Part shown: one piece after another, positions 1-64,000 of the stretch | Numbering within the stretch: the first letter of the stretch is position 1 | How the letters are laid out: every line of letters starts with the position of its first letter | From: Deltaproteobacteria bacterium | GTDB taxonomy: Bacteria > UBA10199 > DSSB01 > JACPFA01 | Length of the DNA: 64,000 bases | Reading direction: 5' to 3' | Assembly: GCA_016183235.1 (NCBI GenBank) | Contig: JACPFA010000016.1 | Coordinates: forward strand, 2,834-66,833 | Made by a program: the position numbers and the translations under genes | The notes under the pieces: model-generated | Databases searched by the model: none | What the model was told of the DNA's origin: nothing | Seen by the model: only the letters and a program-made list of their open reading frames with translations

Positions 1-537
1 TCTGCAACTTTGTCCCTTAATAATGGTGATGATCGCCAAGCAGAGATAGCCTACCGCGATGATGATCAAGAAGCAGTCGAACCTTACCTAGCCTATGGTA
101 GTGAAAACCCAAAATATTATTCCCCTAATCTTCTGTTTGGCATGGTTTCTTATTGGAGACCTCATTCAGGAGGGCACTCCTTATTTAACGGGATGGGGTT
201 CTCTGCTGCGCTGGGCTTTGCCAATTTAGATGGCTTAACTTTGGCAGCTGGCTTAGATTACAACCTTACCTCTCAACAAGAAATCTTGCCGACCCTTTCT
301 ACCTTTTACCAATTGAGTGATGACGTTTATTGGGAAAATAAATTTGGGATTGGCGTTGGGCTCCCTTTTTTGGACCCCCCCTACCCTACTGCAATGGGAT
401 CCTCAGGCTTGGGCGCTGAAATTGTGTTTGGAATAAAATTAAAAGGTGGGGTTCGGTTTAGTTTTCCCCTCGACGATCAACACCACAATGAAGATTACAT
501 CCCCAGTCTCTTTCTTGGAGTTGACTATTTTCTCTAA
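1..537 (+). CDS. hypothetical protein, 5'-truncated by the window edge; Gly/aromatic-rich C-terminal part, possibly an outer-membrane beta-barrel
   Basis: Frame 1 is open from base 1 (the listed ORF merely starts at TTG at 10). It ends GVDYFL*. Segments alternate hydrophobic and Gly-rich. Confidence 0.45.
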   Translation, partial: SATLSLNNGDDRQAEIAYRDDDQEAVEPYLAYGSENPKYYSPNLLFGMVSYWRPHSGGHSLFNGMGFSAALGFANLDGLTLAAGLDYNLTSQQEILPTLSTFYQLSDDVYWENKFGIGVGLPFLDPPYPTAMGSSGLGAEIVFGIKLKGGVRFSFPLDDQHHNEDYIPSLFLGVDYFL

Positions 538-566
538 GGCCTTTTCATTTCGCCTTGCAACAGTCT

Positions 567-583
567 GTATACAAAAAGTATAC
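567..583. promoter_or_regulatory. GTATAC-N5-GTATAC box, copy 1 (putative operator)
   Basis: Sequence is gtatac aaaaa gtatac, 83 bp upstream of the ATG at 666. TTGCAA at 555-560 plus 18 nt places the TATACA of the second hexamer as a -10-like element. Confidence 0.55.
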
Positions 584-665
584 ATAATTGCACCTTCTTT
601 AACTCCTTCAATCAATTCCTCATCACCGCTTAATCGATAATCAAGGCTTAGAAAGGAGATGTATT

Positions 666-962
666 ATGAAACATTTCATTATTAGCTTAGTATTAAGTAT
701 CTCGATTTTGGGTTTAGGGGCCTGTGGGGGAAGTAGTGCTGACCTCCCACCGCCAGAAGAGGAGGCCAAAGAAGCATTTCAGGCTGTCGCAACGCCTACG
801 GCTGTCGCAACGCCTACGGCTGTCATAACCCCTACACCAGAACCTTCACCTACTGCACTTCCAGATGGTGATTCCGATGGAATTCCGGATGCAGAAGATA
901 ACTTTCCTAATTGTAATGATTATGCGGCCTATTCGTGCTCGCAGAGGGTACGACAAGAATAA
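666..962 (+). CDS. small secreted lipoprotein with Pro/Thr linker and thrombospondin-type-3-like Ca-binding motif
   Basis: RBS aaaggag. Signal peptide with lipobox LGLGAC. Motif DGDSDGIPDAEDNFPNC. C-terminal C-x3-AY-x-C loop. Confidence 0.8.
   Translation: MKHFIISLVLSISILGLGACGGSSADLPPPEEEAKEAFQAVATPTAVATPTAVITPTPEPSPTALPDGDSDGIPDAEDNFPNCNDYAAYSCSQRVRQE
783..836 (+). repeat. in-frame 18-bp tandem repeat (2 perfect units plus 1 diverged) encoding AVATPT
   Basis: gctgtcgcaacgcctacg occurs twice, followed by gctgtcataacccctaca. Confidence 0.85.
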
Positions 963-985
963 TCGTCTATTTTATTTATAGAGAA

Positions 986-1022
986 GAATTGGCCTTGAGA
1001 CCAACATACTCAAGGCCAATTC
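986..1022 (+). terminator. putative intrinsic terminator of the 666..962 gene
   Basis: Perfect 14-bp stem gaattggccttgag / ctcaaggccaattc with a 9-nt loop, followed by a tattatt tract (weak T-run). Confidence 0.55.
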
Positions 1023-1041
1023 TATTATTAAAAAAAGTTCC

Positions 1042-1058
1042 GTATACCTTTGGTATAC
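1042..1058. promoter_or_regulatory. GTATAC-N5-GTATAC box, copy 2
   Basis: Sequence is gtatac ctttg gtatac, 101 bp upstream of the ATG at 1159. Confidence 0.55.
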
Positions 1059-1158
1059 GAAAACTTGGCGAGTCGGCATTATTCATGCGGCCAAAAATAA
1101 CTAAATCCCGATAAGGTTATTAGGACCAGCTAGTAACTTTAAATAAAGGGGTTTAGAT

Positions 1159-1518
1159 ATGAAGAACGTATTACTATTAAAGCTTGTCATGGTTGCCATG
1201 TTAATTTCGGGCGTAGTGGCTTGTGGAGATGCAGGCGACTCGGTTGATGTTGAGATTCCAAAGGCCCCTGTTGCCAGCACACCACCTGAGGTTACTGTTC
1301 CTACGCCACCGCCTACTGATGGGCCCATGACTCAAGAAGAAATGGTTGAATTTGTGGCTAGCTTGCCAAACGGTACCCTTGAAGCCCTGGCTGAATTAGG
1401 CAAGAGCAAGCAAAAGACGCGCCCTCCAGTGATTATTCAAATACCGGTGAAGCCCGTATGTCCAGAAGGAGAAATGCTCCCAGCCTATGATTGCACTTCT
1501 GCTACTATAGAAGAATAA
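1159..1518 (+). CDS. small secreted lipoprotein, paralog family (CPEG-x-LPAY-x-C loop)
   Basis: Signal peptide with lipobox SGVVAC. Pro-rich linker. C-terminal CPEGEMLPAYDC. Confidence 0.8.
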   Translation: MKNVLLLKLVMVAMLISGVVACGDAGDSVDVEIPKAPVASTPPEVTVPTPPPTDGPMTQEEMVEFVASLPNGTLEALAELGKSKQKTRPPVIIQIPVKPVCPEGEMLPAYDCTSATIEE

Positions 1519-1540
1519 AATAGGAATTAAAGGATTTTTT

Positions 1541-2020
1541 ATGAAAATTATCTCCGTGTTTACCAAGTTTTTATCGATTGTTTTATTATTATCAGGGTTC
1601 ATGGCTTGCGGAAGTTCAGACACCTTCATAGAAATTGTGATTCCAGAGGTTCCAGAGACTGAAACGACTGTATTTAATCCCAGTGAAGCGGCTGAAGAAG
1701 CACTCACTCCTGAACCTTCGCCTACGCCGTCTCCGAATGAAGAAGAAGAGCCTCTTGAGCGCTCTACTATTCCCGACTGCCCTGAAGGACCGCTACCTGC
1801 TTATAATTGTAAAACTGTCCACAAAGGGGGGAAGGACCCCAGCCGCACGCCTTCTGTCTCATTAGCCGCTGCTGCAAATACTACCTCCGTTGTTAAGGAA
1901 TATATGGCGGAACAATTGGCGAAATATCGTCTCGATGATTTAATATTCGATGATAATAACGCCGCACTGTCTGAGGCAACAACGCCTGAAATGGAACAAT
2001 TAGATTTAGAACTCAAGTAA
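1541..2020 (+). CDS. small secreted lipoprotein, paralog family (CPEG-LPAY-x-C loop)
   Basis: Signal peptide with lipobox SGFMAC. PEPSPTPSP linker. CPEGPLPAYNC. Confidence 0.8.
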   Translation: MKIISVFTKFLSIVLLLSGFMACGSSDTFIEIVIPEVPETETTVFNPSEAAEEALTPEPSPTPSPNEEEEPLERSTIPDCPEGPLPAYNCKTVHKGGKDPSRTPSVSLAAAANTTSVVKEYMAEQLAKYRLDDLIFDDNNAALSEATTPEMEQLDLELK

Positions 2021-2029
2021 GCACACATC

Positions 2030-2046
2030 GTATACGCGCAGTATAC
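2030..2046. promoter_or_regulatory. GTATAC-N5-GTATAC box, copy 3
   Basis: Sequence is gtatac gcgca gtatac, 115 bp upstream of the GTG at 2161. Confidence 0.55.
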
Positions 2047-2160
2047 AAAAACTCTGTTTTTTAAGGGCTCCCTAAAACTCTACCCCTTTCCAGAATCGAT
2101 AACAGCAATAAGGCACGGCAATACCATGGACCTATTGTTGGCCTTTCGAATGGGGTTTAT

Positions 2161-5100
2161 GTGGAATATGGATTGCGTGTACGGTTCAGTTTAGGCTTTT
2201 TTTTGATGCTCTGTCTTGGTTTACTTGGTTATTCCAAAGACCTTTACGCTTGTGCCGGTGTGTTTCCCAATTTTAACGAATGTTTGTGGGGCTTCGAAAA
2301 TAACGAAACAATTTCTCTTGTCACCCTTGAGGGCCCCGATGGCTCAAACCTTAGCCTAAAAGAAGGCTGGGTAGGCAAAGACATCCCTATGCTTACTTAT
2401 GCCAATCAACCGGAAAGTGCGGCAGGGGCTCAAGCTGCACGCATCCAATTTAAAAAAATTGCTAGCATCACAAGCACAAATAAAACGGGGCAAGCCTATG
2501 GGATTCGTCGCCAATTAAAAAGTGGAGAGTGGAATAAAATACAGGCCCTCAGCCTCCAATATAAAATAGGAAGCGATGAACCAACTTCTGCTTTGGTACC
2601 CCAAAATAATTTTGCCCCTTCTGATAAAGACATTTTTCAATTTTCGATTGTTTGCCAAGATGGAACGATCCAACCTCCCATCGGTATTGATGCCTTGTTT
2701 AATTGGAGTTTTACCAATAGCTATAAAAAAAGATGGCGCGATGATATAGCCAGCCTCAAGAAAAATATCCGTTGCTCGGGGGATCCTGAGCTGGGCCCTT
2801 ACACAGCGGACGCTCTCATTCTTTGGCTTGATATCCCAGAACCCATGACACTGTATTTAGACGATGTGCAAGGCATCTTTGATCAAGCCTTAAAATCACC
2901 TGCCGATTTTGCGATTGATCTGGGAGGCTCTTACACTGAGGCTTCGGCCTTTGCGGTTCTCAATTCTGTCGCCGATGAACTGCAACCAGCCCCTGAAGGA
3001 GCTATCATCAAGGCCTATGGTTGGGCAAAACCCCCTCAAGGTTCCATCAAATCTTTTGTTAACAATTATATAGGTGGCAATCATTATCCTTGGATCGTCG
3101 ACGCCGTGCAGGCAGATTTTATGCAATTTGTCCCTGCAAATTATTGGACAAACGCAGGCATGTCTCAAAAAGCCACCTTTCGGCTCGAATTACCTTATCA
3201 AAAACAATCAGAACAAAATTACACGGTTTTACTTCTCCTGATGGATACCGGTAATGCAAACGAATTAGGACGATCCCACTACATGGACCACAGCGAGTAT
3301 TATGCCAATTCGAGTGATGAAAATCCAGAAAAACGCCGCATTGAAATATTTCAAGAGGGCAACAAATTAACTTCTAAAAATGTTTCATCCCTTTGGAAAT
3401 CTGGCGGAAAACCAGACAAAGGCTGGCTAGAACAAATGATGTCAAAAGAACCCGATTATAATACAAATATCTTTGACTTTCATTTTGCTCACAAACGCCA
3501 ATGGGTTAGACTCGATTTTTCAATTAAAAAAGGAATTGGGAATCCCGAGGATGGCACAACGGTTGACATTGACCTAATGCCAGGAGTTTCTTTTCCGTTG
3601 GCTGCAATTTTTATTTTCAAAGACAAACAAACAGCCGATGATGACGAACTCACCCAACCGATCGAACAGTATTTTAAAATGTTTCAACCAAGTATCCCGC
3701 TAGTTTATTCACCCCCCTCCAAACAGGCATCGACACTAGCTCCGAAAAAGAATCTTGTGGTTTATCCTATTTCGGTTGGATCAGCGGTTGATCGATATGC
3801 TGCCCCGATCGATGAAGAAATCGAATGGGCCAATAACTTGGTTGATAACAAGTCTGCTCTCACTCTCAATGGTTTTGCTGGCGAGCGCGGGCAACTCGAA
3901 CTGAATATCTACGCTCAAACAGCAGTGAATGATCTTAGTATTACACTGTCAAACCTTGATGAACTTCCTCAACCCAAAATGGAAGGCGGACGTTATAGTA
4001 TTTATTCTGAGGGTCTTGGTAATCATGGTCTCAGCCCCTTCCTCATGAAAGTGCGCAGTTTTTTGCCGTTTAATGATTTCTCTTATTTTAAAATTCTTCA
4101 ATCCAAGCAAAACCGCCAAGTGTTATTGACCTGGGATTTTCCTAAACAGGTGAAAAGTGGAACTTACCAGGGAAATATCGTTATTAAAGGTGGTGGCACA
4201 ACTTTTTCTTACCCTCTGCAAATCAATATTTTGCCCTTTGCTTTAGAAACCCACTCGTTTGAGGGGCGTTTTTACAACGGAGACAATTATAAATCCTACA
4301 TTCACGAAATAAACCAACTCAATCAAATGAATTGTTTTTATACTCAAAGCAGTCACGCCAATATTTCGACCAACACCCCCGAACATAATTGTCAGATCGG
4401 CAGTAACTCCGTAACATTGGATGAAGCAAGAATTTCAGAAATTATCGATACAACAAAGCATCATTTTCGACGTGGTAACACGCCGATTTGGTTGACAAGC
4501 GTGGTTAATGATAAAAATCCTCAAGAAATTATTAACTGGGATCAGCCCCCCAATGCAAACATTGGAATAAAAAACCAAAGCCTCTGGTTTTATAATGACA
4601 TGGTTAACCCCAACATCCCACCGGCTTATTCGAATCAGGAAATACCGAGCTTTTTACCAAGCGACAATTCTCTCATCGTTCACCTTGACGCTCTCTATCA
4701 AACAGCCATGGTCTATGTGGCACGTAACAATAGTACTGGAAAGATTTGTAATAACGATTTTTTTGGCTCAGGTGTGGGAGACTTGCCTCCTTTAACGGAT
4801 AATTGTAGTTGGAAACTAGAACCGATGGGGGTTGGGGGCGGTATTTTCTTGGGCCCTAACGACTACCAAATCGTCTCTACTTTTTTACCCAAATGGATCC
4901 AAAACGTTACCCATTTTGTCAAAAAATATTGGAGCAATAAAGATATTTATTATGACTTTTGGGGCGAATTGGATAATGCGCAAAATCACCTTAACGATGT
5001 AGCGGAGTATAAAGAAGATTATTATTTAAGCGGAGTTCTTGATCTTGGGTGTCAATTTCGAGATTTCCTAAAAAAAGTCGACCCTCAGGCCAAAATCAGC

Positions 5101-6642
5101 TTACGCATCAATGGCCTGGTTGGTTTAGCCGTTGCCTGTAACTATTGCACGCCTGAAGGTAAGCCCGGGCATTACAAGCCCTTACCCTTTCCTATTGCAT
5201 CCTACAAAAACACCTCCCAAAATGGGCAAACGGTTAAAGAAAAATATTCCCCTGAACAGATGAAACAATTTTCTCAAGGAAACTTTTCTGCCATTGCGCA
5301 GGCATGTCTCAATAGTACGGATTCATCGCCAAAATTTAGGGTTTTTGCCAATCACGCGATGATTAAAAAATTTGAATACCAAGGCAAAGCGATAACCCCT
5401 ATTGAATTATTGTATCAAAGTAGTCGGGAAGTCGGCTTTTACAATCATGGCTATGGAAGATTTGGGCATGGGTTCTATGCCATGGGGGTTGCTTACAAAC
5501 TTTTACAAGACAATAAACAAGAAATCTCTGCCCAGGCAATGGCCTCTACGATTAAGATTGCACAAGAACATTACGCAAAAGAAGTGGGGGAATGTATTAA
5601 TGAACTCGATGGGGACTCGGGTCGTACAACACCCGCGCAAGCCTGCCCCAGTGGCATTGTTTCTACACCAGGGTGGGAGGGCATGTACCAAGGCATGTCC
5701 GATGCTCACCATGTGATTACACTATTCGATTTACTATCAAAGGCTGAAACGAAGCTTGACGCAGCATTGCCCACAACCCTTCGTGGAGAGCTTGACGCCA
5801 TACTTTCCCAAATACCCATAGCAGATGTCAAAGCACTACCTCCTGAGGCTATTGGTGAAATGGCGGGCTGGGATGGCCCCCAAATGGATAAGGTGCGGCT
5901 TTATTTAGCAAACTATATTTTAAAGATAAAAATCCTGCTGGGGGATTTTGAAAAACAAAATTTATCAGATTTCGATGGCGATGGTATTTTAACGGAAAAT
6001 GATAATTGCCCCCTCATGGCTAACCACAACCAGGCCGATGAAGATATGAATGGAATTGGGGATGCCTGCCAGTACACTGCCATTGTACCTAAAATGCCAC
6101 CTAAACCAGAAACTATAGGTGAAATTACAAAACCACCTTCTTATGAGTTGACGCTCGACGTTATAAAATCATATGCGAATTTCTATGAACAACTTAATTT
6201 CAACAAACACGCTGCTCAAAAACCAAATTGCCCCCCTGAAACTGTTTTAGTGGGCGACCTATGTTTCAAATTCCCTACTACGTCAAACTCAAATGACAAT
6301 GAACCTCTGGAGTCGAATAACAATGAATCTCCGGGGAATGAACCTAACGATTGTGCTATGGAGCTTGAGTCATGTGATAACATCGACAACAATTGTAATG
6401 GTCTGGTTGACGAAAATTGCGATTGCTCGAGCGGAGACGAACAACTGTGCATTCTTCCCCTTGAAGAATACAAACCTGGGATTCAACAATGCATTGATAA
6501 GCAATGGAGCACTCATTGTGAAATGACCGACGATGACAAAGCTAACAATGGAATTATTTTCAAAGATGAGCAGGACAAAGCCGAACCACTGCATGACTCT
6601 CCAAGCATAATGGGCGGTGGTTGTTCACTCCACAAAGGATGA
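2161..6642 (+). CDS. giant secreted protein (1493 aa) with thrombospondin-type-3 repeat, Cys-rich CxxCxxC-type motif and a tail-less GGGCSL C-terminus
   Basis: GTG start. N-terminal signal and possible lipobox (LYAC). Motifs DFDGDGILTENDNCPLMANHNQADEDMNGIGDAC and CDNIDNNCNGLVDENCDC. The first ~1250 aa have no motif I recognise. Confidence 0.85.
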   Translation: MEYGLRVRFSLGFFLMLCLGLLGYSKDLYACAGVFPNFNECLWGFENNETISLVTLEGPDGSNLSLKEGWVGKDIPMLTYANQPESAAGAQAARIQFKKIASITSTNKTGQAYGIRRQLKSGEWNKIQALSLQYKIGSDEPTSALVPQNNFAPSDKDIFQFSIVCQDGTIQPPIGIDALFNWSFTNSYKKRWRDDIASLKKNIRCSGDPELGPYTADALILWLDIPEPMTLYLDDVQGIFDQALKSPADFAIDLGGSYTEASAFAVLNSVADELQPAPEGAIIKAYGWAKPPQGSIKSFVNNYIGGNHYPWIVDAVQADFMQFVPANYWTNAGMSQKATFRLELPYQKQSEQNYTVLLLLMDTGNANELGRSHYMDHSEYYANSSDENPEKRRIEIFQEGNKLTSKNVSSLWKSGGKPDKGWLEQMMSKEPDYNTNIFDFHFAHKRQWVRLDFSIKKGIGNPEDGTTVDIDLMPGVSFPLAAIFIFKDKQTADDDELTQPIEQYFKMFQPSIPLVYSPPSKQASTLAPKKNLVVYPISVGSAVDRYAAPIDEEIEWANNLVDNKSALTLNGFAGERGQLELNIYAQTAVNDLSITLSNLDELPQPKMEGGRYSIYSEGLGNHGLSPFLMKVRSFLPFNDFSYFKILQSKQNRQVLLTWDFPKQVKSGTYQGNIVIKGGGTTFSYPLQINILPFALETHSFEGRFYNGDNYKSYIHEINQLNQMNCFYTQSSHANISTNTPEHNCQIGSNSVTLDEARISEIIDTTKHHFRRGNTPIWLTSVVNDKNPQEIINWDQPPNANIGIKNQSLWFYNDMVNPNIPPAYSNQEIPSFLPSDNSLIVHLDALYQTAMVYVARNNSTGKICNNDFFGSGVGDLPPLTDNCSWKLEPMGVGGGIFLGPNDYQIVSTFLPKWIQNVTHFVKKYWSNKDIYYDFWGELDNAQNHLNDVAEYKEDYYLSGVLDLGCQFRDFLKKVDPQAKISLRINGLVGLAVACNYCTPEGKPGHYKPLPFPIASYKNTSQNGQTVKEKYSPEQMKQFSQGNFSAIAQACLNSTDSSPKFRVFANHAMIKKFEYQGKAITPIELLYQSSREVGFYNHGYGRFGHGFYAMGVAYKLLQDNKQEISAQAMASTIKIAQEHYAKEVGECINELDGDSGRTTPAQACPSGIVSTPGWEGMYQGMSDAHHVITLFDLLSKAETKLDAALPTTLRGELDAILSQIPIADVKALPPEAIGEMAGWDGPQMDKVRLYLANYILKIKILLGDFEKQNLSDFDGDGILTENDNCPLMANHNQADEDMNGIGDACQYTAIVPKMPPKPETIGEITKPPSYELTLDVIKSYANFYEQLNFNKHAAQKPNCPPETVLVGDLCFKFPTTSNSNDNEPLESNNNESPGNEPNDCAMELESCDNIDNNCNGLVDENCDCSSGDEQLCILPLEEYKPGIQQCIDKQWSTHCEMTDDDKANNGIIFKDEQDKAEPLHDSPSIMGGGCSLHKG

Positions 6643-6647
6643 TGACA

Positions 6648-8573
6648 TCATTTTAGAAAAGTTTGGATGAGTTGATCGATTTGCGGGTTGGGTTGGCCGT
6701 TGACTAAGGCCTTGCCGTCTTTGTAACTGAACTCCATCGATAAGGTATCGGCTTTGCGATCAATCACTGCATAAGGTGTTATCATCATCAAGCTACTTGA
6801 AGTGCCAGGTTTGATTTTATCTAAAAACTTTTCGAAAGCACTCAACGAATTGATCTTATTAAGATAAGATATTTCTAATTTTTGCCAAAGATAAGGCAGC
6901 ACTTTGCTTTGAACTGCTGGGTTTTTGCTTAAAGGCTCGCTCGTGAGTTCTTCGGGGTTTAAATTTAAATCTTTAAGATTAATGCTGGTCTTAAGATCGA
7001 TCTCATCAGAGAACCATTGTGGCCTTAGATCCACCATTAAATAGAGATTAACCCCATATTGACCCTTTAACAAAGTTTGAAAAAAAGGTGCCATGTCTCT
7101 GTTGGGTTGACTCTCCGCCAGCATGCCTTGGGCATAACTGCGAATCGATTGCCAAGGATATTTAAAACCCATCTTTAGTTTTGCTGATAAATTTTCTAAA
7201 GTACCAACCGGGAGCTTGGGCAGATTGGCGCTGCCCGCAGCACTGATCATATATTCCAAGCCATTTTCGTTCAGGTCAAGGGCTACCGTAAGGTCTTTCA
7301 AATTAAAATTCGATTCACCATCCTGATAACTCAATTGGGCAACTCCAAGTTGAGATTTCCATTGGAGTGGGTATTGAGCAAGTGCGGTTAAGTAAAAAGG
7401 CCATAGTTCCCCAACCCCTAATTGGTTTTGAAAGGTTTTGCCTAAATAACGATAATAAGCGCTCAAAAAATTTGCATAAGACATGCCAGGATAAATGCTG
7501 GCAGAAGTTGCACGAACTTCTCCTAATTCCCATTCGCTAACTTTTTTCTCATGATCGGCCGTTTTTATTTTGAAGCCTTTGGCACTCATATCGGCATTAA
7601 CCGAAAACCCATTGGGGCTTTCTTCTAGAAGCACAAGAGCTTTCATGGGTTTGATATCAAGCGATTGGTTTTTTTCTTTGTTGGTATAATGTAGGCCGTC
7701 CCATGAGCCTTCAGCTTTTGAAAACATGGGGGCAAATTCTGCAATCCAAGTCGATAGATTATCTAAAAGCATTAAAGGATTCTTGGGATCTTTTAAAACG
7801 CCATCGAATACCGACTTGATTTCTTGGGTTATTTCTTGGCGTCGCGTGATTGATGCATGTTTAATCGAACCTAGATAATTAAAATGCAGCCCCTTTAGGG
7901 GAATCATTTTAGGGGTAGCATCTTCTTTTAACAATAGATCGATGCTTCGAATATCACCTACTACTTCCCAATGATCTCTTTGTTCACGAGTCACCGATTT
8001 TAGAACCAAAGCAAGTTTGTTGAATTGAACTCCGTTTGAGATTGCCGCAGCCCCTTCGGGGCCTCGCAATGACAAAAAGCCTAAATTAAATTTGACTTCC
8101 CACTGATCAGGATTTTCATTATCGAAGGATAATTTTAAATTGGAAAATTTAAACTCCTTTTTAGGTTGAGGAATGACAATGTCGCGAATGGTTAATTGCG
8201 AAATTTTACTGGGGGATTTGAGATAAAAAGCAACCCCGGCTAACTTAAGCTTATCAATTTTATACTCATCGATCGTTAGTAAAGCATGTTTGCGATCCCA
8301 AGGGCAGGTCCGTAATTTAGCCCCAACCACTTGGAAGGGGGGGGGTTGTAAAAATTGTAAAGTGATGGGCTGAACACCAAAGGAAAGATAAGGTAAAAAG
8401 AGGCCCTTGGTTCCTGGTTCAGCAGGCGGGAGGGTGATTTTTAAACCCATGCCTTGGTAAATGCCGCCTGATTGAAATGCCTTGAGACGGCTTTGCATTT
8501 GGTAGCGGGTCCAAAGCAGGCCTGCTACCACGATCAATAAGATAATAAGAAAAATTTTGAGAAACTTTTTCAT
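6648..8573 (-). CDS. hypothetical membrane-anchored protein (641 aa)
   Basis: Long ORF with an N-terminal anchor MKKFLKIFLIILLIVVAGLLW. No recognisable catalytic motif. Contains a C9 homopolymer at codons ~77-79. Confidence 0.75.
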   Translation of the reverse strand: MKKFLKIFLIILLIVVAGLLWTRYQMQSRLKAFQSGGIYQGMGLKITLPPAEPGTKGLFLPYLSFGVQPITLQFLQPPPFQVVGAKLRTCPWDRKHALLTIDEYKIDKLKLAGVAFYLKSPSKISQLTIRDIVIPQPKKEFKFSNLKLSFDNENPDQWEVKFNLGFLSLRGPEGAAAISNGVQFNKLALVLKSVTREQRDHWEVVGDIRSIDLLLKEDATPKMIPLKGLHFNYLGSIKHASITRRQEITQEIKSVFDGVLKDPKNPLMLLDNLSTWIAEFAPMFSKAEGSWDGLHYTNKEKNQSLDIKPMKALVLLEESPNGFSVNADMSAKGFKIKTADHEKKVSEWELGEVRATSASIYPGMSYANFLSAYYRYLGKTFQNQLGVGELWPFYLTALAQYPLQWKSQLGVAQLSYQDGESNFNLKDLTVALDLNENGLEYMISAAGSANLPKLPVGTLENLSAKLKMGFKYPWQSIRSYAQGMLAESQPNRDMAPFFQTLLKGQYGVNLYLMVDLRPQWFSDEIDLKTSINLKDLNLNPEELTSEPLSKNPAVQSKVLPYLWQKLEISYLNKINSLSAFEKFLDKIKPGTSSSLMMITPYAVIDRKADTLSMEFSYKDGKALVNGQPNPQIDQLIQTFLK

Positions 8574-8583
8574 TATAAAACTG

Positions 8584-8651
8584 AAGATTGCTTTGCTATC
8601 ATGGATCCCGGATCACCGGATCAAGTCCGGTGCAGGCTCGTCCGGGATGAC
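8584..8651. repeat. REP-like palindromic element (GGATCCCGG...CCGGGATGAC type)
   Basis: gaagattgctttgctatcatggatcccggatcaccggatcaagtccggtgcaggctcgtccgggatgac. Its left flank is shared with the element at 12553. Confidence 0.8.
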
Positions 8652-8657
8652 ATGGAG

Positions 8658-9302
8658 TTAAAAATGCACACCTATGGCTCCCATCAGCGACAACTGATAA
8701 TCAAAGCCACCTCTAATAATCAGGGTGTCCACTCCAGCTACATCTTCACGTTCTTCCTGTAAGAAAAGTAGATCGTTGGCAAAATCTAAAGCAATAAATA
8801 GGGCACGATAATTAAGCTCGACCCCTCCACCCAAGCTCACCCCGCCACCAAAGGCCCCCACTTTGTCATCATCGACTGGCGCATTGACAAACAAACCATG
8901 AGCAACCCCACCCACTTTTACATAGGGATAAATTTTTACGTTTTTATCTTTTTCGGCTTGGCTAGTTAAAAAACTAACTTTGGCGTTGAGGCGAATATTT
9001 AAGGCATGCTCGCGCCCTTGCCCGCCCGAGGTCTGACCTGTGCTGGTGGAATAAGCAATTTGAAGCTCGGGGGCTATCCAATTGGTAATGTTATAGCCCA
9101 GCCCTAAGCCAAAACCAGACTCAAGATCACCGCCAAAGCGTATACCATTGTCTACATTGGTGTCGTGATCGAGCAACATCATACCACCCATTCCATAGAA
9201 GAAAAACCCTGTGTGATTGGTGCGCACGTCAAAGGCTTGCACGGGTTTTATTAAAAATAGAACCCCCACTACAAAAGAAATGATAATGAATGTTTTCTTC
9301 AT
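8658..9302 (-). CDS. outer-membrane beta-barrel protein (OmpW/OmpA-like porin-family fold)
   Basis: Signal peptide ...LIKPVQA. Gly/aromatic alternating strands. C-terminal ...GAIGVHF with terminal Phe. Confidence 0.75.
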   Translation of the reverse strand: MKKTFIIISFVVGVLFLIKPVQAFDVRTNHTGFFFYGMGGMMLLDHDTNVDNGIRFGGDLESGFGLGLGYNITNWIAPELQIAYSTSTGQTSGGQGREHALNIRLNAKVSFLTSQAEKDKNVKIYPYVKVGGVAHGLFVNAPVDDDKVGAFGGGVSLGGGVELNYRALFIALDFANDLLFLQEEREDVAGVDTLIIRGGFDYQLSLMGAIGVHF

Positions 9303-9362
9303 TTGGGGTGCTATGCTAAGGATTTTTCACCAGATCGTCAACTGAAGAGTACTAAAAACACT

Positions 9363-9398
9363 GAGATTGCTTCGGGCCTCATGGGCCCTCGCAATGAC
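9363..9398. repeat. REP unit (gagattgc...cgcaatgac type), upstream flank of the RAYT gene
   Basis: gagattgcttcgggcctcatgggccctcgcaatgac, an imperfect hairpin (ATTGC..GGGCC/GGCCC..GCAAT). Confidence 0.85.
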
Positions 9399-9441
9399 AG
9401 ATTCAAAATCCTATATTGACTCGATGCGGCACTTTCAGTAG

Positions 9442-9942
9442 ATGTTAACTATGCCTCGACCTAAACGAATTTTAATTCCGAATGCTTATTATTATATCTC
9501 TAATGAGAGCAAGGGGAAGAGATCTGCCTTTAGCTCTGCTACCGACAAAAAATATTTTACCGACCTCCTTCATGAGATCGCCAAAGAGTTCAAACTAAAA
9601 GTTTTAGAATATAGTTTGACCCGCCAGGGCTATCATTTGTTGATCCAGATGCACGGGAAAAACCTTCCCCTGGCTTTGCGTTCGCTTAATGGTATCTATA
9701 CCCAAGATTACAATCGAAAGTACCAAAAGAAAGGGTCTTTGTTCAAAGGGCGTTACAAATCGGTGCTTATGAGTGAGAGGCCCTATGTTACACAGATTGC
9801 AAATTATATCCGTAGTTTTGCCAAAAAATCTTTGCTTTCCAAGGTGAGTGAAGACGTTTTGCAAAGGCTCAACCCTAAAAAATGGCCTAGTGTTTTGGGG
9901 AGTGAAAAGTTTTTGAAGAAGATGAAGAAGAAGACGAGATAA
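9442..9942 (+). CDS. REP-associated tyrosine transposase (RAYT, IS200-like Y1 family), probably degenerate
   Basis: By-eye alignment to the COG1943/RAYT pattern: PRPKRI..., LNGIYTQDYNRKYQKKGSLFKGRYKS, ANYI (Tyr kept). The HUH position reads G-Y-H instead of H-x-H, and the usual NPVRA tail is missing. The start may be the ATG at 9451. Confidence 0.75.
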   Translation: MLTMPRPKRILIPNAYYYISNESKGKRSAFSSATDKKYFTDLLHEIAKEFKLKVLEYSLTRQGYHLLIQMHGKNLPLALRSLNGIYTQDYNRKYQKKGSLFKGRYKSVLMSERPYVTQIANYIRSFAKKSLLSKVSEDVLQRLNPKKWPSVLGSEKFLKKMKKKTR

Positions 9943-9949
9943 AGTGGAA

Positions 9950-9989
9950 GAGATTGCCACGCTCGCCAATGGGGCTCGCTCGCAATGAC
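9950..9989. repeat. REP unit, downstream flank of the RAYT gene
   Basis: gagattgccacgctcgccaatggggctcgctcgcaatgac, in the same orientation as the unit at 9363. Confidence 0.85.
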
Positions 9990-9996
9990 ATGTTTT

Positions 9997-12546
9997 TTAC
10001 AAAAACACTTTGTCGTAAATGCTGCGAACCTTTTCCCGATACATCAAACATTGTTGCCAAAGATCATCTCCACTCTTAAACTCAAGTTGCTGGCTAAGTT
10101 TATTTAAAAAATCATCCCCCTTCACGATACGGTTGATCTTTCGTTTGGTAAGCAAGTAAAGTTTCGATTCCAAGGTGCGATAAAAAGTATAAGCCTCTTT
10201 TAAAAATACGTTAGCTTCGTCTTCACCTAAAATCCCCAATTGAATAAGCGCATCTAACCCTACAAAAGTGTTTACTTCTCGAAGGGTGGGGTATTGTGCC
10301 CCCTGAGTCATTTGTAAATATTGCAAGATAAATTCAATATCCATCAGCGCGCCCCGGCCTTTTTTAAAATCAAAGGCCAAATCGGTTTCTTGCCCCAATT
10401 CTTTTTCCACACGCATCCGTAAATGGTGCATTTCAAGACCGATTGAAGCGGGAAAACTCGTAGAATAAAGCAGGGCATGCAAATGGCTTTGGATCACCGA
10501 GGCCAAATGGGCATTCCCAGCAATCGGACGCGCCTTTAACAAACTTTGCCGCTCCCAAGTTCGAGCGGATGATTTTTGGTATTCCATAAAGGCTTCTAAG
10601 GTGGTTACCAGCGGACCTTGATTGCCAGAGGGTCTTAACTCCGTATCAATGCTATAACCAATCCCTGCCGGAGTGAGCATGGTAAGGATAAAAATAAATT
10701 TTTGGGTCAGGCGGGCAAAAAATTCACTATTGCTTATTTTCTGTTTGCCATCGGTAGTGCCAGGTTCTGAATAAATGAAGATAACATCTAAATCGCTGCC
10801 ATAGTTGATTTCCATCCCGCCTAGTTTACCCATCCCCAACACCACCAACTGGGACTGGCCTAACAATTTGCCCCCTCGCACATAGGTGGGTTTGCCAAAT
10901 CGATTTTCAATTTCTAATGTGGCAAGATTGAGGGCCTGTTGACAAATTAATTCAGCCACTCGACTCAAGCGCAACAAAATTCTTCGCCTCGAACTGAATA
11001 CATTTTTCTCTACTTTTTGGATTTCTGCCTCTTGTTCTTTTTTGAAAAACCGCAAAAGGTTAATTTTTTCTTCTAAGTTTGAAGCGCCATGAAGTCTAAG
11101 GCCTAAGGCCTCTCGCATGGCAAAAAGTTCTTCTGGATCTTCTTCACTATACAAAGTCTTGGTTTGAAGGGTCCATTCTTCAGCAGCAAAAAGTTTATTA
11201 AAGACAGATTGCACGCCCGTCGTCACTTGCTGCAAATCGGCTGAGAAGGTTTTTAAAATAAGTTCATCTTCGCCCGTGTAACCCATACGCTTGGCAACTT
11301 GAATTTGTTCTTCCGACTCATCAGAAAGCAAATGGGTTTGCAACTCTTCAACTATTTGTAAACGATGTTCAAGTTGGCGTAAAAAAAGATAACTTTTGCG
11401 CAAAATTTCGGCATCGGATTTACTCATGAGCCTGGCGTGCTCTAAGCGAGTAATCGATTCTAGGGTGTTAGTGTGGCGCAAAGTGGGTTCTCGCCCGCCA
11501 AAGATGATCTGGAGCGATTGCACAAAAAATTCTATTTCTCGAATACCCCCAATGCCTAACTTAACATGAAAACCGGGGCGATTTTTCTTGGTAAGCTCTT
11601 CATGAACTTTTTGTTTCATGCGCACCATGGAAGCCAAACCCTCGATGGCGTAATAACGAGGGTAGACAAAAGGGCTAACCCGACGAATAAATTCTTCGCC
11701 TAAGGGGATAGAACCCGCACCTGGCCTTGCTTTGCTCAAGGCCTGCCGCTCCCAATCGGCCCCAAAAACTTCGTAATAATTTTCTAAAGCCGATAGCGAA
11801 TTAACCAAAGTGCCAGATCGACCTTCAGGGCGTAACTCTAAATCGACTCGATAAAGAAACCCTTCGGCAGTCATTTCTTCCATAAAACCTTTTAGCGCTT
11901 GGACATGTTTGACAAAAAATTCGTGCAGGCTCAAACCTTGGGTAGTGGCGCCAGCATCGGTTTCGGTGATGACCAGCAAATCAATGTCGGATGAATAGTT
12001 AAGTTCTCGCCCCCCTAATTTGCCCAACATTAATAAATGATAGGCACAAACACCACCTTCGGCGCGCAAGGGCTTGCCCCATTTGCTTTCACTCCATAAA
12101 AAAGTTTGGGCGTCAACGGCTTGAAGCAAGGTAGAAGCTAAGTCGGAAAGTTCGGTTAAAATGGTTGCTGGCTCGATTCCAGAAAGATCTTTTATCGTAA
12201 TGCGGGTGAGTTCTTGATATTTATAAACGCGTATGGCCTGCAGCCAATCGGCGAATGAACTGCATGGGATAACTTGAATCTCGCGCTGATAAACATCGGC
12301 TTCTTTAAGCTGATGCAAAAAAGGGGAATTTAAAATGCCATTAATAACTTCGGGATGGCGGAATAAAAAGCGTGGTAAAAATCGGCTATTGCCAAAAATT
12401 TTTAGGAAGCCGGTTGGAGCTTTGGGAGAGCAAATAAATTCGCGGCCCAATTGGCGCTGATAGCTTTCTAAAAATTGTGTAAAATCGTGCTGGGCAATAG
12501 CAGGTTGGGCAGACTTAGAAAAAATTTGTTCGGGTAAAAAATTCAT
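9997..12546 (-). CDS. glnE: glutamine synthetase adenylyltransferase/adenylyl-removing enzyme
   Basis: Two nucleotidyltransferase modules (GKLGGRELNYSSDIDLL and GMGKLGGMEINYGSDLDVIF), plus LRPSGNQGPL and WERQSLLKARP. I place the start at the ATG at 12546 (MNFLPEQ...), because the upstream 30 codons of the listed ORF are REP-derived. Confidence 0.9.
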   Translation of the reverse strand: MNFLPEQIFSKSAQPAIAQHDFTQFLESYQRQLGREFICSPKAPTGFLKIFGNSRFLPRFLFRHPEVINGILNSPFLHQLKEADVYQREIQVIPCSSFADWLQAIRVYKYQELTRITIKDLSGIEPATILTELSDLASTLLQAVDAQTFLWSESKWGKPLRAEGGVCAYHLLMLGKLGGRELNYSSDIDLLVITETDAGATTQGLSLHEFFVKHVQALKGFMEEMTAEGFLYRVDLELRPEGRSGTLVNSLSALENYYEVFGADWERQALSKARPGAGSIPLGEEFIRRVSPFVYPRYYAIEGLASMVRMKQKVHEELTKKNRPGFHVKLGIGGIREIEFFVQSLQIIFGGREPTLRHTNTLESITRLEHARLMSKSDAEILRKSYLFLRQLEHRLQIVEELQTHLLSDESEEQIQVAKRMGYTGEDELILKTFSADLQQVTTGVQSVFNKLFAAEEWTLQTKTLYSEEDPEELFAMREALGLRLHGASNLEEKINLLRFFKKEQEAEIQKVEKNVFSSRRRILLRLSRVAELICQQALNLATLEIENRFGKPTYVRGGKLLGQSQLVVLGMGKLGGMEINYGSDLDVIFIYSEPGTTDGKQKISNSEFFARLTQKFIFILTMLTPAGIGYSIDTELRPSGNQGPLVTTLEAFMEYQKSSARTWERQSLLKARPIAGNAHLASVIQSHLHALLYSTSFPASIGLEMHHLRMRVEKELGQETDLAFDFKKGRGALMDIEFILQYLQMTQGAQYPTLREVNTFVGLDALIQLGILGEDEANVFLKEAYTFYRTLESKLYLLTKRKINRIVKGDDFLNKLSQQLEFKSGDDLWQQCLMYREKVRSIYDKVFL

Positions 12547-12552
12547 AATATA

Positions 12553-12688
12553 GAAGATCGCTTCGCTATCATGGATCCCTGCCTTCGCAGGGATGACATT
12601 GTCCAGAATGAATGGATGCCGGATCAAGTCCGGCACGACGGTATTGCGTCATCCCGGGCAAGCCTGCCCCGGACTTGATCCGGGGACC
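12553..12688. repeat. composite REP cluster (GGATCCCTGCCTTCGCAGGGATGAC unit plus CCGGATCAAGTCCGG/CCGGACTTGATCCGG inverted pair plus GTCATCCCGGG...CCCGGGATCC unit)
   Basis: Read directly from the sequence. It fills the whole glnE-aat intergenic gap. Confidence 0.85.
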
Positions 12689-12715
12689 CGGGATCCATAT
12701 ATGACATTCTATAAC

Positions 12716-13348
12716 TTAAAGTGATGTTTGTAATTTTTTCATAAACATAGTTCGAGAGATTTCTTTGGCACCAAAACTTTTTAATAAAGGTGACAAGGTC
12801 TGCACGTCTAGCCAAGTATGCCCTAAAAGCTTTAAGTATTCCACCGTTCGCACTAAAACAAATTTAGAGGCATTGGGTTTTAGATAAAACATGCTCTCGC
12901 CTGCGAAATAATTTTTTAGCTTCACTCCATACATTCCCCCCACCAACTGATCCCCTGCATAAGCTTCAAAACTATGGGCATAGCCTGCCCGGTGAAAACG
13001 TTGGTAAGCCTTCGCCATTTCAGGGGTAATCCAGGTGTCTGATTGATTTTTGCGATTGCGACTTGATCGGCAGGCTTCGATAACTCCGTGAAAATTTTGA
13101 TCGACTGCAAAGGTAAAGGGGCAATTTTTTAAAAATCGCACTAAACGTTTAGGAATTTTAAATTCTGAAAATTCTAAAATCCCTCGCTGAGGGGGAGCAA
13201 ACCATAACAGGGGTTCACCCGAGACAGGCCAAGGAAAGATACCATTGGAATAGGCAACTTTTAGGGTTTCGACTTCTAAATCACCACCCATGGCAAGCAA
13301 GCCGCTTGCGTCGGCCAGATCAACACTGGGGAAATAAGCCACGACCAT
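12716..13348 (-). CDS. aat: leucyl/phenylalanyl-tRNA--protein transferase
   Basis: Motifs GIFPWP, LLWFAPPQRGIL, HGVIEACR, TWITPEM..AY..H..GYAHSFE, LVGG.YG, GESMF. The start is set at the ATG at 13348, because the listed start at 13414 lies inside a REP arm. Confidence 0.85.
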   Translation of the reverse strand: MVVAYFPSVDLADASGLLAMGGDLEVETLKVAYSNGIFPWPVSGEPLLWFAPPQRGILEFSEFKIPKRLVRFLKNCPFTFAVDQNFHGVIEACRSSRNRKNQSDTWITPEMAKAYQRFHRAGYAHSFEAYAGDQLVGGMYGVKLKNYFAGESMFYLKPNASKFVLVRTVEYLKLLGHTWLDVQTLSPLLKSFGAKEISRTMFMKKLQTSL

Positions 13349-13409
13349 GAATATGATGATACAATGAAAAGAGGGAATAAAAAAGCCCGGCGAAAAAACT
13401 GGCTTTCTT

Positions 13410-13488
13410 GTCATTGCGAGCCCAACGGGCGAAGCAATCTCCTATATTTAACCGATGAGATTGCTTCGCCCGTTGGGCTCGCAATGAC
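13410..13488. repeat. REP doublet: perfect 32-nt inverted arms
   Basis: gtcattgcgagcccaacgggcgaagcaatctc, a 15-nt loop, then gagattgcttcgcccgttgggctcgcaatgac. An extra partial gcgcaatgac lies at ~13509-13518. Confidence 0.95.
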
Positions 13489-13519
13489 AGAGGGGTCCCT
13501 CTAGAACGCGCAATGACAA

Positions 13520-14929
13520 TTAAATGTCGTAGTAAAGTGAGAATTCGTACGGTACGGGGCGTAGTTTCACGGGGTTGATTTCGTTTTCGATCTTGTAGTC
13601 GATCCAGTTGTGGATGACATCGGCCGAAAAGACATCGCCCGCCAGTAAGAATTCGTGATCTTTACGTAACGCTTCTAGGGATTCTTCTAAAGAACCGGGA
13701 GTATGAGGCACACCGGCTAATTCTTCAGGAGACAAAGCATAAATATTTTTATCAAGGGGTGCGCCGGGGTTGATCTTATTCTTAATCCCATCGATGCCCG
13801 CTAGCGTGAGGGCTGCAAAGGCCAAATAAGGATTACAAGAAGGATCAGGGAAGCGCGCCTCTAGCCGTTTGGCCTTAGGAGAGCTGACCACCGGGAGCCG
13901 AATGGCCGCCGAACGATTGCGGCTGGAATAAGCCAAATTCACCGGGGCTTCGTAACCTGGCACCAAGCGACGATAAGAATTGGTGGTGGGGTTGGTAATG
14001 GCGCAAAGGGCCTTGGCATGTTTTAACAAACCACCGATATACCAAAGTGCCATTTCAGAAAAACCGGCATATTTATCGCCCGCAAACAACGGCTGCCCAC
14101 CCTTCCAAATGGATTGATGGCAATGCATACCACTACCATTGTCACCATAAAGTGGCTTGGGCATGAACGTGGCGGTTTTGTTATTGCGCCGAGCGACATT
14201 CTTAATGATGTATTTGAACCACAAAAGTTTGTCGGCCATCTTGGTGAGTGAATCAAAGCGCATATCAATTTCGCATTGACCCGCGGTGGCCACTTCATGA
14301 TGTTGGGCTTCGATACGAATCCCCACCTTTTCCATTTCTAACATCATTTCAGTTCGAATATCTTGCAGACTATCGGTAGGTGGAACCGGGAAATAGCCCT
14401 CTTTAAAACGAGGCTTATAACCTAAATTTGGACCCTCATCTTTGCCTGAATTCCAACGACCTTCTTTGGAGTCGATGTAATAAAAACCATGCTGGGTGGT
14501 TTGATCAAAGCGAATATCATCAAAAATAAAGAATTCGGCTTCGGGACCAATATAAATGGTATCGCCAATCCCCGTGGACTTTACATAATTTTCGGCTTTT
14601 TGGGCAATGTAGCGTGGATCGCGAGAATAACGTTCTTTGGTGATGGGATCATAAATGTCGCCAATGACCGATAACGTAGGCACTTGCATGAAAGGATCAA
14701 TGACCGCAGTAGAAGCATCGGGGATAACAACCATGTCGGATTCGTTGATGGCCTTCCACCCACGGATAGAGGAACCATCAAAACCCAAGCCGTCTTCAAA
14801 GAGACCTTCGCTCAATTCGCTGACGGGAATGGAAAAATGTTGCCAAACCCCGGGGAAATCGATGAATTTAATATCAACTACTTTGGCCTTGGCTTCTTTA
14901 GCTAAGGCAACGGCTGCTTTTGCGTCCAT
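13520..14929 (-). CDS. glnA: glutamine synthetase type I
   Basis: Motifs [36 protein letters not shown]. The adenylylation-site Tyr context is conserved ([11 protein letters not shown]). RBS gaaggag. Confidence 0.95.
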
Positions 14930-14957
14930 AAGAGAACTCCTTCATAGAAAAATATTA

Positions 14958-14987
14958 TGGATCCCGGGGGTCTAAGCCCGGGATGAC
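14958..14987. repeat. REP unit (ATGGATCCCGGG...CCCGGGATGAC)
   Basis: atggatcccgggggtctaagcccgggatgac, between the glnA start and the 3' end of the 1500-aa gene. Confidence 0.8.
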
Positions 14988-15078
14988 GGTGTCGCAACTT
15001 CGTTAATCCAGGTGCAAGATTATTGTCTAGAACAAATTCCCTTTGTGATGATTTTTTTTTGGGTAGTTAGCCTAATAT

Positions 15079-18000
15079 TTAGGCAGATGCAGAGATTTTG
15101 GGCAAGAAGATTCGGCCTAGCAACAGGAATAAGAGGAACAACGCCCACCCGCCCCAAGGCAAGCCATGGAATGCCGTTGGTTGCAATTGACAGCCGCTGC
15201 CGGCAAAACCATTGGTATCACCACCCTCGCCGCTGGGGCTAGGGTCTGAAGGAGAAGCGGTTTCGTTGAGCGAAAAATAGACCACCTCCCCGGTAGAGGT
15301 CATGGTGTAAATCTCTTGGGCTCCATCAGTATTTTGGTCCATGAGTAAAAAGTCGCTACCTATTTGCGCTTGTTCGGTTTCTCCTACTAATTGTTTAGCA
15401 TTAGAAATATCCGCAGCAAAAGAACTAGAACCATAGAAAACGTAAATAACCCCCACATCATCTTGTTCACAAGGTGCGCCCACCATTAAATCATCAAAAC
15501 CATCGCCGGTAACGTCCCCCATCGCAAGTGCTTGGCCAAAACAGGCGCTTGATTCATGGTCAAAAACGAAACTCGCGTTGGCTGCGGTAAAATTGTAATC
15601 GGCCGTTAATGGGCCTAAAAATCCATACACCCAACCGTTGTTTAAGCTTAAGACCAAATCTATTTTGCCATCGCCGTTCAGATCGCCTTGCGCCAGGGCC
15701 TGAACTTGCCCACCCAAATTAATGGTGTGTTCAATCTCTTCACTAGAAAAGCGCTCGCCCATGACCCAAGCGCGCCCGGCTTCGAGCAAGGGCACGGTTT
15801 CAACCGAGGTAAATGGGTCAGCACTTGATACAAACGTCAGCTGTGGATTCATGGCCAGGTTGTCGGGCCCCAATAATAATTGGGGGGGCTCACCCGGCAC
15901 TAAAGAAACCAAGAATAAAGAATAAATAGGATAGGCTTCACTACCTTCGATGAGACCAATCAATTGGGCGTGGTTATTATAAATGTAGGCGAAACCATGC
16001 TCGCCCGCCCCGGGGGCAGTCATGAGAAATTCGGAAATCCCGTCGCCATCAACATCGCCCGAGATTAAGTATTTGCCAAGCTCATCGGTGGGATTAAGGG
16101 CGCGGATTTGATGAAAACCGATGGACTCATTCGCTAGGCTAAGGCTCGAAGGGGTTTGTAAATTTTCTTCTTTGGCAACGTGGCTGCTCACCGGCTCGCG
16201 CAAGGTCAAATTACCTTTTAACTCAGTCCACGGCACACTTGATAAATACACGGTGTTGGCACAAGGATCCACAATGGCCAGATAATCTTGCTGGCTCACT
16301 TCGACATTATAATCTTGGCATTCCACCGCAATGCTGACCTCGCCAACTTTTAATTGAGTAACTTTAGTACCATCGTCTGCGGTGGTGTGACTTATATAAA
16401 TGGGCGTGCCGTGTGCATTGGAGACAAAGGGATTTTCCAAAAAACCTTGTTTGGGATTGGCCAACATCACGGTGATCTCGGTAGAAGCCGCAGCCGTGTT
16501 GCCTTGGGAATCGGTTACCAGCAAGGTGAGGGTATCTTTACAAAATTCTTGGCCTGCCGCAAAAACAGCAGAAGTCGCCGGCGTATCGGGTGTTAAGGTA
16601 CCACAACCACCCCGTTTAACAACCCACTGGTAATTAAAAGGCGCCACCCCAGAAACCTCGGCTCTTAGTTTAACCGTCTTACCTGCATCGAGGGTGATCT
16701 GCTTAGGCAAGGTAACACGTGGTTTGGGGGTTTCATCGTTATCCACCAAGGTAACCCGATAGTTGGTTTGTGAACCTAGGCTGGCTTGAAGCGGATTTTC
16801 TAAAGTCAAAAGAATAGTTTCGTCGGGCTCATCCACGGCATCGTCGATAATATTGATCAAAAAAGTACCCTTCGTTTCGCCCGCTAGGATGGTTACGGTA
16901 TCAGACAAGACCGAATAATCTATGCCCGCACCTTGTGCTGTCCCTGACACTGTAACCGAAACGGTTACAGGTAAGGCCGAAGGGTTGTTCAACTCCACGG
17001 GAATGTTCAATGTAGCCGAGCCTTCCCAATGCGATTGACTGGCCTTGGAAAAATAAACTTGCGGAGGCCGATCATCATTTTGCAAAGTCGCTACACCGAG
17101 GTCGTCAACGATGTTTGCGTCTTGGGTGGCAGTGGTTAAGCGCAAACCAAATGCTTCATCGGGTTCATAGAGCGTGTCCCCTTTTATCGTAACCGTGAGG
17201 CTTGCTTGAGTGCTCCCTGCCGCAATTTCCACAACGGCGGCAGTCTCTTCATAATCAATCCCCGCCTGTGCAGTACCCGCTTCGGTTTGATAGCCGATGC
17301 TGATGGGCAGCGGATAAACGTGGGAAAGGGTTATGGTAAATTGGGCGGTGGTGGAATTGGAATCGCCTTCGTTAAGGGTGACATCATCAATACTCACTTC
17401 CGGCGGAGCCACCCATTCTACGGCCCCCCTATCCACGCCTTCCCCTTGCGGGCGCTCGGTACCATAAATATCGTAAGTGGGCGCGTTTGAATCATCCCCT
17501 TGGTCAACAATGGTTATAGATCGAGGGGTCAGGTCTAAAATTTGATAGGTGTTGCCAACCACCGCAAAGCTGGTGAGACTATTATCACTTAAAACGTTGA
17601 GTTTATTAACCGTGTTACCACGAATAAAAAAGTAATGGGGTTTGGCATCACCGGTATCGGCGATCAAAAAGAAACCCTTCCATTGATCAGGGGTCCAGGT
17701 TTGAGTAGCATCGGTTAAGGTTGTGGCGCTAATCTCGGTGGATATTCGGCTAGCCAGCACCTTAAACTGAGGATTGTCGTTGGTTCCGTTACTTGCCACC
17801 GTAAGATTGTTGAGCTGCCTGCCTCGGTAAAAAGCATAGCTTATACTATTCAACACCGTGTTGTTACGAATGAGGTTGGTGGTGTTTTGGCTCCCATAAA
17901 TTCCAATGCGGCTGTTGAGAATAATATTGTTTTGCAAAAGCCCTTGCGTAGAATTGCCTGAATAAATACCATAAAAGCTTGTGGCATCGTCGTCGGCTAA

Positions 18001-19581
18001 GACAACGTTACCATCAATCAGCGGGGAGGCTAAATTTTCAATAAACAATCCACTGCCCCCGTTGGCTTGAACCACCAGATTTTTAATAACCAGTCGCTGA
18101 TCGATTTCGCTGCCTCGCAAATGAAACACCTGTTTTTGATTGGGCCTGGCTTGCACAATCGCCATGCCATCACCCCGCACACGATCGGCCCGCACGGTGA
18201 TGAGCCTACCCGCAAAGCCAAGCGGGGCAGGGCCTACATCGTGAACCCCACCTTTTAGCCAAACTATATCACCGCTCTTGGCCATGGCCATGGCATAACG
18301 CAGGCTTGCGCAAGCCACCGCAACACAATCTCCATCATCTATTCCCAATAATGCATCTACTTGTAACCGCCGGTTTAATTCTAAAACAGAATCGCTGGCC
18401 TTTACTGCACCCCGATCGGCGGCACCACGGGTATTGCCATAAACATCCAGGGACGGCAAACCAGTTAAGGTCCCCGTCCCTGCTACTGGGGAATTGGAAT
18501 GGATAGCGAAATCTGTTATCACAAAGGCTGCTCCCAAAGTGCCAAAGGCTGTGCCTTCCCAGACCTCGAGCATGCTATTGTTGCTACGCACTGTGAGGGT
18601 GTTTTGGTTATTCCCCATAATATAAAAATATTGCGCACCGCCGGGGCGATTGGCATTGGGTGTCACAAAATAACCTTGCCATTGATTGTCTGCCCAATCG
18701 GCACCGGCAAAACTTAAGGTCGTAGCGGTCAAGCCAGAAGAAAGCCCCGCCGTTAAAACATTGAACAAAGGATCGTTGGTATTGTTAGTCGAGTCACTCG
18801 AACAATCGGTATCATCAAAATTGTCGTCGTTGGCAAAACTCGTGTTATAGGTGGAAGGAAACGTCGCCGCACAATCGTCAAAACCGTTGTCGTAATTATT
18901 ATAAGCCAAATTATTGCGCCGGTTGCCGTAAGAAAAGGCATCGCCCTTGGCATTTACCACCGTATTGTTGGCAATAATATTATTGGCGTTGTCGTCTCCC
19001 AAAATACCCCAATAAGATTCTAAAATAATATTGTTGCGGATGACGAGATCTTTGCTGCCCCAACCATAAATGCCACGATACCCACTACGATTATCATCGC
19101 CAATGATGATGTTGTTTTCGATGATGGGAGAAGCATTGCCATTGACCACTAGGGCGTGGCCGGCTTTGGCTTTAAGCACGAGTTGACGTAAGACCGTTGT
19201 GTTGTTGATTTGGGGTTTGTTAAAAAGAAATAATTGAGCAAGGTTTGAACTTGCCTCGATGAGAGTTTGGTTTTCACCTCGCAAGCCACTCCCTTGAATA
19301 ATAAGATTTTTGGTATTGGGATTAATCGTCGCAGTAATCGAACAAAGCCCGGGGGCAATTTGAACCGTATCGCCAAGGCCAGCTTGCATGACGGCACGCG
19401 AAATAGAACGGCAGACCTTCGTTGTGTTGTTGCTACAATCGTTGGTATCGCTGCCGCTTTGGCAATCAACATAACGGATTAAAGCTTGAGCAGTGGCTGA
19501 ATAAATGAAACTGGTGGACAAGAAAATTAAAAGGCCCACGCCCCTCAGCCGATAAAGCTGTCGCACCCATCCCCTAACCAT
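15079..19581 (-). CDS. giant secreted protein (1500 aa): duplicated parallel beta-helix modules, two Calx-beta domains, a PKD-like domain, FG-GAP/VCBS repeats, and a Cys-containing C-terminal sorting tail
   Basis: Signal peptide. NNII/NNTV beta-helix repeats occur twice (aa ~35-400 and ~405-700). Calx-beta pattern (...GTAQAGIDYEE...EPDEAF, ...GAGIDYSV...EPDETI). GDVDGDGISEF, GDLNGDGKIDLV and GDVTGDGFDDLMVGAP. Tail GSGCQLQPTAFHGLPWGGWALFLLFLLLGR. Confidence 0.9.
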   Translation of the reverse strand: MVRGWVRQLYRLRGVGLLIFLSTSFIYSATAQALIRYVDCQSGSDTNDCSNNTTKVCRSISRAVMQAGLGDTVQIAPGLCSITATINPNTKNLIIQGSGLRGENQTLIEASSNLAQLFLFNKPQINNTTVLRQLVLKAKAGHALVVNGNASPIIENNIIIGDDNRSGYRGIYGWGSKDLVIRNNIILESYWGILGDDNANNIIANNTVVNAKGDAFSYGNRRNNLAYNNYDNGFDDCAATFPSTYNTSFANDDNFDDTDCSSDSTNNTNDPLFNVLTAGLSSGLTATTLSFAGADWADNQWQGYFVTPNANRPGGAQYFYIMGNNQNTLTVRSNNSMLEVWEGTAFGTLGAAFVITDFAIHSNSPVAGTGTLTGLPSLDVYGNTRGAADRGAVKASDSVLELNRRLQVDALLGIDDGDCVAVACASLRYAMAMAKSGDIVWLKGGVHDVGPAPLGFAGRLITVRADRVRGDGMAIVQARPNQKQVFHLRGSEIDQRLVIKNLVVQANGGSGLFIENLASPLIDGNVVLADDDATSFYGIYSGNSTQGLLQNNIILNSRIGIYGSQNTTNLIRNNTVLNSISYAFYRGRQLNNLTVASNGTNDNPQFKVLASRISTEISATTLTDATQTWTPDQWKGFFLIADTGDAKPHYFFIRGNTVNKLNVLSDNSLTSFAVVGNTYQILDLTPRSITIVDQGDDSNAPTYDIYGTERPQGEGVDRGAVEWVAPPEVSIDDVTLNEGDSNSTTAQFTITLSHVYPLPISIGYQTEAGTAQAGIDYEETAAVVEIAAGSTQASLTVTIKGDTLYEPDEAFGLRLTTATQDANIVDDLGVATLQNDDRPPQVYFSKASQSHWEGSATLNIPVELNNPSALPVTVSVTVSGTAQGAGIDYSVLSDTVTILAGETKGTFLINIIDDAVDEPDETILLTLENPLQASLGSQTNYRVTLVDNDETPKPRVTLPKQITLDAGKTVKLRAEVSGVAPFNYQWVVKRGGCGTLTPDTPATSAVFAAGQEFCKDTLTLLVTDSQGNTAAASTEITVMLANPKQGFLENPFVSNAHGTPIYISHTTADDGTKVTQLKVGEVSIAVECQDYNVEVSQQDYLAIVDPCANTVYLSSVPWTELKGNLTLREPVSSHVAKEENLQTPSSLSLANESIGFHQIRALNPTDELGKYLISGDVDGDGISEFLMTAPGAGEHGFAYIYNNHAQLIGLIEGSEAYPIYSLFLVSLVPGEPPQLLLGPDNLAMNPQLTFVSSADPFTSVETVPLLEAGRAWVMGERFSSEEIEHTINLGGQVQALAQGDLNGDGKIDLVLSLNNGWVYGFLGPLTADYNFTAANASFVFDHESSACFGQALAMGDVTGDGFDDLMVGAPCEQDDVGVIYVFYGSSSFAADISNAKQLVGETEQAQIGSDFLLMDQNTDGAQEIYTMTSTGEVVYFSLNETASPSDPSPSGEGGDTNGFAGSGCQLQPTAFHGLPWGGWALFLLFLLLGRIFLPKISASA

Positions 19582-19646
19582 ATCCCGATCCCTAACTTTT
19601 TTTTAAAGGAACTATCCCAGTTAATTAAAAATCCCAGACACTTAAA

Positions 19647-19676
19647 ATTGTACGGCTTTGAAGAGCGGGTTGTCAA
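19647..19676 (-). promoter_or_regulatory. sigma-70-type promoter for the 1500-aa gene
   Basis: The minus strand reads TTGACA-N18-TACAAT, about 65 bp upstream of the ATG at 19581. Confidence 0.5.
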
Positions 19677-19719
19677 GATTTTGGATAAAATCCTATTTTG
19701 GCACCTTTACTATTAGATA

Positions 19720-21603
19720 GTGCCGATTAATTATAGATTGAGGGGGAGATTCGGGTTGAGGGTGAGCAATATTTCTAATCTTCCCAAGGGCTTACGTGAA
19801 TATCTCGTGGCCCAAGATTTTCAATTATCTGATAATATCCAACCTAGCACGGCTAATCCACAAGTGGGTGATCGCCCCGACGATGGCAAGGTTTCTTTTT
19901 TGATTCAAGGCCGTCAATCGTCTGTCTATCTTGTAGTGGGGCGTAATGATCGAGTGGGGGTATTTAGAGATTTTTCACTATTAGGGTTTCCCCTAACTTA
20001 TTTCCCGGTTCATATTGGTGCTGTTAAAGATATTTCCCGTTGGGCAGCAAAGATTGATCCCCCCACCGGACCTGATTACTGGAATACTGCTATTGCCGGT
20101 ACAGAAAATCGAGCTTCACGAAATGCAAACCGCGGAATAACCCTAGCTACGGGAGTTGCCCCAAAGGGTTATCTTGAAACCAGCAGTCTCCGTGAATATT
20201 CAGAGCTACCCATAGGCCACCCTGCCAAAGATTTTTTAGAAGGGCTTTTACAAAAATTTGGTTCTGAAATTGATACTACCGCTCGCAATATTCGAAATCT
20301 AGATGAACGGCGTGCCAACGCGGCTCACATCAATAACCGTCATTTCCCAATGTTGTGGGACATGAAATCAACCAAGGCCCATTACGAAGCCGGACAAATC
20401 ATTGCCGAACAATTTTCCTACATTTTGACTCAAGATAAAGTTCAGGTGATATACCCGGGGGCTGGAGGCAATATTGGCGCTTTGGCCACGGCTATGGCCT
20501 TGGTGGACCATGGTGCAAAGCAAGTTAAATTCATCATGACAGAAATTGAAATTCCAGGAAAACCCACCACTGTTCCGACTGATGCGCTACAAACGCTCCC
20601 GGCATGGATGGATGCCAATCCCCAATTGCAGGGTAACCTAACTTATGTTCGTCATCCAGGTTTAGCAAATGGATACCGTCTGCAAGCACAATTTTATTAT
20701 AAAGGGGCACGGATCGAACTGGAATATGCCATCAATGATAGCCCTGGTGATCTTTATTTTCATCCAACAGATATTAACAACGCCGATGTTGTGTTAGTGC
20801 ATGATCCCTACAGCGAGGCTGGGAACCCTGAAGCTTTATTACTCAAGCAAATTTTACCTGAACTTAAACCATCCCATTCTCCTAAAGCTATCGTGATAGC
20901 TAACGAACTCGATAATAATCAAACCCTTGAATATGCTTATCTACGCCCTTCCGTGCTGGCCCTCCAAGGTTGGAAGGTCCCGGCTAGTTTTGGCCATGGC
21001 GGGATGTACCCCTTTCGCAACAAACGGGTAGACATTGATTATTGGTCGATGGCGGAAATTGGGCAGGCACATAGTGGCTCGGGGTTGGTGGTATCTTCCC
21101 AGAACGGTTATTGGCAGGCTTTGAAAAATAAAGAACAAATCCAATTATGGGTTGATTTTTGTAGTATGGCGGGTGGGATTGAGGCTGAGAGAACTGGCGA
21201 CCCAGGCGCTCCAGAAAGAGATTTTATGTTACGTCAAACCTATTGGAAGCGAAAGAATATAACCAAGCTTGAGCCTGAAAAAATTTATGCCTTTCTGAAT
21301 GAATACCTTCCTCAATTGACAGCAACCGAAAGCGAAGTGGTGGCGCTTGTGTTGGCACGATTGGTTCTCAGCAATTTGCTTGATGATATGGGCTTCACTG
21401 ATGATGAAAAACACGCTTTGTTAAATATCCCTGCACCGTTGAAACATGCAATGTTTTCTGCTTTAAAAAAGTATCGTATCCTAAAAGAGCCTTCCCACCA
21501 ATGGGATCCTCTTACCACAAATTCTTCTCTGGATTCACAGCGCCAAGGCCTCATTAATAAAATTGATCAAATGATACTTCGGCTACAAAGGATCTATTAC
21601 TAA
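19720..21603 (+). CDS. hypothetical protein (627 aa); central region faintly resembles a Rossmann/class-I methyltransferase fold
   Basis: Long ORF. VIYPGAGGNIGAL ... TEIE ... VLVHDPY (weak, eye-only). The start is uncertain: GTG at 19720, or TTG at 19756 after gaggggga. Confidence 0.6.
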   Translation: MPINYRLRGRFGLRVSNISNLPKGLREYLVAQDFQLSDNIQPSTANPQVGDRPDDGKVSFLIQGRQSSVYLVVGRNDRVGVFRDFSLLGFPLTYFPVHIGAVKDISRWAAKIDPPTGPDYWNTAIAGTENRASRNANRGITLATGVAPKGYLETSSLREYSELPIGHPAKDFLEGLLQKFGSEIDTTARNIRNLDERRANAAHINNRHFPMLWDMKSTKAHYEAGQIIAEQFSYILTQDKVQVIYPGAGGNIGALATAMALVDHGAKQVKFIMTEIEIPGKPTTVPTDALQTLPAWMDANPQLQGNLTYVRHPGLANGYRLQAQFYYKGARIELEYAINDSPGDLYFHPTDINNADVVLVHDPYSEAGNPEALLLKQILPELKPSHSPKAIVIANELDNNQTLEYAYLRPSVLALQGWKVPASFGHGGMYPFRNKRVDIDYWSMAEIGQAHSGSGLVVSSQNGYWQALKNKEQIQLWVDFCSMAGGIEAERTGDPGAPERDFMLRQTYWKRKNITKLEPEKIYAFLNEYLPQLTATESEVVALVLARLVLSNLLDDMGFTDDEKHALLNIPAPLKHAMFSALKKYRILKEPSHQWDPLTTNSSLDSQRQGLINKIDQMILRLQRIYY

Positions 21604-21606
21604 AAA

Positions 21607-23703
21607 CTAATTCTTAAACACATTTCTTTTTACGCCTCGGAAAAGTTTTTGCCGAGTGGGGGTGGACCACAAATTGCTGTCTTCTAAATCTTCTTTGACC
21701 AACAAACCTTGGGCAGCTGCCTTGCGCAAAGGGCTGGCTAGACGACGTAAAAATCCCCCTATCGTTACCGCATCTTCAATAAAATCTTTTCGCTCAAAAA
21801 ACTCTTGGGCATCCGCAAACTTGGCCATAACATCTAAGGCTTCTTGCGCCTGATTATATTCTAATAAAAACCTTGCCCAATCAACATAAGCCTCTAAGTC
21901 TAAGGGATCGTGCATAGCCTTGCGAGCCCAATAATTAGAAATTCTTTTTACCCAAGGTCTTGGGTCAGCAAAAGATCGGGGCAAGGCAAACAGCGCCTCT
22001 TTTGCAATTTTATTAAGATAAAAAGGTTGCTCTTTTAAGAGCACCAAACCTAAGGCCTGTTTATCCCGGGAGGCCGCCAACAGCTCTAAATAAGCCGCGC
22101 GGCTGCCTGCACCAGGCTGTAATTGGCAATGCCGTCTTGCCAAGTTTAAGGCATCGTTCGGCCGACCCTCTGAAAGCAATTCAGATAAATATTCAAAGGT
22201 AATGGCATTGGGAAATTGCTCGTAATATTTTCGAGCTAAAGCAATTGCCTCGGGTTTTTGTTTGGCTTTGATTAAAATACGACCATAAGTTTTTAACATT
22301 CGGAGAGAATGATAATATTCATAAGCACGCTTGGCCAAAGCAATGGCTTGGGGGTGCTTTTTTTCTAAGCCTAACATGGCAACGGAGTAAACGACCTGAT
22401 TTTCCGAGGGAGGGGACGCACTGTCAAAGATGGTAATGACTGTTTTAGCATCAGCATCTGCAGATGCTTTGAGAGCTTTGTCGCCCTCAGCAGCGACTTT
22501 AGCTAGAAAATTTTTAAGGTCGCGTTGGGGAATTTGCACCCCGAATCTCGCATGATTTTGCATCCAATGCTTTTCTTGGTCGGCAATCACCTCAAACCCT
22601 GGATTAAAAGTATGATCAACCACCATGGGCTCATAATAATAATCTTCCCAGCCAAGCCAATGACCTAGCTCGTGCGAAATGGCCCTGGCACCGGGGTCTG
22701 TTAAACTAGGTTCATCCCAATTCCCCATATTGGCGCGCCCTGATTTTACAAAACTAACGTCGGCATAGTCATTGGCACCCGCGGCAACAAAATGAACTTT
22801 AAGGATGGCTTGCAGCGGCCCATGTTCTAAAGAACGAGCAAAGACTAGCTCAACCCTTTGGGACAAACTTTGTAAAAATGACTTAGTTACAAAGGCCCCC
22901 ATGCCTTTTTTTGCGTTTACCGTGAGTGTCGTTTCAATTAAAAATCTGTTCCCCCCCAAAGCCGTAACCGCTAAATAGCTATCTGCTTTTTTCACCGTTT
23001 CGCCGAGTGTAAGATCGATCCAGGCGCGCGGGTCATCGGGTTTTGAATCCCCCTCCACACAAACCCCATCGTTATCTTGATCTAAGGAACAGCTACGATC
23101 TAAGGGCTGAGGGTCTGCATCGTCGTAAACACCATCTTCGTCGGTATCAAAATAGGTAGGCCCTAATTTTCGATAAAGATCAAACAATTGGCTTCTTAGC
23201 CCACTGCGGAAGCGCTCAATATCTCCCAAGGTGGTTTGGCCAACACAATGGGCATTGACCAAAAGGCCCCCCACCAACAAGGCTTGCTCATCCATCATGG
23301 TATTTAAACCCGCCAGCAGTTCGGTCACCAGCAAGCGCTTGCGCTCTAAGGTCGCAGGCTGGTTTAACTTTTCACGATACCTTTCAATATAGTCATGGGC
23401 CAGTTTATTCATGCCCCTTGCACATTGAACTTGAGCGAAGCCACCCAAGTCAGGGAGGAATCGCCTTAAAACGGAATGTTCCCCTTCACGCTTTAAATGG
23501 GTCAACACCACGGCTTTGTCGGCATCTGACAGGGCACTATATTGTTGGGCAAAATAATCGAGTTCAATGGGGTGATAGGTAGCCTCATTCACTTGCGGCG
23601 AACTGTCTATCTCATAGGCCGCACGAGTGCGCATGATGAGCTGAATTAAATTGTGAGCTGGTGGGGCCATACCCTTCCTTTTTAAGTGTCTCCAAAAATC
23701 CAA
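21607..23703 (-). CDS. putative zinc metalloprotease (HExxH) with TSP3-like acidic repeats and a C-terminal TPR-like helical repeat region
   Basis: Motifs AISHELGHWLGWEDYYYEP and DTDEDGVYDDADPQPLD...DQDNDGVC. The C-terminal half is repetitive and helical, with A/L/Y-rich ~34-aa periodicity. Confidence 0.65.
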   Translation of the reverse strand: MDFWRHLKRKGMAPPAHNLIQLIMRTRAAYEIDSSPQVNEATYHPIELDYFAQQYSALSDADKAVVLTHLKREGEHSVLRRFLPDLGGFAQVQCARGMNKLAHDYIERYREKLNQPATLERKRLLVTELLAGLNTMMDEQALLVGGLLVNAHCVGQTTLGDIERFRSGLRSQLFDLYRKLGPTYFDTDEDGVYDDADPQPLDRSCSLDQDNDGVCVEGDSKPDDPRAWIDLTLGETVKKADSYLAVTALGGNRFLIETTLTVNAKKGMGAFVTKSFLQSLSQRVELVFARSLEHGPLQAILKVHFVAAGANDYADVSFVKSGRANMGNWDEPSLTDPGARAISHELGHWLGWEDYYYEPMVVDHTFNPGFEVIADQEKHWMQNHARFGVQIPQRDLKNFLAKVAAEGDKALKASADADAKTVITIFDSASPPSENQVVYSVAMLGLEKKHPQAIALAKRAYEYYHSLRMLKTYGRILIKAKQKPEAIALARKYYEQFPNAITFEYLSELLSEGRPNDALNLARRHCQLQPGAGSRAAYLELLAASRDKQALGLVLLKEQPFYLNKIAKEALFALPRSFADPRPWVKRISNYWARKAMHDPLDLEAYVDWARFLLEYNQAQEALDVMAKFADAQEFFERKDFIEDAVTIGGFLRRLASPLRKAAAQGLLVKEDLEDSNLWSTPTRQKLFRGVKRNVFKN

Positions 23704-23977
23704 AAAAATTTACTAAAAATACACTTTATTGGCATGGATTCATAATTTTGGACTCAATATGCCAAAAATGAAATTTTTGTGAAAATTACCAATATAAACT
23801 AATAAAAACAATAAGTTATGCATCGCAATTTGTGTACAAAAAGAAGTACTCTTTGCCCAATAAAGTATTATTTCACTCAGTTAAAGACTAAAAATGAACA
23901 GATTATACACACTAATTTTGTTCCTCCGTCATGCGGTTTGCTTCTCATTCACAGTTAAATCCGGGGCTTAAGTCTGA

Positions 23978-23993
23978 TGGCACCCTTCTTGCT
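23978..23993 (+). promoter_or_regulatory. sigma-54 (RpoN) -24/-12 promoter
   Basis: TGGCAC-ccttc-TTGCT, an exact match to TGGCAC-N5-TTGCW, ~55 bp upstream of the GTG/ATG at 24049/24052 (RBS aggagg). Confidence 0.7.
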
Positions 23994-24048
23994 CTATAAG
24001 ACGGTCACGGGGGTAGCGTTTTGTTCCTAACTAATAGGAGGCACACTT

Positions 24049-27000
24049 GTGATGCAACGTTACACCCCGAAACCCGGGAGCTTATTCCCCTTCATCCTCA
24101 TCGCTCTGCTTGCCCTCAGTTATTTTGGATTAATACCATCCACGGCGTTAGGACAAGCACTAACCACACGTCAGGCACCGGCACCTATTCACAGTAATTT
24201 TTGCCCGGCTTACACTCAATCAGATTTATACCGGCCTCGTTTACAGCAAGTCACGGTGGGACCGCAAGACAATTGGATTAGCGCCATTCGCGGTGCACTC
24301 CCTGGCACGGAAATTTTGTTGCAAGATGGGGATTATTTTTTGGGCAGCACTTACACAGTCACCATTCCTGAAGAAGTAACCGTGCGTTCGGCCAGCGGGA
24401 ATCGCAATGCCGTAACTATTATTGGCCAGGGTTACGGGCCGGGGGCAGAGGCTTTAATGGTTACGGGCAAAAATGTAACCGTGGCCGATCTTTCGATCAC
24501 TCAGGTGCGCAACCATGGGATTGCCATCAAGGGCGAATCAGGGGCTCACGGAACTCATATTTACAATGTCAATCTCTATGACATTGGAACGCAAATGATC
24601 AAAGGGACCAAAGGCCCGCAAGATGCGGTCATCGCGTGTTCGGCAATGGGTTACAGCGCCAATGGCGTGCGAGGAGATTATATCGCCGCCATCGATGTTC
24701 ATGGGCCTCAAGATTTATTGATTCGCGACAATTACATTTACAACTTCATGGGAGAAGGCACGGGCTGTGAAGTTGATATTGATTGTGGCGCTTACATGTC
24801 GCAACACCCCGCCATCTTAATTTGGAACGAAGGGGCACGTGGCACCATTATTGAACGCAACGTGATGATCGAAAATTATCGTAGCATTGCCCTTGGCCTC
24901 GACCGAGGCCATGAAGATGGGATTGTTCGAAACAATTTTATTTTTCGTTCTCAGCCTGGTGATGCAGGGATCGAATTGCGCACGGCTAACAACACCTTGG
25001 TTGCCCACAATACCGTGTATGTTGAAAATTATATTGGCGCCATCGAGCTAAGCCCTGGGACCAACAATCGAATTTACAATAATTTTATCAGCGCCTATTT
25101 CCGGACACGCGATGGGGCCACGTTTACCGAAGATGGGAATTTATTTGATTTAGAACCTGGTGATTTGCTCCAGGCAGGCGATTCGCATCTGCTCGACAAT
25201 TCCCGCGCCATTGGCGCCGGAGTTTCGCTGCCCGACATTTTAACTTATGTTACTGACGACATCGATGGTGATTTGCGCGATGGGCGCTATGACATAGGTG
25301 CTGACCAATTTGTTGAAATAGCCCCACCACCCGAGCCCTTGTTTAGCCAAGCTATTCCCATCACCCAAATTATCGCCAAGACGAGCGAAAACCAAGGCAC
25401 GCGCCATGTGTTTAACGCCAAGAATGAACTTTCTTATTTTGACTTCACTCCTCCTCAAGACGGCTGGTATCGATTCCAAGTTAATTTGGGGGCTAATGCA
25501 CTTACCACTAAGTATTGGTTTGCTCTTCAAACGAACAATATTGTGGATGGAAGGATTATCCAATCTCAAAACGTTGATTCGATTGAAGCCAAAAATTATG
25601 ATTTTTACCGTCATTTAACGGCTGGGAAAAAGACCCGGGTTAATCTTATTTCCGGCACCCGCAATGGAATGGAGCATTATCTCTATGGGGTGAATATTCA
25701 AGAGACTCATGCCTTTGATGAAACCCCGCCTGAAACGACACTTAATATTGTGCGCTATGAAACAAAATTGACGTTTAAAATTAGCACCAACGAACCTCAT
25801 ACAATTTTATTTTACCTCAATGGTGCGTTAAAATCATCCAATCACACCTTAACCACTTCACGTAAATTTACCTTTACGGGCTTAACCCGTTCAACAATTT
25901 ACACTTACAAAATTATTACTAAAGATGCGTTTGGGAATGCTGACACGACTGAAGGCGAAGTAAACACCTTGCCCGATCCACTACCACCACCTCCACCACC
26001 TGAACCTACGCCGACTCCAACGCCCGTGCCTCCTCCACCGCCACCGCCTGCGCCCACACCGACACCTGTGCCACCGCCGCCTGCACCCACACCTACGCCC
26101 GTACCTCCTCCTGCGCCGACACCAACACCTGTACCACCGCCCCCCGTACCCACACCTACGCCCGTACCTCCACCGCCTGCACCTACACCGACACCACAAC
26201 CGGTGCCTAATCCAACACCTCCCGCACCCACTCCAACGCCTGTACCACCTCCACCGGTTGACGACAGCATTGATGTACCGCTCACCGTGCACTTCCCCAG
26301 TGGGGCCAATGAATCGGTCCCTGTCACCGTGGGAGTGCCTGTGCCACTCGATGCAACCGGGCCCTTCACCGTGGTGAACACAAACAACGTCGCCGTGCCC
26401 ACCCAAGTGCGTGAACAAACCCGCTCTAGCCATCAATGGTTATTGGTCGATTTCCAAGCCGAACCTAATCAAAGTTATCGCCTCAAAAAAGGCAACAGCC
26501 CGGCCGGAAATTACCAAATGAATGTCATCAACCAGGGTAGTGCTGGAATCACAGTCAACACCGGAGTCACCGAATTTAAATTACCGGCCGATACCCGATT
26601 GTTTGAACAAGTGCGTGATGCCAATGGCAATGCATTGATCGATCAAGCCGGCTTTGGTGCCAACGTAAGCCCTGCTCTCTTGGAAATCGCCGAAAATGGC
26701 CCCTTGCACACCATGGTTAAAGTCACGGCACCTCGTGCCATTCAAGGGCTTGACCTGGTGGCGAGGCTGCATTTTTACGCTGGCAAATCTTATTCCCGCG
26801 TCAGAATCACTTTGGTGAACCACAACAACTGCACGTGGAGTAGTGGTCAGCCGCGTTGTAATAATATTGGCGATACTGGCACGATTTCTTTTGAAGATGT
26901 TTCTTGGTCGCTCACGGTGCATAACCCAGAGGCCAGTCGTAACGAAGTGCTTTATCAAGATTCAAGCGGAACCAATGGTTGGAACTACTACCAAGGCCGA

Positions 27001-30000
27001 AACCCACGGATGCAAGGAGGGGTTAGCTTCCGTGGTTACCGCCGTTATGTGAATGGTGCCGTGGCCGAATCGGGAGATGCAGCACCTGGCACCTTAAGTT
27101 TTGGCGGCATTCAAATGGAAGTGCCTTATTTTCGCGAAATGTTCCCCAAGGCCTTGCGTGCCCAAAATGGCCTGTTGTCTTTTGCTATCTTCCCCACCGA
27201 GTTCCGGCCCAATAACTCAAGCACCTCGCACGCGATGCGACCGGGCGAACAAACCACCGTGGACGTGTGGGTCAATACCGGGAATAACCGTTCCCCTGGC
27301 AACATGGTACTGGCCTATCCCAGCCTGTCTTACTTACGCAGCACCCATGCCTTGGGCTTTGTCGGCCCACGGGTGGATGGGCAATTCTCGGATTATGAAA
27401 GCTATATCGATGCCCAATACGATTTCAGCAAGGCCAAAATTACCGGCCCCAATAATTGCCTTAATGCAGAATGTACCATCACCGGTGCCATCAATCGCTT
27501 TGATCACTATGGTTGGACCGACTTTGGCGACATCCCGCAAGACTTTGAACAAGGCAGTGCACCTTACAATTTAAAATACGATGTGAGTTTGGGCTTTATC
27601 TATCAGTGTATTCGTACCGGCAGCCCCTTCTATTGTCGCGATGCCGTAACTTCAAACCTACACTTTGCTAACGTTGACATCATGCACTCCACGGTACGCG
27701 GCTATAACAACCCCAACCGCGATTGGATGGTGGGTGGTTCTTGGGGTCATAGTCTGCACGATGAATCGGGCATCTCGAACCCCCATCGCAACAATAACAA
27801 CCCACACCCTGACACCACCTGGGGTGGAGCCGGGCTCTCGGCCTTTGCACTCTTGACCGGCGACGACATGGTGCGCGATGCAAGCCTAGAACTTGCCGAC
27901 AACATTCTATGGCGAGCTCAAAATTCTAACGACACGGGTTGTGATGGACAAGCTTGGGGCGGCGGGAGCGACAATGGTTACGCCATCCTCGGCACCAATC
28001 CACGAGCCGCGGGGAATATCGGTCGCTTACTCAATTGGGCCTTTAAACTCACCGGCGATATCAATTATTTGAACGGCGCCGCGGGCACTTCCCGTTGGGT
28101 GCAATGTGAACGCGCCAACCTCACCTGCGGAAGTTGGGGCGTTGCCCTTTCGGCCCGCGCTATTGGTGAATACATCATCACGACTCGCGATGCCGGAATT
28201 AGCGAAGACCCCAATGCCATTCCTGCCATGAACACCTTGCTTAATTCCATGGCCAGCAACACCACCCGAAGCGGTGACCGAGCTTGGTTTGGCGCTTGCA
28301 CTGGCACCCAGGAAATCAATAACTGGATGGTTCTGGCCGCTGATGCCTTTAGTTTGGGTTATGCTGTGACCGGCAATCAAACTTGGCTAGACGACTATGC
28401 TCGCCCCAGTTTCAACACTGGCCAAACCGATCCTTTCTATAATAACGACTCGTTACACTACCACAGCACCAAAGAATTGGTGAACTCGGTAGGCGCAGGC
28501 ACGACTTTCTTGCACTTTGCCAACAACGGTCAACCCGTGCCAGACCCTGTTCCAACGCCACCACCCCCTGTGCCTACACCAACACCTGTGCCACCACCGC
28601 CGCCTGCACCCACACCAACACCTGTGCCACCACCTCCAGCTCCAACGCCCACTCCTACGCCGGTGCCTCCTCCACCCGCACCCACTCCACAACCTGGGCC
28701 ATTCCAAGTAAGTTTAAGCGATATCGAAGACACCTATTTGAGTGGCATCGACTGGACCTACATTCCCGAAACAGTCGGCAACTTTGGTAATGACGATATC
28801 ATTTATCTCTACAACGTAAACTACGCCAGTTCACAAATCCGGATCGGGCTCATTAAGATGAATCTAACTCCGATCGACTCACAAAATCAGATCGATCGCG
28901 CCATCTTGCATCTTCCTGTGGTCAGCGGCAACCCCACACAGCTTAAAGCCTACGAAGTTACGGCTAATTGGAAAGAAGGCACCTGCGTCAATCAATATGA
29001 ATGCACGGCCGATGGTACCACCTGGATTTCTCGTGGCCCAGGCTATGGTAATTGGGCAACAGCGGGCGGTGATTTCAACGCCGCCACGGCAGTGAATGGC
29101 CAACTCAGCAACGGAGAAGTGTTGTTTGACATCACGAATAGTGTCAACAAATGGGTGCAAAACCCCAACACAAACTTTGGTTTAACTTTGCGGGATAGCA
29201 ATGCATGGGAAGAAATCAGTCTAGGGTCTTCAGAAAATGGCACTTTGTCATTACGACCCTATCTCGTAGTGCAAGGAAATGGCAGTGGAAGCACACCACC
29301 ACCCGCACCGACGCCTGTACCAACTCCCACACCTACACCTGTGCCACCTCCACCACCACCTCCTGCACCCACACCCACGCCAACACCGACGCCCGTGCCA
29401 CCACCGCCTCCGCCGCCTCCGCCCCCACCTACACCACAACCTGAACCGGTGGATTTCAATCCAGAAAACGAGCGAGTCATCACGCCTACCACCAACAACG
29501 TTAATCTAGCCCAGCCCGCCAATCTGCAAGTGTTCCATCGTTCCGGTCAAACCTTCCTCACTTGGAACGAAAATACCGGCATCAGCGGAGAACGCTACAT
29601 TGTATATCGTCACACCGCACCGATCAACAGCAGCAATCTCAGTAGCGCCATCCCCATTGCCATCGTCAAAGAAGGTTCGAGTTATTATCGCATTGAAGCC
29701 GTGCGCTCGGGCAGCCGGCAATCCCGTTATATGATTCAAGATCTAGGGACCCAGCTGAGTAACACCACAGGTCTCTTTGTTTACACCACCAAACAAAATG
29801 GCGATTTTTACTACGCTGTAACCACGGCCAATGCCACTTCAGAAAATAAATCCGCCTTGGGTTCGACTAACAGCGTAAGTGCCACTATAAGTGAAACGGT
29901 GGCTGACCCTCAGCCCGTCTTAGTGTGGCGTGGTGCTGGCCTTTCCGGCAATACAACCTTATGCGGTTTGGTTTACACGCAATTTATGGATTATCATAAT

Positions 30001-31272
30001 TGGAACCCCACCTTCCATGGTTATGCCTACAATTATTCGGTCACTCTACCTTCTTGTAACTACCAACCCGACGCTCAAAATCCCTTGTCAGTCGCGCTCT
30101 ACATCGAAGGCAAGAACAGCCGCTATACCAACAGTGTCTATTACGCCATGAACAACAGTATTTATATCAGTGCCGAATCCGCTTGTTCGATTCCAGATTA
30201 TGGCTGCGATAGTGAACAAGATTGGTATTGGGGATTTAGTTGTAAACACAATTTTAATGGCCCGCTTGCCGAAGGTGCCAGTACTAATCAATTTAATTAC
30301 AATGTCACCCCAGGCCCGGTTTGCAATTACACCGAATTGCGAATTTTGCGCGCTGTGAAAGACACCCTACGACAATGGGCGGGCGATCCAAAACGCGTCT
30401 ATGTTTACGGCCACTCCATGGGTGGTTCAGGCGCCATCACCCTTGCCATGCACTATCCAAAAATCTTCTCCATCGTCTATGCTAGCGAAGCCATGACCGA
30501 TTACGGTAATTCTGGGAATTGGCTTGGAGAACTAACCCGCTTTTGGGGATCCCCCAACGACTCAAGAAACACCGTACGTAACTTAGGCATTCGTTGGCTC
30601 GATGGCACCATGACCAACGAACACTTAAAGCAATTCAATGACCGTATGAATGTGTTTACCTTCATGGATCACCAAGCCCTCGCCTCCGATCCTGATTACA
30701 TGGATGAAGACAATGGATTTATCATTGCGGTTCATGGCACCAACGACAATGTGATCCCAGCGGCCACCCAAGGCTATGGCTTCTACGAAGAAATGAACCA
30801 AGGCCACCGCGGTTTCATTGGCATGGTAAACAGCGACGACCACATCTCGCAAATCGCCATGGGTTGGAACCCCAGCACCCCCATCAACTTTAGAAAATTG
30901 GTAGGCTATTATGATGGCCAAGAGCACTTCTATAACCAAAGTTACCCGGCTCTCTCCAACATCTCAGGCACAAATTATGCGGTAACCTCGGGCACGGCCA
31001 ATTACAATCGCAATGTTTATTGGGATCAATACACAGTGGTTGATCAAGTCGATCGTTACGAGATCACCTTGCAAGGCCTTTCGGGCGCAGTCACCGCCGA
31101 CGTCACCCCACGCCGCTTACAAGACTTTAGCCCCCAAGCCGGCGAAGTCTTGCAATGGCAAAATCTGCAAAGTGGGGAACAAGGCCTAATTACGGTTGAC
31201 CCCTTCGGCCTAATCACAATCCCTCAAATGAGAATCGTGTCTGGCAACAACCGATTGGTGATTACGAGGTGA
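24049..31272 (+). CDS. giant secreted multidomain enzyme (2407 aa): beta-helix domain, FN3-like module, large unassigned central domain, DNRLRE-like module and C-terminal alpha/beta-hydrolase (esterase), joined by three PT-rich linkers
   Basis: Signal peptide. Beta-helix repeats (NVTVADLSI, NNFIF, HNTVYV, NNFIS). Nucleophile elbow VYVYGHSMGGSGA. Pro/Thr linkers. The DNRLRE-like call (LIKMNL...AILHLPV...FGLTLRD) is tentative. Confidence 0.85.
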   Translation: MMQRYTPKPGSLFPFILIALLALSYFGLIPSTALGQALTTRQAPAPIHSNFCPAYTQSDLYRPRLQQVTVGPQDNWISAIRGALPGTEILLQDGDYFLGSTYTVTIPEEVTVRSASGNRNAVTIIGQGYGPGAEALMVTGKNVTVADLSITQVRNHGIAIKGESGAHGTHIYNVNLYDIGTQMIKGTKGPQDAVIACSAMGYSANGVRGDYIAAIDVHGPQDLLIRDNYIYNFMGEGTGCEVDIDCGAYMSQHPAILIWNEGARGTIIERNVMIENYRSIALGLDRGHEDGIVRNNFIFRSQPGDAGIELRTANNTLVAHNTVYVENYIGAIELSPGTNNRIYNNFISAYFRTRDGATFTEDGNLFDLEPGDLLQAGDSHLLDNSRAIGAGVSLPDILTYVTDDIDGDLRDGRYDIGADQFVEIAPPPEPLFSQAIPITQIIAKTSENQGTRHVFNAKNELSYFDFTPPQDGWYRFQVNLGANALTTKYWFALQTNNIVDGRIIQSQNVDSIEAKNYDFYRHLTAGKKTRVNLISGTRNGMEHYLYGVNIQETHAFDETPPETTLNIVRYETKLTFKISTNEPHTILFYLNGALKSSNHTLTTSRKFTFTGLTRSTIYTYKIITKDAFGNADTTEGEVNTLPDPLPPPPPPEPTPTPTPVPPPPPPPAPTPTPVPPPPAPTPTPVPPPAPTPTPVPPPPVPTPTPVPPPPAPTPTPQPVPNPTPPAPTPTPVPPPPVDDSIDVPLTVHFPSGANESVPVTVGVPVPLDATGPFTVVNTNNVAVPTQVREQTRSSHQWLLVDFQAEPNQSYRLKKGNSPAGNYQMNVINQGSAGITVNTGVTEFKLPADTRLFEQVRDANGNALIDQAGFGANVSPALLEIAENGPLHTMVKVTAPRAIQGLDLVARLHFYAGKSYSRVRITLVNHNNCTWSSGQPRCNNIGDTGTISFEDVSWSLTVHNPEASRNEVLYQDSSGTNGWNYYQGRNPRMQGGVSFRGYRRYVNGAVAESGDAAPGTLSFGGIQMEVPYFREMFPKALRAQNGLLSFAIFPTEFRPNNSSTSHAMRPGEQTTVDVWVNTGNNRSPGNMVLAYPSLSYLRSTHALGFVGPRVDGQFSDYESYIDAQYDFSKAKITGPNNCLNAECTITGAINRFDHYGWTDFGDIPQDFEQGSAPYNLKYDVSLGFIYQCIRTGSPFYCRDAVTSNLHFANVDIMHSTVRGYNNPNRDWMVGGSWGHSLHDESGISNPHRNNNNPHPDTTWGGAGLSAFALLTGDDMVRDASLELADNILWRAQNSNDTGCDGQAWGGGSDNGYAILGTNPRAAGNIGRLLNWAFKLTGDINYLNGAAGTSRWVQCERANLTCGSWGVALSARAIGEYIITTRDAGISEDPNAIPAMNTLLNSMASNTTRSGDRAWFGACTGTQEINNWMVLAADAFSLGYAVTGNQTWLDDYARPSFNTGQTDPFYNNDSLHYHSTKELVNSVGAGTTFLHFANNGQPVPDPVPTPPPPVPTPTPVPPPPPAPTPTPVPPPPAPTPTPTPVPPPPAPTPQPGPFQVSLSDIEDTYLSGIDWTYIPETVGNFGNDDIIYLYNVNYASSQIRIGLIKMNLTPIDSQNQIDRAILHLPVVSGNPTQLKAYEVTANWKEGTCVNQYECTADGTTWISRGPGYGNWATAGGDFNAATAVNGQLSNGEVLFDITNSVNKWVQNPNTNFGLTLRDSNAWEEISLGSSENGTLSLRPYLVVQGNGSGSTPPPAPTPVPTPTPTPVPPPPPPPAPTPTPTPTPVPPPPPPPPPPPTPQPEPVDFNPENERVITPTTNNVNLAQPANLQVFHRSGQTFLTWNENTGISGERYIVYRHTAPINSSNLSSAIPIAIVKEGSSYYRIEAVRSGSRQSRYMIQDLGTQLSNTTGLFVYTTKQNGDFYYAVTTANATSENKSALGSTNSVSATISETVADPQPVLVWRGAGLSGNTTLCGLVYTQFMDYHNWNPTFHGYAYNYSVTLPSCNYQPDAQNPLSVALYIEGKNSRYTNSVYYAMNNSIYISAESACSIPDYGCDSEQDWYWGFSCKHNFNGPLAEGASTNQFNYNVTPGPVCNYTELRILRAVKDTLRQWAGDPKRVYVYGHSMGGSGAITLAMHYPKIFSIVYASEAMTDYGNSGNWLGELTRFWGSPNDSRNTVRNLGIRWLDGTMTNEHLKQFNDRMNVFTFMDHQALASDPDYMDEDNGFIIAVHGTNDNVIPAATQGYGFYEEMNQGHRGFIGMVNSDDHISQIAMGWNPSTPINFRKLVGYYDGQEHFYNQSYPALSNISGTNYAVTSGTANYNRNVYWDQYTVVDQVDRYEITLQGLSGAVTADVTPRRLQDFSPQAGEVLQWQNLQSGEQGLITVDPFGLITIPQMRIVSGNNRLVITR
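25972..26257 (+). repeat. PT-rich linker 1 (low-complexity coding repeat, PTPTPVPPPP(A/V) units)
   Basis: Read from the sequence. It generates spurious Gly/Arg/Trp-rich antisense ORFs. Confidence 0.9.
28534..28700 (+). repeat. PT-rich linker 2
   Basis: PVPDPVPTPPPPVPTPTPVPPPPPAPTPTPVPPPPAPTPTPTPVPPPPAPTPQPGP. Confidence 0.9.
29293..29447 (+). repeat. PT-rich linker 3
   Basis: TPPPAPTPVPTPTPTPVPPPPPPPAPTPTPTPTPVPPPPPPPPPPPTPQPEP. Confidence 0.9.
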
Positions 31273-31304
31273 TTAATGAAAAGTATAGTATGACAGGGAA
31301 AAGT

Positions 31305-31371
31305 ATGACGAAGGTACGATTTTGCTACTGTTTATCAATCACTAATCGTCCGAAAATCATACCTCCGTCAT
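31305..31371. mobile_element. MITE-like element, copy 1 (~67 bp, ~19-bp terminal inverted repeats ATGACGAAGGTACGATTTT / AAAATCATACCTCCGTCAT); core inverted relative to copies 2 and 3
   Basis: atgacgaaggtacgattttgctactgtttatcaatcactaatcgtccgaaaatcatacctccgtcat. Confidence 0.8.
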
Positions 31372-31409
31372 AAATTGCGCTTTTCATAAATCATCATTAA
31401 CAACTTTTT

Positions 31410-33524
31410 GTGGCATTATTCCCGCAAAATCCTTATCATTTAACTTGTCTCCATTATTCGAAAAGGGCGGAAGTGATACAACAAACGCTGAGAATTAGTA
31501 TTTTTGTTATGGCCATCGCATTGACCGGTGTAACCGCAGGAGCATTTGATAAAATCCCTTACAATCCAAAATTTCCCCCGAAGGTCCCTCCTAAGGGGGG
31601 GTCTGTCTGGTCTAAGACTCAAGGGTTGATCGAGCATTTCTGTTTCTCCGATGGGATGTGTAATCAAAAAGAGGGTAAGATTTGTTTCAATTTTCGTTGT
31701 GTGTTGCAATGCACCGATTCTGACGGCCCCCCAACAGAAAAGAGCTATGATGGGATATTGGTTCCGGGTAAAATTACGTTCTACTATCACGCTGACGGCA
31801 CTCCAGGGTCCAAGTATGTTAAGGAAACGCATTACGACGCGTGCAACTATATTCCTTCAAAGACCAAGCCTGGGGCGGTTGAAATCGATCCCCAGCATCT
31901 TACCGAACGTCGGTGCCACTGGGATAACGGGAAACTGATGGGTGGGCATGTTTGGGTTTCATGTCCGGAGGGAACCGTTTGTCAGGAAAAAAAAGAATCC
32001 TATGGCTACTGTGGGCCGCCTCCCCCACCTTTCACCCCGCCTTTTGCTGATTTTTGTCAGCAGCAGGAGGAAAAGGGTCTTTTGAATGACTTTGTCCCTT
32101 GTACGGTTGATGCGTGCGACAGCACGACGGCTAATATCACCCATACCCTTGTTGCCTGTACGGATAAACAAGCATGCCATCCGCAAACAGGGAAATGTGT
32201 TTCCTTAGCGTGTGTCAACACACCCCTCGATGACCTGAATGCCTGTACGGATGATCTTTGTGATGCGGTTACTGGCGAAGTGACTCATGTGGATCTCTCG
32301 ATCAATCCGACGGGTGGTACTTGTGAAAAACCAAAATTACCCGACTATGATAGCGACGGGTATTCCGACTTGCAAGACAACTGCCCACTGACCATCAATG
32401 CAAACCAGATTGATAGTAATAAAGACGGTATTGGCGATGCCTGTACCTGTAGCAATCACCAGGAAATGGCTCCGTTCGGCATCATGAAGGGATTCCCAAC
32501 CGCAACTTGGTTTATAAATATCAAGGAAGTGAACTTTTTTTACAGTGATGGAGATCAACTGAGTGATGGAGATCAACTGTATGCCGGCACAGAGATGGAT
32601 GGACTGTGGCAATTCAAATCAGATGACATCGGCTGGATATCGCTCAGTCAAGGGTTGCCCAAAGAGAACCCTCCAGACCCTAAGAACCCTAGCGCGTTTA
32701 CGAGTATCTTTTCGCTGCAAAGACATGGGGCTTATCTCTATCTCAGCGCTGCCAATGCCGGTATTTATCGTACTCAAGATCCTGAAAAAGGCTGGGAGCT
32801 TTTCTCCACAAACCCACCGGGGATATCCTATCTCGTAAGTCTTATTTCCTATGGTGGATATTTATATGGTGCTGCGCAAGACGGGCTTTATCGCCTCGTG
32901 GAGGACGGAACGTGGTCTAAACTCACCAATTTCGCTGAACCCTCCGGCGTTTATGATGTCATTATGCACAATGGGGCTCTTTACGCCAGTACGCAAAAAG
33001 GGGTGTTTCGGTTATGGAAAGAAACCTTCATTGGCTGGCAAGATGTTAGCTGGCAGGATGGAGGAAACGGCCTCCCCCTCTGTGCGGGTGGTGGAAAATT
33101 TTATATGGCGGGTCTTGGTGCCTGGGTGTTTGCTGAATTTAATGGAAAACTCTACGCCGGGTGCCCTGCTTCAGGAATAGGTTTGTATGTCTTTTCTGAT
33201 TTCAGTGAAAGTTGGAGTGCCTTTGCTATCACTGGCTTGCCAAAGCAGGTACAAATTAATCACCTCCACGTCTATGGTAATAATCTGTATGCAGCAACTT
33301 CCAGTCAAAACCAGGGGGGAGGTATTTACCGATGGAATCCGATGGACAACCAGTGGAAGCTCTTGAGTACGGACGGGGAATATCCACTGTATAACGGTTC
33401 GAAGATATCTGCAAAAGATATCTCTTGTAATGACTTGACAACTTTTAAAGGTTCATTGGTGGGGGCTTGCACTAACCTGGGCCTCTACCGCTTCGTGGGT
33501 TGTGGCACACCAAAATTATTTTGA
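31410..33524 (+). CDS. secreted Cys-rich protein with canonical TSP3 repeat and a C-terminal beta-propeller-like repeat region
   Basis: DYDSDGYSDLQDNCPLTINANQIDSNKDGIGDAC. Recurrent G(I/L/V)(Y/F)R motifs (GIYRT, GLYRL, GVFRL, GIYRW, GLYRF). The start is uncertain (GTG at 31410). An 18-bp perfect tandem duplication lies at 32544-32579. Confidence 0.75.
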   Translation: MALFPQNPYHLTCLHYSKRAEVIQQTLRISIFVMAIALTGVTAGAFDKIPYNPKFPPKVPPKGGSVWSKTQGLIEHFCFSDGMCNQKEGKICFNFRCVLQCTDSDGPPTEKSYDGILVPGKITFYYHADGTPGSKYVKETHYDACNYIPSKTKPGAVEIDPQHLTERRCHWDNGKLMGGHVWVSCPEGTVCQEKKESYGYCGPPPPPFTPPFADFCQQQEEKGLLNDFVPCTVDACDSTTANITHTLVACTDKQACHPQTGKCVSLACVNTPLDDLNACTDDLCDAVTGEVTHVDLSINPTGGTCEKPKLPDYDSDGYSDLQDNCPLTINANQIDSNKDGIGDACTCSNHQEMAPFGIMKGFPTATWFINIKEVNFFYSDGDQLSDGDQLYAGTEMDGLWQFKSDDIGWISLSQGLPKENPPDPKNPSAFTSIFSLQRHGAYLYLSAANAGIYRTQDPEKGWELFSTNPPGISYLVSLISYGGYLYGAAQDGLYRLVEDGTWSKLTNFAEPSGVYDVIMHNGALYASTQKGVFRLWKETFIGWQDVSWQDGGNGLPLCAGGGKFYMAGLGAWVFAEFNGKLYAGCPASGIGLYVFSDFSESWSAFAITGLPKQVQINHLHVYGNNLYAATSSQNQGGGIYRWNPMDNQWKLLSTDGEYPLYNGSKISAKDISCNDLTTFKGSLVGACTNLGLYRFVGCGTPKLF

Positions 33525-33901
33525 TTATGAAATACCAGAATGGCGCCGTTTTCCATTTTAATGCCCACATCTAAATCGCCATCTCTATCTAAATCAATGA
33601 TGCCAAAAGATTGAAGTTTTAACCCACGGCCGGGTTCATCATAACCATCGAAGATAACTAGCGGACTATCCGATTGCCCACGAGCGACGGCTTGACACTC
33701 TCCAAAATAAGCCACGAATCTCCTCATCGGAAATTTTTTCATATCTTCGGGTACATCAGGAATTTTATCTGAAGGAATAACCAAAGCAGCGGCCATAAAA
33801 CAGGCATCTTGCGAAGCAAGGCCTAACTTTTTCGGATCTAAAGACCCAGTACGATACCAATCAAAAGCATGACGGAGGCATGATTTTGCCACTGTTTTCA
33901 A
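33485..33901 (-). CDS. hypothetical protein (138 aa) with one FG-GAP-like DxDxDGD loop
   Basis: ORF with plausible composition. Motif IIDLDRDGDLDVG. Its 3' end overlaps the convergent gene by 40 bp. Confidence 0.45.
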   Translation of the reverse strand: MKTVAKSCLRHAFDWYRTGSLDPKKLGLASQDACFMAAALVIPSDKIPDVPEDMKKFPMRRFVAYFGECQAVARGQSDSPLVIFDGYDEPGRGLKLQSFGIIDLDRDGDLDVGIKMENGAILVFHNQNNFGVPQPTKR

Positions 33902-34023
33902 ATCATTGATTGCTCGAAAATCTTATAATTGTTGATGAATGATAATAGGAACACCGGTGAGGGGTAAGTGGCGATCCGTTGACCGACAAGTTTTAATAGC
34001 AAAGAAGCATGAAATAAAGAAGC

Positions 34024-34233
34024 ATGACGAAGGTACGATTTTCAGACGATCGATTATCCTAAAAACGGCAGTTGAAATCGCTTCTCTGTCATTGCGAGCC
34101 CAGTAGGGCGAAGCAATCTCAATTGGCCCAAGTGAGATTGCTTCACCCTGCTGGTGCAGGGTTCGCAATGACAAATCGTGCATTATTTCAGAAGAAATTA
34201 TTGATAAATAGTAGCAAAATCGTACCTCCGTCA
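34024..34233. mobile_element. MITE-like element, copy 2, interrupted by ~140 bp that includes a REP doublet
   Basis: Termini atgacgaaggtacgatttt ... aaaatcgtacctccgtcat. The core halves match copy 3 on either side of the insert. Confidence 0.75.
34088..34172. repeat. REP doublet nested inside MITE copy 2
   Basis: gtcattgcgagcccagtagggcgaagcaatctc ... gagattgcttcaccctgctggtgcagggttcgcaatgac. Confidence 0.9.
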
Positions 34234-34272
34234 TAAATTATATTATAGCTACCACACCTACAAAAGAATTTA

Positions 34273-34725
34273 ATGACTTCAGTTATGGCTTCATTTAGAA
34301 TAAAATCCCAAATGAATAAAAATCTTATCCAAAAATTAGGGTGTTTTTTTCAAAAGAGAAGGGAAATTAAGTTGGCTTATCTTTTTGGTTCAGAGGCTAA
34401 ACGTCCTCATCAACCTTCTCGCGACGTGGACATTGCTGTTTTGTTGAATAAATCACTGCGTGGTTTGCAGCAATTTGATTATCGTGTTCAGCTTTGCCAA
34501 GGATTGGAAGATTTTTTGCATTCTTTTAAACAAACCTTGAAAGTTGATTTGGTACTTCTCAATGAAGCAGATCCTTTTTTAACCTATCAGGTGTTGAAAT
34601 ATGGGCAGCTTCTCTTTGAACGTCAAAAAAAAAGTGATCGAGATTTTAAAGTGAGATCTATGACACGTTATTTTGATGCAAAACCTCTCCATGATTTTTT
34701 CTTCGAACGGGCGTTAAAACATTAG
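34273..34725 (+). CDS. mntA: nucleotidyltransferase-domain antitoxin (MntA, type VII TA)
   Basis: Pol-beta NTase motif LFGSEAK...RDVDIAVLL. Sits 2 bp upstream of the HEPN gene. The true start may be the ATG at 34312 (MNKNLIQ). Confidence 0.8.
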   Translation: MTSVMASFRIKSQMNKNLIQKLGCFFQKRREIKLAYLFGSEAKRPHQPSRDVDIAVLLNKSLRGLQQFDYRVQLCQGLEDFLHSFKQTLKVDLVLLNEADPFLTYQVLKYGQLLFERQKKSDRDFKVRSMTRYFDAKPLHDFFFERALKH

Positions 34726-34727
34726 TT

Positions 34728-35144
34728 ATGGTTGATCGATTACTCATTCAACGAAAAATCTTACTACTTGACGAGAAAAAAGCTGCTCTAAAGTCGTTTG
34801 CCCTTAAAACATATAAAGAATTTTTAAAGGGACCTTACCCTAAGGCGGTAGAAAAACTTCTTCAAGAGATGGTGGAAATTTGTCTAGATATTGGAAAGCA
34901 TCTTATAGCTGATGAAGGATGGGAATTTGCCAATGAGAGCCGGGACATTTTTCAGAGATTAGCAGAAAAGAAAGTCATTTCCAAAAAATGTTTAAAGACT
35001 ATGCTCAAAATGGTGGGGTTTCGAAATCTCGTTGTTCATTTGTATGAACAAATTGATTCCAAAATCGTCTACAAAATTTATCAAAGACATTTAGGTGATT
35101 TTGCAAATTTTGCAAAAAAGATTTTTCATTACCTTCAAAAGTAG
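34728..35144 (+). CDS. hepT: HEPN/DUF86 toxin (HepT)
   Basis: R-x4-H motif in GFRNLVVHLYEQID. The size and the pairing with an NTase gene also fit. Confidence 0.8.
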   Translation: MVDRLLIQRKILLLDEKKAALKSFALKTYKEFLKGPYPKAVEKLLQEMVEICLDIGKHLIADEGWEFANESRDIFQRLAEKKVISKKCLKTMLKMVGFRNLVVHLYEQIDSKIVYKIYQRHLGDFANFAKKIFHYLQK

Positions 35145-35162
35145 CTATAATAATAATAAACC

Positions 35163-35229
35163 ACAACGAAGGTACGATTTTCGGACGTTCAATTATTGAT
35201 AAACGGTAGCAAAATCATACCTCCGTCAT
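35163..35229. mobile_element. MITE-like element, copy 3
   Basis: acaacgaaggtacgattttcggacgttcaattattgataaacggtagcaaaatcatacctccgtcat. Confidence 0.8.
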
Positions 35230-35575
35230 AAATTATTTTTCTTCGTAAGTGCTCAGCAAACCTTTCAATTACCCACAAGTTTTTGAGCCATTGGGAATCC
35301 TAATGCAATATCCGTTAATCGAGACAGCCCCCATACGACCCTATTGCCTGGCGGGGCCTTTAACTGTAAATCAGAGCGAATGAATGTGTAGTTAGCACAA
35401 TCGTTGGCCATCGTGCTCACTCATCCGATACCTTCCCGCTTGTCAACAGCCTTAAGTTTGCCTTGCCAGCAACTTAAAAAATATCATCTGCCGATATACA
35501 AATACGATGAATGTAAAATGATGGCCCTAAATTCAGCCAGCGGTCAGATTTAGGGTGATACGAGGTATATGATAC

Positions 35576-37201
35576 ATGTCTGGCCCAGAAGATAAAGCAA
35601 CTCTAAAAATTTATAATTTTCGATGGATACCTACAGACTTCTTCGAAATGGACAGAAATAAAGACATGCGGCTCAGTGTTGGGGAATTTCTTCAATCTAA
35701 TCAGCCACCACACTTCGTTGATCGAGTAGTGTCATCTTGGATAAATTTTTCAGGTCTACCGAAAGATTCTCAGCATCCAGACACCAACAATAGTTTTAAT
35801 GATGGAAGAGACTTTTTAAAGGAATTAGAACAAAGAGATCCTCACCGTGCTGCAGACTTATACCAATCCATCCTCACGTATTCCAGGTCACTTTATACTC
35901 CTATGGCACGCTCTTTCCTATCACGTCAGTCTCCTACACCCGGGCTTACGCTACTTTCGGATACAGAAGGGAGGATCACACACCTGCTTATAGTCCTAAG
36001 AAAGGATCGCCAATATGACATGCTAGAACCCATCAAACGACTTTTACAGATATATCCCAAGGCAAAAATCACCATCCTCTCTGAGAAAAAATCTGAAACA
36101 GAAATAAGAAGTCTGTTAAGAGATGAACTACCAGATGATGGTTTAGCACGCATAGATTTTGCTTCTGGAAGATTTGCAATCGGTACTAGTGAAAGTGAAG
36201 TTCACGACTGGCCACAAGATCCCATTCATGTGATAAAAGACAGGAATGGAGAAAATGTTATAATTGAGGCTTCCCATCAAGATATAAGCCTTCTCCATCC
36301 CACCACTAGACCAGAATCACTGACTAATTTTGCCGATGTTCTAGCCGAGCATCTCCACATGAGGCGCGTGGTTGCACCCTTTGATATTGATGGTGGTAAT
36401 GTTGTAACAACACCTGATGAAATTTTTGTAGGCATTGATGAAATCAATAGACACGTCTTCGAAGAGCCTCAATTGAAAAAAGAAATTGAAGGGGAATTTT
36501 CTAATCCCTCCAACATCGAGACATCGCGTCAGGGTAATTTTATAATGGCCGAATTTGATGCCGAAGGAGAACATCATAAAATTACTTTTCCATTACGAAC
36601 AAGAGAAGCATTTATGGAAACCTTAAAAAGATATTTTGGCGACAAAAAAATAGTATTTATTGACAACGGAAAGGGAAACCAAGCTATTGCCCATATCGAT
36701 ACGTTTTTTCACCCTTTACCATTGACACACGCGAAAGATGGAAAGCCCTTTGTTTTAGTGGGTAATCCACAACTTGCCGAACGGATAATTCAAGCAATCC
36801 CCCCTGAACGTTTAGAAAGATACAGAAATGAAATCAATGCCAAAGGCGGCCATTACTTTAAATCCCTTTTATTTCGACATGATCAATATGAAACAGAATT
36901 ACAGTCCGAGCTAGATCAACACGCCCAACAACTTGAACTGCTCGGGTACCATGTGATTCGAGTACCCTATCACCCTAATATGACTCTTTCTTACACAAAT
37001 TCACTTTTCGAACATCAACATGAGGGTGGGGAAAATATCTATCATGTCACAATGCCTTCCTATGGGATCGATGAAATGGACCATTGGGTGAAGGAACTTT
37101 TCACAAGTTTGGGATTCGAAGTCAACACCATTGATTTACGAGAGAGGGCTGGGCAGTTTGGTGCGTTGCGATGTAGCGTCAAGGTATTAAATAGAACGTA
37201 A
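35576..37201 (+). CDS. guanidino-group-modifying-enzyme fold protein (arginine/agmatine deiminase or amidinotransferase superfamily) with an N-terminal EF-hand-like loop
   Basis: DIDGGNVV, AIAHIDTFFHP, and the C-terminal catalytic-Cys context FGALRCSVKV. EF-like loop DRNKDMRLSVGE near the N-terminus. Substrate unknown. Confidence 0.6.
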   Translation: MSGPEDKATLKIYNFRWIPTDFFEMDRNKDMRLSVGEFLQSNQPPHFVDRVVSSWINFSGLPKDSQHPDTNNSFNDGRDFLKELEQRDPHRAADLYQSILTYSRSLYTPMARSFLSRQSPTPGLTLLSDTEGRITHLLIVLRKDRQYDMLEPIKRLLQIYPKAKITILSEKKSETEIRSLLRDELPDDGLARIDFASGRFAIGTSESEVHDWPQDPIHVIKDRNGENVIIEASHQDISLLHPTTRPESLTNFADVLAEHLHMRRVVAPFDIDGGNVVTTPDEIFVGIDEINRHVFEEPQLKKEIEGEFSNPSNIETSRQGNFIMAEFDAEGEHHKITFPLRTREAFMETLKRYFGDKKIVFIDNGKGNQAIAHIDTFFHPLPLTHAKDGKPFVLVGNPQLAERIIQAIPPERLERYRNEINAKGGHYFKSLLFRHDQYETELQSELDQHAQQLELLGYHVIRVPYHPNMTLSYTNSLFEHQHEGGENIYHVTMPSYGIDEMDHWVKELFTSLGFEVNTIDLRERAGQFGALRCSVKVLNRT

Positions 37202-37321
37202 GCGGATTTGGAATTTAAGAAATTTAAACCGGAGGCGTTATAGCCTTTCAGAAATCCCATAGATCAAGGCGCCCGCCTTGGGCGGACAACGCATAGTAAG
37301 GGCAATTATGAAAGGCGGTCC

Positions 37322-37358
37322 AAAAAAAAGCCCCGTGGAAGGAGAGTACCACGGGGCT
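37322..37358 (-). terminator. intrinsic terminator oriented for the minus strand, with no minus-strand CDS upstream
   Basis: The minus strand reads agccccgtgg-tactctcctt-ccacggggct followed by T8. On the plus strand no T-run follows the hairpin. Confidence 0.6.
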
Positions 37359-37472
37359 TACCCAATCTCGCTAAAGTCTAAAGCACAGTAGGTTATACGT
37401 AATCAGGCCTATTTAGTTTTACCTTATCTTAAAAAAATTGATTTCCCCGGCTAAAAAAGCTATTTTCCGCCC

Positions 37473-38099
37473 ATGAAATACCCCTTAATAATCTTAATTA
37501 GCTTTGCCCTTGCACAACCCGTCTTTGCCAAGACCGTCCAACCCCCAAAAAATCTTGCGACACTGCTGGCAACCCAGGCCCTTTCTGAACCTTTGCGGGG
37601 CAAAAACCCCGAATTTTTTATTCGTGGGGTGATTATGAATTATCAAGAGCTTGGCAAATCCCAATATAAAGTGACTTTCCTGCCCATCGAGGTCTTAAGC
37701 AACCGCCAACATTATGTCACCTTCGATCGCTTTCAAAATGGCCTTGATACCACCCTCACCCTTACCACTAAAAGTATCCGCCATTTAAAAAAGGGGAATG
37801 TCGCCGAATTAAACCAATATTATATTGTACATGAAGAGGGGAAGGGCAATGCTAAACTAATCGCCCTAGAGTTTCGGCAAGATTTTCAGGCCTACCCTGC
37901 CTCCGCGGCTCCTTACTTAAGCAAGCCCAATCTGCTCGAACCGCAACTTACCAATGCCCTCAAGGGTCTTTTACTTTTTGAAGGTAGCTTAACCGACAAT
38001 ACCAAATTAAGAGACGATTTAGATCGTTTGAGCAAGCACCCCAACAAAACCCTTGCAACGTTAGCCAGCAACGCCCGCAAAAAGATTTTTAATAATTAA
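37473..38099 (+). CDS. hypothetical secreted protein (208 aa)
   Basis: Signal peptide MKYPLIILISFALAQPVFA. No recognisable motif. Confidence 0.7.
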   Translation: MKYPLIILISFALAQPVFAKTVQPPKNLATLLATQALSEPLRGKNPEFFIRGVIMNYQELGKSQYKVTFLPIEVLSNRQHYVTFDRFQNGLDTTLTLTTKSIRHLKKGNVAELNQYYIVHEEGKGNAKLIALEFRQDFQAYPASAAPYLSKPNLLEPQLTNALKGLLLFEGSLTDNTKLRDDLDRLSKHPNKTLATLASNARKKIFNN

Positions 38100-38107
38100 T
38101 AACCTAC

Positions 38108-39328
38108 ATGAACCCTCTTGCCCCCATTCCTGTGGTCTATGGCTTACCCTTTCTGGTTTTGCTGTTATGTGTCCTATTTTTGCCTTGGTTAACCCCACGT
38201 TTTTGGAATAAAAATCTCTACAAAGTCATGGTCGTGGCTTTATTAAGCGCCTTAACCTGGCACTTTTTTGGAAAAAATTATGGCTATGCCCCCTTTCGCC
38301 ATCGATTTGGAGATTATTTTTCACTCCTTTGCTGGATAAGTTCTATTTATATTATTGCAGGGGGCATTGTGCTGAGGGGTTTAAAGAAAAGCTCCCCCGT
38401 GCTGAATACCCTCCTTTTGGCCGCGGGGGCCCTCATCGCCAATTTTATTGGGGGCATTGGGGCAACCGTTCTCATGTTAGCCCCCTTTTTAAGGGCCAAC
38501 CAATCCCGCCAAAGTTCTAACCATTTAATTGTTTTTTTTATCATCCTCGTCACTAATTTAGGCGCCATCTTAACCCCCGTTGATTACCTTTTTGCCTTCT
38601 TTTTTCCATTTTATAGTAAAACCCCCAACCCCCTCAATGTTTGGCACCTGAAGTTATTGCCCTTTTGGTTGACATCGCTGGTTTATTTGCTCATCCATTT
38701 TTATTGGCTGGACTCGCTAAAATTTAAAAAAGAAAATCAACCCATTGAAAAATTGCGAGATTTATTATCCCATTTTTCTTTGCGGGGGATTTACAATTTT
38801 ATACTTCTAATCGGTGCAGGCGGGGCATATTTTTTCCCTACCCCTTATCGCGAAAGCCTGCTTTTTGCCCTCGCCGGTTGCAGTTTAATGTTAACTTCCC
38901 ATGAATTGCGCAACGAAAACGCATTTTCTTTTAAACCCATGGTCGAAGTCGCTATTCTTTTGTTTGGAATTTCTATCACCGCCATACCCGTTATCAATAT
39001 TTTATCATCTTCCGTCCCTGCTTTTGGTAGTTATGTTCAGTCTTTTTGGCTAAGTGGAATCAGCGCAAGCCTATTCAACAAAATTCCTGCCTTTGCCGCC
39101 TTTGCCCAAATGGGAAATTACGATTTTCTGTGGTACAGTACGATCTTTGCGGCGACCTCCCTTTTTGGCACCCTCACGTATTTTGGCAACGTCCTCAATC
39201 TCATGGTTCAAACCATGACTCATGGCTTGGGCCTAAAAACCCCCAACCATGCGGTTTATTTAGCTTGGGCTAGTCTTGCCCTATTTCCTATTTTATTAGT
39301 GATCTCGGTCATTCTTTATTTGCATTAG
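38108..39328 (+). CDS. polytopic membrane permease, possibly NhaD/ArsB/CitMHS (ion-transporter superfamily)-like
   Basis: About 10-12 hydrophobic segments across 406 aa. The family assignment rests on overall look only. Confidence 0.5.
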   Translation: MNPLAPIPVVYGLPFLVLLLCVLFLPWLTPRFWNKNLYKVMVVALLSALTWHFFGKNYGYAPFRHRFGDYFSLLCWISSIYIIAGGIVLRGLKKSSPVLNTLLLAAGALIANFIGGIGATVLMLAPFLRANQSRQSSNHLIVFFIILVTNLGAILTPVDYLFAFFFPFYSKTPNPLNVWHLKLLPFWLTSLVYLLIHFYWLDSLKFKKENQPIEKLRDLLSHFSLRGIYNFILLIGAGGAYFFPTPYRESLLFALAGCSLMLTSHELRNENAFSFKPMVEVAILLFGISITAIPVINILSSSVPAFGSYVQSFWLSGISASLFNKIPAFAAFAQMGNYDFLWYSTIFAATSLFGTLTYFGNVLNLMVQTMTHGLGLKTPNHAVYLAWASLALFPILLVISVILYLH

Positions 39329-39334
39329 TTTTTG

Positions 39335-39467
39335 TAACCAGTCAGTGAACGGGTGAAACAAAGCGTTGTGTCATTCCTGCGAAGGCAGGAATCCAGTCTT
39401 TTTTCAGTATTTCTGGATCCCCGCCCTCGCGGGGATGACAGCCAACCACCCGTTCACTGACTGGTTA
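39335..39467. repeat. nested palindromic element: outer 21-bp inverted repeat enclosing a REP-type doublet
   Basis: Outer arms are taaccagtcagtgaacgggtg ... cacccgttcactgactggtta. Inner units are gtcattcctgcgaaggcaggaatccag ... ctggatccccgccctcgcggggatgac. Confidence 0.85.
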
Positions 39468-39537
39468 TTAGTTTTTAAAATTAAAACTTGAATTTTTTTG
39501 CTTCGGTACTAGAGTGCATGCAGCGAAAGGGGGCCCC

Positions 39538-40380
39538 ATGAAGGCTTTAAATTTTGTCTTTTTTATTGTTTTTTTAGTCATTGGCGAAATGGTCGCCATT
39601 TCGATTGCTGCCGTATCACCACCGTTGGGTGGGTTGGTTGGCGTGCTGGCCTTCTTTTTTGCCCTTTTCATCGCCATTATGATTAAGGTTGCCTACCAAT
39701 GGGAACGGGCGGTGGTCTTGCGCCTTGGGAAATACAGCTCCACCAAGGGGCCAGGTCTATTTTTGGTCATTCCTATTATTGATCAAGCCATTTTTATCGA
39801 CACGCGCATCCTTACCGTCGACATTCCCCAACAACAGGCCATCACCAAAGACAATGTGCCGGTAACCGTTAATGGGGTCATCTTTTTCCAAGTGCAAGAC
39901 CCTAAACTCGCTATTCTCACCATTCAAAATTATTCCTTTGCCATGCGCGAATATGCCTTAGCCACCTTGCGCGATATCATCGGCGAATTTATTTTAGACT
40001 CACTGCTCTCCGAGCGCGAACTTATTGGGAAAAAGATCGAAGATGCCGTAGAAAAAGAAGCCTCCAAGTGGGGATTAGTGGTCAGTTCAATCAAAATTCA
40101 AGATATCGACATGCCCGAAGAATTGAAAAAGATGATGAGCCGGCAAGCTAGTGCCGAGCGTGAAAAACGCGCCACCATCACCAAGGCCGAGGGCGATCGC
40201 GATGCCTCCATCAACCTGGCCCATGCTGCCAGAACCATGGCTGAGAGCCCCGGCGCCATGCAACTTCGCACCCTGCAAACCATCGATGGTCTAGGGCCAA
40301 CGGCTTCCAATACTGTTGTGATTCCGTTGCCGGTTGAGTTTTTTCAAACCATGCAAGCGTTTGTCAAAAAGAACGCCTAA
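39538..40380 (+). CDS. SPFH/band-7 (stomatin-like, slipin) family protein
   Basis: YQWERAVVLRLGKY, KGPGLFLVIPIID, ITKDNVPVTVNGVIFFQV, and a C-terminal coiled ERE..A.I..AEG. Start placed at the ATG at 39538 after aaggggg. Confidence 0.9.
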   Translation: MKALNFVFFIVFLVIGEMVAISIAAVSPPLGGLVGVLAFFFALFIAIMIKVAYQWERAVVLRLGKYSSTKGPGLFLVIPIIDQAIFIDTRILTVDIPQQQAITKDNVPVTVNGVIFFQVQDPKLAILTIQNYSFAMREYALATLRDIIGEFILDSLLSERELIGKKIEDAVEKEASKWGLVVSSIKIQDIDMPEELKKMMSRQASAEREKRATITKAEGDRDASINLAHAARTMAESPGAMQLRTLQTIDGLGPTASNTVVIPLPVEFFQTMQAFVKKNA

Positions 40381-41931
40381 GGGCGGGTCAAAAGGTTTTG
40401 CCATGGCATAATGCCAAAGCGACACCCTCCCCGCTTCAGCCACCTTCATCAGATGAGGCACCTGATTAAGTTTAGCCAAAAAATCGGGCGGCGGGGCATT
40501 AATAAACCAATAATCGTAGTAATAGCCATTGGCGAGCAATTTTGCCCATCCGATCTCGCGTAACTTATTACAATCAATGGTTCCAACTCTATCGGTAGGC
40601 TGGCAGGCATTATTTTCCGCAAGATGTTGTGGCTCAATTTCAGTAGGGGCTGGGAAATAAGTAGGAGTAGAAGGATGAATTCTAAAAATCGACATTAAAT
40701 GGTCATAAGCAAAAAGATTAGGGGCAAGCACCATGCGATCATCAGGGTAAACCGCCCATAAATGAAGCAAATGAGGGAAATTACGCGCGCTCCCATTTAT
40801 TTCGAAATTAAGTGGATAAAGTAGGCTTTGCTTAGGCAAATGAGTATAAACTTGCTTGGCTTCTTGAACGATTTTTTGATCTGCCTGTATGCCTTGCCAA
40901 ATATCGGCACCTAAAATTAAAAAAGTAAAAATGCTTGCCGCCCCTACCCATTTTTTAAAACGAGTTGAAACCACCAATCCCAAGGGAAGAAATAAAAAAA
41001 TGTAAGGCACAAACCTTTGGTTAATATGACTGCCGCTGTTACCTCGGTCCGGAAATAAAAAATAAAGTAGCAAGGCACTCAACCAATAAATTTTAAACGA
41101 AACAGGAACCCGCCACAGGGAATAAAGCATCATGCCCAGCAACAAACCAAGATAGGGCAAATGCAAACTAAAGGGCAAAAAACCAAACCGAGGAAAGTTT
41201 GCACCAAAGAGTTTAGTTAATAAAAGAAATACCGGAAGTGCGGTATAATCAATATGGGAATCTGCTGCAGTCAACAAATAAGTAAAGATGAACGCCATGA
41301 AAAACCCAACCGCAATCAAGGCAAATGGCAAAATTATTTTTAGGCGAGTTCTCCAATAGTGCCAGGTCATAATAGCTATGCTTAAGTTGATGATAAAAAA
41401 TGGGAAGGGGTGGGCTAAAAAAGCAGCCCAACTGGACAACAAAAAAGCTATAACCCACCTTAAGTTCTTTGTCTCAACGCCTTGCTTAAAAAAAGCCAAC
41501 GCTAAGAAAGTAAAAGGGATGCTAGCCAAAAAATTATACATCCCCTTGATGAAAAATAGATCAAACACAAAGGGTAGGGCTATAACCCACAAATCACGAT
41601 TGGCAGGGTACCAACATTGAAGAAATAATCGATAACTGATCAGCAACAACACGGCAAAAAAACCGTAGAACCATTTTTCATAAGCATCGATGCTTAAAAC
41701 CTTTAAAGCGGGAACAGCCAGACAGGTAAAAAGCGAATTCGTCGTTAACCAACAACTATTCCGTTGGTAAACTTTTTGGGCAAGGGGGCTAGTGGGCAAC
41801 TGTTGATAAAGCGTCACTACCTTTTTATGATTGGGGCCATCTTGAGTAAGTAACGGAACTTTATAAAAAAAAATCCCTATAAAAATGATGGCGCAGATCA
41901 AAAAGCCATGCTTTAGTGCAAAGTTCCTCAT
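40291..41931 (-). CDS. polytopic membrane protein (546 aa), GT-C-like putative glycosyltransferase with a soluble C-terminal domain
   Basis: About 10 TM segments in the first ~345 aa, then ~200 aa soluble. The function is inferred from architecture only. Its 3' end overlaps the SPFH gene by 90 bp. Confidence 0.5.
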   Translation of the reverse strand: MRNFALKHGFLICAIIFIGIFFYKVPLLTQDGPNHKKVVTLYQQLPTSPLAQKVYQRNSCWLTTNSLFTCLAVPALKVLSIDAYEKWFYGFFAVLLLISYRLFLQCWYPANRDLWVIALPFVFDLFFIKGMYNFLASIPFTFLALAFFKQGVETKNLRWVIAFLLSSWAAFLAHPFPFFIINLSIAIMTWHYWRTRLKIILPFALIAVGFFMAFIFTYLLTAADSHIDYTALPVFLLLTKLFGANFPRFGFLPFSLHLPYLGLLLGMMLYSLWRVPVSFKIYWLSALLLYFLFPDRGNSGSHINQRFVPYIFLFLPLGLVVSTRFKKWVGAASIFTFLILGADIWQGIQADQKIVQEAKQVYTHLPKQSLLYPLNFEINGSARNFPHLLHLWAVYPDDRMVLAPNLFAYDHLMSIFRIHPSTPTYFPAPTEIEPQHLAENNACQPTDRVGTIDCNKLREIGWAKLLANGYYYDYWFINAPPPDFLAKLNQVPHLMKVAEAGRVSLWHYAMAKPFDPPLGVLFDKRLHGLKKLNRQRNHNSIGSRWP

Positions 41932-41984
41932 AAATTAGCCTTGCTGGAGGCTAAACCACAACCTGACGAAACACAAAATAAAAT

Positions 41985-43604
41985 ATGGAATCGATTCTCC
42001 ATGCCTATAAACGCCACCAAAAACTAGGGTGGTTGCTCTTTTTATTGATTGGGGCATGTTCCGCTTATTTTTCCAAAGGCTTGCATCAGTTGGACGAACA
42101 CTACCAAGTCATCGAATGGAGCCGATGGATCATGGGGGAGAGCTTTTCGCAAACCTGGGAAGCCACCCAAAAATTGCGGCACCCACTTCTCTCTTACTGG
42201 ATGGCCGGTTACTTAAAACTGGGAATGGGTTTAGGAATCCAAAACCCCGAATCGCTTATGCTATGGGCCCGCTTACTTTCTTTTGTCTTTAATGGCTCAA
42301 TACAGCTTTATTGTCTTTATCAATTTGGCAAACGTCTTTTTTCTCACAGCGATCAACGTTTGTGGTTTCCCTTTTTATTCATCAGCTCCCCTTTTATTTA
42401 TTATTTTTTGGTGCGTACCAGCAGCGAAACCTATGCCATGACGTTTTTATTGTTGTCGCTCACCTTGATGCTCAATCTCACTCGCCTCCCAACTTATTTA
42501 AGCCAAATATTGGCTGGCTTTTGCACGGTGGTGGCCTTTGCTATGCGCTTTGCAGTAGCCGCGGCCTTTATGGGGCAACTGGTTATTTTATTTGGGCAGT
42601 TGCGCAAGCGGCAATGGGGGCAATTTTTTGCTTATGGAATGGGCATTCTCCTGGGCCTCATGTTTTTTATGTTCATTGAATACGAGTTTTATGGGGAATA
42701 TTTTGCAAGCCCTATTCAATACTACCAATTTAATGTGGGCAGCGGAGAATCCGCTTCAACTTTTGGCATAGAACCGGGCTTCAATTTTTTAACCTTTTTT
42801 TTGGTCATTTTTTTCCCACTCAATATTTTATGGTTGTTTAAATTAATTTTTAAGCCACACCAATTGCAATGTGAAAACAACCCAGCCTTCGCTGCTATTT
42901 TCTTATCCCTTATTGTTGCCTGCATCAGTTTTACCTTAGTGCATTTGAAAATTGGTCATAAAGAATTTCGCTTTCTCCTTCCCATCCTCCCACTACTTTT
43001 TATCCTCATCGTATTTCCTTTAATCCAACGCCCCCTCATCACCCGAAAAATTTGGGCGGCGATGATTTTTTTGCAAATTCCTATCTTTTTTTATTTGTCT
43101 TCAAACTACCCTATTCAACTACCCGTCACCCGAGTAGGTTGCAATCCCATGGCTTGGCACCGCAACAAGCCCACTACCATGATCTGGACAGAAGGGGCCT
43201 ATCGATTTTACCATTTCCCGGCTTTTTACTGTGGTATTCCTATTGAAGTGCTGCCGCTTGCCCAAAGATTCCCGGTGGAACTTGTCGCCACCCAGTCAGA
43301 GTTGAGAACTTATTTAAAAACCCTACTCCCCTTTGCACCCAAAAAAAATGACCCTATTCAACCACGCTTTGTTAGACAAGATAGTTGGTTTTATTCGGAT
43401 GAAGAAAGGGCAGCCCAACTCAAAACACTCCCCCTCTTGCTAAGCTTTTCCCGCAAACAGCCGCCCAAATCTATCCCTGAGGGGTGCTTTTTGAAAAGAG
43501 CCCCTCAACCTTTTGATTTTTTGGTGAGGCCGTTGCCTTCCCCTATTCAGAATTGGTTCTTGAGCCACAATTTCTATTTATATTGTGCTAAACCCCTTAG
43601 CTAA
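41985..43604 (+). CDS. GT-C glycosyltransferase, family-22-like (Alg9/PIG-B-type mannosyltransferase motif)
   Basis: N-terminal loop motif LDEHYQVIEW resembles the GT22 (D/E)E(H/Y/F)(F/W/Y)Q..E signature. More than 10 TM segments. Confidence 0.55.
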   Translation: MESILHAYKRHQKLGWLLFLLIGACSAYFSKGLHQLDEHYQVIEWSRWIMGESFSQTWEATQKLRHPLLSYWMAGYLKLGMGLGIQNPESLMLWARLLSFVFNGSIQLYCLYQFGKRLFSHSDQRLWFPFLFISSPFIYYFLVRTSSETYAMTFLLLSLTLMLNLTRLPTYLSQILAGFCTVVAFAMRFAVAAAFMGQLVILFGQLRKRQWGQFFAYGMGILLGLMFFMFIEYEFYGEYFASPIQYYQFNVGSGESASTFGIEPGFNFLTFFLVIFFPLNILWLFKLIFKPHQLQCENNPAFAAIFLSLIVACISFTLVHLKIGHKEFRFLLPILPLLFILIVFPLIQRPLITRKIWAAMIFLQIPIFFYLSSNYPIQLPVTRVGCNPMAWHRNKPTTMIWTEGAYRFYHFPAFYCGIPIEVLPLAQRFPVELVATQSELRTYLKTLLPFAPKKNDPIQPRFVRQDSWFYSDEERAAQLKTLPLLLSFSRKQPPKSIPEGCFLKRAPQPFDFLVRPLPSPIQNWFLSHNFYLYCAKPLS

Positions 43605-44264
43605 TTTACTTGATAGCAGTTGGAGTTGGGGAAGATGCTTTTGGGCTGCACTTAAAATTTGCCGTGGAGTTTTTTTAATATTGGCAAACCAATCTTGGAT
43701 CATCCCTTCAGTCATTTCAGGGTGAAACTGCAGCCCATAAACCTTTTTACCATAACGAAAGGCCTGATGTTTAAACACCCCTGACTCTGCCAAATGCACC
43801 GCACCTTTAGGCAAATCAAAAGTCTCGCCATGCCACTGAAACATCATGAGCTTTTGAGGCCACTGTTTAAAAATGGGATCTTCTGCTGCGGCTCGAGTAA
43901 GCAAAAGCGGATACCAACCAATTTCTTGAACCCCCTGCGGATGACCATAAACAGGAGCCCCTAGGCTTTTGGCAATTAATTGCGAACCCAAACAAATGCC
44001 TAACAAAGGTTTGTCTGCCTCAATAATTTTGGGGATCAATGCCAATTCGGTTTTAATAAATGAAATCGTGGCTTCGTCATTGGCGCTCATGGGCCCACCC
44101 ATGATGATAAACCCATCATAATTTTTAACCGTAGCAGCAATATCTAAAAAAGGTTTTTCATAAAGCCCATGAATTTTAACCTCTGCCTCTTGGCTTAAAT
44201 ATTCCCCCAAGGTCCCCAAGCCTTCATAAGCTACATGCGTAAGTGCTAATATTTTTTTTGACAT
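43578..44264 (-). CDS. class-I glutamine amidotransferase (GuaA-N-terminal-like)
   Basis: Nucleophile elbow LGICLGSQL. His/Glu pair in GLQFHPE. Confidence 0.85.
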   Translation of the reverse strand: MSKKILALTHVAYEGLGTLGEYLSQEAEVKIHGLYEKPFLDIAATVKNYDGFIIMGGPMSANDEATISFIKTELALIPKIIEADKPLLGICLGSQLIAKSLGAPVYGHPQGVQEIGWYPLLLTRAAAEDPIFKQWPQKLMMFQWHGETFDLPKGAVHLAESGVFKHQAFRYGKKVYGLQFHPEMTEGMIQDWFANIKKTPRQILSAAQKHLPQLQLLSSKLAKGFSTI

Positions 44265-44383
44265 AAATTTATTCTATACTTTTGTAAAAATTGTCATAAA
44301 CACCATGATCTTTTTTGGTTCTTTCGTCAATAAGTTGCAAATATGGATGGAAAAATAACTCAATATGATTTGGTGTGATGTTT

Positions 44384-44472
44384 GTCATCCCTGCGAAGGC
44401 AGGGATCCAGTGCAGAAAAGATTAGATAGAGTCAATGAATCCAGATTGGATCCCTGCCTTCGCAGGGATGAC
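44384..44472. repeat. REP doublet (GTCATCCCTGCGAAGGCAGGGATCCA perfect 26-nt inverted arms)
   Basis: gtcatccctgcgaaggcagggatcca ... tggatccctgccttcgcagggatgac. Confidence 0.95.
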
Positions 44473-44525
44473 ATTCAGTCTGATTTGCAACTTATTGATG
44501 AATGAACCATAAAATCGAGAACTTT

Positions 44526-44924
44526 TCATGAATCCAATTTCTGATAAAAACGTTCTTGAGATAATTTTAACCGGCTAGGCACTACCGGTTGTCTTAACTG
44601 CCAATCCCCTAAAAATAAAAATTCTTGCGCACGAGGATTTTTTTCATCTAAGAAACGCAGATCTTCTAGTAAGGCCCTATAAACGCGTGATTGAGGGTAA
44701 AGTAATTGTCTTAATTTGATTTCTTCGAGCAATTGTCTACGAAGCACTTCTAGCAAAGGAATCGATTTTTCAGTAAGCTCGTAAAAAACTCTACCTCGTC
44801 TATAGACTTTACGAACAATCTTTCTCTGCAATGCCAACTTGAGCATGTTACGTGCACGGTGAGTTATGAACGCATTTCTAGGCAAAACCCCGCTGGAAAT
44901 AATCTTTTTTAAAATATCTATCAT
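44526..44924 (-). CDS. hypothetical protein (132 aa), possibly a winged-helix DNA-binding protein
   Basis: Basic helical N-terminal half (RKIVRKVYRRGRVFYELTEK). No firm motif. Confidence 0.45.
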   Translation of the reverse strand: MIDILKKIISSGVLPRNAFITHRARNMLKLALQRKIVRKVYRRGRVFYELTEKSIPLLEVLRRQLLEEIKLRQLLYPQSRVYRALLEDLRFLDEKNPRAQEFLFLGDWQLRQPVVPSRLKLSQERFYQKLDS

Positions 44925-45078
44925 TGTATAACTATATAAAATTATTAATTTTAATTAAAGTATGTACTTATTTGTTTTATAATATATAAATACTCAATTA
45001 ATTACAGTTAGTTACATAATATATAAAAATATTATTGTCACGCCCTGATAATTGATAGAAGAGTCATAATCTAACCCT

Positions 45079-46104
45079 ATGAATCATAAAAAACCAACCC
45101 CAGCCCTACTCAAGTGGTACGACAAAAATAAGCGGGAGCTGCCGTGGCGTAAAACCTGCGATCCTTATAAAATCTGGGTCTCCGAAATCATGCTACAACA
45201 AACCCAAGTGGCAACCGTCATTCCTTATTTTGAACGTTTTATTCAAGCATTTCCAACCATCGAAATTTTGGCTAAAAGCCCGTTGGAAAAAATGTTGGGT
45301 TTGTGGTCGGGGCTTGGCTATTATCGACGGGCCAGGCATTTGCACGAAGCTGCAAAAATTATTTATCAAAAAAAATATTTTCCAAAAACTAAACTTGAAT
45401 GGTTAGAACTGCCTGGGATTGGTGAATACACGGCTAGCGCTATTGCTTCGATTGCGTTTAACGAAGCTACGGCTGTAGTCGATGGCAATGTGGTTCGAGT
45501 TTTAGCCAGGGTTTTTGCACTCCAAGGTCATGCCAAAGCTCTTCAACTTAAAAAAACGGTGCAAGCTAAAGCTGATCAACTGATTGATTTAAAAACCCCC
45601 GGAGATTTTAACCAAGCCATGATGGAATTGGGGGCAACAGTCTGCACCCCCAAAAACCCCAACTGCCCACAATGCCCCATAAAATCTCATTGCCTATGTC
45701 TTTCCCAAGGTGGGCCTGAAGTTTTCCCCAAAACATCTCCTAAAAAAGAAATCGTTAATCTCAACCGCTTGGCTTTACTCATTGAACGCGCGGGGAATTT
45801 ATTCTTAACGCAACGCCATCCCCAATTTCGCTGGTTAAAAGGGATGTATGCCCCCCTTGAACATTGGTTACCCAACCCCCATATACCTTCAAAACTTATT
45901 CAAAATTTTTCTTTTGTGGGCACCACACAGCATACCATCACCCATCATAAAATTATCACTTACATTTACAAAACCACTTGGGCACAAAAAAAATTGCCCT
46001 CCACCACGGGGCAATTTTTTTCCTTAACTGAAATTACAGATCTCCCTTTGGGAAACCTCGACCGAAAAATCATTAATCAATTTATCTCAAAAGCCTCTTC
46101 ATAG
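45079..46104 (+). CDS. mutY: A/G-specific adenine DNA glycosylase
   Basis: LLKWYDKNKRELPWR, YKIWVSEIMLQQTQV, an HhH-GPD region, and the 4Fe-4S loop CTPKNPNCPQCPIKSHC. Confidence 0.92.
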   Translation: MNHKKPTPALLKWYDKNKRELPWRKTCDPYKIWVSEIMLQQTQVATVIPYFERFIQAFPTIEILAKSPLEKMLGLWSGLGYYRRARHLHEAAKIIYQKKYFPKTKLEWLELPGIGEYTASAIASIAFNEATAVVDGNVVRVLARVFALQGHAKALQLKKTVQAKADQLIDLKTPGDFNQAMMELGATVCTPKNPNCPQCPIKSHCLCLSQGGPEVFPKTSPKKEIVNLNRLALLIERAGNLFLTQRHPQFRWLKGMYAPLEHWLPNPHIPSKLIQNFSFVGTTQHTITHHKIITYIYKTTWAQKKLPSTTGQFFSLTEITDLPLGNLDRKIINQFISKASS

Positions 46105-46294
46105 CGATTTACCAAGCGCAACCAAACGCGTTTTGACTCCTTGTCATTAGGTTAAAGTATCAACCCCCTGAATCGTATTCAATTAATGGTTTGGGGGGCC
46201 AGGTTTGCAAACAAAAATCTTTTTGGGTGATTTTTTGCCAAATTTAGCCCATAACTTGTCTAACCTATCCACTAACCTATCCACGGAGGTCCTT

Positions 46295-47404
46295 ATGAAA
46301 AAAAACCCTTTTCGGAAATTGGCCCTTTTCTTAATCTTATTACCCCTTTTCTTAAGCCCAATTTCCTGTGGATTATCATCACTCATCAATTCTTTGCTCA
46401 CCGATCAAAACATGGAAAATATTATCAATCTTTCTAAGCAAAGCGGTTGCGAGACCATCGATGTTGATGAACTAAGCGGCTTGGTTTCAGAAATAGGCGA
46501 CAGCAATATTTTAGACGTTTTTGGCATTTCAGAAGATGCACTCAATGCCCTAATCAACGATTATGCAGCTGAAAATCAATCTTCGCTTTGCATTTTCACC
46601 GCAACCTTAAGTGGCAGCACCACCCACCGGGCCTACTTTTTCACTACCGATGACAATCACACTTCAGATACTTGGAACACCACTGACGTACAAATCACCG
46701 AGACCCTCAGCGATACTTCAACCCAAACCTATAGCGCGAGTGCCATCACCGCCTTTTCCGATTTTGCCTCCGATGCAGCCAACACCACTTTTTCATTTTC
46801 AGCCGTCATGGATTACAGCGGTTCGATGAGCGATAATGATTTAAGCGCGCTTGAATCCGGCCTAACCACTTTATACCAAAACATCCCTGACAATTTTAGA
46901 AGTGAAGTGATCAAGTTTTCCGAAGCTGTCAGCGTGGTTCAAACTTATACCGATAATAACTCTGCCTTAACCTCGGCCGTTACTTCCGGAAATCCATCTC
47001 GCAGTTCTACGGCCCTTTACGATGGAATTTATGAAGGCCTCACCAATACCTCGGCTGAAACTGGCAAAGTAAGGTTTGTTATTGCCTTCACCGATGGCTT
47101 AGAAAACGCCTCTTCTCACACTCGAGCTGAAGTGGTTGCCCTTTCCCAAGCCCAAGGCATCCCCTTGGTGCTCATTGGCATGGGCACCATCGTCGACATT
47201 GCTGATTTGTTGCAATTAGCCAACGACACGGGCGGCTTTTTCTTTTACGCCTCTTCTTACACCTTCTTAAGCACGGCCTTTAGCGAACTCGAAGATTATC
47301 TCTCCAACACCCATGTGCTCACCTGGACCTCTACCAATCTCAGCGGAGTCAGCTCCGTCAGCTTGACTGTTAATAGCACCTTCACCGGAACTTATACTCC
47401 ATAA
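46295..47404 (+). CDS. von Willebrand factor A (VWA) domain lipoprotein
   Basis: RBS ggaggt plus ATG at 46295. Signal/lipobox ...LSPISCG. MIDAS motif DYSGSMS. ...TALYDG... FTDGLEN. Confidence 0.8.
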   Translation: MKKNPFRKLALFLILLPLFLSPISCGLSSLINSLLTDQNMENIINLSKQSGCETIDVDELSGLVSEIGDSNILDVFGISEDALNALINDYAAENQSSLCIFTATLSGSTTHRAYFFTTDDNHTSDTWNTTDVQITETLSDTSTQTYSASAITAFSDFASDAANTTFSFSAVMDYSGSMSDNDLSALESGLTTLYQNIPDNFRSEVIKFSEAVSVVQTYTDNNSALTSAVTSGNPSRSSTALYDGIYEGLTNTSAETGKVRFVIAFTDGLENASSHTRAEVVALSQAQGIPLVLIGMGTIVDIADLLQLANDTGGFFFYASSYTFLSTAFSELEDYLSNTHVLTWTSTNLSGVSSVSLTVNSTFTGTYTP

Positions 47405-47465
47405 TCATATCATATGCTTTATTAAGTCATATTATATGCTTATATATTGACATTCTTGATGTCTT

Positions 47466-47723
47466 ATGATTTACATGGAATATATGAGGAGAACAACGTT
47501 ACTATTAGATGACTCGCTTTATAAAAAGGTAAAAACCATAGGGAAATTGCGGGGCACTAGTTTAAAAGAAATTATTAACGATCTCCTACGAAGCGCGCTT
47601 AATTCCACGGTTGAAGAAAAAACAACTCACCTGCCAATCCCTTTACATCGTAAAAATGGGCCCCAAGAAGGCATTGATATTTCTGATCGAAGTAGCCTTT
47701 ACGATATTCTCGATCATGAATAA
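47466..47723 (+). CDS. vapB: VapB-type antitoxin (DUF2191-like)
   Basis: MRRTTLLLDDSLYKKVK pattern, abutting the PIN gene. The start may be the ATG at 47484. Confidence 0.75.
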   Translation: MIYMEYMRRTTLLLDDSLYKKVKTIGKLRGTSLKEIINDLLRSALNSTVEEKTTHLPIPLHRKNGPQEGIDISDRSSLYDILDHE

Positions 47724-47738
47724 TTGAGGGGGTACTCT

Positions 47739-48176
47739 ATGAGTCTTGCCATTGACACCAATCTCTTTCTTTATGCCCACATCGAGGATTTTTTTGAACA
47801 TACCAAGGCAAGATCTTTTTTAAAAAAAATCTTGCAACAAAAAGATTTTTTTTACATTAGTTGGCAAGTTTACTATGAATACGTACGACTAACCACACAC
47901 CCACGCGTGCTAAAAAAACCCCTAAGCGTCAAGCAAGCCTGCGCTGATTTGTCGCCTTATTTAAAACATCCTCATTGTCGTCTATTATTAGAATCTCCCC
48001 ACCACGAGGAAATTCTAAATGAGGTTCTCCAAAACCTACCGGGTGCCAAGGGAAATTTTATTCATGATTGTCATTATGCTGCCTTACTTAAAGAAAATGG
48101 AATTACCAAAATTGCAACGGCAGACACGGATTTTAAAAAATTCGATTTCCTTGAAGTGCTAAACCCCTGTCTTTAA
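47739..48176 (+). CDS. vapC: PIN-domain toxin VapC
   Basis: Acidic residues in LAIDTN, FIHDCHYAAL and ATADTDF. RBS gaggggg before the ATG at 47739. Confidence 0.8.
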   Translation: MSLAIDTNLFLYAHIEDFFEHTKARSFLKKILQQKDFFYISWQVYYEYVRLTTHPRVLKKPLSVKQACADLSPYLKHPHCRLLLESPHHEEILNEVLQNLPGAKGNFIHDCHYAALLKENGITKIATADTDFKKFDFLEVLNPCL

Positions 48177-48309
48177 TCTAAAAATTTATGGGGAGTTGCT
48201 ACAGATATGTGTAATTTTATAAAATATAGTCATATTTTATCACAATAAAATTCAAAAATATGAACTTCTTCCCATTTAAAGCCGATAAAAACCCTAAGGA
48301 ATTTTTACT

Positions 48310-50952
48310 ATGGGTGATGGGAATATTCGGCGTTTTGCGCTTATCATTAATGGGGACCCCAAAGAAGCTAGGCATTTACAAAATGTCGAAGATGCCATTG
48401 CTGGTTTAGAACAAGAGGGGGAATTCATCATTGGCGTAGCAAGCCCTCGCAAACCCAAGGGCTCAACCGATCTCTATCAAGCACCCTCTGCCGAAGGCAT
48501 TGAGAATATTGTCAAAGCCTTTCAAGAAAAAGGCATGGATGATGATGACCGTTTAGTCGTTTATGTCACAGGCCATGGTGATAACGAAACCGATGGAGCT
48601 TGCGCAAAATTACCAGGAGTGTGTTATTCCTTTCGAACCCTCAAAAACTTGCTCGACCAACTCCCTTATGGTTCGCGCTTTGTTTACACCGACACCTGTC
48701 AATCAGGAAGTGCTATTAGCCAGTTTTTCAACGGAAAGACCCAAGCTTCAAGCATTGGCTCTGCGGGTGAAGATGTTGCTTGCCAAACCATAAGTCGCCA
48801 TTTTTGGTCAACAAAAGTCCCTGATGCCAACGCTGATGGCATCGTCAGTATCGAAGAACGTTTTCAATACGCCATTGCCCAAAATGATGGGGAAGAAAGA
48901 ACCTTAAATCAATTTTACAACCCCGACCTGCCAGTTTCTTTATCAGGGGCTAGCGTCAAAAAAGGTGACTTTCCCGAAGAAGTCTTCACGGTACATTCAG
49001 GAAAAGAATTAGATGCCCAATTATCTAAACTCAAACCCGGGCAATTGGCCCTTGTCACCTTTTCGGCAGACTGGTGCGTGCCCTGCAAACGTTATGCTAA
49101 AACCTTTGATGAATTGGCTAAAACTTATCAAGGCCGATTTTTGATGATCCGTGCCGAAGGGGTCAAGGGAAGCGAAAGCGATTGGCACAACTATTTATCT
49201 ATAAAAGAGTTCCCCACGGTTGCCTTTATAGACTTTAGAAAGATTGCGAGCCTGGTAGAAGATAAAAAATCTCCCATCGATTCTCTTTCTTTAACGGCCA
49301 TTAATTCTGAAGAGGAAAAACTGAGCTACTACACCAAAAAACTGGCTAGCCCCAAACCCCAGGCAAGGATCAGCGCCATTCGACGATTGGTTCAAATGGG
49401 CCCTGCGGCTGAAGCAAGCCTTTCAAAAATTGAAGCTCTATTAAATGACGAATCCCCAGAGGTTGTTTATGCGGCGATTGATGGCCTGCTGGAATTAAAT
49501 CATCCACAAGCCATTCAGTTTAAACATCTTTACAAACTAGACCCCAGCAATCATCACCTTTGGTTTACTTTGGGCAAGGCTTGTGTAATACTCATCGCCA
49601 ACAACCCACAAGCCGCCTTGCAAGAATTTCAGGCAAAACTAGAAGACAAGAGTGAAGATGGAAGATATCAAGCTCATAGTTTATTCGGTTTAAAGATTTA
49701 TGCTCATGAACATGATCTCCCCAATGCCCTTCGTCAAAAATTGCGTGATTGGACAAAAAATCAATTCACCAAACACTCCGATCTGGCTTGGTGGGTCTTG
49801 GCCTGTCAACAAGAAGAACATTTTTTCGAAGATCTCGATGTTATTTTAGATCTTAGTACTGGGTTACCCGGCATCGGCTTAGACGATCCAGTCCCTAAGA
49901 ATTTACTATTCCGCCGCCTTTTGGGTGCACAGGGACTTCCACCCCAAGCCCTCATTGCAATTGCACAACTGCTAGAATATGAGTCTTATACCGATTATCA
50001 AATATTTGCCATCCAAGTGTTAAACTCAATGGAGTTCAACCCAACCCAACTCGAGATTTTAAAACCCTATTTACAAAAAGCAGCTGCCGAGCCTTTCCCA
50101 TCAGTGGCGATGACCGCTACCAAGATGCTATTTAAATATAAAGTTGAACCTCGCCCTCCGATCAGTAATATCGCCCAACGTGTAGTAGACGATTATTTTT
50201 TAAAGTTAGATACGGATACCCAAAAAGAAATTTTACAATGCCTTGCCTACTACGGCCCTGAAGCCAAGATTGTACTCCCCCAACTGATCGACTTATTGAA
50301 GCACGAGCGACCACCCGTCGTTATTGAAACACTTCACGTCCTAGCTGCCATAGGTCCTGAGGCCCACGAGGCCCTCCCTGCTATTGAATTACTTGTCAAA
50401 ATTTATACGCCTAAGATGGATAAAGACAAAAGAAACCGCCCGTATGAAGACGCCCTCTTTGAGGCTTATTTCAAAATCAAAGGAAGAGATGCAAAACCAA
50501 TACCTAACCAATCCCTATGGGATGTGGGAGCTGGTGCTTTTACGGGATTAGGATTTGGCTCTGATAATGCCCCGCCCTCTGTAGGAGTTGAAGAATATAT
50601 TCGGTACAAGCTCTCGCCTTCCTTAGCCCTTACCGCAAATTTCTTTTACCGACACGATAGTTCTGATCCTGATAAGGACGTTAAAGAACAGCATACTGTG
50701 GGGTTTAATGTTGGCTTCAAATTAAAAAAATTATTCGATAATGGTTCAAGTCTAGCGGTCCACCTACCTGAAATTGGGGCTGGCATGACTGCCTATCGTG
50801 GTCTAACACCCATTGTCCGCCCTGGAATTAGCGTCACGGCTCCCAAATTATTTGATTTTTTTCAACCAGAAGTTAGTTTGCGAATCTTTGTCACAAGGTC
50901 CAACCAGGCTTATTATGATGTTGGGTTACTCACTCGTCTAATATCATTTTAA
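48310..50952 (+). CDS. multidomain protein: clan-CD (C13/caspase-like) peptidase + EF-hand loop + thioredoxin (WCVPC) + HEAT repeats + Gly/aromatic C-terminal beta-rich region
   Basis: His/Cys dyad context VVYVTGHGD ... YTDTCQSGS. Perfect EF loop DANADGIVSIEE. VTFSADWCVPCKRY. PBS-lyase-type HEAT units (AIRRLVQMGPAAEASL..LLNDESPEVVYAAIDGL). Ends ...LLTRLISF. No signal peptide. Confidence 0.7.
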   Translation: MGDGNIRRFALIINGDPKEARHLQNVEDAIAGLEQEGEFIIGVASPRKPKGSTDLYQAPSAEGIENIVKAFQEKGMDDDDRLVVYVTGHGDNETDGACAKLPGVCYSFRTLKNLLDQLPYGSRFVYTDTCQSGSAISQFFNGKTQASSIGSAGEDVACQTISRHFWSTKVPDANADGIVSIEERFQYAIAQNDGEERTLNQFYNPDLPVSLSGASVKKGDFPEEVFTVHSGKELDAQLSKLKPGQLALVTFSADWCVPCKRYAKTFDELAKTYQGRFLMIRAEGVKGSESDWHNYLSIKEFPTVAFIDFRKIASLVEDKKSPIDSLSLTAINSEEEKLSYYTKKLASPKPQARISAIRRLVQMGPAAEASLSKIEALLNDESPEVVYAAIDGLLELNHPQAIQFKHLYKLDPSNHHLWFTLGKACVILIANNPQAALQEFQAKLEDKSEDGRYQAHSLFGLKIYAHEHDLPNALRQKLRDWTKNQFTKHSDLAWWVLACQQEEHFFEDLDVILDLSTGLPGIGLDDPVPKNLLFRRLLGAQGLPPQALIAIAQLLEYESYTDYQIFAIQVLNSMEFNPTQLEILKPYLQKAAAEPFPSVAMTATKMLFKYKVEPRPPISNIAQRVVDDYFLKLDTDTQKEILQCLAYYGPEAKIVLPQLIDLLKHERPPVVIETLHVLAAIGPEAHEALPAIELLVKIYTPKMDKDKRNRPYEDALFEAYFKIKGRDAKPIPNQSLWDVGAGAFTGLGFGSDNAPPSVGVEEYIRYKLSPSLALTANFFYRHDSSDPDKDVKEQHTVGFNVGFKLKKLFDNGSSLAVHLPEIGAGMTAYRGLTPIVRPGISVTAPKLFDFFQPEVSLRIFVTRSNQAYYDVGLLTRLISF

Positions 50953-50975
50953 TGACGAAGTCCATCGCCACCAAT

Positions 50976-51016
50976 AAAAAAGGGCCGCCGAACATAGGTC
51001 CGACAAGCCCTTTTTT
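50976..51016. terminator. bidirectional intrinsic terminator between convergent genes
   Basis: aaaaaagggc ... gccctttttt, with an A-run upstream and a T-run downstream. The loop is long (~21 nt), so stem quality is moderate. Confidence 0.5.
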
Positions 51017-51044
51017 CGAGGGAGGTAATCTTAATTGCTTTGAC

Positions 51045-51560
51045 TCAGGCTGCTTTTTTAACCAGTGTGCTTAAGCGTTTTTCTAAGGTGGTAATTTTTC
51101 TCTCCAATTTTTCCACGTCTCTTTGCGTGGGAATGCTTAGACTTACTAAAATATTTTCGCGGGCCTCTTCTACCAAGTGCTTTGCCTTTTCAACCAACCC
51201 ATTTTCACGCAACACTTCTACAAACGATGCTAAATTTTTTCGGATATCTGCGAAAACTTTGGTGACGGCCTCAGATTGAGGAAGAAATTCGATATCTTTA
51301 AACCGGCTGAGGACTTCATCGGCCAAACGACGCACTTCTTTTTCAATTTCAACACCCTTGGTATTTAACCCAAAATTACCACCCTTTATTTTTGCAAAGA
51401 GATCTTCAAAATTACGCCGCAGCTCTTGGCGTGAACGACGGCCTTGAGTCACTAGACGTTTTAAAACTTTTTCAGCCTCCAACTCAAACTTAGCAATCAC
51501 TTTATTGATTTGCTTGAGGGTGGTCTGAATGGAATTGGCTGGTTTTGTTTTCTTTGGCAT
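51045..51560 (-). CDS. phasin-like / PHA-granule-associated family protein
   Basis: Helical, Lys/Glu-rich, 171 aa. The C-terminal SIPTQRDVEKLERKITTLEKRL resembles the phasin_2 family signature. Eye-only call. Confidence 0.5.
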   Translation of the reverse strand: MPKKTKPANSIQTTLKQINKVIAKFELEAEKVLKRLVTQGRRSRQELRRNFEDLFAKIKGGNFGLNTKGVEIEKEVRRLADEVLSRFKDIEFLPQSEAVTKVFADIRKNLASFVEVLRENGLVEKAKHLVEEARENILVSLSIPTQRDVEKLERKITTLEKRLSTLVKKAA

Positions 51561-51663
51561 AACCTAATCTCCTTGGCCTGATAAAGTGGTGAATGTTTTT
51601 ACGGGTTAAACTTATTACAAATTGGAACAGCGTGTCAATATGATTGTTAACGCTTTGCGTTAT

Positions 51664-53373
51664 TTATGAATGTGGGAAGATGTGTTTGATGACCAATTGA
51701 ATGGATTTTTGCCCCTGATAACGATTAATTTCAGGGCAAAATATTATTTGTTTTTGAGTAGTTACAGAAAAATCTTGGGTGGCTAAATTGAACCCGATAA
51801 ACTCTAACATTTGCCCCTGATTTTCGACCCTACCTTTGACATGTTTTTCCCCCACAATACGGGGGTAACGAAGGGTGACTTTTTCCCAAGCTAATAGCGG
51901 TTCTGGGTTGCCCTGCCCAAAGGGTTGCAAGGTTTGTAATTCTTGCATGAGCCGCCAGTTGATCTCTTCTGACGTGGGAGTCGCATCGACTTTGATCCCT
52001 GGCATGACAGTTTGATTGGCAGAATTTAACTGCTGTTTGATTTGCGCATCAAAACAACCATAAAATAAAGTAAAATTTTCTTTCAGGAGAGTTAGGCCTG
52101 CGGCCATGGCATGCCCGCCAAACCGCTCGAGATAAGGTGCGCACGCCCTTAGCGCTTCTACAATATTTAAGCCTCGCACCGAGCGGGCAGAACCTTTTAG
52201 CAAAGATCCCTCTTCTGCTAACACAATAGCTGGGCGGCCGTAACGTTCCACAATGCGACTGGCCACAATGCCCACCACACCCGAGTGATAAGCCGGGTCA
52301 TGCACCACTAAACTTTGCCGGCTATGGTGAAGCTCGGTTGACTCAATCTTAGCACAGGCATCGGCGGTGATTTGGCCTTCGATTTGTTTGCGTTTTTGAT
52401 TTTCTGCATCCAGCTGATCCGCCAAGGCCAAGGCCTCTGCTTCGTCTTTCGTCAATAATAATCTCACCCCAAAACTGGCCTCGCTTAATCGACCCACCGC
52501 ATTAATCCTGGGCCCAATGCGATAGGCCACATCGGTTACATGAACTGCTTCACCTATATTTGAAACTTTACAAAGGGCCTTTACACCCGGCCGCTTGCTC
52601 GCTGCGATTTGCTGAAGACCCAACTTTGCCAATACCCGATTCACCCCAATCAAAGGGCAGAGATCAGCAATGGTGCCAATGGCGACTAAATCTAAATATT
52701 CTTTGAGATTGGGCTCAAGGATTTTAGTAAAATAACCCGACTCTCTCAAAACCTTGCGCAACGCCATTAAAAAAACAAAGGCCACCCCTACGCCGGCCAG
52801 TTCTTGCCCTGGCCCTGTCGTATGGCGTTTGGGATTAATGACTGCATAGGCTAAAGGCAATTCATCACCCAATTCATGATGATCGGTAATGATGAGATCT
52901 ACACCTAGGGCCAAGGCTAGGCTTGCTTCGGCATTGGCACGTATTCCATTATCAACGGTAATCATCACCCGCGTGCCAGCTTGTTGCAATTTTTTTAAGG
53001 CAGTTTCGTTTAAACTATAACCTTCAGTTAAGCGATGCGGGATATAGTAATTTACTTTTGCACCAACACTCTGGAGAAAAGCAACGAGTAGGGCGGTGCC
53101 CGTTGTGCCATCTACATCATAATCCCCATAAACCGTGATGGTTTCTTGTTGGCGGATGGCTGTTACCAACCGCTGCCCGGCCTTTTCCATATCGGCCAAC
53201 AAAAATGGATCGAATAAATGGGCAAGCGACGGGGCCAAAAATTTGCGAATGGATTCAGGCTCGCACAAACCACGATTGATGAGCAGTTGCGCTGTTAGCG
53301 GCATGATATCAACTTGGTTAGCCAGTTGCTGGCACAATTCAGGATTAGAAGGAAACACCTGCCAGGGTTGCAT
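51664..53373 (-). CDS. recJ: single-stranded-DNA-specific exonuclease RecJ
   Basis: VYGDYDVDGTTG, ITDHHE (DHH), and the DHHA1 motif GGHAMAAG. Start set at the ATG at 53373, immediately after the secF stop. The listed upstream extension overlaps secF. Confidence 0.92.
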   Translation of the reverse strand: MQPWQVFPSNPELCQQLANQVDIMPLTAQLLINRGLCEPESIRKFLAPSLAHLFDPFLLADMEKAGQRLVTAIRQQETITVYGDYDVDGTTGTALLVAFLQSVGAKVNYYIPHRLTEGYSLNETALKKLQQAGTRVMITVDNGIRANAEASLALALGVDLIITDHHELGDELPLAYAVINPKRHTTGPGQELAGVGVAFVFLMALRKVLRESGYFTKILEPNLKEYLDLVAIGTIADLCPLIGVNRVLAKLGLQQIAASKRPGVKALCKVSNIGEAVHVTDVAYRIGPRINAVGRLSEASFGVRLLLTKDEAEALALADQLDAENQKRKQIEGQITADACAKIESTELHHSRQSLVVHDPAYHSGVVGIVASRIVERYGRPAIVLAEEGSLLKGSARSVRGLNIVEALRACAPYLERFGGHAMAAGLTLLKENFTLFYGCFDAQIKQQLNSANQTVMPGIKVDATPTSEEINWRLMQELQTLQPFGQGNPEPLLAWEKVTLRYPRIVGEKHVKGRVENQGQMLEFIGFNLATQDFSVTTQKQIIFCPEINRYQGQKSIQLVIKHIFPHS

Positions 53374-53374
53374 A

Positions 53375-54283
53375 TTAAGCAGCTTTTTTCTTAAAAACTT
53401 TTTTGCACCAGAGATAAATGGGGGCAGCAATAAAGAGAGAAGAATAAGAGCCGACAATGGTTCCTACCACCATGGCCAAAGCAAAATCTTGGATGTCGCC
53501 ATCGGCGCGCAAAAATAATACCAACACAACAAAAAACACGGTTAAGGCCGTAACTAGGGTACGAGAAAGCGTTTCATTCAAACTTAAATCAATAACTTTT
53601 TCTAAAGTCATGGTTTTATGTTTTGCAATATTTTCGCGGATACGGTCGTAAATCACGATGGTATCGTTGATCGAATAACCAATAATGGTGAGCAAGGCCG
53701 AAACCACTGTAAGGTTGACCTCCCGCCCGGTTATGGCAAAGACACCCACGGTAATTAATACGTCATGAATCAACGCCACAATCGCGCCCGGTGCAAAATA
53801 AAAATCAAATCGAAACCCAATGTATAAAAGGATCACCACCCAGGCAATCAACATGGCAAATTGGCCTTTGCGTTTTAATTCTTTACCCGCCTTAGGGCCT
53901 ACAAAATCGTTCTTAAGTAGGGTGGGGGTACCTAAAGTGAGATCTTGTTTGAAGGCGTTTTGGACTTCTTCGACTAATTTATTGGAATCGATGTTTTCAA
54001 CTTCGGTTCGTAACACAAAGGTGTTTTCTTCCGATTTGCCAAACCGCTGCACCACAATGTTAGTTTTACCGGCTTTACGTAACACCTCATCGATTTTACG
54101 TTCAGTAACCGATTCTTGATTGGAAAATTGAAACAGCATGGTCAAGCCGCCCTTAAAATCAATCCCGTAATTAAGACCCTTGGTAAAATAAAGATAGCCC
54201 GTCATGGCAATGAGTAAAACCGAAACCGCTATGAATGGCCATTTCAATTCAAGAAAACGAATATGAGGTGTTTTGATTTTCAT
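53375..54283 (-). CDS. secF: protein translocase subunit SecF
   Basis: GIDFKGG, YSINDTIVIYDRIREN, six TM segments, adjacent to secD. Confidence 0.93.
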   Translation of the reverse strand: MKIKTPHIRFLELKWPFIAVSVLLIAMTGYLYFTKGLNYGIDFKGGLTMLFQFSNQESVTERKIDEVLRKAGKTNIVVQRFGKSEENTFVLRTEVENIDSNKLVEEVQNAFKQDLTLGTPTLLKNDFVGPKAGKELKRKGQFAMLIAWVVILLYIGFRFDFYFAPGAIVALIHDVLITVGVFAITGREVNLTVVSALLTIIGYSINDTIVIYDRIRENIAKHKTMTLEKVIDLSLNETLSRTLVTALTVFFVVLVLFLRADGDIQDFALAMVVGTIVGSYSSLFIAAPIYLWCKKVFKKKAA

Positions 54284-54286
54284 AAA

Positions 54287-56050
54287 TTAAATACTCAACA
54301 CATTCTGATTTTTAGCTTTTCTGGCCAAATATTCCATCATCAAGCGGCTCACCATAATGGCGGTTAGCATGGTGGTCGCAATCCCAATCATTAAAGTAAC
54401 TGCAAACCCACGCACAGCGCCCGTTCCATATTGATAAAGTACAATGCCTATAAAAAAGGTAGTTAAGTTAGAATCAACAATGGCACTCATGGCATTGCTA
54501 AACCCGGCCTCGACTGCTGCAACCACTTTTTTGCCTTCAGCCAGTTCTTCTTTGATACGTTCAAAAATAATAATATTCGCATCAACCGCCATACCCATCG
54601 TAAGAATAATCCCTGCTAACCCAGGCATGGTAAGGGTCGCCCCAAAAATAGCCAACAAAGTTAGAATGAAAAGCACATTAAACCCTAAAGCAAGATCGGC
54701 CACGACGCCTGACAACTTATAATAAAAAATCATAAAGATAATAACGATGGCCCCGGCAATCAGCATTGCTGAAATCCCTTTTTGAATAGAACTCTTGCCG
54801 AGCGATGGCCCAATGATCGTTTTAGTCGCTTCTTTGAGAGAAGCAGGCAAGGCGCCCTCTCGCAATACCACCACCAAATCTTGAGCTTCGCGTAATAATT
54901 GATCGTAATTCCCTGAACCCAATTTAATTTGGCCACTACCGCCATAGATTGCTTCTTCAATGTTAGGGGCCGACATCACGTTGCCATCTAAGATGATGGC
55001 TAAATTTTTACCCACATTTTTTTCAGTCAGTTCGCCAAATAATTTTTTGCCCGTTGCCTTGAGAGTGAAACTCACTACTGGTTTATTTTGATAAATATCT
55101 ACCTGCGCACTCTTGAGCATGTCACCGGTTACATCGGCTTTATTTTTGACCAAAAAGGGTTTGCCGCCGGTGATTTTTTTATCTTTGGGATCACGCTCTA
55201 ATTGAAAAAGAACTTCGGTGCCTTCGGGGATTTTACCTTTAAGGGCATCGTTGATTTGCTCAACCGTTTCTCGGGAATAATCATCGAGCAATTTATTTTC
55301 GGCCCTAGCTTTGGCTACGGATGTGGCTAGGTCTTCTTTTAATGGGGTTTCATCAACCAAGCGAAATTCTAATTTGCCGGCCTGCATAATAACGCTGAGT
55401 GCGCGCACAGGATCGGTCTCGCCAGGCAATTCAACGGCCACACGATTGTCCCCCACCCGAGAAATAGCGGGCTCTGAAACTCCGTAACGATCGACCCGGT
55501 TGCGAATGGTTTCAATCGCCTGATTGAGGGTTTGATCTTTTAGATTCACTCGCTGGGCATCGGTCATTTTATAAAAGACCTGCAGACCAGCACTGGGCGC
55601 TGTTTCAGGGACCGATTCAGGGGTTTTGGTGATTTTGTGATAACCTTCTGAATAGTTTTTTAAAAAGAACCCTTCGACTAAACTGCGACTGGCCTCGTCA
55701 GAGAATTCCATTTCAATCGTATCGGATTTAGCAACCCTAGTTACTTTAACTCCTTTGACCTCTTTTTCTTCTAAAAAACGCTCTAAGGCTGAAACCGTAA
55801 GATCCACTTGATTATGGATGGCGTCTTCAAACAAAACCTCTAACTCTAAATAAATACCACCTTGCAAATCGAGACCCAAATTAATTTGATCAGCAGGAAA
55901 AACTTTATGATACCAGGGAATATCAAGTTTTTGCTTTTGCAAGTCTTCGCGTTGGGCTTTAAAGTTTAAAAAGGTGGGTACTAAATAGAAACCCGAAAAA
56001 GCCACTAAAAAGAGGATAAAATAAGTTTTATAACGCCAGGTGCTTCCCAT
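54287..56050 (-). CDS. secD: protein translocase subunit SecD
   Basis: LGLDLQGG, periplasmic domain, GMAVDANIIIFERIKEE. Confidence 0.93.
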   Translation of the reverse strand: MGSTWRYKTYFILFLVAFSGFYLVPTFLNFKAQREDLQKQKLDIPWYHKVFPADQINLGLDLQGGIYLELEVLFEDAIHNQVDLTVSALERFLEEKEVKGVKVTRVAKSDTIEMEFSDEASRSLVEGFFLKNYSEGYHKITKTPESVPETAPSAGLQVFYKMTDAQRVNLKDQTLNQAIETIRNRVDRYGVSEPAISRVGDNRVAVELPGETDPVRALSVIMQAGKLEFRLVDETPLKEDLATSVAKARAENKLLDDYSRETVEQINDALKGKIPEGTEVLFQLERDPKDKKITGGKPFLVKNKADVTGDMLKSAQVDIYQNKPVVSFTLKATGKKLFGELTEKNVGKNLAIILDGNVMSAPNIEEAIYGGSGQIKLGSGNYDQLLREAQDLVVVLREGALPASLKEATKTIIGPSLGKSSIQKGISAMLIAGAIVIIFMIFYYKLSGVVADLALGFNVLFILTLLAIFGATLTMPGLAGIILTMGMAVDANIIIFERIKEELAEGKKVVAAVEAGFSNAMSAIVDSNLTTFFIGIVLYQYGTGAVRGFAVTLMIGIATTMLTAIMVSRLMMEYLARKAKNQNVLSI

Positions 56051-56064
56051 AATTTTACTTTATT

Positions 56065-56445
56065 TTACTTTGAATTAGATTCCTCTTTTTTAAGACCCAT
56101 GACTCCTTCGCGGTCCATCTTAACTCGAACGTTATCAGCCAATTCCACGGTTAAAACATCACCATTAATAGCCGAAATTTTCCCATGAAAGCCACCCGTG
56201 GTCACCACGCTATCACCTTTTTTCAAGCCCGCCAGAGTTGTTTTGCGTTGTTGTTGCTGTTTTTTTTGGGGTCGAATCAATAAAAAATAAAAAATCACAA
56301 ACACTGCAATGAGGGGGAAAAAAACCGAGAATTGGCTAGCGATTCCCCCTTGACCGTTTTGAGCCTGGGCTTGAGCCCCAACCAAGGGGCTTAAAAAAGT
56401 AGCCCCGACAAAAGCACTGATTGAAAATAAAAGATTCTTTTTCAT
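56065..56445 (-). CDS. yajC: preprotein translocase subunit YajC (with an N-terminal signal-like extension)
   Basis: FYFLLIRPQKKQ...LKKGDSVVTTGGFHGKI...V.VEL. Confidence 0.88.
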   Translation of the reverse strand: MKKNLLFSISAFVGATFLSPLVGAQAQAQNGQGGIASQFSVFFPLIAVFVIFYFLLIRPQKKQQQQRKTTLAGLKKGDSVVTTGGFHGKISAINGDVLTVELADNVRVKMDREGVMGLKKEESNSK

Positions 56446-56466
56446 GAATGATTCAACTCCTAACTA

Positions 56467-56647
56467 AGGGCCTGACCGGAAATAAATGTTCATTTTGGCA
56501 TCTCATCTTGGGGCCATCTTTGACCGATCTTCAATCGCAAAATCCTCAAAACAGCCCTGCTATTCCTCCGGTTTTGCTCATTCAGATCGGCCAAATCTGA
56601 CCCCAATCTGAGCGCCAAAAAAGAACATTTATTCCCGGTCAGACCCT
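56467..56647. repeat. long imperfect palindrome (~78-nt arms) between yajC and tgt
   Basis: agggcctgaccggaaataaatgttc... pairs with ...gaacatttattcccggtcagaccct. Its right end supplies the last codons and the stop of tgt. Confidence 0.85.
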
Positions 56648-57765
56648 AATGTTTGCTGACTCAAAAACCGTTGTTGGAACAAAGCAAAGCGATTTTCTCG
56701 AATTGCCTGGCGTGCATCGCTTAACAGACTTAAGTAGTAATGTAAATTATGAATTGAATTAAGCACCGGTGAGAGGATTTCTTTACTCAAACTGATATGA
56801 CGGAGGTAGGCCTTTGAAAAATGCTGGCACGTGTAGCAGGTGCAAGATTCGCTAATGGGTTTAGGGTCTTCATGGTATTGGCTATTGCGAATATTAATCG
56901 GGCCATGTTCGGTGAAAAGCATGCCATTGCGGGCATTGCGGGTGGGGATCACACAATCAAACATATCAATGCCTAGGCCAATGGCCGTGATGATGTCGAC
57001 CGGCATGCCCACCCCCATCAAATAACGGGGTTTGGGTTTGGGAAGCACCTCCGTCATACGATCCGTAATCTCATAAGCTAGCTCCATAGGTTCACCCACC
57101 GAAACCCCACCTATGGCATAACCATCAAAGGCATCGCCGCCCTCCATCAATAATAATTCTTGGGCACATTGTTGACGCCAATTTTTGTACATACCGCCTT
57201 GGATTATGGCAAATAGTGAATTATTTTGGCTCTTCTTGGCCTTAAGGCAGCGTTTTTCCCAAGCTAAGGTGATTTCAACGGAGGCTTGAACCTGTTCCTC
57301 CGTCATAGGGTATGGGAGGCATTCGTCTAGGGGCATCATGATGTCAGAACCGAGAGATTCTTGAATTTCGATGACTAATTCAGGGGTTAGCAGATGCTTG
57401 CTGCCATCTAAGTGAGATTGAAAGCTAACTCCGTCATGGCTTACCTTGGCCAAGCGAGCCAACGAAAAGACCTGAAACCCACCACTATCGGTTAAAATAG
57501 GCCCTTCCCACCCCATGTAATGGTGCAATCCACCTAGGCGTTCAATCAGTTTATGCCCGGGGCGCATATATAGATGATAGGTGTTACTTAAAATAATTTG
57601 GGCCCCTAAGTCTTTGACTTGATGGGGGGTCAAGGCCTTAACGGCCGCCACGGTCCCCACGGGCATAAAGGCTGGGGTTTCAAAACTACCGTGAGCGGTG
57701 TGATAAACCCCTGCACGAGCACGGGTTTTTTCATCTTGGTGATGAAGTTCAAATCTCTTGACCAT
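56629..57765 (-). CDS. tgt: tRNA-guanine transglycosylase (queuine tRNA-ribosyltransferase)
   Basis: ARAGVYHTAHGSFETPAFMPVGT, LTDSGGFQ, GGVSVGE, and the Zn site CTCYTCQHFSKAYLRH. Confidence 0.95.
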   Translation of the reverse strand: MVKRFELHHQDEKTRARAGVYHTAHGSFETPAFMPVGTVAAVKALTPHQVKDLGAQIILSNTYHLYMRPGHKLIERLGGLHHYMGWEGPILTDSGGFQVFSLARLAKVSHDGVSFQSHLDGSKHLLTPELVIEIQESLGSDIMMPLDECLPYPMTEEQVQASVEITLAWEKRCLKAKKSQNNSLFAIIQGGMYKNWRQQCAQELLLMEGGDAFDGYAIGGVSVGEPMELAYEITDRMTEVLPKPKPRYLMGVGMPVDIITAIGLGIDMFDCVIPTRNARNGMLFTEHGPINIRNSQYHEDPKPISESCTCYTCQHFSKAYLRHISLSKEILSPVLNSIHNLHYYLSLLSDARQAIRENRFALFQQRFLSQQTLGSDRE

Positions 57766-57783
57766 AAGTCATGGCTTGCTAAT

Positions 57784-57908
57784 GGGGACCTCTAAAAACG
57801 ACCCATCTGCCGTGTTGCCCGCAAAGCCGCGATCCTCACGTATTTCCATATACGCTCCGGTCGCGTCTTTGCGGGCGCCTTGCATCTGGGCCCTTTTTAG
57901 AGGTCCCC
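57784..57908. repeat. long imperfect palindrome (~59-nt arms) upstream of tgt; a different family from 56467
   Basis: ggggacctctaaaaacgacccatctgcc...gcccgcaaag... pairs with ...ctttgcgggcgcc...ctttttagaggtcccc. Confidence 0.85.
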
Positions 57909-57975
57909 CCAACTAGCAACGGTTCTTCCTAACTGCCGATAAAATAAACTGAATTTACTTTACCCGGGGGGAAAG

Positions 57976-58743
57976 ATGGGCGATTCAAATCCAGTTCGCA
58001 TTCAATGCCATACCTATGAATTGGCAGCCGAGCTTCGAGATGGGCCAAGGGCTGCACGCAGACGAGCCAACCAAGAACGTCATCGGCTTGAAAAAGCAAC
58101 GCTAGCTTTAGCCAAGGAAGTCGTTGCTGCAAGGCAGAAAGAACCGGGAGTTACTATTCCCTTTGGCCGGCCCTTTTTTGAGATGCATCCTGCACCGGGG
58201 GAAGTTGAAAATAATCCACATAACTACCCAAAAGACCTTTACAGCCTCCAAGACCCTAATGAAAAACCTATTCTCGAAGGCAGGGCGCGTAAACTGTGTG
58301 GAGCCATGCCGAGTATTTGCGAAATCCCTGAGACTGCCAATCAAGGTGGTGCCCAAACACCTACGCCACAAGCACAACAATGGATCCGATGGACTTTGCT
58401 GGATGGAAGGCAAGATGTAAAAGATCATGCCCCCTTATCATCGCTGGCTCTTTTCATTGCCAACAGTCTACCCAATCGAAACATCCTTGTTTCAGGGCGG
58501 CTTCAACAATCGATCTTGCTACTCTCCAGATCTAATCGTTTAACCGATGAAGAGTGGGTACAATGGGCCAGGGCTTGGGGAAATCGTCAAACCGACGTTG
58601 AAGGGTTTTTTAATGTCTCTCAATCCATGCTACTCAAGGCTGGCGTCGCCTTCTACAGTTTTCATGGCGCTGATCCCCATTATCTGAATGTGGGAGAAAA
58701 ATTTGCCGAGCCCAAGGCCACCATTTGCATGGCCAAAAAGTAA
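57976..58743 (+). CDS. hypothetical protein (255 aa)
   Basis: ORF with normal composition. No recognisable motif. The two antisense ORFs listed inside it look spurious. Confidence 0.55.
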   Translation: MGDSNPVRIQCHTYELAAELRDGPRAARRRANQERHRLEKATLALAKEVVAARQKEPGVTIPFGRPFFEMHPAPGEVENNPHNYPKDLYSLQDPNEKPILEGRARKLCGAMPSICEIPETANQGGAQTPTPQAQQWIRWTLLDGRQDVKDHAPLSSLALFIANSLPNRNILVSGRLQQSILLLSRSNRLTDEEWVQWARAWGNRQTDVEGFFNVSQSMLLKAGVAFYSFHGADPHYLNVGEKFAEPKATICMAKK

Positions 58744-58798
58744 TGGTGCTTGCTAAGAGTTGACAATCCACAGCAGCCTTGTCATATCCTCATTCGTC

Positions 58799-59842
58799 AT
58801 GCAGCCCATATCAACTGCTGAATTTAATCAGCTCACCAAACTTCAATCTAAATCCATCCAAGTAAAAAAACTTTTTGGCGAAGCCAGTTACCGAGAATAT
58901 TATCGCCTCACCACCCATGACGGCCAGGCCTATATTCTCATGCAAATCCCCGCCGGGAAATGGAGCGTATCGGAAGAAATTACTCATTCCAACCCTCCCC
59001 CTACCGAACTACCTTTTTTAAACATTCAGCGTTTTTTGCAACAAAATGAATTGCCGGTTCCACAAGTGTTGGGGGTTGACCAAGCAAAAGGTTGGATTGT
59101 GTTACAAGATTTAGGCGACCAGTCCTTAGAGTCTTTGATCCAAAATGCGGCCCCCGAGATGATTTTTTTCTTCTACAAACAGGCGATCGATTTGTTGGTT
59201 CGCCTACAAAAAACGTCTGCAACGCCTAACGCTGATTGTCAGGCCTTTTCCCGCCGCTTTGATTTCAAATTATTATTTTGGGAATTCGAACATTTTTTAG
59301 AATATGGCATTGAAGATCGATTACAAATCAAAATAAACCCCGAAGATCGCAAAGCCATGCAAACTTGGGGTGAAAAATTATGCCATGAAATCGAAGCCCT
59401 GCCTTATGGTTTTACTCATCGAGACTTTCAAAGCCGCAATCTGATGCTGCATGGCTACGAATTTTATCTGATTGATTTTCAAGATGCTTTGCAAGGCCCA
59501 ATCGTTTACGATTTGGTCGCCTTGTTGAGGGATTCTTATGTCGACTTAAGCATTGCCATGCTTGAACAACTTTTACAAACTTATCAATTGGCTTGCGAAA
59601 AGTCTGGGTTGGCAACGCTAGAAGATAAAATATTCAAAAGAAATTTTTATTTGGTCACTTTACAGCGCAAACTCAAAGATGCGGGCCGTTTTCAATTTAT
59701 TAAAACCATGAAGGGTAATGACAAATTTTTAAAGCATGTGCCAACGTCGTTGAAATATGTAAAAGACGCCTTTGGCCATTTGCCGGAGTATGAACCGTTG
59801 TGGAAATTGATTGGGAAATATTTAGTAGAAATCGTTAATTAA
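58799..59842 (+). CDS. amgK: aminoglycoside-phosphotransferase-fold kinase, AmgK-like (anomeric MurNAc/GlcNAc kinase)
   Basis: GFTHRDFQSRNLML ... LIDFQDALQGPIVYDLVALLRDSY. Followed by a MurU-like nucleotidyltransferase. Start set at the ATG at 58799. Confidence 0.6.
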   Translation: MQPISTAEFNQLTKLQSKSIQVKKLFGEASYREYYRLTTHDGQAYILMQIPAGKWSVSEEITHSNPPPTELPFLNIQRFLQQNELPVPQVLGVDQAKGWIVLQDLGDQSLESLIQNAAPEMIFFFYKQAIDLLVRLQKTSATPNADCQAFSRRFDFKLLFWEFEHFLEYGIEDRLQIKINPEDRKAMQTWGEKLCHEIEALPYGFTHRDFQSRNLMLHGYEFYLIDFQDALQGPIVYDLVALLRDSYVDLSIAMLEQLLQTYQLACEKSGLATLEDKIFKRNFYLVTLQRKLKDAGRFQFIKTMKGNDKFLKHVPTSLKYVKDAFGHLPEYEPLWKLIGKYLVEIVN

Positions 59843-59866
59843 CTGAGGATCTAAAATGTCATTGGT

Positions 59867-59902
59867 GTCATCCCCCGGCTTGACCGGGGGACCCATGATG
59901 AC
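59867..59902. repeat. REP unit (GTCATCCCCCGG...CCGGGGGACCCATGATGAC)
   Basis: gtcatcccccggcttgaccgggggacccatgatgac, which creates the spurious 22-codon N-terminal extension of the next ORF. Confidence 0.8.
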
Positions 59903-59921
59903 GAAGAATCTTCCATTTCAT

Positions 59922-60743
59922 ATGCAAATCACTCAAGCCATTGTTTTAGCAGCCGGCCTTGGGACCCGCTTAAGACCCTTAACTAATCATACAGCTAAAC
60001 CCGCATTAACCGTAGGTGGAATCCCTATCCTTTATTATAATTTGGCTCTCTTGCAACAATATGGCGTTAAAAACATCGTCATCAACTTGCACCATCGTCC
60101 AGAATCTATAAGGAAGATTCTTTCCGCCGGAGGCGGACCAGCCTCTGGCTGGCGCAGACTCAGAATGACATCCATTAATATCTCCTTTTCCCAAGAGAAA
60201 ACTTTGTTAGGCACCGGTGGTGGGATTGTAAAGGCAGCTCGCCTATTCAAAACTGAGCCTTTTCTAGTGCTCAATGGTGACATTCTCACCAATATTAACT
60301 TAGCAAAACTCATCGAGACTCATTTTAAAAAGCAGGCCTTAGCCACTTTGGCCATTGTTGGCCCTGACCAAGCTAAAGTCGCCAATTATATTCATTATAA
60401 TGCAAGGGGTCAGGTCTTAGGGATTGGCCCTCGAGATTGCTTCGCAGACGCTCGCAATGACATCGGTCTGTCATTGCGAGCGTCCGCGAAGCAATCTCGT
60501 CACGGAATTTTTTCCGGAGTTTCAATCATTGATCCAAAACTACTTACTTATTTTGGCAAAAAGAAAATTGGCTGTCTCATTCGCGATTTAATTTTGCCCG
60601 CCATTCAAGACCAACAAAAAATTAGCACCTATCATCATAAGGGATTTTGGTGTGATCTTGGCGACCTAGCCACTTTGAAAAAAGTAAACGCCGCCCTGGG
60701 AAAATTCAACGTAGGCCAAGCTTTCCAGTTGAATGATCATTAG
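59922..60743 (+). CDS. murU: sugar-1-phosphate nucleotidyltransferase, MurU-like, carrying an in-frame REP-doublet insertion
   Basis: AIVLAAGLGTRLRPLTNHTAKPAL, LGTGGGI, LVLNGDIL. The 22-aa insert RDCFADARNDIGLSLRASAKQS is encoded by the REP doublet at 60433-60498. Confidence 0.65.
   Translation: MQITQAIVLAAGLGTRLRPLTNHTAKPALTVGGIPILYYNLALLQQYGVKNIVINLHHRPESIRKILSAGGGPASGWRRLRMTSINISFSQEKTLLGTGGGIVKAARLFKTEPFLVLNGDILTNINLAKLIETHFKKQALATLAIVGPDQAKVANYIHYNARGQVLGIGPRDCFADARNDIGLSLRASAKQSRHGIFSGVSIIDPKLLTYFGKKKIGCLIRDLILPAIQDQQKISTYHHKGFWCDLGDLATLKKVNAALGKFNVGQAFQLNDH
60433..60498. repeat. REP doublet (66 bp) located inside a coding sequence, in frame
   Basis: gagattgcttcgcagacgctcgcaatgac atcggtct gtcattgcgagcgtccgcgaagcaatctc. 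Confidence 0.9.
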
Positions 60744-61133
60744 TCGGTGAGGCTAGGATCGTAACACTGATAAAGGTCACTTTTCCGAGTACCTCCTGTA
60801 TCAATCCATTTAAACAACATCTCAATGGGGATGTCTCGAAATACCAATTTGTCTTCAATCGTATAGTTCCCATTAGTAACCTCTTGATCCAGCACCCTCG
60901 CAGCCTGGAGAACCTGCACTCCAACTTGATCCCATGTATTTGCCGCCAAGGTTCCATCGAGATGATAAAGACGATTGCACAGTATAAATCTGACCTTGAA
61001 GGACCTTTTGTAAATCTTTAAGCGACTTTGCAAAGTCAACCATCTCGGGAAAGGCGTGTATTGCCCCTATATGTAAACCTTGTGTAGGTTGGTTAAAAGT
61101 CACACCATAAGTTTGTTGATTGTCTATCAACAC
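60740..61133 (-). pseudogene. small gene apparently split by a frameshift near 60965-60985 (or two heavily overlapping ORFs)
   Basis: ORF 61133..60873 is protein-like only up to ...GQIYTVQ. ORF 61039..60740 is protein-like only from ...RLYHLDGTL onward. Joined, they give ~130 aa. Confidence 0.4.
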
Positions 61134-61146
61134 AGTGTCATGCCCC

Positions 61147-62673
61147 TCACAAAATATCTATTTCACTTGGCCTTGAAACTTCTTCAAACACTGGCACTAA
61201 AAATAGCACCATTCCACGGCTCACCCCGCTGCCCAATGTAGTAGCGGCTTCGGGGGCGGCTTGAATTATTTTATAACCTACTGCCACTGCTGCAGAAAAA
61301 ACAAGCCCAAAGACTGTACCTTTCACAGTGGGCTCTTGGTACCATGGCTGTGATTCAGTGACCGTAGTGACCGTTGGGTTGGAGGGGGCTCCCCTAGATT
61401 GCTCATTGGGTTGATCATGCCGACCATAGGCCGCTAATATTAGTACCACCTCATCGACATCGGCATTTATGATAGCAGCTCGGTGCAAGATGTCGTTTGT
61501 ACTGATTCTGTCACCAATCCATCGGTGGATCAATCGATCGATCGGTTCAACGCACATAGACGATGTATTGCTAGATCCACGCGATCTACTACGGGCTGCT
61601 CGTGGAAAACGACCACGAGGCTCCGATCTTACAGAAGTAGTGGGGGGACCCTTTGTGTCGTCATCGTTGTCATCTTTATTTCTGTTAAAAATCCACTTGA
61701 ATAAACGAACAAACCATAACCGATCCATTTGCTCAGTCAAAGCGGAAGGGCCAAAAAGCGTCAATGTTCTAACCAAGGCGTAGAGATCATGGCCAAGAGC
61801 CACCCCAGGACCAAACACGCCGGTTAAAAACAATCCCCCTTTGATGATGTTTTTAAAAGAAAATTCTTCACCCTTCAGTTCAACAGCAACGATATGCAGG
61901 GCATTTTCTAATTGATCCAGTTTAAAATTTTGACCATCCTTTGGAAGATTTTCACCACCCTTTAAGTGGTTAATGACTATAGTGATCTCTGTTCGAAGTT
62001 CATAAATACGCGTTGGATCTGCAGCAACATAATAGGTTGAACCGTTTTTGCTTTGCCTAAAATATTGATTGTTAGAATCACCCACCATCACCCGAAACAA
62101 AGCAATCAATTCCTCATTAAGGGGAAAACTAATGGGACGCCAATTATCAGGATCGTATTCAAGTAACAAAGGCGGTGGTTTTGCTAAATACTTGGCAACC
62201 ACCGTTTGTTTTTGTTCTTCAGTGAGTGGGTTCCCTGCATCATCGACCAATGGCCAATTTTCTAATTTGGTAAGATTGGTAAGATCTGGGGTTGGGGGTT
62301 GTCTCTCAGGGGGATGAAACCTAAAGGGAATGTCCGTTAATGGAGATAGGTCAGGTGGGGAAAGGCCAAGACCTGCTTTTAATCCTTTAAGCTGTCTAGC
62401 TACCTCATCTACTTTTCCCTCGGGCGCCCACAAAACTACATAACCCTGGTCCCATCGATAGCACAGCCCCAAGGCCTGCAAGCCCTTCCCTTGAAATAAT
62501 CTAGCGTAACCTCCATCTTGAGAACTATAAACTGTATGACCACCGTTGGCACCATCATTTTCAAAAGAAATGTTGTCTAATTTTTGATACCCTCTTAATG
62601 GCCCATTTTCACAAGACGGATAGAGATTTTGCAATGGATTGTCAGACGAATCATTTCGAATAGGTACATTCAT
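61147..62673 (-). CDS. hypothetical protein (508 aa) with internal hydrophobic hairpin(s) and a charged low-complexity segment
   Basis: No signal peptide. GGLFLTGVFGPGVALGHDLYALVRTLTLFGP, NRNKDDNDDDTKG...RGRFPRAARSRSRGSS, and the C-terminal hydrophobic GTVFGLVFSAAVAVGYKII / GMVLFLVPVF. Confidence 0.7.
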   Translation of the reverse strand: MNVPIRNDSSDNPLQNLYPSCENGPLRGYQKLDNISFENDGANGGHTVYSSQDGGYARLFQGKGLQALGLCYRWDQGYVVLWAPEGKVDEVARQLKGLKAGLGLSPPDLSPLTDIPFRFHPPERQPPTPDLTNLTKLENWPLVDDAGNPLTEEQKQTVVAKYLAKPPPLLLEYDPDNWRPISFPLNEELIALFRVMVGDSNNQYFRQSKNGSTYYVAADPTRIYELRTEITIVINHLKGGENLPKDGQNFKLDQLENALHIVAVELKGEEFSFKNIIKGGLFLTGVFGPGVALGHDLYALVRTLTLFGPSALTEQMDRLWFVRLFKWIFNRNKDDNDDDTKGPPTTSVRSEPRGRFPRAARSRSRGSSNTSSMCVEPIDRLIHRWIGDRISTNDILHRAAIINADVDEVVLILAAYGRHDQPNEQSRGAPSNPTVTTVTESQPWYQEPTVKGTVFGLVFSAAVAVGYKIIQAAPEAATTLGSGVSRGMVLFLVPVFEEVSRPSEIDIL

Positions 62674-62753
62674 AATTGGCTTTCACCCCCGAGCCATCTC
62701 ATCGGGATTATTTTTGCCTCATTGCTATCAATTGACGAGTACTGAAGAAAAAA

Positions 62754-62770
62754 GTATACATCTAGTATAC
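62754..62770. promoter_or_regulatory. GTATAC-N5-GTATAC box, copy 4
   Basis: Sequence is gtatac atcta gtatac, in the divergent intergenic region. It is 81 bp from the ATG at 62673 (minus strand) and 240 bp from the ATG at 63010 (plus strand). Confidence 0.55.
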
Positions 62771-63009
62771 AGCACAGTCATGCAAGCAATGATGGGAGAG
62801 GAACATTAAACTTTATTATTTTAATGGGTTAACTTTTCTCGGGCGTGAGAGTTCTCATGAGAATCCTTAGCTGCGAGGGCTTTTTTTGAACTTCAAAGTT
62901 TCTTCAAAAAAATAAGCAACTTATTTTAAGAGGCCTCGAGGGAACCGGCTCTATCTGTCGGGGAAGTTTGGGTATCTCCCAATTGTAATATTGATTCAAG
63001 GAGCTACCC

Positions 63010-64000
63010 ATGACAGCACCTGTTTTATCCACCCCCCACACACAAAATCCAGTAGCCCTTCATTCCGAGCCCCCAGCAACCTATGCCATAACGGTAAAAA
63101 CTCCGCCTGTCAGGTTTCTCAATAGAGCTGAGGTAGAAGGCTCCTTCCGCGTGCGTTACAGTGATACCCCGCATACACTCAATGCCCTTTGGCGAAAAGA
63201 TGATGGAGATTTGTTAGGGAATCTCATCTTGGGGATGGTTCTACCATTGAGTCTCCAAGCCATCGTTCGTGCGCTCAATTCTTTTGCAAAAGAGGTCGCA
63301 GATGTTTACCCAAGCATGTCACCACTAGCCAAAGCCTATTTAGCCGAAACTCAACTCATTGCTTTATCAGAACCTCACCGTCAACCAGGAGAAACCTGGT
63401 TATCTGCCACCCCACCTACTAACACAGAAAAACAGATCGCCGAGTTATCTATAGCTTATTTCCAAAACATGGCCATGGCAGACAAAATGCCAAGAGAACT
63501 TAAAAAGGCCATTGGGGCTTTGTGGTCTATCTCTCTAACACCGTGGAGCGAAGGCATCCTGGCTGAAAGTATCCATTTAGGTGAGGCGCTGCGTGCGGCT
63601 ACACCTACAGCAGAACAAGAGGCCAACCCAAAAGTCACATCCACTATTTTGGATTGGCGAGCCATGCTACATGAAGCGCTCGCCGAATACTATAGACAAG
63701 ACAAGGATGAAAGCTCATGCTTACGGGGGCTGTACGCTGCCCTGGCGTTGCGTGAACTTCAGACCAACTCGCCCTGGATCAAAACGCAATGGGACAAAGC
63801 AAGGTCTGTCTTCACCGAATACAACAAACTTGCCCAAAAAATTCTTGAACTAGTCCCCTCAGATCTTAAGTTTCGAGACAAAGCAGCCACAATCCAAGAA
63901 AAGGCCCGCAAATTTAACGCAATCGAACTAATGTTGTCCCACCTTAAGATACCGATCGACACAATCCTTGATATAAGCAACCCTTCACGACGGCTACAAA
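63010..64000 (+). CDS. hypothetical protein, 3'-truncated by the window edge (330+ aa); absent from the supplied ORF track
   Basis: aaggag RBS at 62998-63003 and ATG at 63010. I translated it by hand (MTAPVLSTPHTQNPVALHSEPP...) and found no stop up to base 64000. Confidence 0.75.
   Translation, partial: MTAPVLSTPHTQNPVALHSEPPATYAITVKTPPVRFLNRAEVEGSFRVRYSDTPHTLNALWRKDDGDLLGNLILGMVLPLSLQAIVRALNSFAKEVADVYPSMSPLAKAYLAETQLIALSEPHRQPGETWLSATPPTNTEKQIAELSIAYFQNMAMADKMPRELKKAIGALWSISLTPWSEGILAESIHLGEALRAATPTAEQEANPKVTSTILDWRAMLHEALAEYYRQDKDESSCLRGLYAALALRELQTNSPWIKTQWDKARSVFTEYNKLAQKILELVPSDLKFRDKAATIQEKARKFNAIELMLSHLKIPIDTILDISNPSRRLQ

Follow-up and report, generated by a model that had tools for sequence, protein, structure and literature searches.

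GTATAC-N5-GTATAC boxes at a fixed distance upstream of a CGATAA element precede lipoprotein and orphan-protein genes in an uncultured groundwater bacterium

What is the role of the paired palindrome GTATAC-N5-GTATAC that recurs in front of genes for lipoproteins and orphan proteins? In the window (i.e., the whole stretch of 64 kb of DNA that was analysed), we found four exact matches to GTATACNNNNNGTATAC, at positions 567-583, 1042-1058, 2030-2046 and 62754-62770 (boxes S1 to S4), where essentially none is expected; 100 dinucleotide shuffles of the window yielded none. The same four had been listed in a preliminary description of this DNA, and the degenerate search, allowing up to two mismatches, brought up no additional box in the window. 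A fifth site (S0), with one mismatch, precedes the gene for a 750-aa protein and is situated just upstream of the window, and a sixth (L189) occurs in the same genome, a MAG that includes the proteins MBI2335883.1 and MBI2336137.1 and has locus tags of the form HYU97_. The consensus across sites is Y-GTATAC-N5-GTATAC-R; the centres of the two hexamers are separated by exactly 11 bp at every site, as described before, and the spacers are, on inspection, unrelated. The column comparison likewise agrees with the earlier statement that the flanks have no extended similarity; the box is not part of a longer repeat. What non-orthologous copies have in common is limited to the 12 bases of the box, the Y/R next to it and a CGATAA element (see below); with no similarity reaching past this core into the flanks, an origin of the box from a mobile repeat (MITE/REP) was rejected.

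Box S1 (GTATACaaaaaGTATAC; flanked by a 5′-t and a 3′-a) stands in front of a gene for a 98-aa lipoprotein on the plus strand (666-962; lipobox LGAC), which is followed by a terminator hairpin at 986-1022. Box S2 (GTATACctttgGTATAC) precedes a plus-strand two-gene unit (1159-2020) for paralogous lipoproteins of 119 and 159 aa, both with a CPEG..LPAY.C motif, and box S3 (GTATACgcgcaGTATAC) precedes the plus-strand gene (2161-6642) of a 1493-aa protein, an orphan that is secreted or lipoprotein-like and contains a thrombospondin type-3 repeat. From the end of the box to the start codon we measured 83, 101 and 115 nt at these three sites, within the range of 83-115 given earlier. Box S4, which reads GTATACtagatGTATAC on the minus strand, serves a minus-strand gene (61147-62673), a point overlooked in the preliminary description; the product of this gene is an orphan protein of 508 aa that lacks a signal peptide, and an 86-aa ORF follows (60873-62673 for both). 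The window holds only the 3′ end of the 750-aa gene (10-537, plus strand). Its promoter lies outside, at L001:888-961, where the one-mismatch box S0 (GTATACcgatgGTATGC) is followed after 51 nt by CGATAA.

The hexamer CGATAA is the second constant part of these promoters and had likewise been overlooked. It is located 51 nt past box S1 (635-640, plus strand), 50 nt past S2 (1109-1114, plus strand; local context tcCCGATAA) and 50 nt past S3 (2097-2102, plus strand), while S4 is followed after 49 nt by CGATGA on the minus strand (62699-62704). Over the sites not chosen by pattern, the distance from the box to CGAT[AG]A is thus 51 (S0), 51 (S1), 50 (S2), 50 (S3), 49 (S4) and 51 nt (L189). The probability of a common hexamer at a fixed offset in three out of four random sites is about 0.01, and S0 and L189 confirm the fixed spacing independently. 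In three further loci (L097, L177 and L033), the same spacing is non-independent evidence, since the pattern used to retrieve them already required CGATRA. The box is unchanged in eight of nine independent sites, the ninth having one mismatch, and CGATAA is present in eight of nine, the exception being S4.

Site L189 was predicted from the ortholog in a relative and then located in the genome of the window; it was retrieved by protein similarity, not by a DNA pattern, and the box is present there. In the relative population, sampled in metagenome Ga0209211, the hexamers, the spacing and CGATAA are kept, while flanks, spacer and proteins have diverged. The S1 ortholog (L115) retains both hexamers around a different spacer (aaaag), and CGATAA is kept despite a diverged interval (83% identity over 165 nt); the box of the S3 ortholog (L143) is identical. 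In a pair of PD40 lipoproteins of 46% protein identity, the segment from box to CGATAA has been conserved, in contrast to the 5′ leader. Loci L097 and L177 belong to the same lineage as the window: their tetranucleotide correlation with it is 0.90-0.95, ranking first and third of 148 loci. A scan of GTDB representatives, a set that does not include the genome of the window, with the composite pattern gave 60 single matches in unrelated taxa, about chance level; only L033 (MAG HKST-UBA10199) resembles a true site, its tetranucleotide correlation with the window being 0.50. Most of the metagenome matches, among those listed, are due to chance or belong to other systems. Two relatives (L186 and L187; 67-70% Tgt identity) have no box in the 15-21 kb available, which is too little sequence for calling it absent. 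GCA_040960375.1 and SRR28385527 may lack the box.

In all, the module of box and CGATAA fronts at least six lipoprotein or unknown-protein genes in this bacterium. The genes behind the boxes, mostly for lipoproteins or orphan proteins, lie in rearrangement-prone regions; the 508-aa gene and the 86-aa ORF are missing from the syntenic region of L187. The homolog search with the 1493-aa protein returned only the protein itself, so that no distant ortholog is at hand for a promoter comparison. Pfam and NCBIfam searches of all neighbouring genes revealed no regulator gene adjoining any site, and neither a GntR nor any other helix-turn-helix gene adjoins one; the only ribbon-helix-helix-like gene in the window (47466-47723) is paired with a PIN toxin and carries no box. 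The Rfam search of the window and the PDB sequence searches gave no match, and the literature search found no paper with either the exact motif or the SRA runs.

The preliminary description further claimed that GTATAC is avoided outside the boxes, having seen no unpaired copy where 15-20 were expected. There is, in fact, one unpaired GTATAC in the window (9140-9145), and the expectation is about 6 by dinucleotide shuffles (5.6 outside the boxes) or 2.1 by a fourth-order Markov model. One copy outside the boxes amounts to a mild under-representation; since this depletion ranks only third among the 64 palindromic hexamers, there is no box-specific avoidance and the claim fails.

Where, then, is the promoter? 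The distal hexamer with its next base had been read as a -10-like TATACA or TATACT, and the box as possibly overlapping the promoter. Site 2 reads TATACG, however, and a sigma-70 promoter scan returned none overlapping any box, which led us to drop the reading of TATACA as a -10 element. The position of CGATAA suggests another arrangement. The element stands 25-59 nt ahead of the start codons (25 nt before ATG 666 at S1 and, as CGATGA, 25 nt before ATG 62673 at S4), with a Shine-Dalgarno sequence in between, which leaves room only for a -10 element and a short leader. All five intergenic CGATAA in the window are aimed at a start codon 22-59 nt away, and the two among them without a box are both perfect GCCGATAA. 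Box-less GCCGATAA elements on the plus strand are found at 48281-48288 (the full sigma-28 -10 consensus, 21 nt before ATG 48310), at 57935-57942 (33 nt before ATG 57976) and, within TAAA-N16-GCCGATAA, at 19548-19555, a near-canonical sigma-28 promoter towards the gene at 19720-21603; sigma-28-type -10 elements are thus predicted to be in use elsewhere in the window. CGATAA would be the core of the sigma-28 -10 element GCCGATAA, suggesting a FliA-like sigma factor; this assignment rests on a 6-mer, since the GC of GCCGATAA is not kept at the box promoters (the bases before CGATAA are at, cc, ct, ac or tt) and TAAA/TTAAG is absent from the canonical position 15-16 bp upstream of the -10. Conservation among the sites is confined to the columns Y-GTATAC-N5-GTATAC-R and (t/c)CGATAA, with none between them that could be a -35 element; TAA[AGT]-like words in this interval occur only at N17-18, in S3, L097 and L189. 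Instead of overlapping the promoter, the box is found some 50 nt upstream of a sigma-28-like -10 element and centred near -71, to which an upstream activator site is better suited than a classical operator.

With an exact 17-base signal at a fixed 49-51 nt from CGATAA, the box is most probably where a single regulator docks to turn on these genes jointly. The earlier proposal of a protein-binding site common to co-regulated units for secreted proteins and lipoproteins is supported, as a prediction, by the invariance at eight of nine sites and the retention in orthologous promoters of the relative. A dimer of dimers, as proposed before, is also a reasonable idea, given that both hexamers are palindromes in their own right and that a single GTATAC is a dimer site of the repressor DipR. 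We lean, with a little more confidence than doubt, towards a composite promoter: bound at about -71, a symmetric regulator would activate a sigma-28-type core promoter that has no -35. A two-fold-symmetric DNA-binding regulator, in the simplest case two dimers, or a single dimer that contacts both of the hexamers spaced by 11 bp, would occupy Y-GTATAC-N5-GTATAC-R on one face of the helix, the centre of the site being about 59 bp upstream of CGATAA and near -71 if CGATAA is at about -12 to -7. From there, it might recruit or stabilise RNA polymerase with a sigma-28-type factor at a core promoter that would consist of the CGATAA -10 core without a usable -35, and the rigid spacing of 49-51 nt would keep the polymerase and the regulator to one common face, as class I activators do. 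Lineage-specific genes for lipoproteins and orphan proteins would be co-regulated as a set by the module.

A tight GntR/FadR or ribbon-helix-helix tetramer upstream of the core promoter could, conversely, act as a repressor or insulator by blocking either upstream polymerase contacts or read-through from the preceding gene. This is unlikely, though DipR, a GntR/FadR repressor, has been shown by experiment to bind at a single GTATAC, many contigs of Chloroflexi have BrnT-like toxin-antitoxin operons with the identical paired box between the -35 and -10 elements, and the perfect sites suggest high affinity. Located 49-51 nt from the -10, the box overlaps no promoter element, and the lack of a -35 at the box promoters points to activator dependence. 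An insulator would suit boxes beginning 4-30 nt past the upstream stop codon (S1, S3 and L189), but S4 stands between divergent genes, where there is no read-through to block, and a roadblock needs no strict helical phase. The closeness to upstream stop codons at several boxes would also agree with an RNA or single-strand hairpin (6-7 bp stem and 5-nt loop) that serves as terminator or stability element for the upstream transcript; the box folds with -5.7 to -7.5 kcal/mol (-11.7 at S2), the outer Y...R flank often gives an extra pair, and the minus strand of S2 scored as terminator-like. As intrinsic terminators, however, the boxes fall short: the stems are A/U-rich and weak at these energies, and S1, S2 and S3 have no U-tract on the relevant strand. 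S0 and S2 are already preceded by proper GC-rich terminator hairpins, and S4 has no upstream convergent transcript. The stem is invariant and has no compensatory changes, which indicates readout of sequence rather than structure, and the CGATAA at a fixed distance is left unexplained; we give the hairpin very little credence.

That the box is the 5′ boundary of movable gene cassettes, a target of recombination or insertion with only a secondary link to the promoter, would account for the junctions seen in the relatives. Homology between the genome of the window and the Ga0209211 relative stops 0, 1 or 6 nt upstream of the box in all three comparisons; L115 has a different upstream gene, a 1.49-kb insertion in L097 reaches to within 1 nt of the box, in L143 the hairpin preceding S0 is joined to a point 6 nt before S3 with the loss of four genes, and a pair of genes for 508-aa and 549-aa proteins is an insertion relative to L187. 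The non-essential gap between upstream gene and box is, however, only 3-29 nt, so that surviving rearrangements must break in the gap before the box. Nor does the junction in L143 run from box to box, there is no recombinase gene next to the boxes (the IS200-like gene at 9442 lies 7 kb off), and we know of no tyrosine or serine recombinase site that fits a 5-bp spacer with arms of 6-7 bp. The fixed CGATAA again finds no explanation, and the boundary is very unlikely to be the primary function. Highly improbable, too, is that the hexamers are the targets of a GTATAC-specific DNA methyltransferase, orphan or of a restriction-modification system, with paired methylation as an epigenetic switch for surface-protein genes. 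GTATAC is a palindrome in the style of type II restriction-modification systems, its absolute invariance would suit an enzyme-like specificity, and it is mildly under-represented outside the boxes. Several other palindromes are depleted as strongly, though, S0 tolerates GTATGC, no methyltransferase gene was seen in the window, and methylation alone explains neither the exact N5 pairing nor the conserved outer Y/R flanks.

The composite promoter thus remains our preferred reading, and its code (Y-GTATAC-N5-GTATAC-R, N49-51, CGATAA) provides a precise, testable regulon prediction. It could list co-regulated surface lipoproteins and orphan proteins, almost none of which have homologs, in a lineage known only from metagenomes. 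Should the sigma-28 link be true, Bdellovibrio would be joined by a second example in which a flagellar-type sigma factor was recruited to surface-protein genes, here with an added upstream activator site standing in for the -35. Rather doubtful is the further proposal of a new promoter class in this uncultured “Deltaproteobacteria” lineage, defined by the invariant box and its fixed spacing to a -10-only element, in which a dedicated factor, or else a DNA-reading accessory module within the sigma-28-type holoenzyme, would act from -71 in place of -35 recognition, as a compact, self-contained unit travelling with rapidly exchanged surface-protein cassettes; such travel would explain the rearrangement junctions at the 5′ edge of the box. 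The tie to rearrangement-prone, lineage-specific genes suggests how new genes get wired into an existing programme.

Amongst known systems, sigma-28 (FliA/SigD/WhiG) promoters have the form TAAA-N15-GCCGATAA. They are matched here by CGATAA at the -10 position and by the full GCCGATAA elsewhere in the window, while the box promoters have neither the GC extension nor TAAA/TTAAG at canonical spacing and carry an additional invariant upstream box not described for sigma-28 promoters. OmpR/PhoB-family regulators read hexamer-N5-hexamer boxes, e.g., PhoP (T/G)GTTTA-N5-(T/G)GTTTA, WalR TGTWAH-N5-TGTWAH and the PmrA box; these share with our box the two hexamers, the 11-bp periodicity on one helical face and the promoters without a -35, but their repeats are direct and asymmetric and mostly adjoin the -35 or take its place, whereas the hexamers here are self-complementary, with a symmetric outer Y...R, a centre near -71 and an end 49-51 nt before the -10. 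The PIP (hrpII) box of Xanthomonas and Ralstonia, TTCGB-N15-TTCGB, is followed at 30-32 bp by a -10-like YANNNT, and the PmrA element of Legionella and Coxiella lies upstream of Dot/Icm effector genes. These are likewise bipartite boxes at a rigid distance from a -10-like element that mark a secreted or accessory regulon and predict its members; they differ in sequence, spacing and regulator family (AraC or OmpR type), and no link to a secretion system was seen here. In class I activation of the CRP type, sites are centred at -61.5, -71.5 and so on.

The attack-phase FliA consensus of Bdellovibrio, TTAAG-N16-CCGATA, drives many non-flagellar surface and secreted genes (PMC3627812). DipR, a dimer of the GntR/FadR family that represses a catabolic cluster in Betaproteobacteria, has GTATAC as its operator (PMC11472048), the same palindromic hexamer with a GT..AC core; DipR sites are, however, single hexamers overlapping the -35/-10 or the transcription start, and dipR adjoins its targets, whereas the box here is far upstream of the -10, with no GntR gene adjoining. 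Operators of ribbon-helix-helix proteins (Arc/Mnt/CopG) resemble the box in having two short palindromes separated by one turn of the helix, an arrangement suited to a dimer of dimers. In about 25 BrnT-like operons of Chloroflexi, the identical GTATAC-N5-GTATAC is placed inside the promoter of the operon that encodes the regulator itself, after the -35 (TTGACA) and before the -10, as befits autorepression sites, in contrast to the box here, 50 nt upstream of the core promoter and before unrelated cargo genes. Both precedents for GTATAC recognition (DipR and, by inference, the BrnA-like antitoxin operators) are repressor operators, and perfect invariance at high affinity is the more usual mark of a repressor site; both observations speak against activation. 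With class I CRP sites, our promoters have in common a symmetric site, half-site centres 11 bp apart, a centre near -71 and a fixed helical phase; CRP half-sites are not palindromic and their positions vary, whereas here the distance is alike at every promoter.

The composite box, GTATAC-N5-GTATAC, occurs in four exact copies in the window, at 567-583, 1042-1058, 2030-2046 and 62754-62770 (sites S1 to S4), and in none of 100 dinucleotide shuffles, which upholds the preliminary description in its claim that the copies exceed chance; the degenerate search it suggested, run over the window with up to two mismatches, gained no further site. The spacers differ amongst the four, as had been described. 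Likewise, S1 to S3 do stand in short gaps on the plus strand ahead of three consecutive units: a 98-aa lipoprotein gene (S1), a pair of lipoprotein genes of 119 and 159 aa (S2) and the gene for a 1493-aa orphan protein with a thrombospondin type-3 repeat (S3). The supposed avoidance of GTATAC outside the boxes did not hold: one unpaired copy exists, at 9140, against 5.6 expected outside the boxes with a dinucleotide model or 2.1 with a 4th-order Markov model (not 15-20, as had been estimated), and of the 64 palindromic hexamers, two are depleted more strongly than GTATAC, which ranks third.

When the sites are oriented toward their own genes and anchored on the box, a second motif becomes visible: CGATAA, 51 nt past S1 (635-640) and 50 nt past both S2 (1109-1114) and S3 (2097-2102), and CGATGA, 49 nt past S4 on the minus strand (62699-62704), from which it follows that S4 serves the 508-aa gene at 61147-62673 (minus strand). 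At S1 and S4, exactly 25 nt, which include a Shine-Dalgarno sequence, separate this motif from the ATG; judged from the sequence, the one function left for CGATAA at the box sites would be that of a -10 element with a short leader after it. In simulations on the real window sequence, three out of four random sites shared a common hexamer at one offset with p ~0.01 (offsets matched within 1 nt; any offset, either orientation). Two later sites, not chosen via CGATAA, independently confirm the partnership.

The genome to which the window belongs, a MAG of an uncultured 'Deltaproteobacteria bacterium' (Tgt protein 100% identical to MBI2335883.1; Logan assemblies of SRR12113xxx contain this organism again), carries further sites. 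A fifth one, S0 (GTATACcgatgGTATGC, one mismatch), lies on contig L001, which extends the window upstream, with CGATAA 51 nt past it and before a 750-aa gene, the 3′ end of which is window 10-537; with S1 to S3, the module of box and CGATAA is thus carried by four consecutive transcription units. The 750-aa product (L001:1007-3259) lacks a signal peptide and has a Pro/Ser-rich N-terminus, an HG...C pair (LGAHGNHNG / ILESCSNG) reminiscent of caspase-like peptidases, and a C-terminus rich in Gly and aromatic residues that ends in YFL and has the look of a beta-barrel; it found no match in Pfam or PDB.

Matches to the composite pattern in GTDB representative genomes were at chance level. In metagenomes, the matches listed include four contigs from one sample, Ga0209211. 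One of these (L143) carries the S3 ortholog (94% identity over 448 nt) and another (L115) the S1 ortholog (83% over 165 nt), in which both hexamers and CGATAA, still 51 nt past the box, are retained, while the spacer aaaaa has become aaaag and much of the interval is altered. The other two, L097 and L177, bear new sites, and their tetranucleotide correlation with the window (0.90, third of 148 loci, and 0.95, first, respectively) indicates that they are of the same lineage as the window genome. The L097 site precedes a PD40 beta-propeller lipoprotein gene, and the best match to its product (46% identity) belongs to the genome of the window itself: MBI2336137.1. The site predicted there from the relative was indeed present: contig L189, reached with that lipoprotein as query by protein-sequence search alone, has a perfect box at 1792-1808 upstream of MBI2336137.1, followed after 51 nt by CGATAA. 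Between L097 and L189, the segment from box to CGATAA is well conserved and the leader and protein are not; no other observation argues as strongly that this entire segment, beyond the box alone, would be functional. A GTDB MAG labelled HKST-UBA10199 (L033) plausibly has one further site, with two lipoprotein genes downstream; with a tetranucleotide correlation of only 0.50, how closely it is related to the window is uncertain.

When eight independent sites are compared, conservation is confined to the twelve box bases, with Y before and R after them, and to (t/c)CGATAA; the sites have no -35 element in common, and a sigma-70 promoter scan of the box-to-gene gaps found no promoter. The sigma-28 -10 consensus, GCCGATAA, has CGATAA as its core. 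All five intergenic copies in the window are oriented towards a start codon, at a distance of 22-59 nt, and both box-less ones, at 48281-48288 and 57935-57942, are perfect GCCGATAA. Another box-less element upstream of a gene, TAAA-N16-GCCGATAA (19548-19555), is a near-textbook sigma-28 promoter, located inside the annotated 5′ end of a divergent ORF (15079-19581); a variant, GCCGATAT, stands box-less upstream of a gene at 35490-35497. Compared with canonical sigma-28 promoters, the box promoters lack the GC extension and a TAAA at the right distance, the usual mark of what would be activator-dependence.

Each hexamer is self-complementary (a 1-in-64 chance for a random hexamer) and the outer flanks are symmetric (Y in 9/9, R in 8/9; eight independent sites plus the L115 ortholog), so that the reader of the site is probably two-fold symmetric. 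No regulator gene adjoins any box site. The 11-bp hexamer periodicity also fits OmpR/PhoB boxes and CRP-type sites. A dimer of DipR, a GntR/FadR repressor, binds a single GTATAC (PMC11472048). Conserved three-GTATAC clusters, e.g., GTATACaggccGTATACcgtaaaccgGTATAC, in Cupriavidus (L010, L014, L055, L157) and Pseudacidovorax (L024, L028, L036, L048, L063) probably serve dipicolinate catabolism clusters as GntR operators of the DipR type (PMC11472048), and such recognition probably explains the Cupriavidus matches of the GTDB scan. The matches listed also include some 25 BrnT-like toxin-antitoxin operons on Chloroflexi-type contigs (L011, L017, L020, L060, L107, L129, L131, L151, L163 and some 15 others) in which the identical 17-bp pattern stands between TTGACA and the -10, and the CGATGA part of the search pattern is coding sequence. 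These widespread two-gene operons encode a toxin of ~95 aa (PF04365, E 2e-7) together with a ~79-aa protein whose C-terminus is RHH-like; they are preceded by TTGACA-N3-GTATACAnnTTGTATAC, the 17-bp pattern being a putative operator within the promoter, where a ribbon-helix-helix antitoxin is the expected binder. Tandem 11-bp repeats bearing GTATAC in up to six copies (e.g., GTATACAAACC; L058:1055-1115, L069, L153, L046, L166) look like iterons, on low-GC or Bacteroidetes contigs.

Separately from the box, a 132-aa ORF at 44526-44924 (minus strand), with a winged-helix-like motif (RKVYRRGRVFYELTEKS) and no match in Pfam, is a possible candidate for a small DNA-binding protein. The window further holds an IS200-like (Y1) transposase gene (9442-9942), an MNT/HepT toxin-antitoxin pair (34273-35144) and an RHH-like (DUF6364) and PIN pair (47466-48176). 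Its section 24000-32000 (GC 0.50 versus ~0.43 elsewhere, GC skew strongly negative) covers a 2407-aa ORF that has an alpha/beta-hydrolase domain at its C-terminus, and may be foreign DNA. In a relative with 70% Tgt identity (L186:1317-6820), FHA/YscD-like and faint T3SS-needle-like genes adjoin tgt; the window has no equivalents of them.

When the window genome is compared with the Ga0209211 relative, homology breaks off just ahead of the box in each of the three cases, 0, 1 or 6 nt before it. In L115, the upstream gene differs from that in the window; relative to L189, L097 has a 1.49-kb insertion (1566-3056) that bears the gene for a 425-aa lipoprotein and stops 1 nt short of the box. At its start, this insertion shows the direct repeat atccgaatgac twice and a 23-bp inverted repeat (gacggaggtacgattttaggacg ... 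cgtccgaaaatcgtacctccgtc). In L143, the terminator hairpin that precedes S0 is joined directly to S3, the four intervening genes being missing; remnants of a 228-aa gene and the hairpin (L143:448-547, with homology to L001 652-691 and 820-865) directly adjoin the S3 box, and beyond the junction (584-4774) follows a defence island, the genes of which include Schlafen/AlbA_2-HATPase-wHTH and AbiEi/AbiEii. The 508-aa gene, the box and the divergent 549-aa gene (window 60873-63010 plus L004) are absent from L187:5650-8888; the gene pair is an insertion relative to that locus, which is otherwise syntenic (GGDEF ... NTP-transferase, APH, tgt; 67% Tgt identity) and has a 297-aa gene in their place. 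The putative box-regulated genes are clearly accessory, with fast turnover. The box as a recombination site at a cassette boundary is nevertheless improbable: selection alone could explain breakpoints within the neutral gap of 3-29 nt before it.

That the box is a weak hairpin serving as a terminator is more doubtful still, given folding energies of only -5.7 to -7.5 kcal/mol and no covariation; a methylation switch merits equally little credence. A repressor or insulator site deserves more weight and is still unlikely. Measured from the first base of CGATAA, the centre of the box is 58-60 bp upstream, hence near position -71 and always within 1 bp; by analogy, such a fixed distance is the geometry of class I activation. 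The best-supported model, towards which we lean, is that the box regulator would activate a sigma-28-type core promoter without a -35 element.

The comparisons indicate that the module is real, conserved, lineage-restricted and cis-regulatory. In the literature that could be searched, the exact motif did not appear. The FliA motif of Bdellovibrio, TTAAG-N16-CCGATA, drives the majority of attack-phase genes, including many that encode surface proteins (PMC3627812). The module is a variant of a familiar kind and not a new category: it joins an upstream site specific to one regulon to a core promoter for an alternative sigma factor.

Follow-up and report, generated by a model that had tools for sequence, protein, structure and literature searches.

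A young palindromic REP doublet carried in frame by a MurU-like gene of an uncultivated groundwater bacterium, probably as a tolerated passenger loop

In the 64,000-nucleotide stretch of DNA analysed here (the window), a MurU-like nucleotidyltransferase gene contains a near-perfect palindrome, in which a TGTC-tagged REP unit, with about ten occurrences in the window, is present as two inverted copies. The palindrome is in frame and is absent from the orthologous gene of the closest sister species, so that both the empty and the filled site are available for comparison. Most probably, a selfish hairpin REP dimer was inserted into this gene after the two lineages split, and has been tolerated since as a passenger loop. 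The same gene carries an older REP unit in its coding sequence and a further one in its leader.

Results

Host gene and operon

The murU-like gene is located immediately downstream of an AmgK-like sugar kinase gene with the APH fold (58760-59842, plus strand; Pfam APH, E = 1.7e-22). The top NCBIfam match of the kinase is AmgK with 151.7 bits, under the equivalog cut-off of 550. The same kinase/murU pair is found in loci L001, L004 and L005. The murU-like gene itself encodes an NDP-sugar nucleotidyltransferase (Pfam NTP_transferase, E = 1.2e-24). Its best sequence matches in PDB are the MurU structures 4y7t and 8hhd, at an identity of only ~31%, and Foldseek also ranks MurU structures on top (4y7u, 4y7t and 8hhd; TM 0.84-0.87, normalised to the target). 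The top NCBIfam match is MurU as well (NF045761), and since its score of 131.5 bits is under the equivalog cut-off of 250, we name the gene MurU-like.

The longest open reading frame begins at 59856 and the GenBank annotation at 59895 (59895-60743, 282 aa). The ATGs at these two positions are not conserved in the sister species, and the probable start is therefore 59922 (MQITQ), in agreement with the ortholog P0002, which gives a coding sequence of 59922-60743 on the plus strand. A REP in the 5′ leader creates the two upstream ATGs, which makes the long N-terminus a false one. Read from sequence, this leader REP is a composite (59857-59914, plus strand), with an outer A′-type clamp, TGTCATT ... 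GAAGAATCTTCC, and a nested CGTC-type unit (59866-59895, plus strand), TGTC-ATCCCCCGG-CTTGA-CCGGGGGAC-CCA. The leader of L001 contains a plain A′ unit, without the nested, lineage-specific one, and is 23 nt shorter here. The initial annotation was thus correct that a REP unit makes a false N-terminal extension, but the unit that it placed at 59867-59902 is the nested one, inside a larger element.

The doublet and its empty site

The REP doublet (type A) is an inverted repeat of 68 nt at 60432-60499. Its 31-nt arms, 60432-60462 and 60469-60499, are 97% complementary with one mismatch and are separated by the 6-nt spacer TCGGTC (60463-60468). Unit 1 (60433-60462) is in the minus-strand sense and unit 2 (60469-60498) in the plus-strand sense; the tags thus point inward, as in a TT dimer. 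As proposed initially, positions 60433-60498 comprise 66 nt, or 22 codons, in frame within the open reading frame 59856-60743, and are read as RDCFADARNDIGLSLRASAKQS. Two of the three reading frames of the palindrome are open, and the frame used has no stop codon. The CTCG found on both sides belongs to the palindrome itself. The repetitive nature of the element is clear from its core, GTCATTGCGAGCG, which occurs 10 times in the window with at most 2 mismatches against 0.68 expected, a count reached by none of 100 shuffles. As RNA, the doublet folds at -60.1 kcal/mol (z = -10.7), and none of 200 shuffles folds as well. The whole window was also scanned against Rfam at gathering thresholds, without any match.

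The closest ortholog (locus L001, protein P0002) is syntenic and 86% identical at the amino acid level, and it lacks the doublet. Compared with it, the gene in the window has 63 nt in place of 9 nt, and 21 REP-encoded residues in place of GET, a net gain of 54 nt or 18 aa. The insertion had been described as a clean one of 22 aa; it is in frame, but it also replaces native residues. The segment is absent from all other 118 homologs too, in which this loop is typically 17-21 aa long. On both sides of the insert the motifs are intact, as had been claimed: LAAGLGTRLRPLT and the other positions that are invariant across the 120 homologs are all kept. The synteny with L001 ends right at the 3′ end of the murU-like gene, whose C-terminal tail is unlike that of the sister species. 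Gene-wide, the two species differ with a dS of 0.82 and a dN/dS of 0.11. Judged by the single mismatch in its 31-nt arms against this dS, the doublet is young.

At the empty site, L001 keeps GAGA...GACAT, which bears a loose likeness to REP termini. A derivation of the GACA tag from this GACAT was considered and dropped, because CAT-GGC of L001 aligns with CAC-GGA of the window to the right of the doublet. Comparison of the empty with the filled site yielded neither a target-site duplication nor a target motif. The insert allele is known from one assembly only: searches for exact matches to the 295-, 282- and 273-aa forms of the protein found no independent contig.

An older unit in the same gene

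The second, weaker candidate of the initial annotation, placed at ~60121-60175, turned out to be a real REP, with a somewhat different extent: it is an in-frame unit of subtype A′ at 60112-60170 on the minus strand, of the form TGTCATTCTGAG-hairpin-GAAAGAATCTTCC, encoding about KILSAGGGPASGWRRLRMT. The unit is common to the window and the sister species, and only a 24-nt expansion of its apical hairpin (60130-60153, encoding GGGPASGW) is specific to the window. At this site L001 has a 35-nt form, TGTCATTCTGAGTCCAGCAGGACGAAGAATCTTCC, identical in 33 of 35 positions to an intergenic copy in L129, with a compensatory change in the stem. A 19-mer of this candidate, GGACCAGCCTCTGGCTGGC, is unique in the window. 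Nevertheless, the view that the candidate is non-repetitive was overturned by its outer clamps, TGTCATTCTGAG / GAAGAATCTTCC, which recur in L001, L006, L129 and other phyla; subtype A′ as such is shared by L006 and by loci of other phyla. By these clamps the A′ unit is a genuine REP, and by its presence in both species it is older than the doublet. At the sequence level, the dN/dS of the gene shows that this older REP-derived coding sequence has been retained under gene-wide purifying selection.

An insertion-tolerant loop

The AF2 model of the protein has a mean pLDDT of 89.7, with a core above 90. Its only internal low-confidence blocks, residues 81-90 (pLDDT 58) and 181-200 (pLDDT 65 and 58), are the two REP-derived segments, the older unit and the doublet, respectively. 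The model puts the doublet-encoded segment between two strands, 173-178 and 202-212. Judged by pLDDT and secondary structure, this loop may be surface-exposed and away from the active site.

Among the 120 homologs, all internal insertions of at least 6 aa are at two sites, and the loop at consensus position 162, which holds insertions in 5 proteins, is the only recurrent one. The insert of L004 in this loop is a 55-nt GTAG...CTAC REP dimer (HH, 96% complementary), a second copy of which is intergenic on the same contig. Those of L005 and L127 are G-rich hairpins of the form AAATC..CCCCCCTTT..AAAGGGGGG..GATTT. Since the nearest relative of P0010 is an insert-free protein (88% identity), the two G-rich events were probably independent or followed by loss. 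Judging from these inserts, three unrelated types of palindrome (TGTC-tagged, GTAG-tagged and G-rich hairpins) have entered the same loop independently, which marks it as highly insertion-tolerant.

The REP family in the window and elsewhere

In total, about 21 REP units are present in the window: 10 of type A, one of subtype A′ (60112-60170) and about 10 of types B/C. All of them begin with TGTC or CGTC, and 18 copies of the tag motif TGTCATYSC are found where 2.0 would be expected. About 17 of the 21 units are intergenic, and most dimers are HH; over all loci, HH dimers outnumber TT dimers by 37 to 7. In a type A unit, the 5-bp outer stem (ATTGC/GCAAT) is combined with an internal loop and an inner hairpin that is hypervariable, and the tail is CTC. 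Examples of intergenic HH doublets of this type are at 13409-13489, with tags pointing outward, a 15-nt spacer and 33-nt arms that are 100% complementary, and at 34087-34173. An intergenic HH doublet of CGTC-1 type is located at 44383-44473 (TGTC-ATCCCTGC-GAAG-GCAGGGAT-CCA, 37-nt spacer), and further B/C-type units at 8602-8652, 12572-12598, 12647-12697, 14958-14988 and 39369-39440.

The family to which the murU doublet belongs, with its many copies in the window, is also present in more than 100 other genomes, and its 23-nt clamp recurs unchanged in many phyla. For the type A repeat sequence, the literature searched contained nothing but unrelated primer coincidences. A second in-frame type A unit in the window (8038-8074, minus strand, encoding LSLRGPEGAAAIS) is inside a hypothetical gene of 641 aa (6648-8573, minus strand). 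The ortholog of this gene in L006 (P0122) has a REP-containing segment at the same site, likewise in frame and 8 codons longer. In other taxa, genes for an AddB-like nuclease (L017) and an O-antigen ligase (L073) contain type A units in frame; these two were retained as in-frame cases given their GC content of 42-46% and Pfam support. Apparent in-frame copies in L066, L080, L105, L070 and L096 were set aside, because stop-free frames at 61-69% GC are no evidence of coding.

One gene in the window is a candidate for a REP-associated transposase: a Y1_Tnp (IS200-like) homolog at 9451-9942 on the plus strand (Pfam PF01797, 39.3 bits), flanked by type A units upstream (9363-9399, minus strand) and directly downstream (9950-9990, minus strand). 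We did not accept this arrangement as evidence of a REPtron. The protein is truncated (163 aa against ~325 aa in its relatives) and its HUH motif is degenerate, reading GYH, without the first His, where 122 of 151 family sequences have HYH; the context of the Tyr is YIRSFA instead of YIHxNP. It scores 22 bits with the NCBIfam RAYT model, for which the cut-off is 80, and its relatives are flanked not by REPs but by GGGGTCAG TIRs ("TIRYT" type). Moreover, the synteny of the gene is conserved in L129 and L133 but the flanking REPs are not: L129 lacks the upstream unit and has an A′ unit at the downstream position, and the syntenic L133 has none at all. Finally, a tblastn and an HMM search of 120 other REP-bearing loci (~0.93 Mb) turned up no Y1 gene. 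The initial label "RAYT-type" has thus not been borne out.

Discussion

The observations may be put together as follows. A TGTC-tagged REP dimer of the CGTC superfamily probably entered the murU-like gene after its lineage split from that of the sister species. It would have passed the filter of selection since, with 63 bases in and 9 out, the frame was kept, since the palindrome has no stop codon in the frame in which it is read, and since the 21 new residues avoid the conserved motifs and, in the model, lie between two beta-strands. The same gene had previously accommodated an in-frame REP, kept in both species, and it has also gained a leader REP. As the frame is kept, no stop is introduced and the position is that of a loop, the enzyme most probably retains its fold and activity, and the added peptide would be a passenger loop without a function of its own. 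The insert is presumably translated.

We consider it unlikely that the gene is a young pseudogene, lately inactivated or crippled by the insertion, in which the frame has been kept by luck. As a salvage enzyme, MurU may be dispensable. The arms of the insert differ by one mismatch only, the allele comes from one assembly, and the rearranged 3′ end with its altered C-terminal tail could be taken as a sign of decay. Because the doublet is so young, purifying selection since its insertion is not measurable, and a very recent inactivation would look alike. However, both window-specific indels within the gene, the 24 nt in the A′ unit and the net 54 nt of the doublet, have lengths divisible by 3 and contain no stop; two such lengths would arise by chance with a probability of ~1/9, even before the requirement for no stop. 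Every invariant residue of the family is intact. The same loop accepts inserts in at least 4 other orthologs, and the older REP has stayed in frame in both species at the low dN/dS given above. These observations favor a tolerated loop in a working enzyme.

A nearly perfect hairpin of this stability in an mRNA could also be an obstacle to translation or a target of RNase III. Conceivably, the 31-bp hairpin would be what matters: it would be cut by RNase III, block ribosomes or pause transcription, and so tune murU expression against that of the kinase, and the peptide would be incidental. The stability of the fold and the third REP in the leader between the two genes would fit such a role at the RNA or DNA level, and REP dimers have been viewed as RNA elements and endoribonuclease targets (PMC3733652). 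Nevertheless, we find it improbable, given that the insert is not conserved, the sister species doing without the doublet, and that no Rfam family matches it. In other orthologs, the loop is occupied by inserts from unrelated families that differ in structure, for which tolerance at the protein level is the better explanation.

The polarity of the event may also be questioned. Long perfect palindromes are unstable and prone to deletion, and the vaguely REP-like GAGA...GACAT of L001 might be seen as the remnant of a segment that was ancestral and then lost in the sister lineage. This is very improbable: none of the other 118 homologs has the segment, their loops being of the typical length, and at a dS of 0.82 an ancestral palindrome should show decay far beyond one mismatch. 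Finally, an artefact in the assembly of this metagenome-assembled genome, of which a single contig is on record, can practically be dismissed, because the insert is mid-way in a 79-kb contig, the sequence on either side of it follows the ortholog collinearly and in frame, its family has many copies in the window and occurs in more than 100 other genomes, and comparable in-frame inserts exist in independent ortholog assemblies.

The preferred reading, a REP dimer tolerated as a loop, has several implications. It documents selfish palindromic DNA absorbed into a protein that is putatively still working. One small operon contains three layers of REPs: an old unit and a young doublet, both in frame, and a leader unit. 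The insertion-tolerant loop may be useful for protein engineering. Such inserts, as well as the false starts made by REPs, mislead gene callers and are thus of relevance for annotation. Moreover, the presence of the same 23-nt clamp in many phyla, with no linked transposase, bears on how CGTC-type REPs and the Rickettsia RPEs move. One speculation in this regard, to which we give little credence at present, is that TGTC REPs of this lineage insert beside existing TGTC tags and into A-type hairpins, moved by the Y1 protein encoded at 9451-9942 or by an intact paralogue of it. Such insertions would account for the nested composites of one REP within another, which are not the same in the two sister species at three sites, for the TT arrangement of the murU doublet, and for the fact that REP units overwrite native codons instead of just adding to them. 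If true, this would provide the first transposase link and a target rule for the orphan CGTC superfamily, including the Rickettsia RPEs, and would make TGTC REPs a recurrent, cross-phylum source of new protein loops.

Comparison with known systems

The gene and its neighbor resemble the AmgK-MurU bypass of peptidoglycan recycling. The protein shares with MurU (MurNAc-alpha-1-phosphate uridylyltransferase; 4y7t, 8hhd) the G-x-G-T-R-x-x-P-L-T motif and the NTP_transferase fold, these are its closest structures, and its gene adjoins an AmgK-like kinase gene. However, the identity is low, the score is below the equivalog cut-off, and a substrate specificity like that of MurU would be putative.

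Several alternative classifications of the repeat may be considered. Small non-autonomous repeats such as MITEs, Nezha, RUP and BOX are known to be fused with or inserted in chromosomal ORFs (Delihas 2007/2011, PMC3184786), and the doublet is likewise a small non-autonomous repeat in frame within a chromosomal ORF. However, the whole element consists of hairpin units and is much shorter, with no TIRs around a core and no definable target-site duplication, and for the lack of these last two features we rejected the MITE reading. With the GTAG REP/REPIN/RAYT system, the repeats share the organization of short hairpins forming inverted doublets, and the Y1 gene flanked by two units, with its conserved synteny, is reminiscent of domesticated RAYTs. 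On the other hand, the tag here is TGTC, and only the insert of the ortholog L004 is of the GTAG...CTAC type; the Y1 protein of the window is truncated, and has neither the first His of HUH nor the YxxxNP context.

The parallel with Rickettsia is closer. RPEs are palindromic repeats found in frame in protein genes, and the classical RPE-1 is ~105-146 nt long, as related in later papers (Ogata et al. 2000, via PMC3733652 and PMC3184786). As the initial annotation had pointed out, the doublet parallels the RPEs: it is in frame in a conserved protein gene, absent from orthologs including the closest one, flanked by intact motifs and compatible with a functional protein. However, the units here are 30 nt and the doublet 66 nt long, the likeness is one of arrangement, and the host is a free-living groundwater bacterium, unlike the obligate intracellular Rickettsia. 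The contrast that had been drawn with the RPEs as to the type of repeat was misplaced, because the TGTC tag, the AT-starting stem and the CCA tail (types B/C) are those of the superfamily to which RPE-4 and RPE-6 belong (PMC3733652).

This superfamily of CGTC-tagged REPs includes RPE-4 and RPE-6 of Rickettsia conorii and dRS3 of Neisseria (Di Nocera, De Gregorio & Rocco 2013, PMC3733652). It is present in several phyla, and no association with a transposase was found. Its members are defined by an unpaired terminal CGTC, often TGTC, a single stem of 8-9 bp starting with A-T and T-A, a loop of 4-5 nt and a 3-nt tail with the consensus CCA; they are multi-copy and mainly intergenic, with HH dimers predominant and TT dimers rare (PMC3733652). 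The repeats of the window agree in the CGTC/TGTC tag, the AT-starting stem, the 3-nt tail, the mostly intergenic location, the predominance of HH dimers and the coexistence of several families in one genome. The B/C units at 44383-44409, 14958-14988 and 59866-59895 have the stem, loop and tail of the definition, and 44383-44409 is exactly of CGTC-1 anatomy. In contrast, the type A unit in murU, with its 5-bp outer stem and CTC tail, departs from the single stem, the murU doublet shows the rare TT arrangement, and typical type A peptides are absent from the intragenic list of PMC3733652. Type A is thus, on these features, best called a variant of the CGTC superfamily. REPs of the GTAG and CGTC kinds have been documented in frame within genes of several species, most of them as dimers that encode 20-30 aa (PMC3733652), so this kind of event is already known. 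The case described here leaves the known picture unchanged, and adds to it uncultivated groundwater bacteria as well as a variant of the family without a counterpart in the literature searched.

The murU-like gene and its palindrome

The ORF at 59856-60743 (295 codons) encodes an NTP_transferase protein (Pfam E = 1.2e-24). Its best relatives of solved structure are Pseudomonas MurU proteins (4y7t and 8hhd), and its best structural matches are MurU as well (TM 0.84-0.87 on target). The gene located 5′ of this ORF encodes an APH-fold kinase, with AmgK as top NCBIfam match. Because both proteins score under the NCBIfam equivalog cut-offs, the labels "MurU-like" and "AmgK-like" are apt. The MurU-like protein matches, at 100% identity, a GenBank entry whose source is a metagenome-assembled "Deltaproteobacteria bacterium".

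The gene contains a 68-nt inverted repeat at 60432-60499, with 31-nt arms that are 97% complementary (one mismatch) and a 6-nt spacer, TCGGTC. As RNA, it folds into a single hairpin of -60.1 kcal/mol, compared with a mean of -28.0 for shuffled sequences (z = -10.7); 0 of 200 shuffles folded as stably. One arm equals one 30-nt REP unit of type A, TGTC-ATTGC-GA-GC-GTCY-GC-GAA-GCAAT-CTC, and the TGTC ends of the two units point at each other (tags inward, TT). As the initial annotation had proposed, the doublet is in frame: 60433-60498, 66 nt in length, encodes RDCFADARNDIGLSLRASAKQS within the ORF, and every family-invariant residue is present around them in an alignment of 120 homologous sequences. 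Two of the three frames are open across the doublet.

The closest homolog, P0002 (235 aa, 86% identical), is encoded on a syntenic groundwater contig from a sister species (L001), the common order being SecD, YajC, TGT, a 255-aa ORF, kinase and transferase. In the window, an imperfect inverted repeat outside the TGTC family (57817-57876, 27-nt arms, 78% complementary) is found in the gap that separates the TGT gene from the 255-aa ORF. DNA alignment with L001 revealed three segments found only in the window: the murU leader is longer by 23 nt, 60130-60153 adds 24 nt (8 codons), and the doublet adds a net 54 nt. At this third site, L001 reads CCT CGT GGT GAG ACC AGA CAT GGC (P R G E T R H G) and the window reads CCT CGA, 63 nt, then CGT CAC GGA. 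The closest ortholog thus lacks the insert. The "clean 22-aa insertion" came close, but not in exact size: 21 residues replace the GET of P0002, a net gain of 18 aa. Between the window and L001, no target-site duplication is definable, because the CTCG at either end belongs to the palindrome.

A homologous segment was found in none of the other 118 aligned homologs, and the arms are near-perfect although dS between the two species is 0.82 for this gene. Together they favor recent insertion in the window lineage over deletion of an ancestral segment in the sister lineage. The insert-bearing allele is on record in a single assembly.

The repeat family

The doublet belongs to an abundant family. 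Allowing up to 2 mismatches, the core GTCATTGCGAGCG has 10 copies in the window (0.68 expected), and TGTCATYSC has 18 (2.0 expected). The window carries about 21 hairpin units, the majority intergenic, of three related designs that all begin with TGTC or CGTC. Type A reads TGTC-ATTGC-GA-(variable GC hairpin)-GAA-GCAAT-CTC and occurs as single copies (8038-8074, 9363-9399 and 9950-9990) and as doublets (13409-13489, 34087-34173 and the murU doublet); subtype A′ has ATTCT/AGAAT where type A has ATTGC/GCAAT. Types B and C look like TGTC-ATCCCTGC-GAAG-GCAGGGAT-CCA (44383-44473, 39369-39440, 12572-12598, 12647-12697, 14958-14988, 8602-8652 and 59866-59895). Rfam has no family matching these repeats. 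Over all fetched loci, 37 dimers have outward tags (HH) and 7 are TT. The doublet at 34087-34173 is directly adjoined by an MNT/HepT-type nucleotidyltransferase-ribonuclease pair (34273-35144, +), a toxin-antitoxin-like module; a PIN-domain gene lies further along the window (47724-48176, +).

When one genome per species was scanned, the exact 12+11-nt type A clamp, TGTCATTGCGAG-N4-24-GAAGCAATCTC, turned up at no fewer than 120 loci (L007-L126). Those listed come from Chloroflexota, Patescibacteria, Bacteroidota, Nitrospirota, Omnitrophota, Elusimicrobiota, Firmicutes, Proteobacteria and others, and the inner hairpins are highly variable among the matches listed.

In-frame REP insertion extends beyond murU. 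First, a type A unit (8038-8074, -) is read in frame, as LSLRGPEGAAAIS, in a 641-aa hypothetical gene (6648-8573, -). In an ortholog 80% identical at the protein level (locus L006, 711-775), the version at the same site is longer by 8 codons and has a B-type (CGTC-1-type) unit nested within the A clamp. Second, in other taxa, a type A unit is in frame in a 941-aa PD-(D/E)XK (AddB-like) nuclease (L017 2334-2370), and a type A doublet in a Wzy_C O-antigen-ligase-family membrane protein (L073 1968-2014 plus a downstream partner). Elsewhere in the window, GC content is 0.53-0.545 at 26001-30000 vs about 0.44 outside it, with strongly negative GC skew; this segment sits in a 2407-aa ORF (24049-31272, +) whose sole Pfam match is a weak esterase.

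A recurrently hit loop

The AlphaFold2 model of the MurU-like protein, built from the 120-sequence alignment, has a mean pLDDT of 89.7 and a pTM of 0.89. Internally, pLDDT drops below 70 in just two blocks, residues 81-90 (58) and 181-200 (65, 58; numbered as in the 282-aa form), which coincide exactly with the two REP-derived segments. In the model, the doublet-encoded residues lie between strands 173-178 and 202-212, in a loop that is presumably exposed at the surface and away from the active site.

Among the 120 homologs, internal insertions of at least 6 aa are all at two sites: consensus position 67, in the window only, and position 162, in the window, P0003, P0010, P0020 and P0068. The position-162 inserts other than that of P0068 were inspected at the DNA level. 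In P0003 (L004 3669-3723), the insert is a 55-nt palindrome, GTAGGGGCGCGGTTGCCGCGCCCGTTA-T-TAATGGGCGCGGCAACCGCGCCCCTAC, 96% complementary; it is a classical GTAG REP dimer (HH), with a second, intergenic copy on the same contig (L004 5577-5631). In P0020 (L005 4505-4547) and P0010 (L127 1102-1145), it is a G-rich hairpin, AAATC..CCCCCCTTTGAAAAAGGGGGG..GGGGATTT. Because P0010 is nearer to the insert-free P0009 (88% identity) than to P0020 (just 77%), these two inserts would represent either independent events or a single event followed by loss. Judged by their sequences, three unrelated palindromic types share one loop of murU-like orthologs. The DNA coding for the loop is not conserved among the orthologs concerned. 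Protein-level tolerance accounts for the pattern better than a DNA target preference directing inserts to this loop.

Older units and the gene start

A weaker candidate, initially placed at about 60121-60175, proved to be a real A′ unit at 60112-60170 (-): TGTCATTCTGAG-TCTGCG-CCAGCC-AGAG-GCTGG-TCCGCCTCCGGCG-GAAAGAATCTTCC. The corresponding site of the sister species has a compact form, TGTCATTCTGAGTCCAGCAGGACGAAGAATCTTCC (L001 6191-6225), which is identical at 33/35 positions to an intergenic unit of locus L129, TGTCATTCTGAGCCCAGCAGGGCGAAGAATCTTCC, with a compensatory stem change, and has further matches in L006 and other phyla. Since the compact form is at the same site and matching REP units exist elsewhere, this is an in-frame unit that was in place before the two species split. 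Its apical hairpin was enlarged by 24 nt, encoding GGGPASGW, in the window lineage. The gene that retains it is intact (overall dN/dS 0.11), and this unit provides the strongest present evidence that the MurU-like protein tolerates REP-derived codons for long. It spans about 11.7 codons, but the region exceeds the family consensus by just about 2 aa, and the KIL codons there belong to a conserved helix. Apparently the old REP overwrote native codons instead of adding to them.

The murU leader carries a CGTC-type unit (59866-59895), TGTC-ATCCCCCGG-CTTGA-CCGGGGGAC-CCA, enclosed in an A′ remnant (TGTCATT at 59857-59863 and GAAGAATCTTCC at 59903-59914). L001 has a plain A′ unit (5962-5996) in place of this nested composite. 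The ATGs at 59856 and 59895 either arise from the leader element or overlap it, and are outside any ORF in L001; the conserved start is 59922 (MQITQ). This bears out the false N-terminal extension suspected from a REP unit at 59867-59902, and the GenBank start, 59895, is probably too early likewise.

In both species, codons 1-62 of murU, with the G-x-G-T-R motif, lie between two inverted A′ units with outward tags (window 59857-59914, +, and 60112-60170, -; L001 5962-5996 and 6191-6225), probably two independent insertions. REP-in-REP composites distinguish sister species at three orthologous sites (window 59857-59914 and 8583-8652, -; L001 5962-5996; L006 174-202 and 711-775): one species has a plain A/A′ unit, and in the other an identical outer clamp surrounds a whole B/C unit, followed by TGATRRY, that replaces the inner hairpin. 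This suggests that A-type hairpins or TGTC tags may be landing sites for further REPs.

The Y1-like gene

The repeats had been labeled "RAYT-type", after the REP-associated tyrosine transposases; this label is not supported. A Y1_Tnp (IS200-like) homolog (9451-9942, +; Pfam 39.3 bits) is flanked by type A units in common orientation (9363-9399 and 9950-9990) and looked like a REPtron, a RAYT gene flanked by REPs, but did not hold up on testing. The protein has GYH where 122/151 relatives have HYH, a degenerate HUH motif, and YIRSFA where relatives have YIHxNP. It is truncated (163 aa; most relatives are about 325 aa), and scores 22 bits on the NCBIfam RAYT model (cut-off 80). The REP flanks are not conserved: the L129 ortholog lacks the upstream unit, and no REPs are near the more distant syntenic ortholog in L133 (49% identity). 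None of the 120 REP-bearing loci listed has a Y1 gene. Relatives are flanked instead by GGGGTCAG inverted repeats, matching the description of the "TIRYT" type (PMC3733652). The neighbors, an OMP gene upstream and a Leu/Phe-tRNA-protein transferase gene and a GlnA-length ORF (469 aa) further on, are kept in three related organisms, and this conserved synteny suggests that the Y1-like gene was domesticated.

Origin of the insertion and comparison with known REPs

The most likely account of the murU doublet combines spread with a selective filter. REP units and dimers of the CGTC superfamily would spread, by whatever route, and selection would then purge intragenic copies except frame-keeping, stop-free ones in tolerant loops; the doublet would be a young passenger loop. 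The anatomy of the doublet, its family membership, the empty and filled sites, the reading frame, the recurrence at the loop and the long retention of the older unit are direct observations, and its loop position is predicted by the model. The insert-bearing protein is presumably translated and active.

Several caveats attach to this account. The allele comes from one assembly, and the insert is too young to reveal selection after its arrival. The very stable mRNA hairpin could lower expression, and the MurU step is a salvage function that may be dispensable. The 3′ end of murU is also rearranged. Synteny is lost there (window 60700-62673 vs L001 6705-8228, L004 and L005), the HAMP-GAF-GGDEF gene that follows murU in L001, L004 and L005 is gone, and the C-terminal tail is GKFNVGQAFQLNDH vs SD in the sister species. 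The next ~400 nt hold no convincing gene, and the 508-aa ORF beyond (61147-62673, -) has no Pfam match.

In-frame REP insertions and those of Rickettsia palindromic elements (RPEs), dimers of this size included, are already established. Intragenic GTAG and CGTC REPs that preserve the frame were reported from several species; dimers or groups, which encode 20-30 aa, make up "more than 50%" of them (PMC3733652). Two observations are modestly new: the convergence on a single loop of three unrelated palindromic types, and the cross-phylum type A variant, whose clamp sequence was not found in the searchable literature.

A CGTC-tagged REP was defined as having a tag of CGTC or, often, TGTC, followed by a stem of 8-9 bp that opens with AT, a loop of 4-5 nt and a 3-nt tail with consensus CCA; such REPs occur in several phyla with no transposase association, HH dimers predominating and TT dimers being rare (Di Nocera et al. 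2013, PMC3733652). RPE-4 and RPE-6 of Rickettsia and dRS3 of Neisseria were placed in the same superfamily (PMC3733652). The B/C units of the window conform exactly to this definition. Type A agrees with it in the tag and the AT start but differs in its composite stem, hypervariable inner hairpin and CTC tail, and is therefore a variant of the superfamily, in which the murU doublet takes the rare TT form.

Follow-up and report, generated by a model that had tools for sequence, protein, structure and literature searches.

Genes and Boxes of the Locus

The window analyzed in this study, i.e., the whole stretch of 64,000 nt, revealed a box of the form GTATAC-N5-GTATAC (box 4) in a 336-bp gap between a minus-strand gene for a protein of 508 aa (ATG at 62673) and a divergent plus-strand ORF starting at 63010, which confirmed the location given in a preliminary description of this DNA. 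The box is separated from the ATG at 62673 by 80 nt and reads GTATACTAGATGTATAC towards the 508-aa gene; the plus-strand ORF was called as a gene for 549 aa on Logan contig L081. Logan contigs from several groundwater runs were found to be 100% identical to the window and added 2.7 kb on its left (L083) and 5.5 kb on its right side (L081). In regard to the deduced 508-aa protein, no Pfam or NCBIfam family was detected, and among 5.8 billion proteins it matched only itself (identical to NCBI HYU97_03905); hydrophobic segments were recognized by eye in the translation of this membrane-type orphan. The 86-aa ORF behind it, which revealed no family match, probably belongs to the same operon (Table 1). 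In the part of the gap on the side of the 549-aa gene (62840–62890), we noted a perfect palindrome (TTCTCATGAGAA) as well as GC-rich sequence running into a stretch of Ts (gagggcttttttt); the fold of this region was not superior to shuffled controls (z = 0.19).

Altogether, four exact matches to GTATAC-N5-GTATAC were identified in the window (567, 1042, 2030, and 62754), three of them about 60 kb away from box 4 in front of genes for secreted proteins, just as previously noted. The designation of box 4 as the fourth is right for exact copies in the window, but the count was too low, as a fifth box with one mismatch (GTATACCGATGGTATGC) lies on L083, 2.7 kb left of the window. This box is preceded by a strong terminator, and its end is located 102 nt upstream of the ATG of a gene for a protein of 750 aa.

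Several counts indicated that the boxes do not originate from chance. In 100 dinucleotide-preserving shuffles of the window, the expectation for an exact box was 0.00, and a search of the window for variants with one or two mismatches yielded none beyond the four exact copies (0.93 expected with up to two mismatches). The window contains nine GTATAC hexamers, and only one of them lies outside the four boxes. All four boxes are located in intergenic sequence, which makes up only 7.1% of the window (P = 2.6e-5). A control of 1.18 Mb from 80 unrelated genomes contained no exact box and three boxes with one mismatch, none of which was followed by CGATAA. Based on the shuffles, the mismatch scan, the intergenic location, and the unrelated genomes, a chance origin was excluded, and the box is real far beyond chance expectation. 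A literature search retrieved no paper with the term "GTATAC-N5-GTATAC".

Regarding the genes behind the boxes, the two lipoprotein genes of 119 and 159 aa probably form one operon. The 1493-aa protein matched only itself, and the 750-aa protein is without a known family, with one homologue found (75% identical). In relatives of this bacterium, further genes preceded by a box encode a PD40 beta-propeller lipoprotein and a protein whose gene is cut after seven codons at the end of contig L162. A signal peptide was evident only in the lipoproteins and the giant 1493-aa protein. The boxes precede lipoprotein, secreted, and orphan genes, and the earlier label of cell-surface or orphan proteins for the targets is reasonable. 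One signature joins unannotated genes without homologues, namely those for three lipoproteins and for the 1493-aa, 750-aa, and 508-aa proteins, which are presumably co-expressed.

Table 1. Boxes, downstream elements, related octamers, and genes of the locus. Positions refer to the window unless a contig is given.
Feature	Position	Strand	Description
Box 1	567..583	+	GTATAC-AAAAA-GTATAC
Box 2	1042..1058	+	GTATAC-CTTTG-GTATAC; downstream of terminator-like hairpin of preceding gene
Box 3	2030..2046	+	GTATAC-GCGCA-GTATAC
Box 4	62754..62770	-	GTATAC-ATCTA-GTATAC (GTATACATCTAGTATAC); upstream element of promoter module
Fifth box	L083 888-904		GTATACCGATGGTATGC; one mismatch
Downstream element, module B0 (750-aa gene)	L083 954-961		Octamer CTCGATAA; outside window
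CGATAA, module B1 (98-aa lipoprotein)	635..640	+	ATCGATAA; 51 nt after box 1, 25 nt before ATG 666
CGATAA, module B2 (119-aa and 159-aa lipoproteins)	1109..1114	+	CCCGATAA; 50 nt after box 2, 44 nt before ATG 1159
CGATAA, module B3 (1493-aa protein)	2097..2102	+	ATCGATAA; 50 nt after box 3
CGATGA, module B4 (508-aa orphan)	62699..62704	-	CCCGATGA including two preceding bases; 49 nt after box 4, 25 nt before ATG
Perfect octamer GCCGATAA	48281-48288		Before HEAT/thioredoxin gene (48310)
Perfect octamer GCCGATAA	57935-57942		Before uncharacterized 255-aa gene (57976)
Perfect sigma-28-type -10 octamer	19548-19555		
CCGATAT	35491		
750-aa gene, C-terminal part	10..537	+	Own box and CTCGATAA on L083, outside window
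98-aa lipoprotein gene	666..962	+	Signal peptide ending LGAC
119-aa and 159-aa lipoprotein genes	1159..2020	+	22 nt apart; no box between them
1493-aa orphan gene	2161..6642	+	Hydrophobic N-terminus, thrombospondin type 3 repeat, weak MopE-like motif
86-aa ORF	60873..61133	-	Starts 13 nt past 508-aa gene; called as gene on Logan contigs
508-aa orphan gene	61147..62673	-	Presumed target of box 4

A Second Element at a Fixed Distance

The five modules of this genome (four in the window and one on L083) were ascertained by the box alone, without reference to any other motif. When the five promoter regions were aligned on the box, CGAT(A/G)A was the sole other element that aligned, and in all five modules it was located 49–51 nt past the box on the strand of the downstream gene and 31–64 nt before its start codon. 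As the sites had been chosen by the box alone and CGATAA is infrequent (40 copies in the window, both strands together), this coincidence is not due to chance. Neither the stretches between box and CGATAA nor the flanking sequences resemble each other from module to module. This excluded recent duplication of a single promoter and indicates that both elements, as well as the distance between them, are under selection. A leader peptide ending at the TAA or TGA within CGAT(A/G)A was also considered and rejected, since no consistent in-frame start was present and the open frames ranged from 2 to 63 codons. The box belongs to a larger promoter module, which the preliminary description could not see.

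For box 4, this module runs on the minus strand from the box (62770–62754) via CGATGA (62704–62699) to the ATG at 62673. On the plus-strand side of the box, no CGAT(A/G)A element was found, which indicates that box 4 serves the 508-aa gene and not the 549-aa gene. With the same architecture at all sites, the proposed link between the two distant loci as one cis-regulatory class was borne out.

Conservation in Related Genomes

The lineage is poorly sampled, since the best match of its queuine tRNA-ribosyltransferase (TGT) among 185,579 species genomes (GTDB representatives) was only 60% identical, so that neither this species nor close relatives of it are included in that set. A scan of metagenomes with the composite pattern GTATACN5GTATAC-N{48,52}-CGATAA resulted in 88 loci, mostly single hits in unrelated organisms with spacings spread over 48–52, so that most of them are what chance predicts. 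Close relatives were represented by only four contigs, all from JGI sample Ga0209211, of which L120 carries the orthologue of the promoter of the first lipoprotein gene and L138 that of the giant 1493-aa gene. The other two, L106 and L162, revealed two more box promoters, one of them before the gene for the PD40 lipoprotein; as the search pattern required CGATAA, they lend no independent support to the spacing. In addition, orthologues of three box promoters were identified on contigs L174 and L175 from ENA groundwater assemblies, which belong to the 75%-identical homologue of the 750-aa protein.

Comparison of the three orthologous promoter sets (L120, L138, L174, and L175) showed no variation in 36 hexamer columns and 18 CGATAA columns, while 3 of 15 columns of the N5 and 34 of 152 columns of the spacer varied (0/54 versus 37/167; Fisher P = 1e-5), a test that spans limited divergence, since the genomes compared are closely related (the 750-aa proteins share 75% of their amino acids, and DNA identity is 83–94%). 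Between orthologous promoters, the N5 changed from AAAAA to AAAAG and from GCGCA to ATGCA with the hexamers unchanged, and even the mismatch hexamer GTATGC in the box of the 750-aa gene was kept. Thus, within this limited divergence, the box is conserved at orthologous promoters where flanking bases change, a check that had been suggested before. In all three sets, homology across genomes starts 4–8 nt upstream of the box and the neighbors further upstream differ; terminators or REP elements abut the box. Consequently, a conserved promoter could not be accommodated upstream of the box.

The neighborhood of the box promoters is a hotspot of gene turnover. On L138 (584–4774) and L174 (1530–2986), an AlbA_2-HATPase_c_4-wHTH gene and an AbiEi/AbiEii toxin-antitoxin system are inserted beside box promoters, and the genome of the window has other genes at these sites. 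Furthermore, one box promoter plus signal peptide (MKHFIISLVLSISI...) heads a 332-aa Recep_L-domain protein on L174 (364–1460) and the 98-aa lipoprotein in the window (567–962), so that the coding sequence following this conserved promoter and leader was replaced or truncated. Box-like sequences were also observed on L118, L128, and L142. Those on L128 (2026 and 4489) and L142 (60 and 153), which stem from another metagenome organism with 38–41% GC in JGI sample Ga0315293, are paired GTATAC-N5-GTATAC-like boxes, some of them GGTATACC, in repeated intergenic sequence.

The Downstream Element as a Putative Sigma-28-like Promoter

The consensus of sigma-28 (FliA) promoters is TAAAGTTT-N11-GCCGATAA (PMC2859248), and in the open complex at Pseudomonas fliC the -10 element was assigned to (-15)GCCGATAA(-8), with GC as extended -10 (PMC12784957). 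For Bdellovibrio, a FliA promoter of the form TTAAG-N16-CCGATA was described (PMC3627812). CGAT(A/G)A matches the CGATAA core of the sigma-28 -10 element GCCGATAA; the GC extension is mostly missing, and the base preceding CGA, which is C in the consensus, is T in four of the seven modules compared. A sigma-28 -35 element (TAAA, or TTAAG) is absent at the required distance, where the modules read TACT, AATT, CGGC, AACT, and GCAA. By our own reading of the sequences, an A is found at the predicted transcription start in five of seven modules, and the position of CGATAA predicts 5' UTRs of about 18–51 nt that contain the ribosome-binding sites. Housekeeping promoters of the type TTGACA-17-TACAAT exist elsewhere in the window, which argues against CGATAA as a housekeeping -10 element; a textbook sigma-70 example was observed at 19582–19719 (minus-strand reading), upstream of a 1500-aa gene starting at 19581, so that the housekeeping promoters of this bacterium look conventional. 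Altogether, CGAT(A/G)A could represent the -10 element of a sigma-28-like promoter without a -35. Genes for FliA or flagella were found neither in about 72 kb of this genome nor in the roughly 36 kb of relatives examined.

Perfect GCCGATAA octamers without a GTATAC box also precede the start codons at 48310 (by 22 nt) and 57976 (by 34 nt), and further matches are listed in Table 1. In both the box-4 module and the site at 57935, TAGCAA is found 16 nt upstream of CCGAT.

If the C of CGATAA is set to -13 according to the predicted start, the box extends from about -81 to -65 with its center at -71 to -73, a position that depends on reading CGATAA as -10. Class-I activator sites are centered near -61.5, -71.5, -82.5, or -92.5, i.e., on the DNA face of the polymerase. 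Among known systems, the E. coli promoters aer and trg, which are sigma-28 promoters activated by CRP, combine a sigma-28-type -10 with a dyad-symmetric site at a fixed upstream distance and depend on a bound factor (PMC2859248), as may likewise be proposed here by analogy. Unlike here, however, the CRP site is centered at -49.5 and a TAAA -35 is present, whereas the box is predicted at about -72, TAAA is absent, and the motif is GTATAC-N5-GTATAC. In the attack-phase regulon of Bdellovibrio bacteriovorus, FliA drives genes for cell-surface proteins, and a CCGATA-type -10 precedes non-flagellar, cell-surface, and uncharacterized genes of this deltaproteobacterium-like organism (PMC3627812), similar to the modules described here; these differ by lacking a TTAAG-like -35 and by an additional upstream box, as none was reported there. 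If the sigma-28 reading is right, the modules would be a rare case of factor-dependent activation at an alternative-sigma promoter and, after Bdellovibrio, another example of surface proteins, instead of flagella, being expressed from a FliA-type promoter.

The Box as a Putative Protein-Binding Site

Each GTATAC hexamer is a complete 6-bp palindrome, the two hexamers of a box are centered 11 bp apart, which is about one helical turn, and 13 of 14 hexamers in the seven modules are exact. Since the half-site of an ordinary inverted repeat would be palindromic only at a chance of 1 in 64, this suggests that each hexamer is the full site of one dimer, so that two dimers would sit on the same face of the DNA. 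A protein with two DNA-reading elements close together would fit, and a winged helix of the GntR/FadR type and a ribbon-helix-helix (RHH) protein are each documented to recognize GTATAC.

Short self-palindromic units about one helical turn apart are known from MetJ metboxes, Arc/Mnt half-sites, and the Nur box (TTGCAA-N5-TTGCAA), the latter sharing the hexamer-N5-hexamer geometry; the sequences of all of these differ from the GTATAC box. MetJ, Arc/Mnt, and Nur act as repressors at the core promoter, and GntR and RHH proteins are mostly repressors. Other known sites were compared and rejected. An NtcA site (GTA-N8-TAC) does not match, as the outer GTA and TAC of the box are 11 and not 8 nt apart, and a BldD box (TNAC-N5-GTNA) does not match, as the inner tetramers are ATAC and GTAT. 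Sigma-54 promoters (-24 GG/-12 GC, TGGCAC-N5-TTGC) have the same geometry, but GG and GC are absent from the box, and GG-N10-GC is absent between box 1 and the start codon.

With respect to the hexamer itself, single GTATAC sites are bound by a dimer of DipR (GntR/FadR), a repressor (PMC11472048), and by a dimer of the RHH antitoxin CcdA, likewise a repressor (PMC5389731). By analogy, both may serve as leads to the kind of protein rather than as identifications. In the DipR operators, which occur at several promoters of a single regulon, 5'-GTATAC-3' is the essential core recognized by a dimeric winged-helix protein; unlike in our case, the hexamers are single, overlap the promoters (-12 to -35 and +1 to -22), and mediate repression in dipicolinate catabolism (PMC11472048), whereas here they are paired at 11-bp spacing far upstream in another context and without a GntR gene nearby. 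In the ccd operator of the F plasmid, GTATAC hexamers are each bound by one CcdA dimer, several sites cooperatively, but this serves toxin-antitoxin autoregulation at a 113-bp operator with low specificity (PMC5389731), in contrast to the highly specific pairs before unrelated surface-protein genes found here. A CcdA-like toxin-antitoxin operator was rejected, since the boxes precede lipoprotein and orphan genes and not a toxin-antitoxin operon. The window does harbor a toxin-antitoxin pair at 47466–48176, consisting of a VapB-like protein (weak NikR/RHH match) and a PIN protein; upstream of this RHH antitoxin, a different direct repeat (CATATnATATGCTT) occurs twice at 47405–47465.

In agreement with the preliminary description, which saw no obvious cognate regulator adjacent to the box, searches with Pfam and NCBIfam over about 72 kb of this genome (the window with its small gap ORFs and the flanks L081 and L083) and about 36 kb of relatives (L106, L138, and L162) revealed no regulator gene near the boxes and no GntR-family gene. 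The AlbA_2-wHTH and AbiEi genes beside a box in relatives were rejected as regulator candidates, as they are inserted defense-type genes absent from this genome.

Proposed Mechanism and Alternative Explanations

Based on these results, we consider the box to be a transcription-factor site that defines a regulon, with a probability of roughly 85%. It would be a protein-bound cis-regulatory site and form the upstream border of the conserved promoter module, which has the layout GTATAC-N5-GTATAC, 49–51 nt, CGAT(A/G)A, 25–58 nt, start codon. Activation rather than repression is suggested by the far-upstream position, the spacing kept within 1 bp, and the poor core promoter, so that the bound factor may activate in a class-I-type manner by contacting RNA polymerase. 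The complete picture, drawn from sequence features, in which two dimers of an activator bind at about -72 of a sigma-28-like core promoter, seems to us evenly poised between right and wrong. The regulon would be small. Its members are lipoproteins restricted to the lineage, orphan proteins, and a giant secreted protein, all encoded by the MAG of an uncultured groundwater "Deltaproteobacteria bacterium".

A more far-reaching version is clearly more tentative. Here, a dedicated activator with two dimers at about -72 would switch on sigma-28-like promoters without a -35, and box, promoter, and signal peptide would form a portable unit before fast-evolving, lineage-specific surface genes for lipoproteins and orphan proteins. 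Portability is supported by the one promoter and signal peptide that head a 98-aa and a 332-aa protein in two genomes. If true, this would be a self-contained "surface-proteome switch" and a class of activator-dependent alternative-sigma promoters not described before.

A regulon operator as such is of a familiar kind, though new in its sequence and lineage and with a less common architecture. For a lineage known from metagenomes only, 17 bp, a fixed distance of 49–51 nt, and CGATAA provide a concrete regulon signature, and searching the entire MAG together with related bins for this composite pattern should retrieve the whole regulon and may reveal its regulator by autoregulation or co-occurrence.

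Among the alternatives, the one that survives best, though still unlikely, is a repressor operator overlapping the promoter. In this case, the proximal hexamer (TATACN) would be the -10 element of a sigma-70 promoter, the bound protein would block RNA polymerase, and CGATAA would lie in the 5' UTR at about +45. The known GTATAC binders DipR and CcdA do repress, and the reading of TATACT as a good -10 hexamer put forward in the preliminary description fits box 4, where a scan found ATGACT-17-TATACT (9/12); at box 1, TTGCAA-18-TATACA was seen by eye. This reading does not hold in general, however. The would-be -10 elsewhere is TATACA, TATACG, or TATGCG without the last T of TATAAT, a usable -35 is missing in five of seven modules, and no sigma-70-like promoter was called before the plus-strand genes of boxes 1–3. 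Nor could a -35 in that place be conserved or shared, with homology starting only 4–8 nt before the box, and CGATAA at its fixed distance would be left unexplained. CGAT(A/G)A is the better conserved promoter-like element, and the proximal hexamer was rejected as a general sigma-70 -10.

The site might also act as RNA, which we regard as improbable. In this case, the transcripts would begin with, or carry close to their 5' end, a GUAUAC-N5-GUAUAC hairpin that is the target of an RNA-binding protein or stabilizes the mRNA. Every box can indeed be folded into a hairpin of 6–8 bp (-5 to -10 kcal/mol, z = -1.3 to -4.1), and the GTATGC mismatch in the box of the 750-aa gene would be a U.G wobble on the sense strand. 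These hairpins are weak, though, and the stems are identical at seven independent sites without compensatory change, which points to recognition of the sequence and not of the structure. Moreover, the region upstream of the box offers neither space nor conserved sequence to accommodate a promoter, and no Rfam match was obtained in the window at the gathering threshold.

Even less probable is a role of the box as a recombination or insertion site at the border of a gene cassette that moves or recombines. The abrupt start of similarity just upstream of the box in the three promoter sets and the different neighborhoods of box-plus-gene units in relatives would be compatible with this, but a promoter traveling with its gene gives the same pattern of breakpoints, and the fixed spacing to a -10-like motif and to the start codon is the behavior of a promoter. 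In addition, no recombinase linked to the boxes and no matching element at the 3' end were found, and to our knowledge the box is unlike integron attC core sites.

Finally, GTATAC as the target of a methyltransferase or restriction-modification system, in the sense of an epigenetic switch or a remnant of purged sites, is the least probable explanation. In its favor, isolated copies are rare (one in the 64-kb window and one in 27 kb of a relative, with about six per 64 kb expected from dinucleotide shuffles). However, the Markov expectation is only 4.2 per window, and depletion is more pronounced for other palindromes such as GAGCTC and GACGTC. Genes for a methyltransferase or restriction enzyme were not observed, and pairing, fixed spacing, and promoter position are not explained by methylation alone.

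Further Repeats and Genes of the Window

Apart from the boxes, the window revealed several families of short palindromic repeats. About eight copies of REP-like palindromes (GTCATTGCGAG ... GAAGCAATCT) were located at 9364–9398, 9979, 8063, 13410–13488, 34088–34145, and 60434–60498. The copies at 9364–9398 and 9979 flank an ORF for an IS200-like Y1 transposase (9442..9942, Pfam PF01797), so that the family and this ORF look like a REP-associated tyrosine transposase with its REPs. A second palindromic repeat (GACGGAGGTACGATTTT...) was found in intergenic regions at 31351–31371, 34219, and 35214 and adjoins box promoters in relatives (L106 at about 1580–1650 and L162 at about 13650). A third, GC-rich short palindromic repeat (GTCATCCCGG / ATCCCGGG) occurs at 8642, 12648–12690, and 14961–14985, in several upstream regions including that of glnA. 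Furthermore, an MNT/HEPN nucleotidyltransferase pair was identified at 34273–35144. In regard to base composition, the GC content at 26000–30000, which lies inside a gene for 2407 aa (24049..31272), reached 53–54% with a strongly negative GC skew, compared to 38–49% in the rest of the window.
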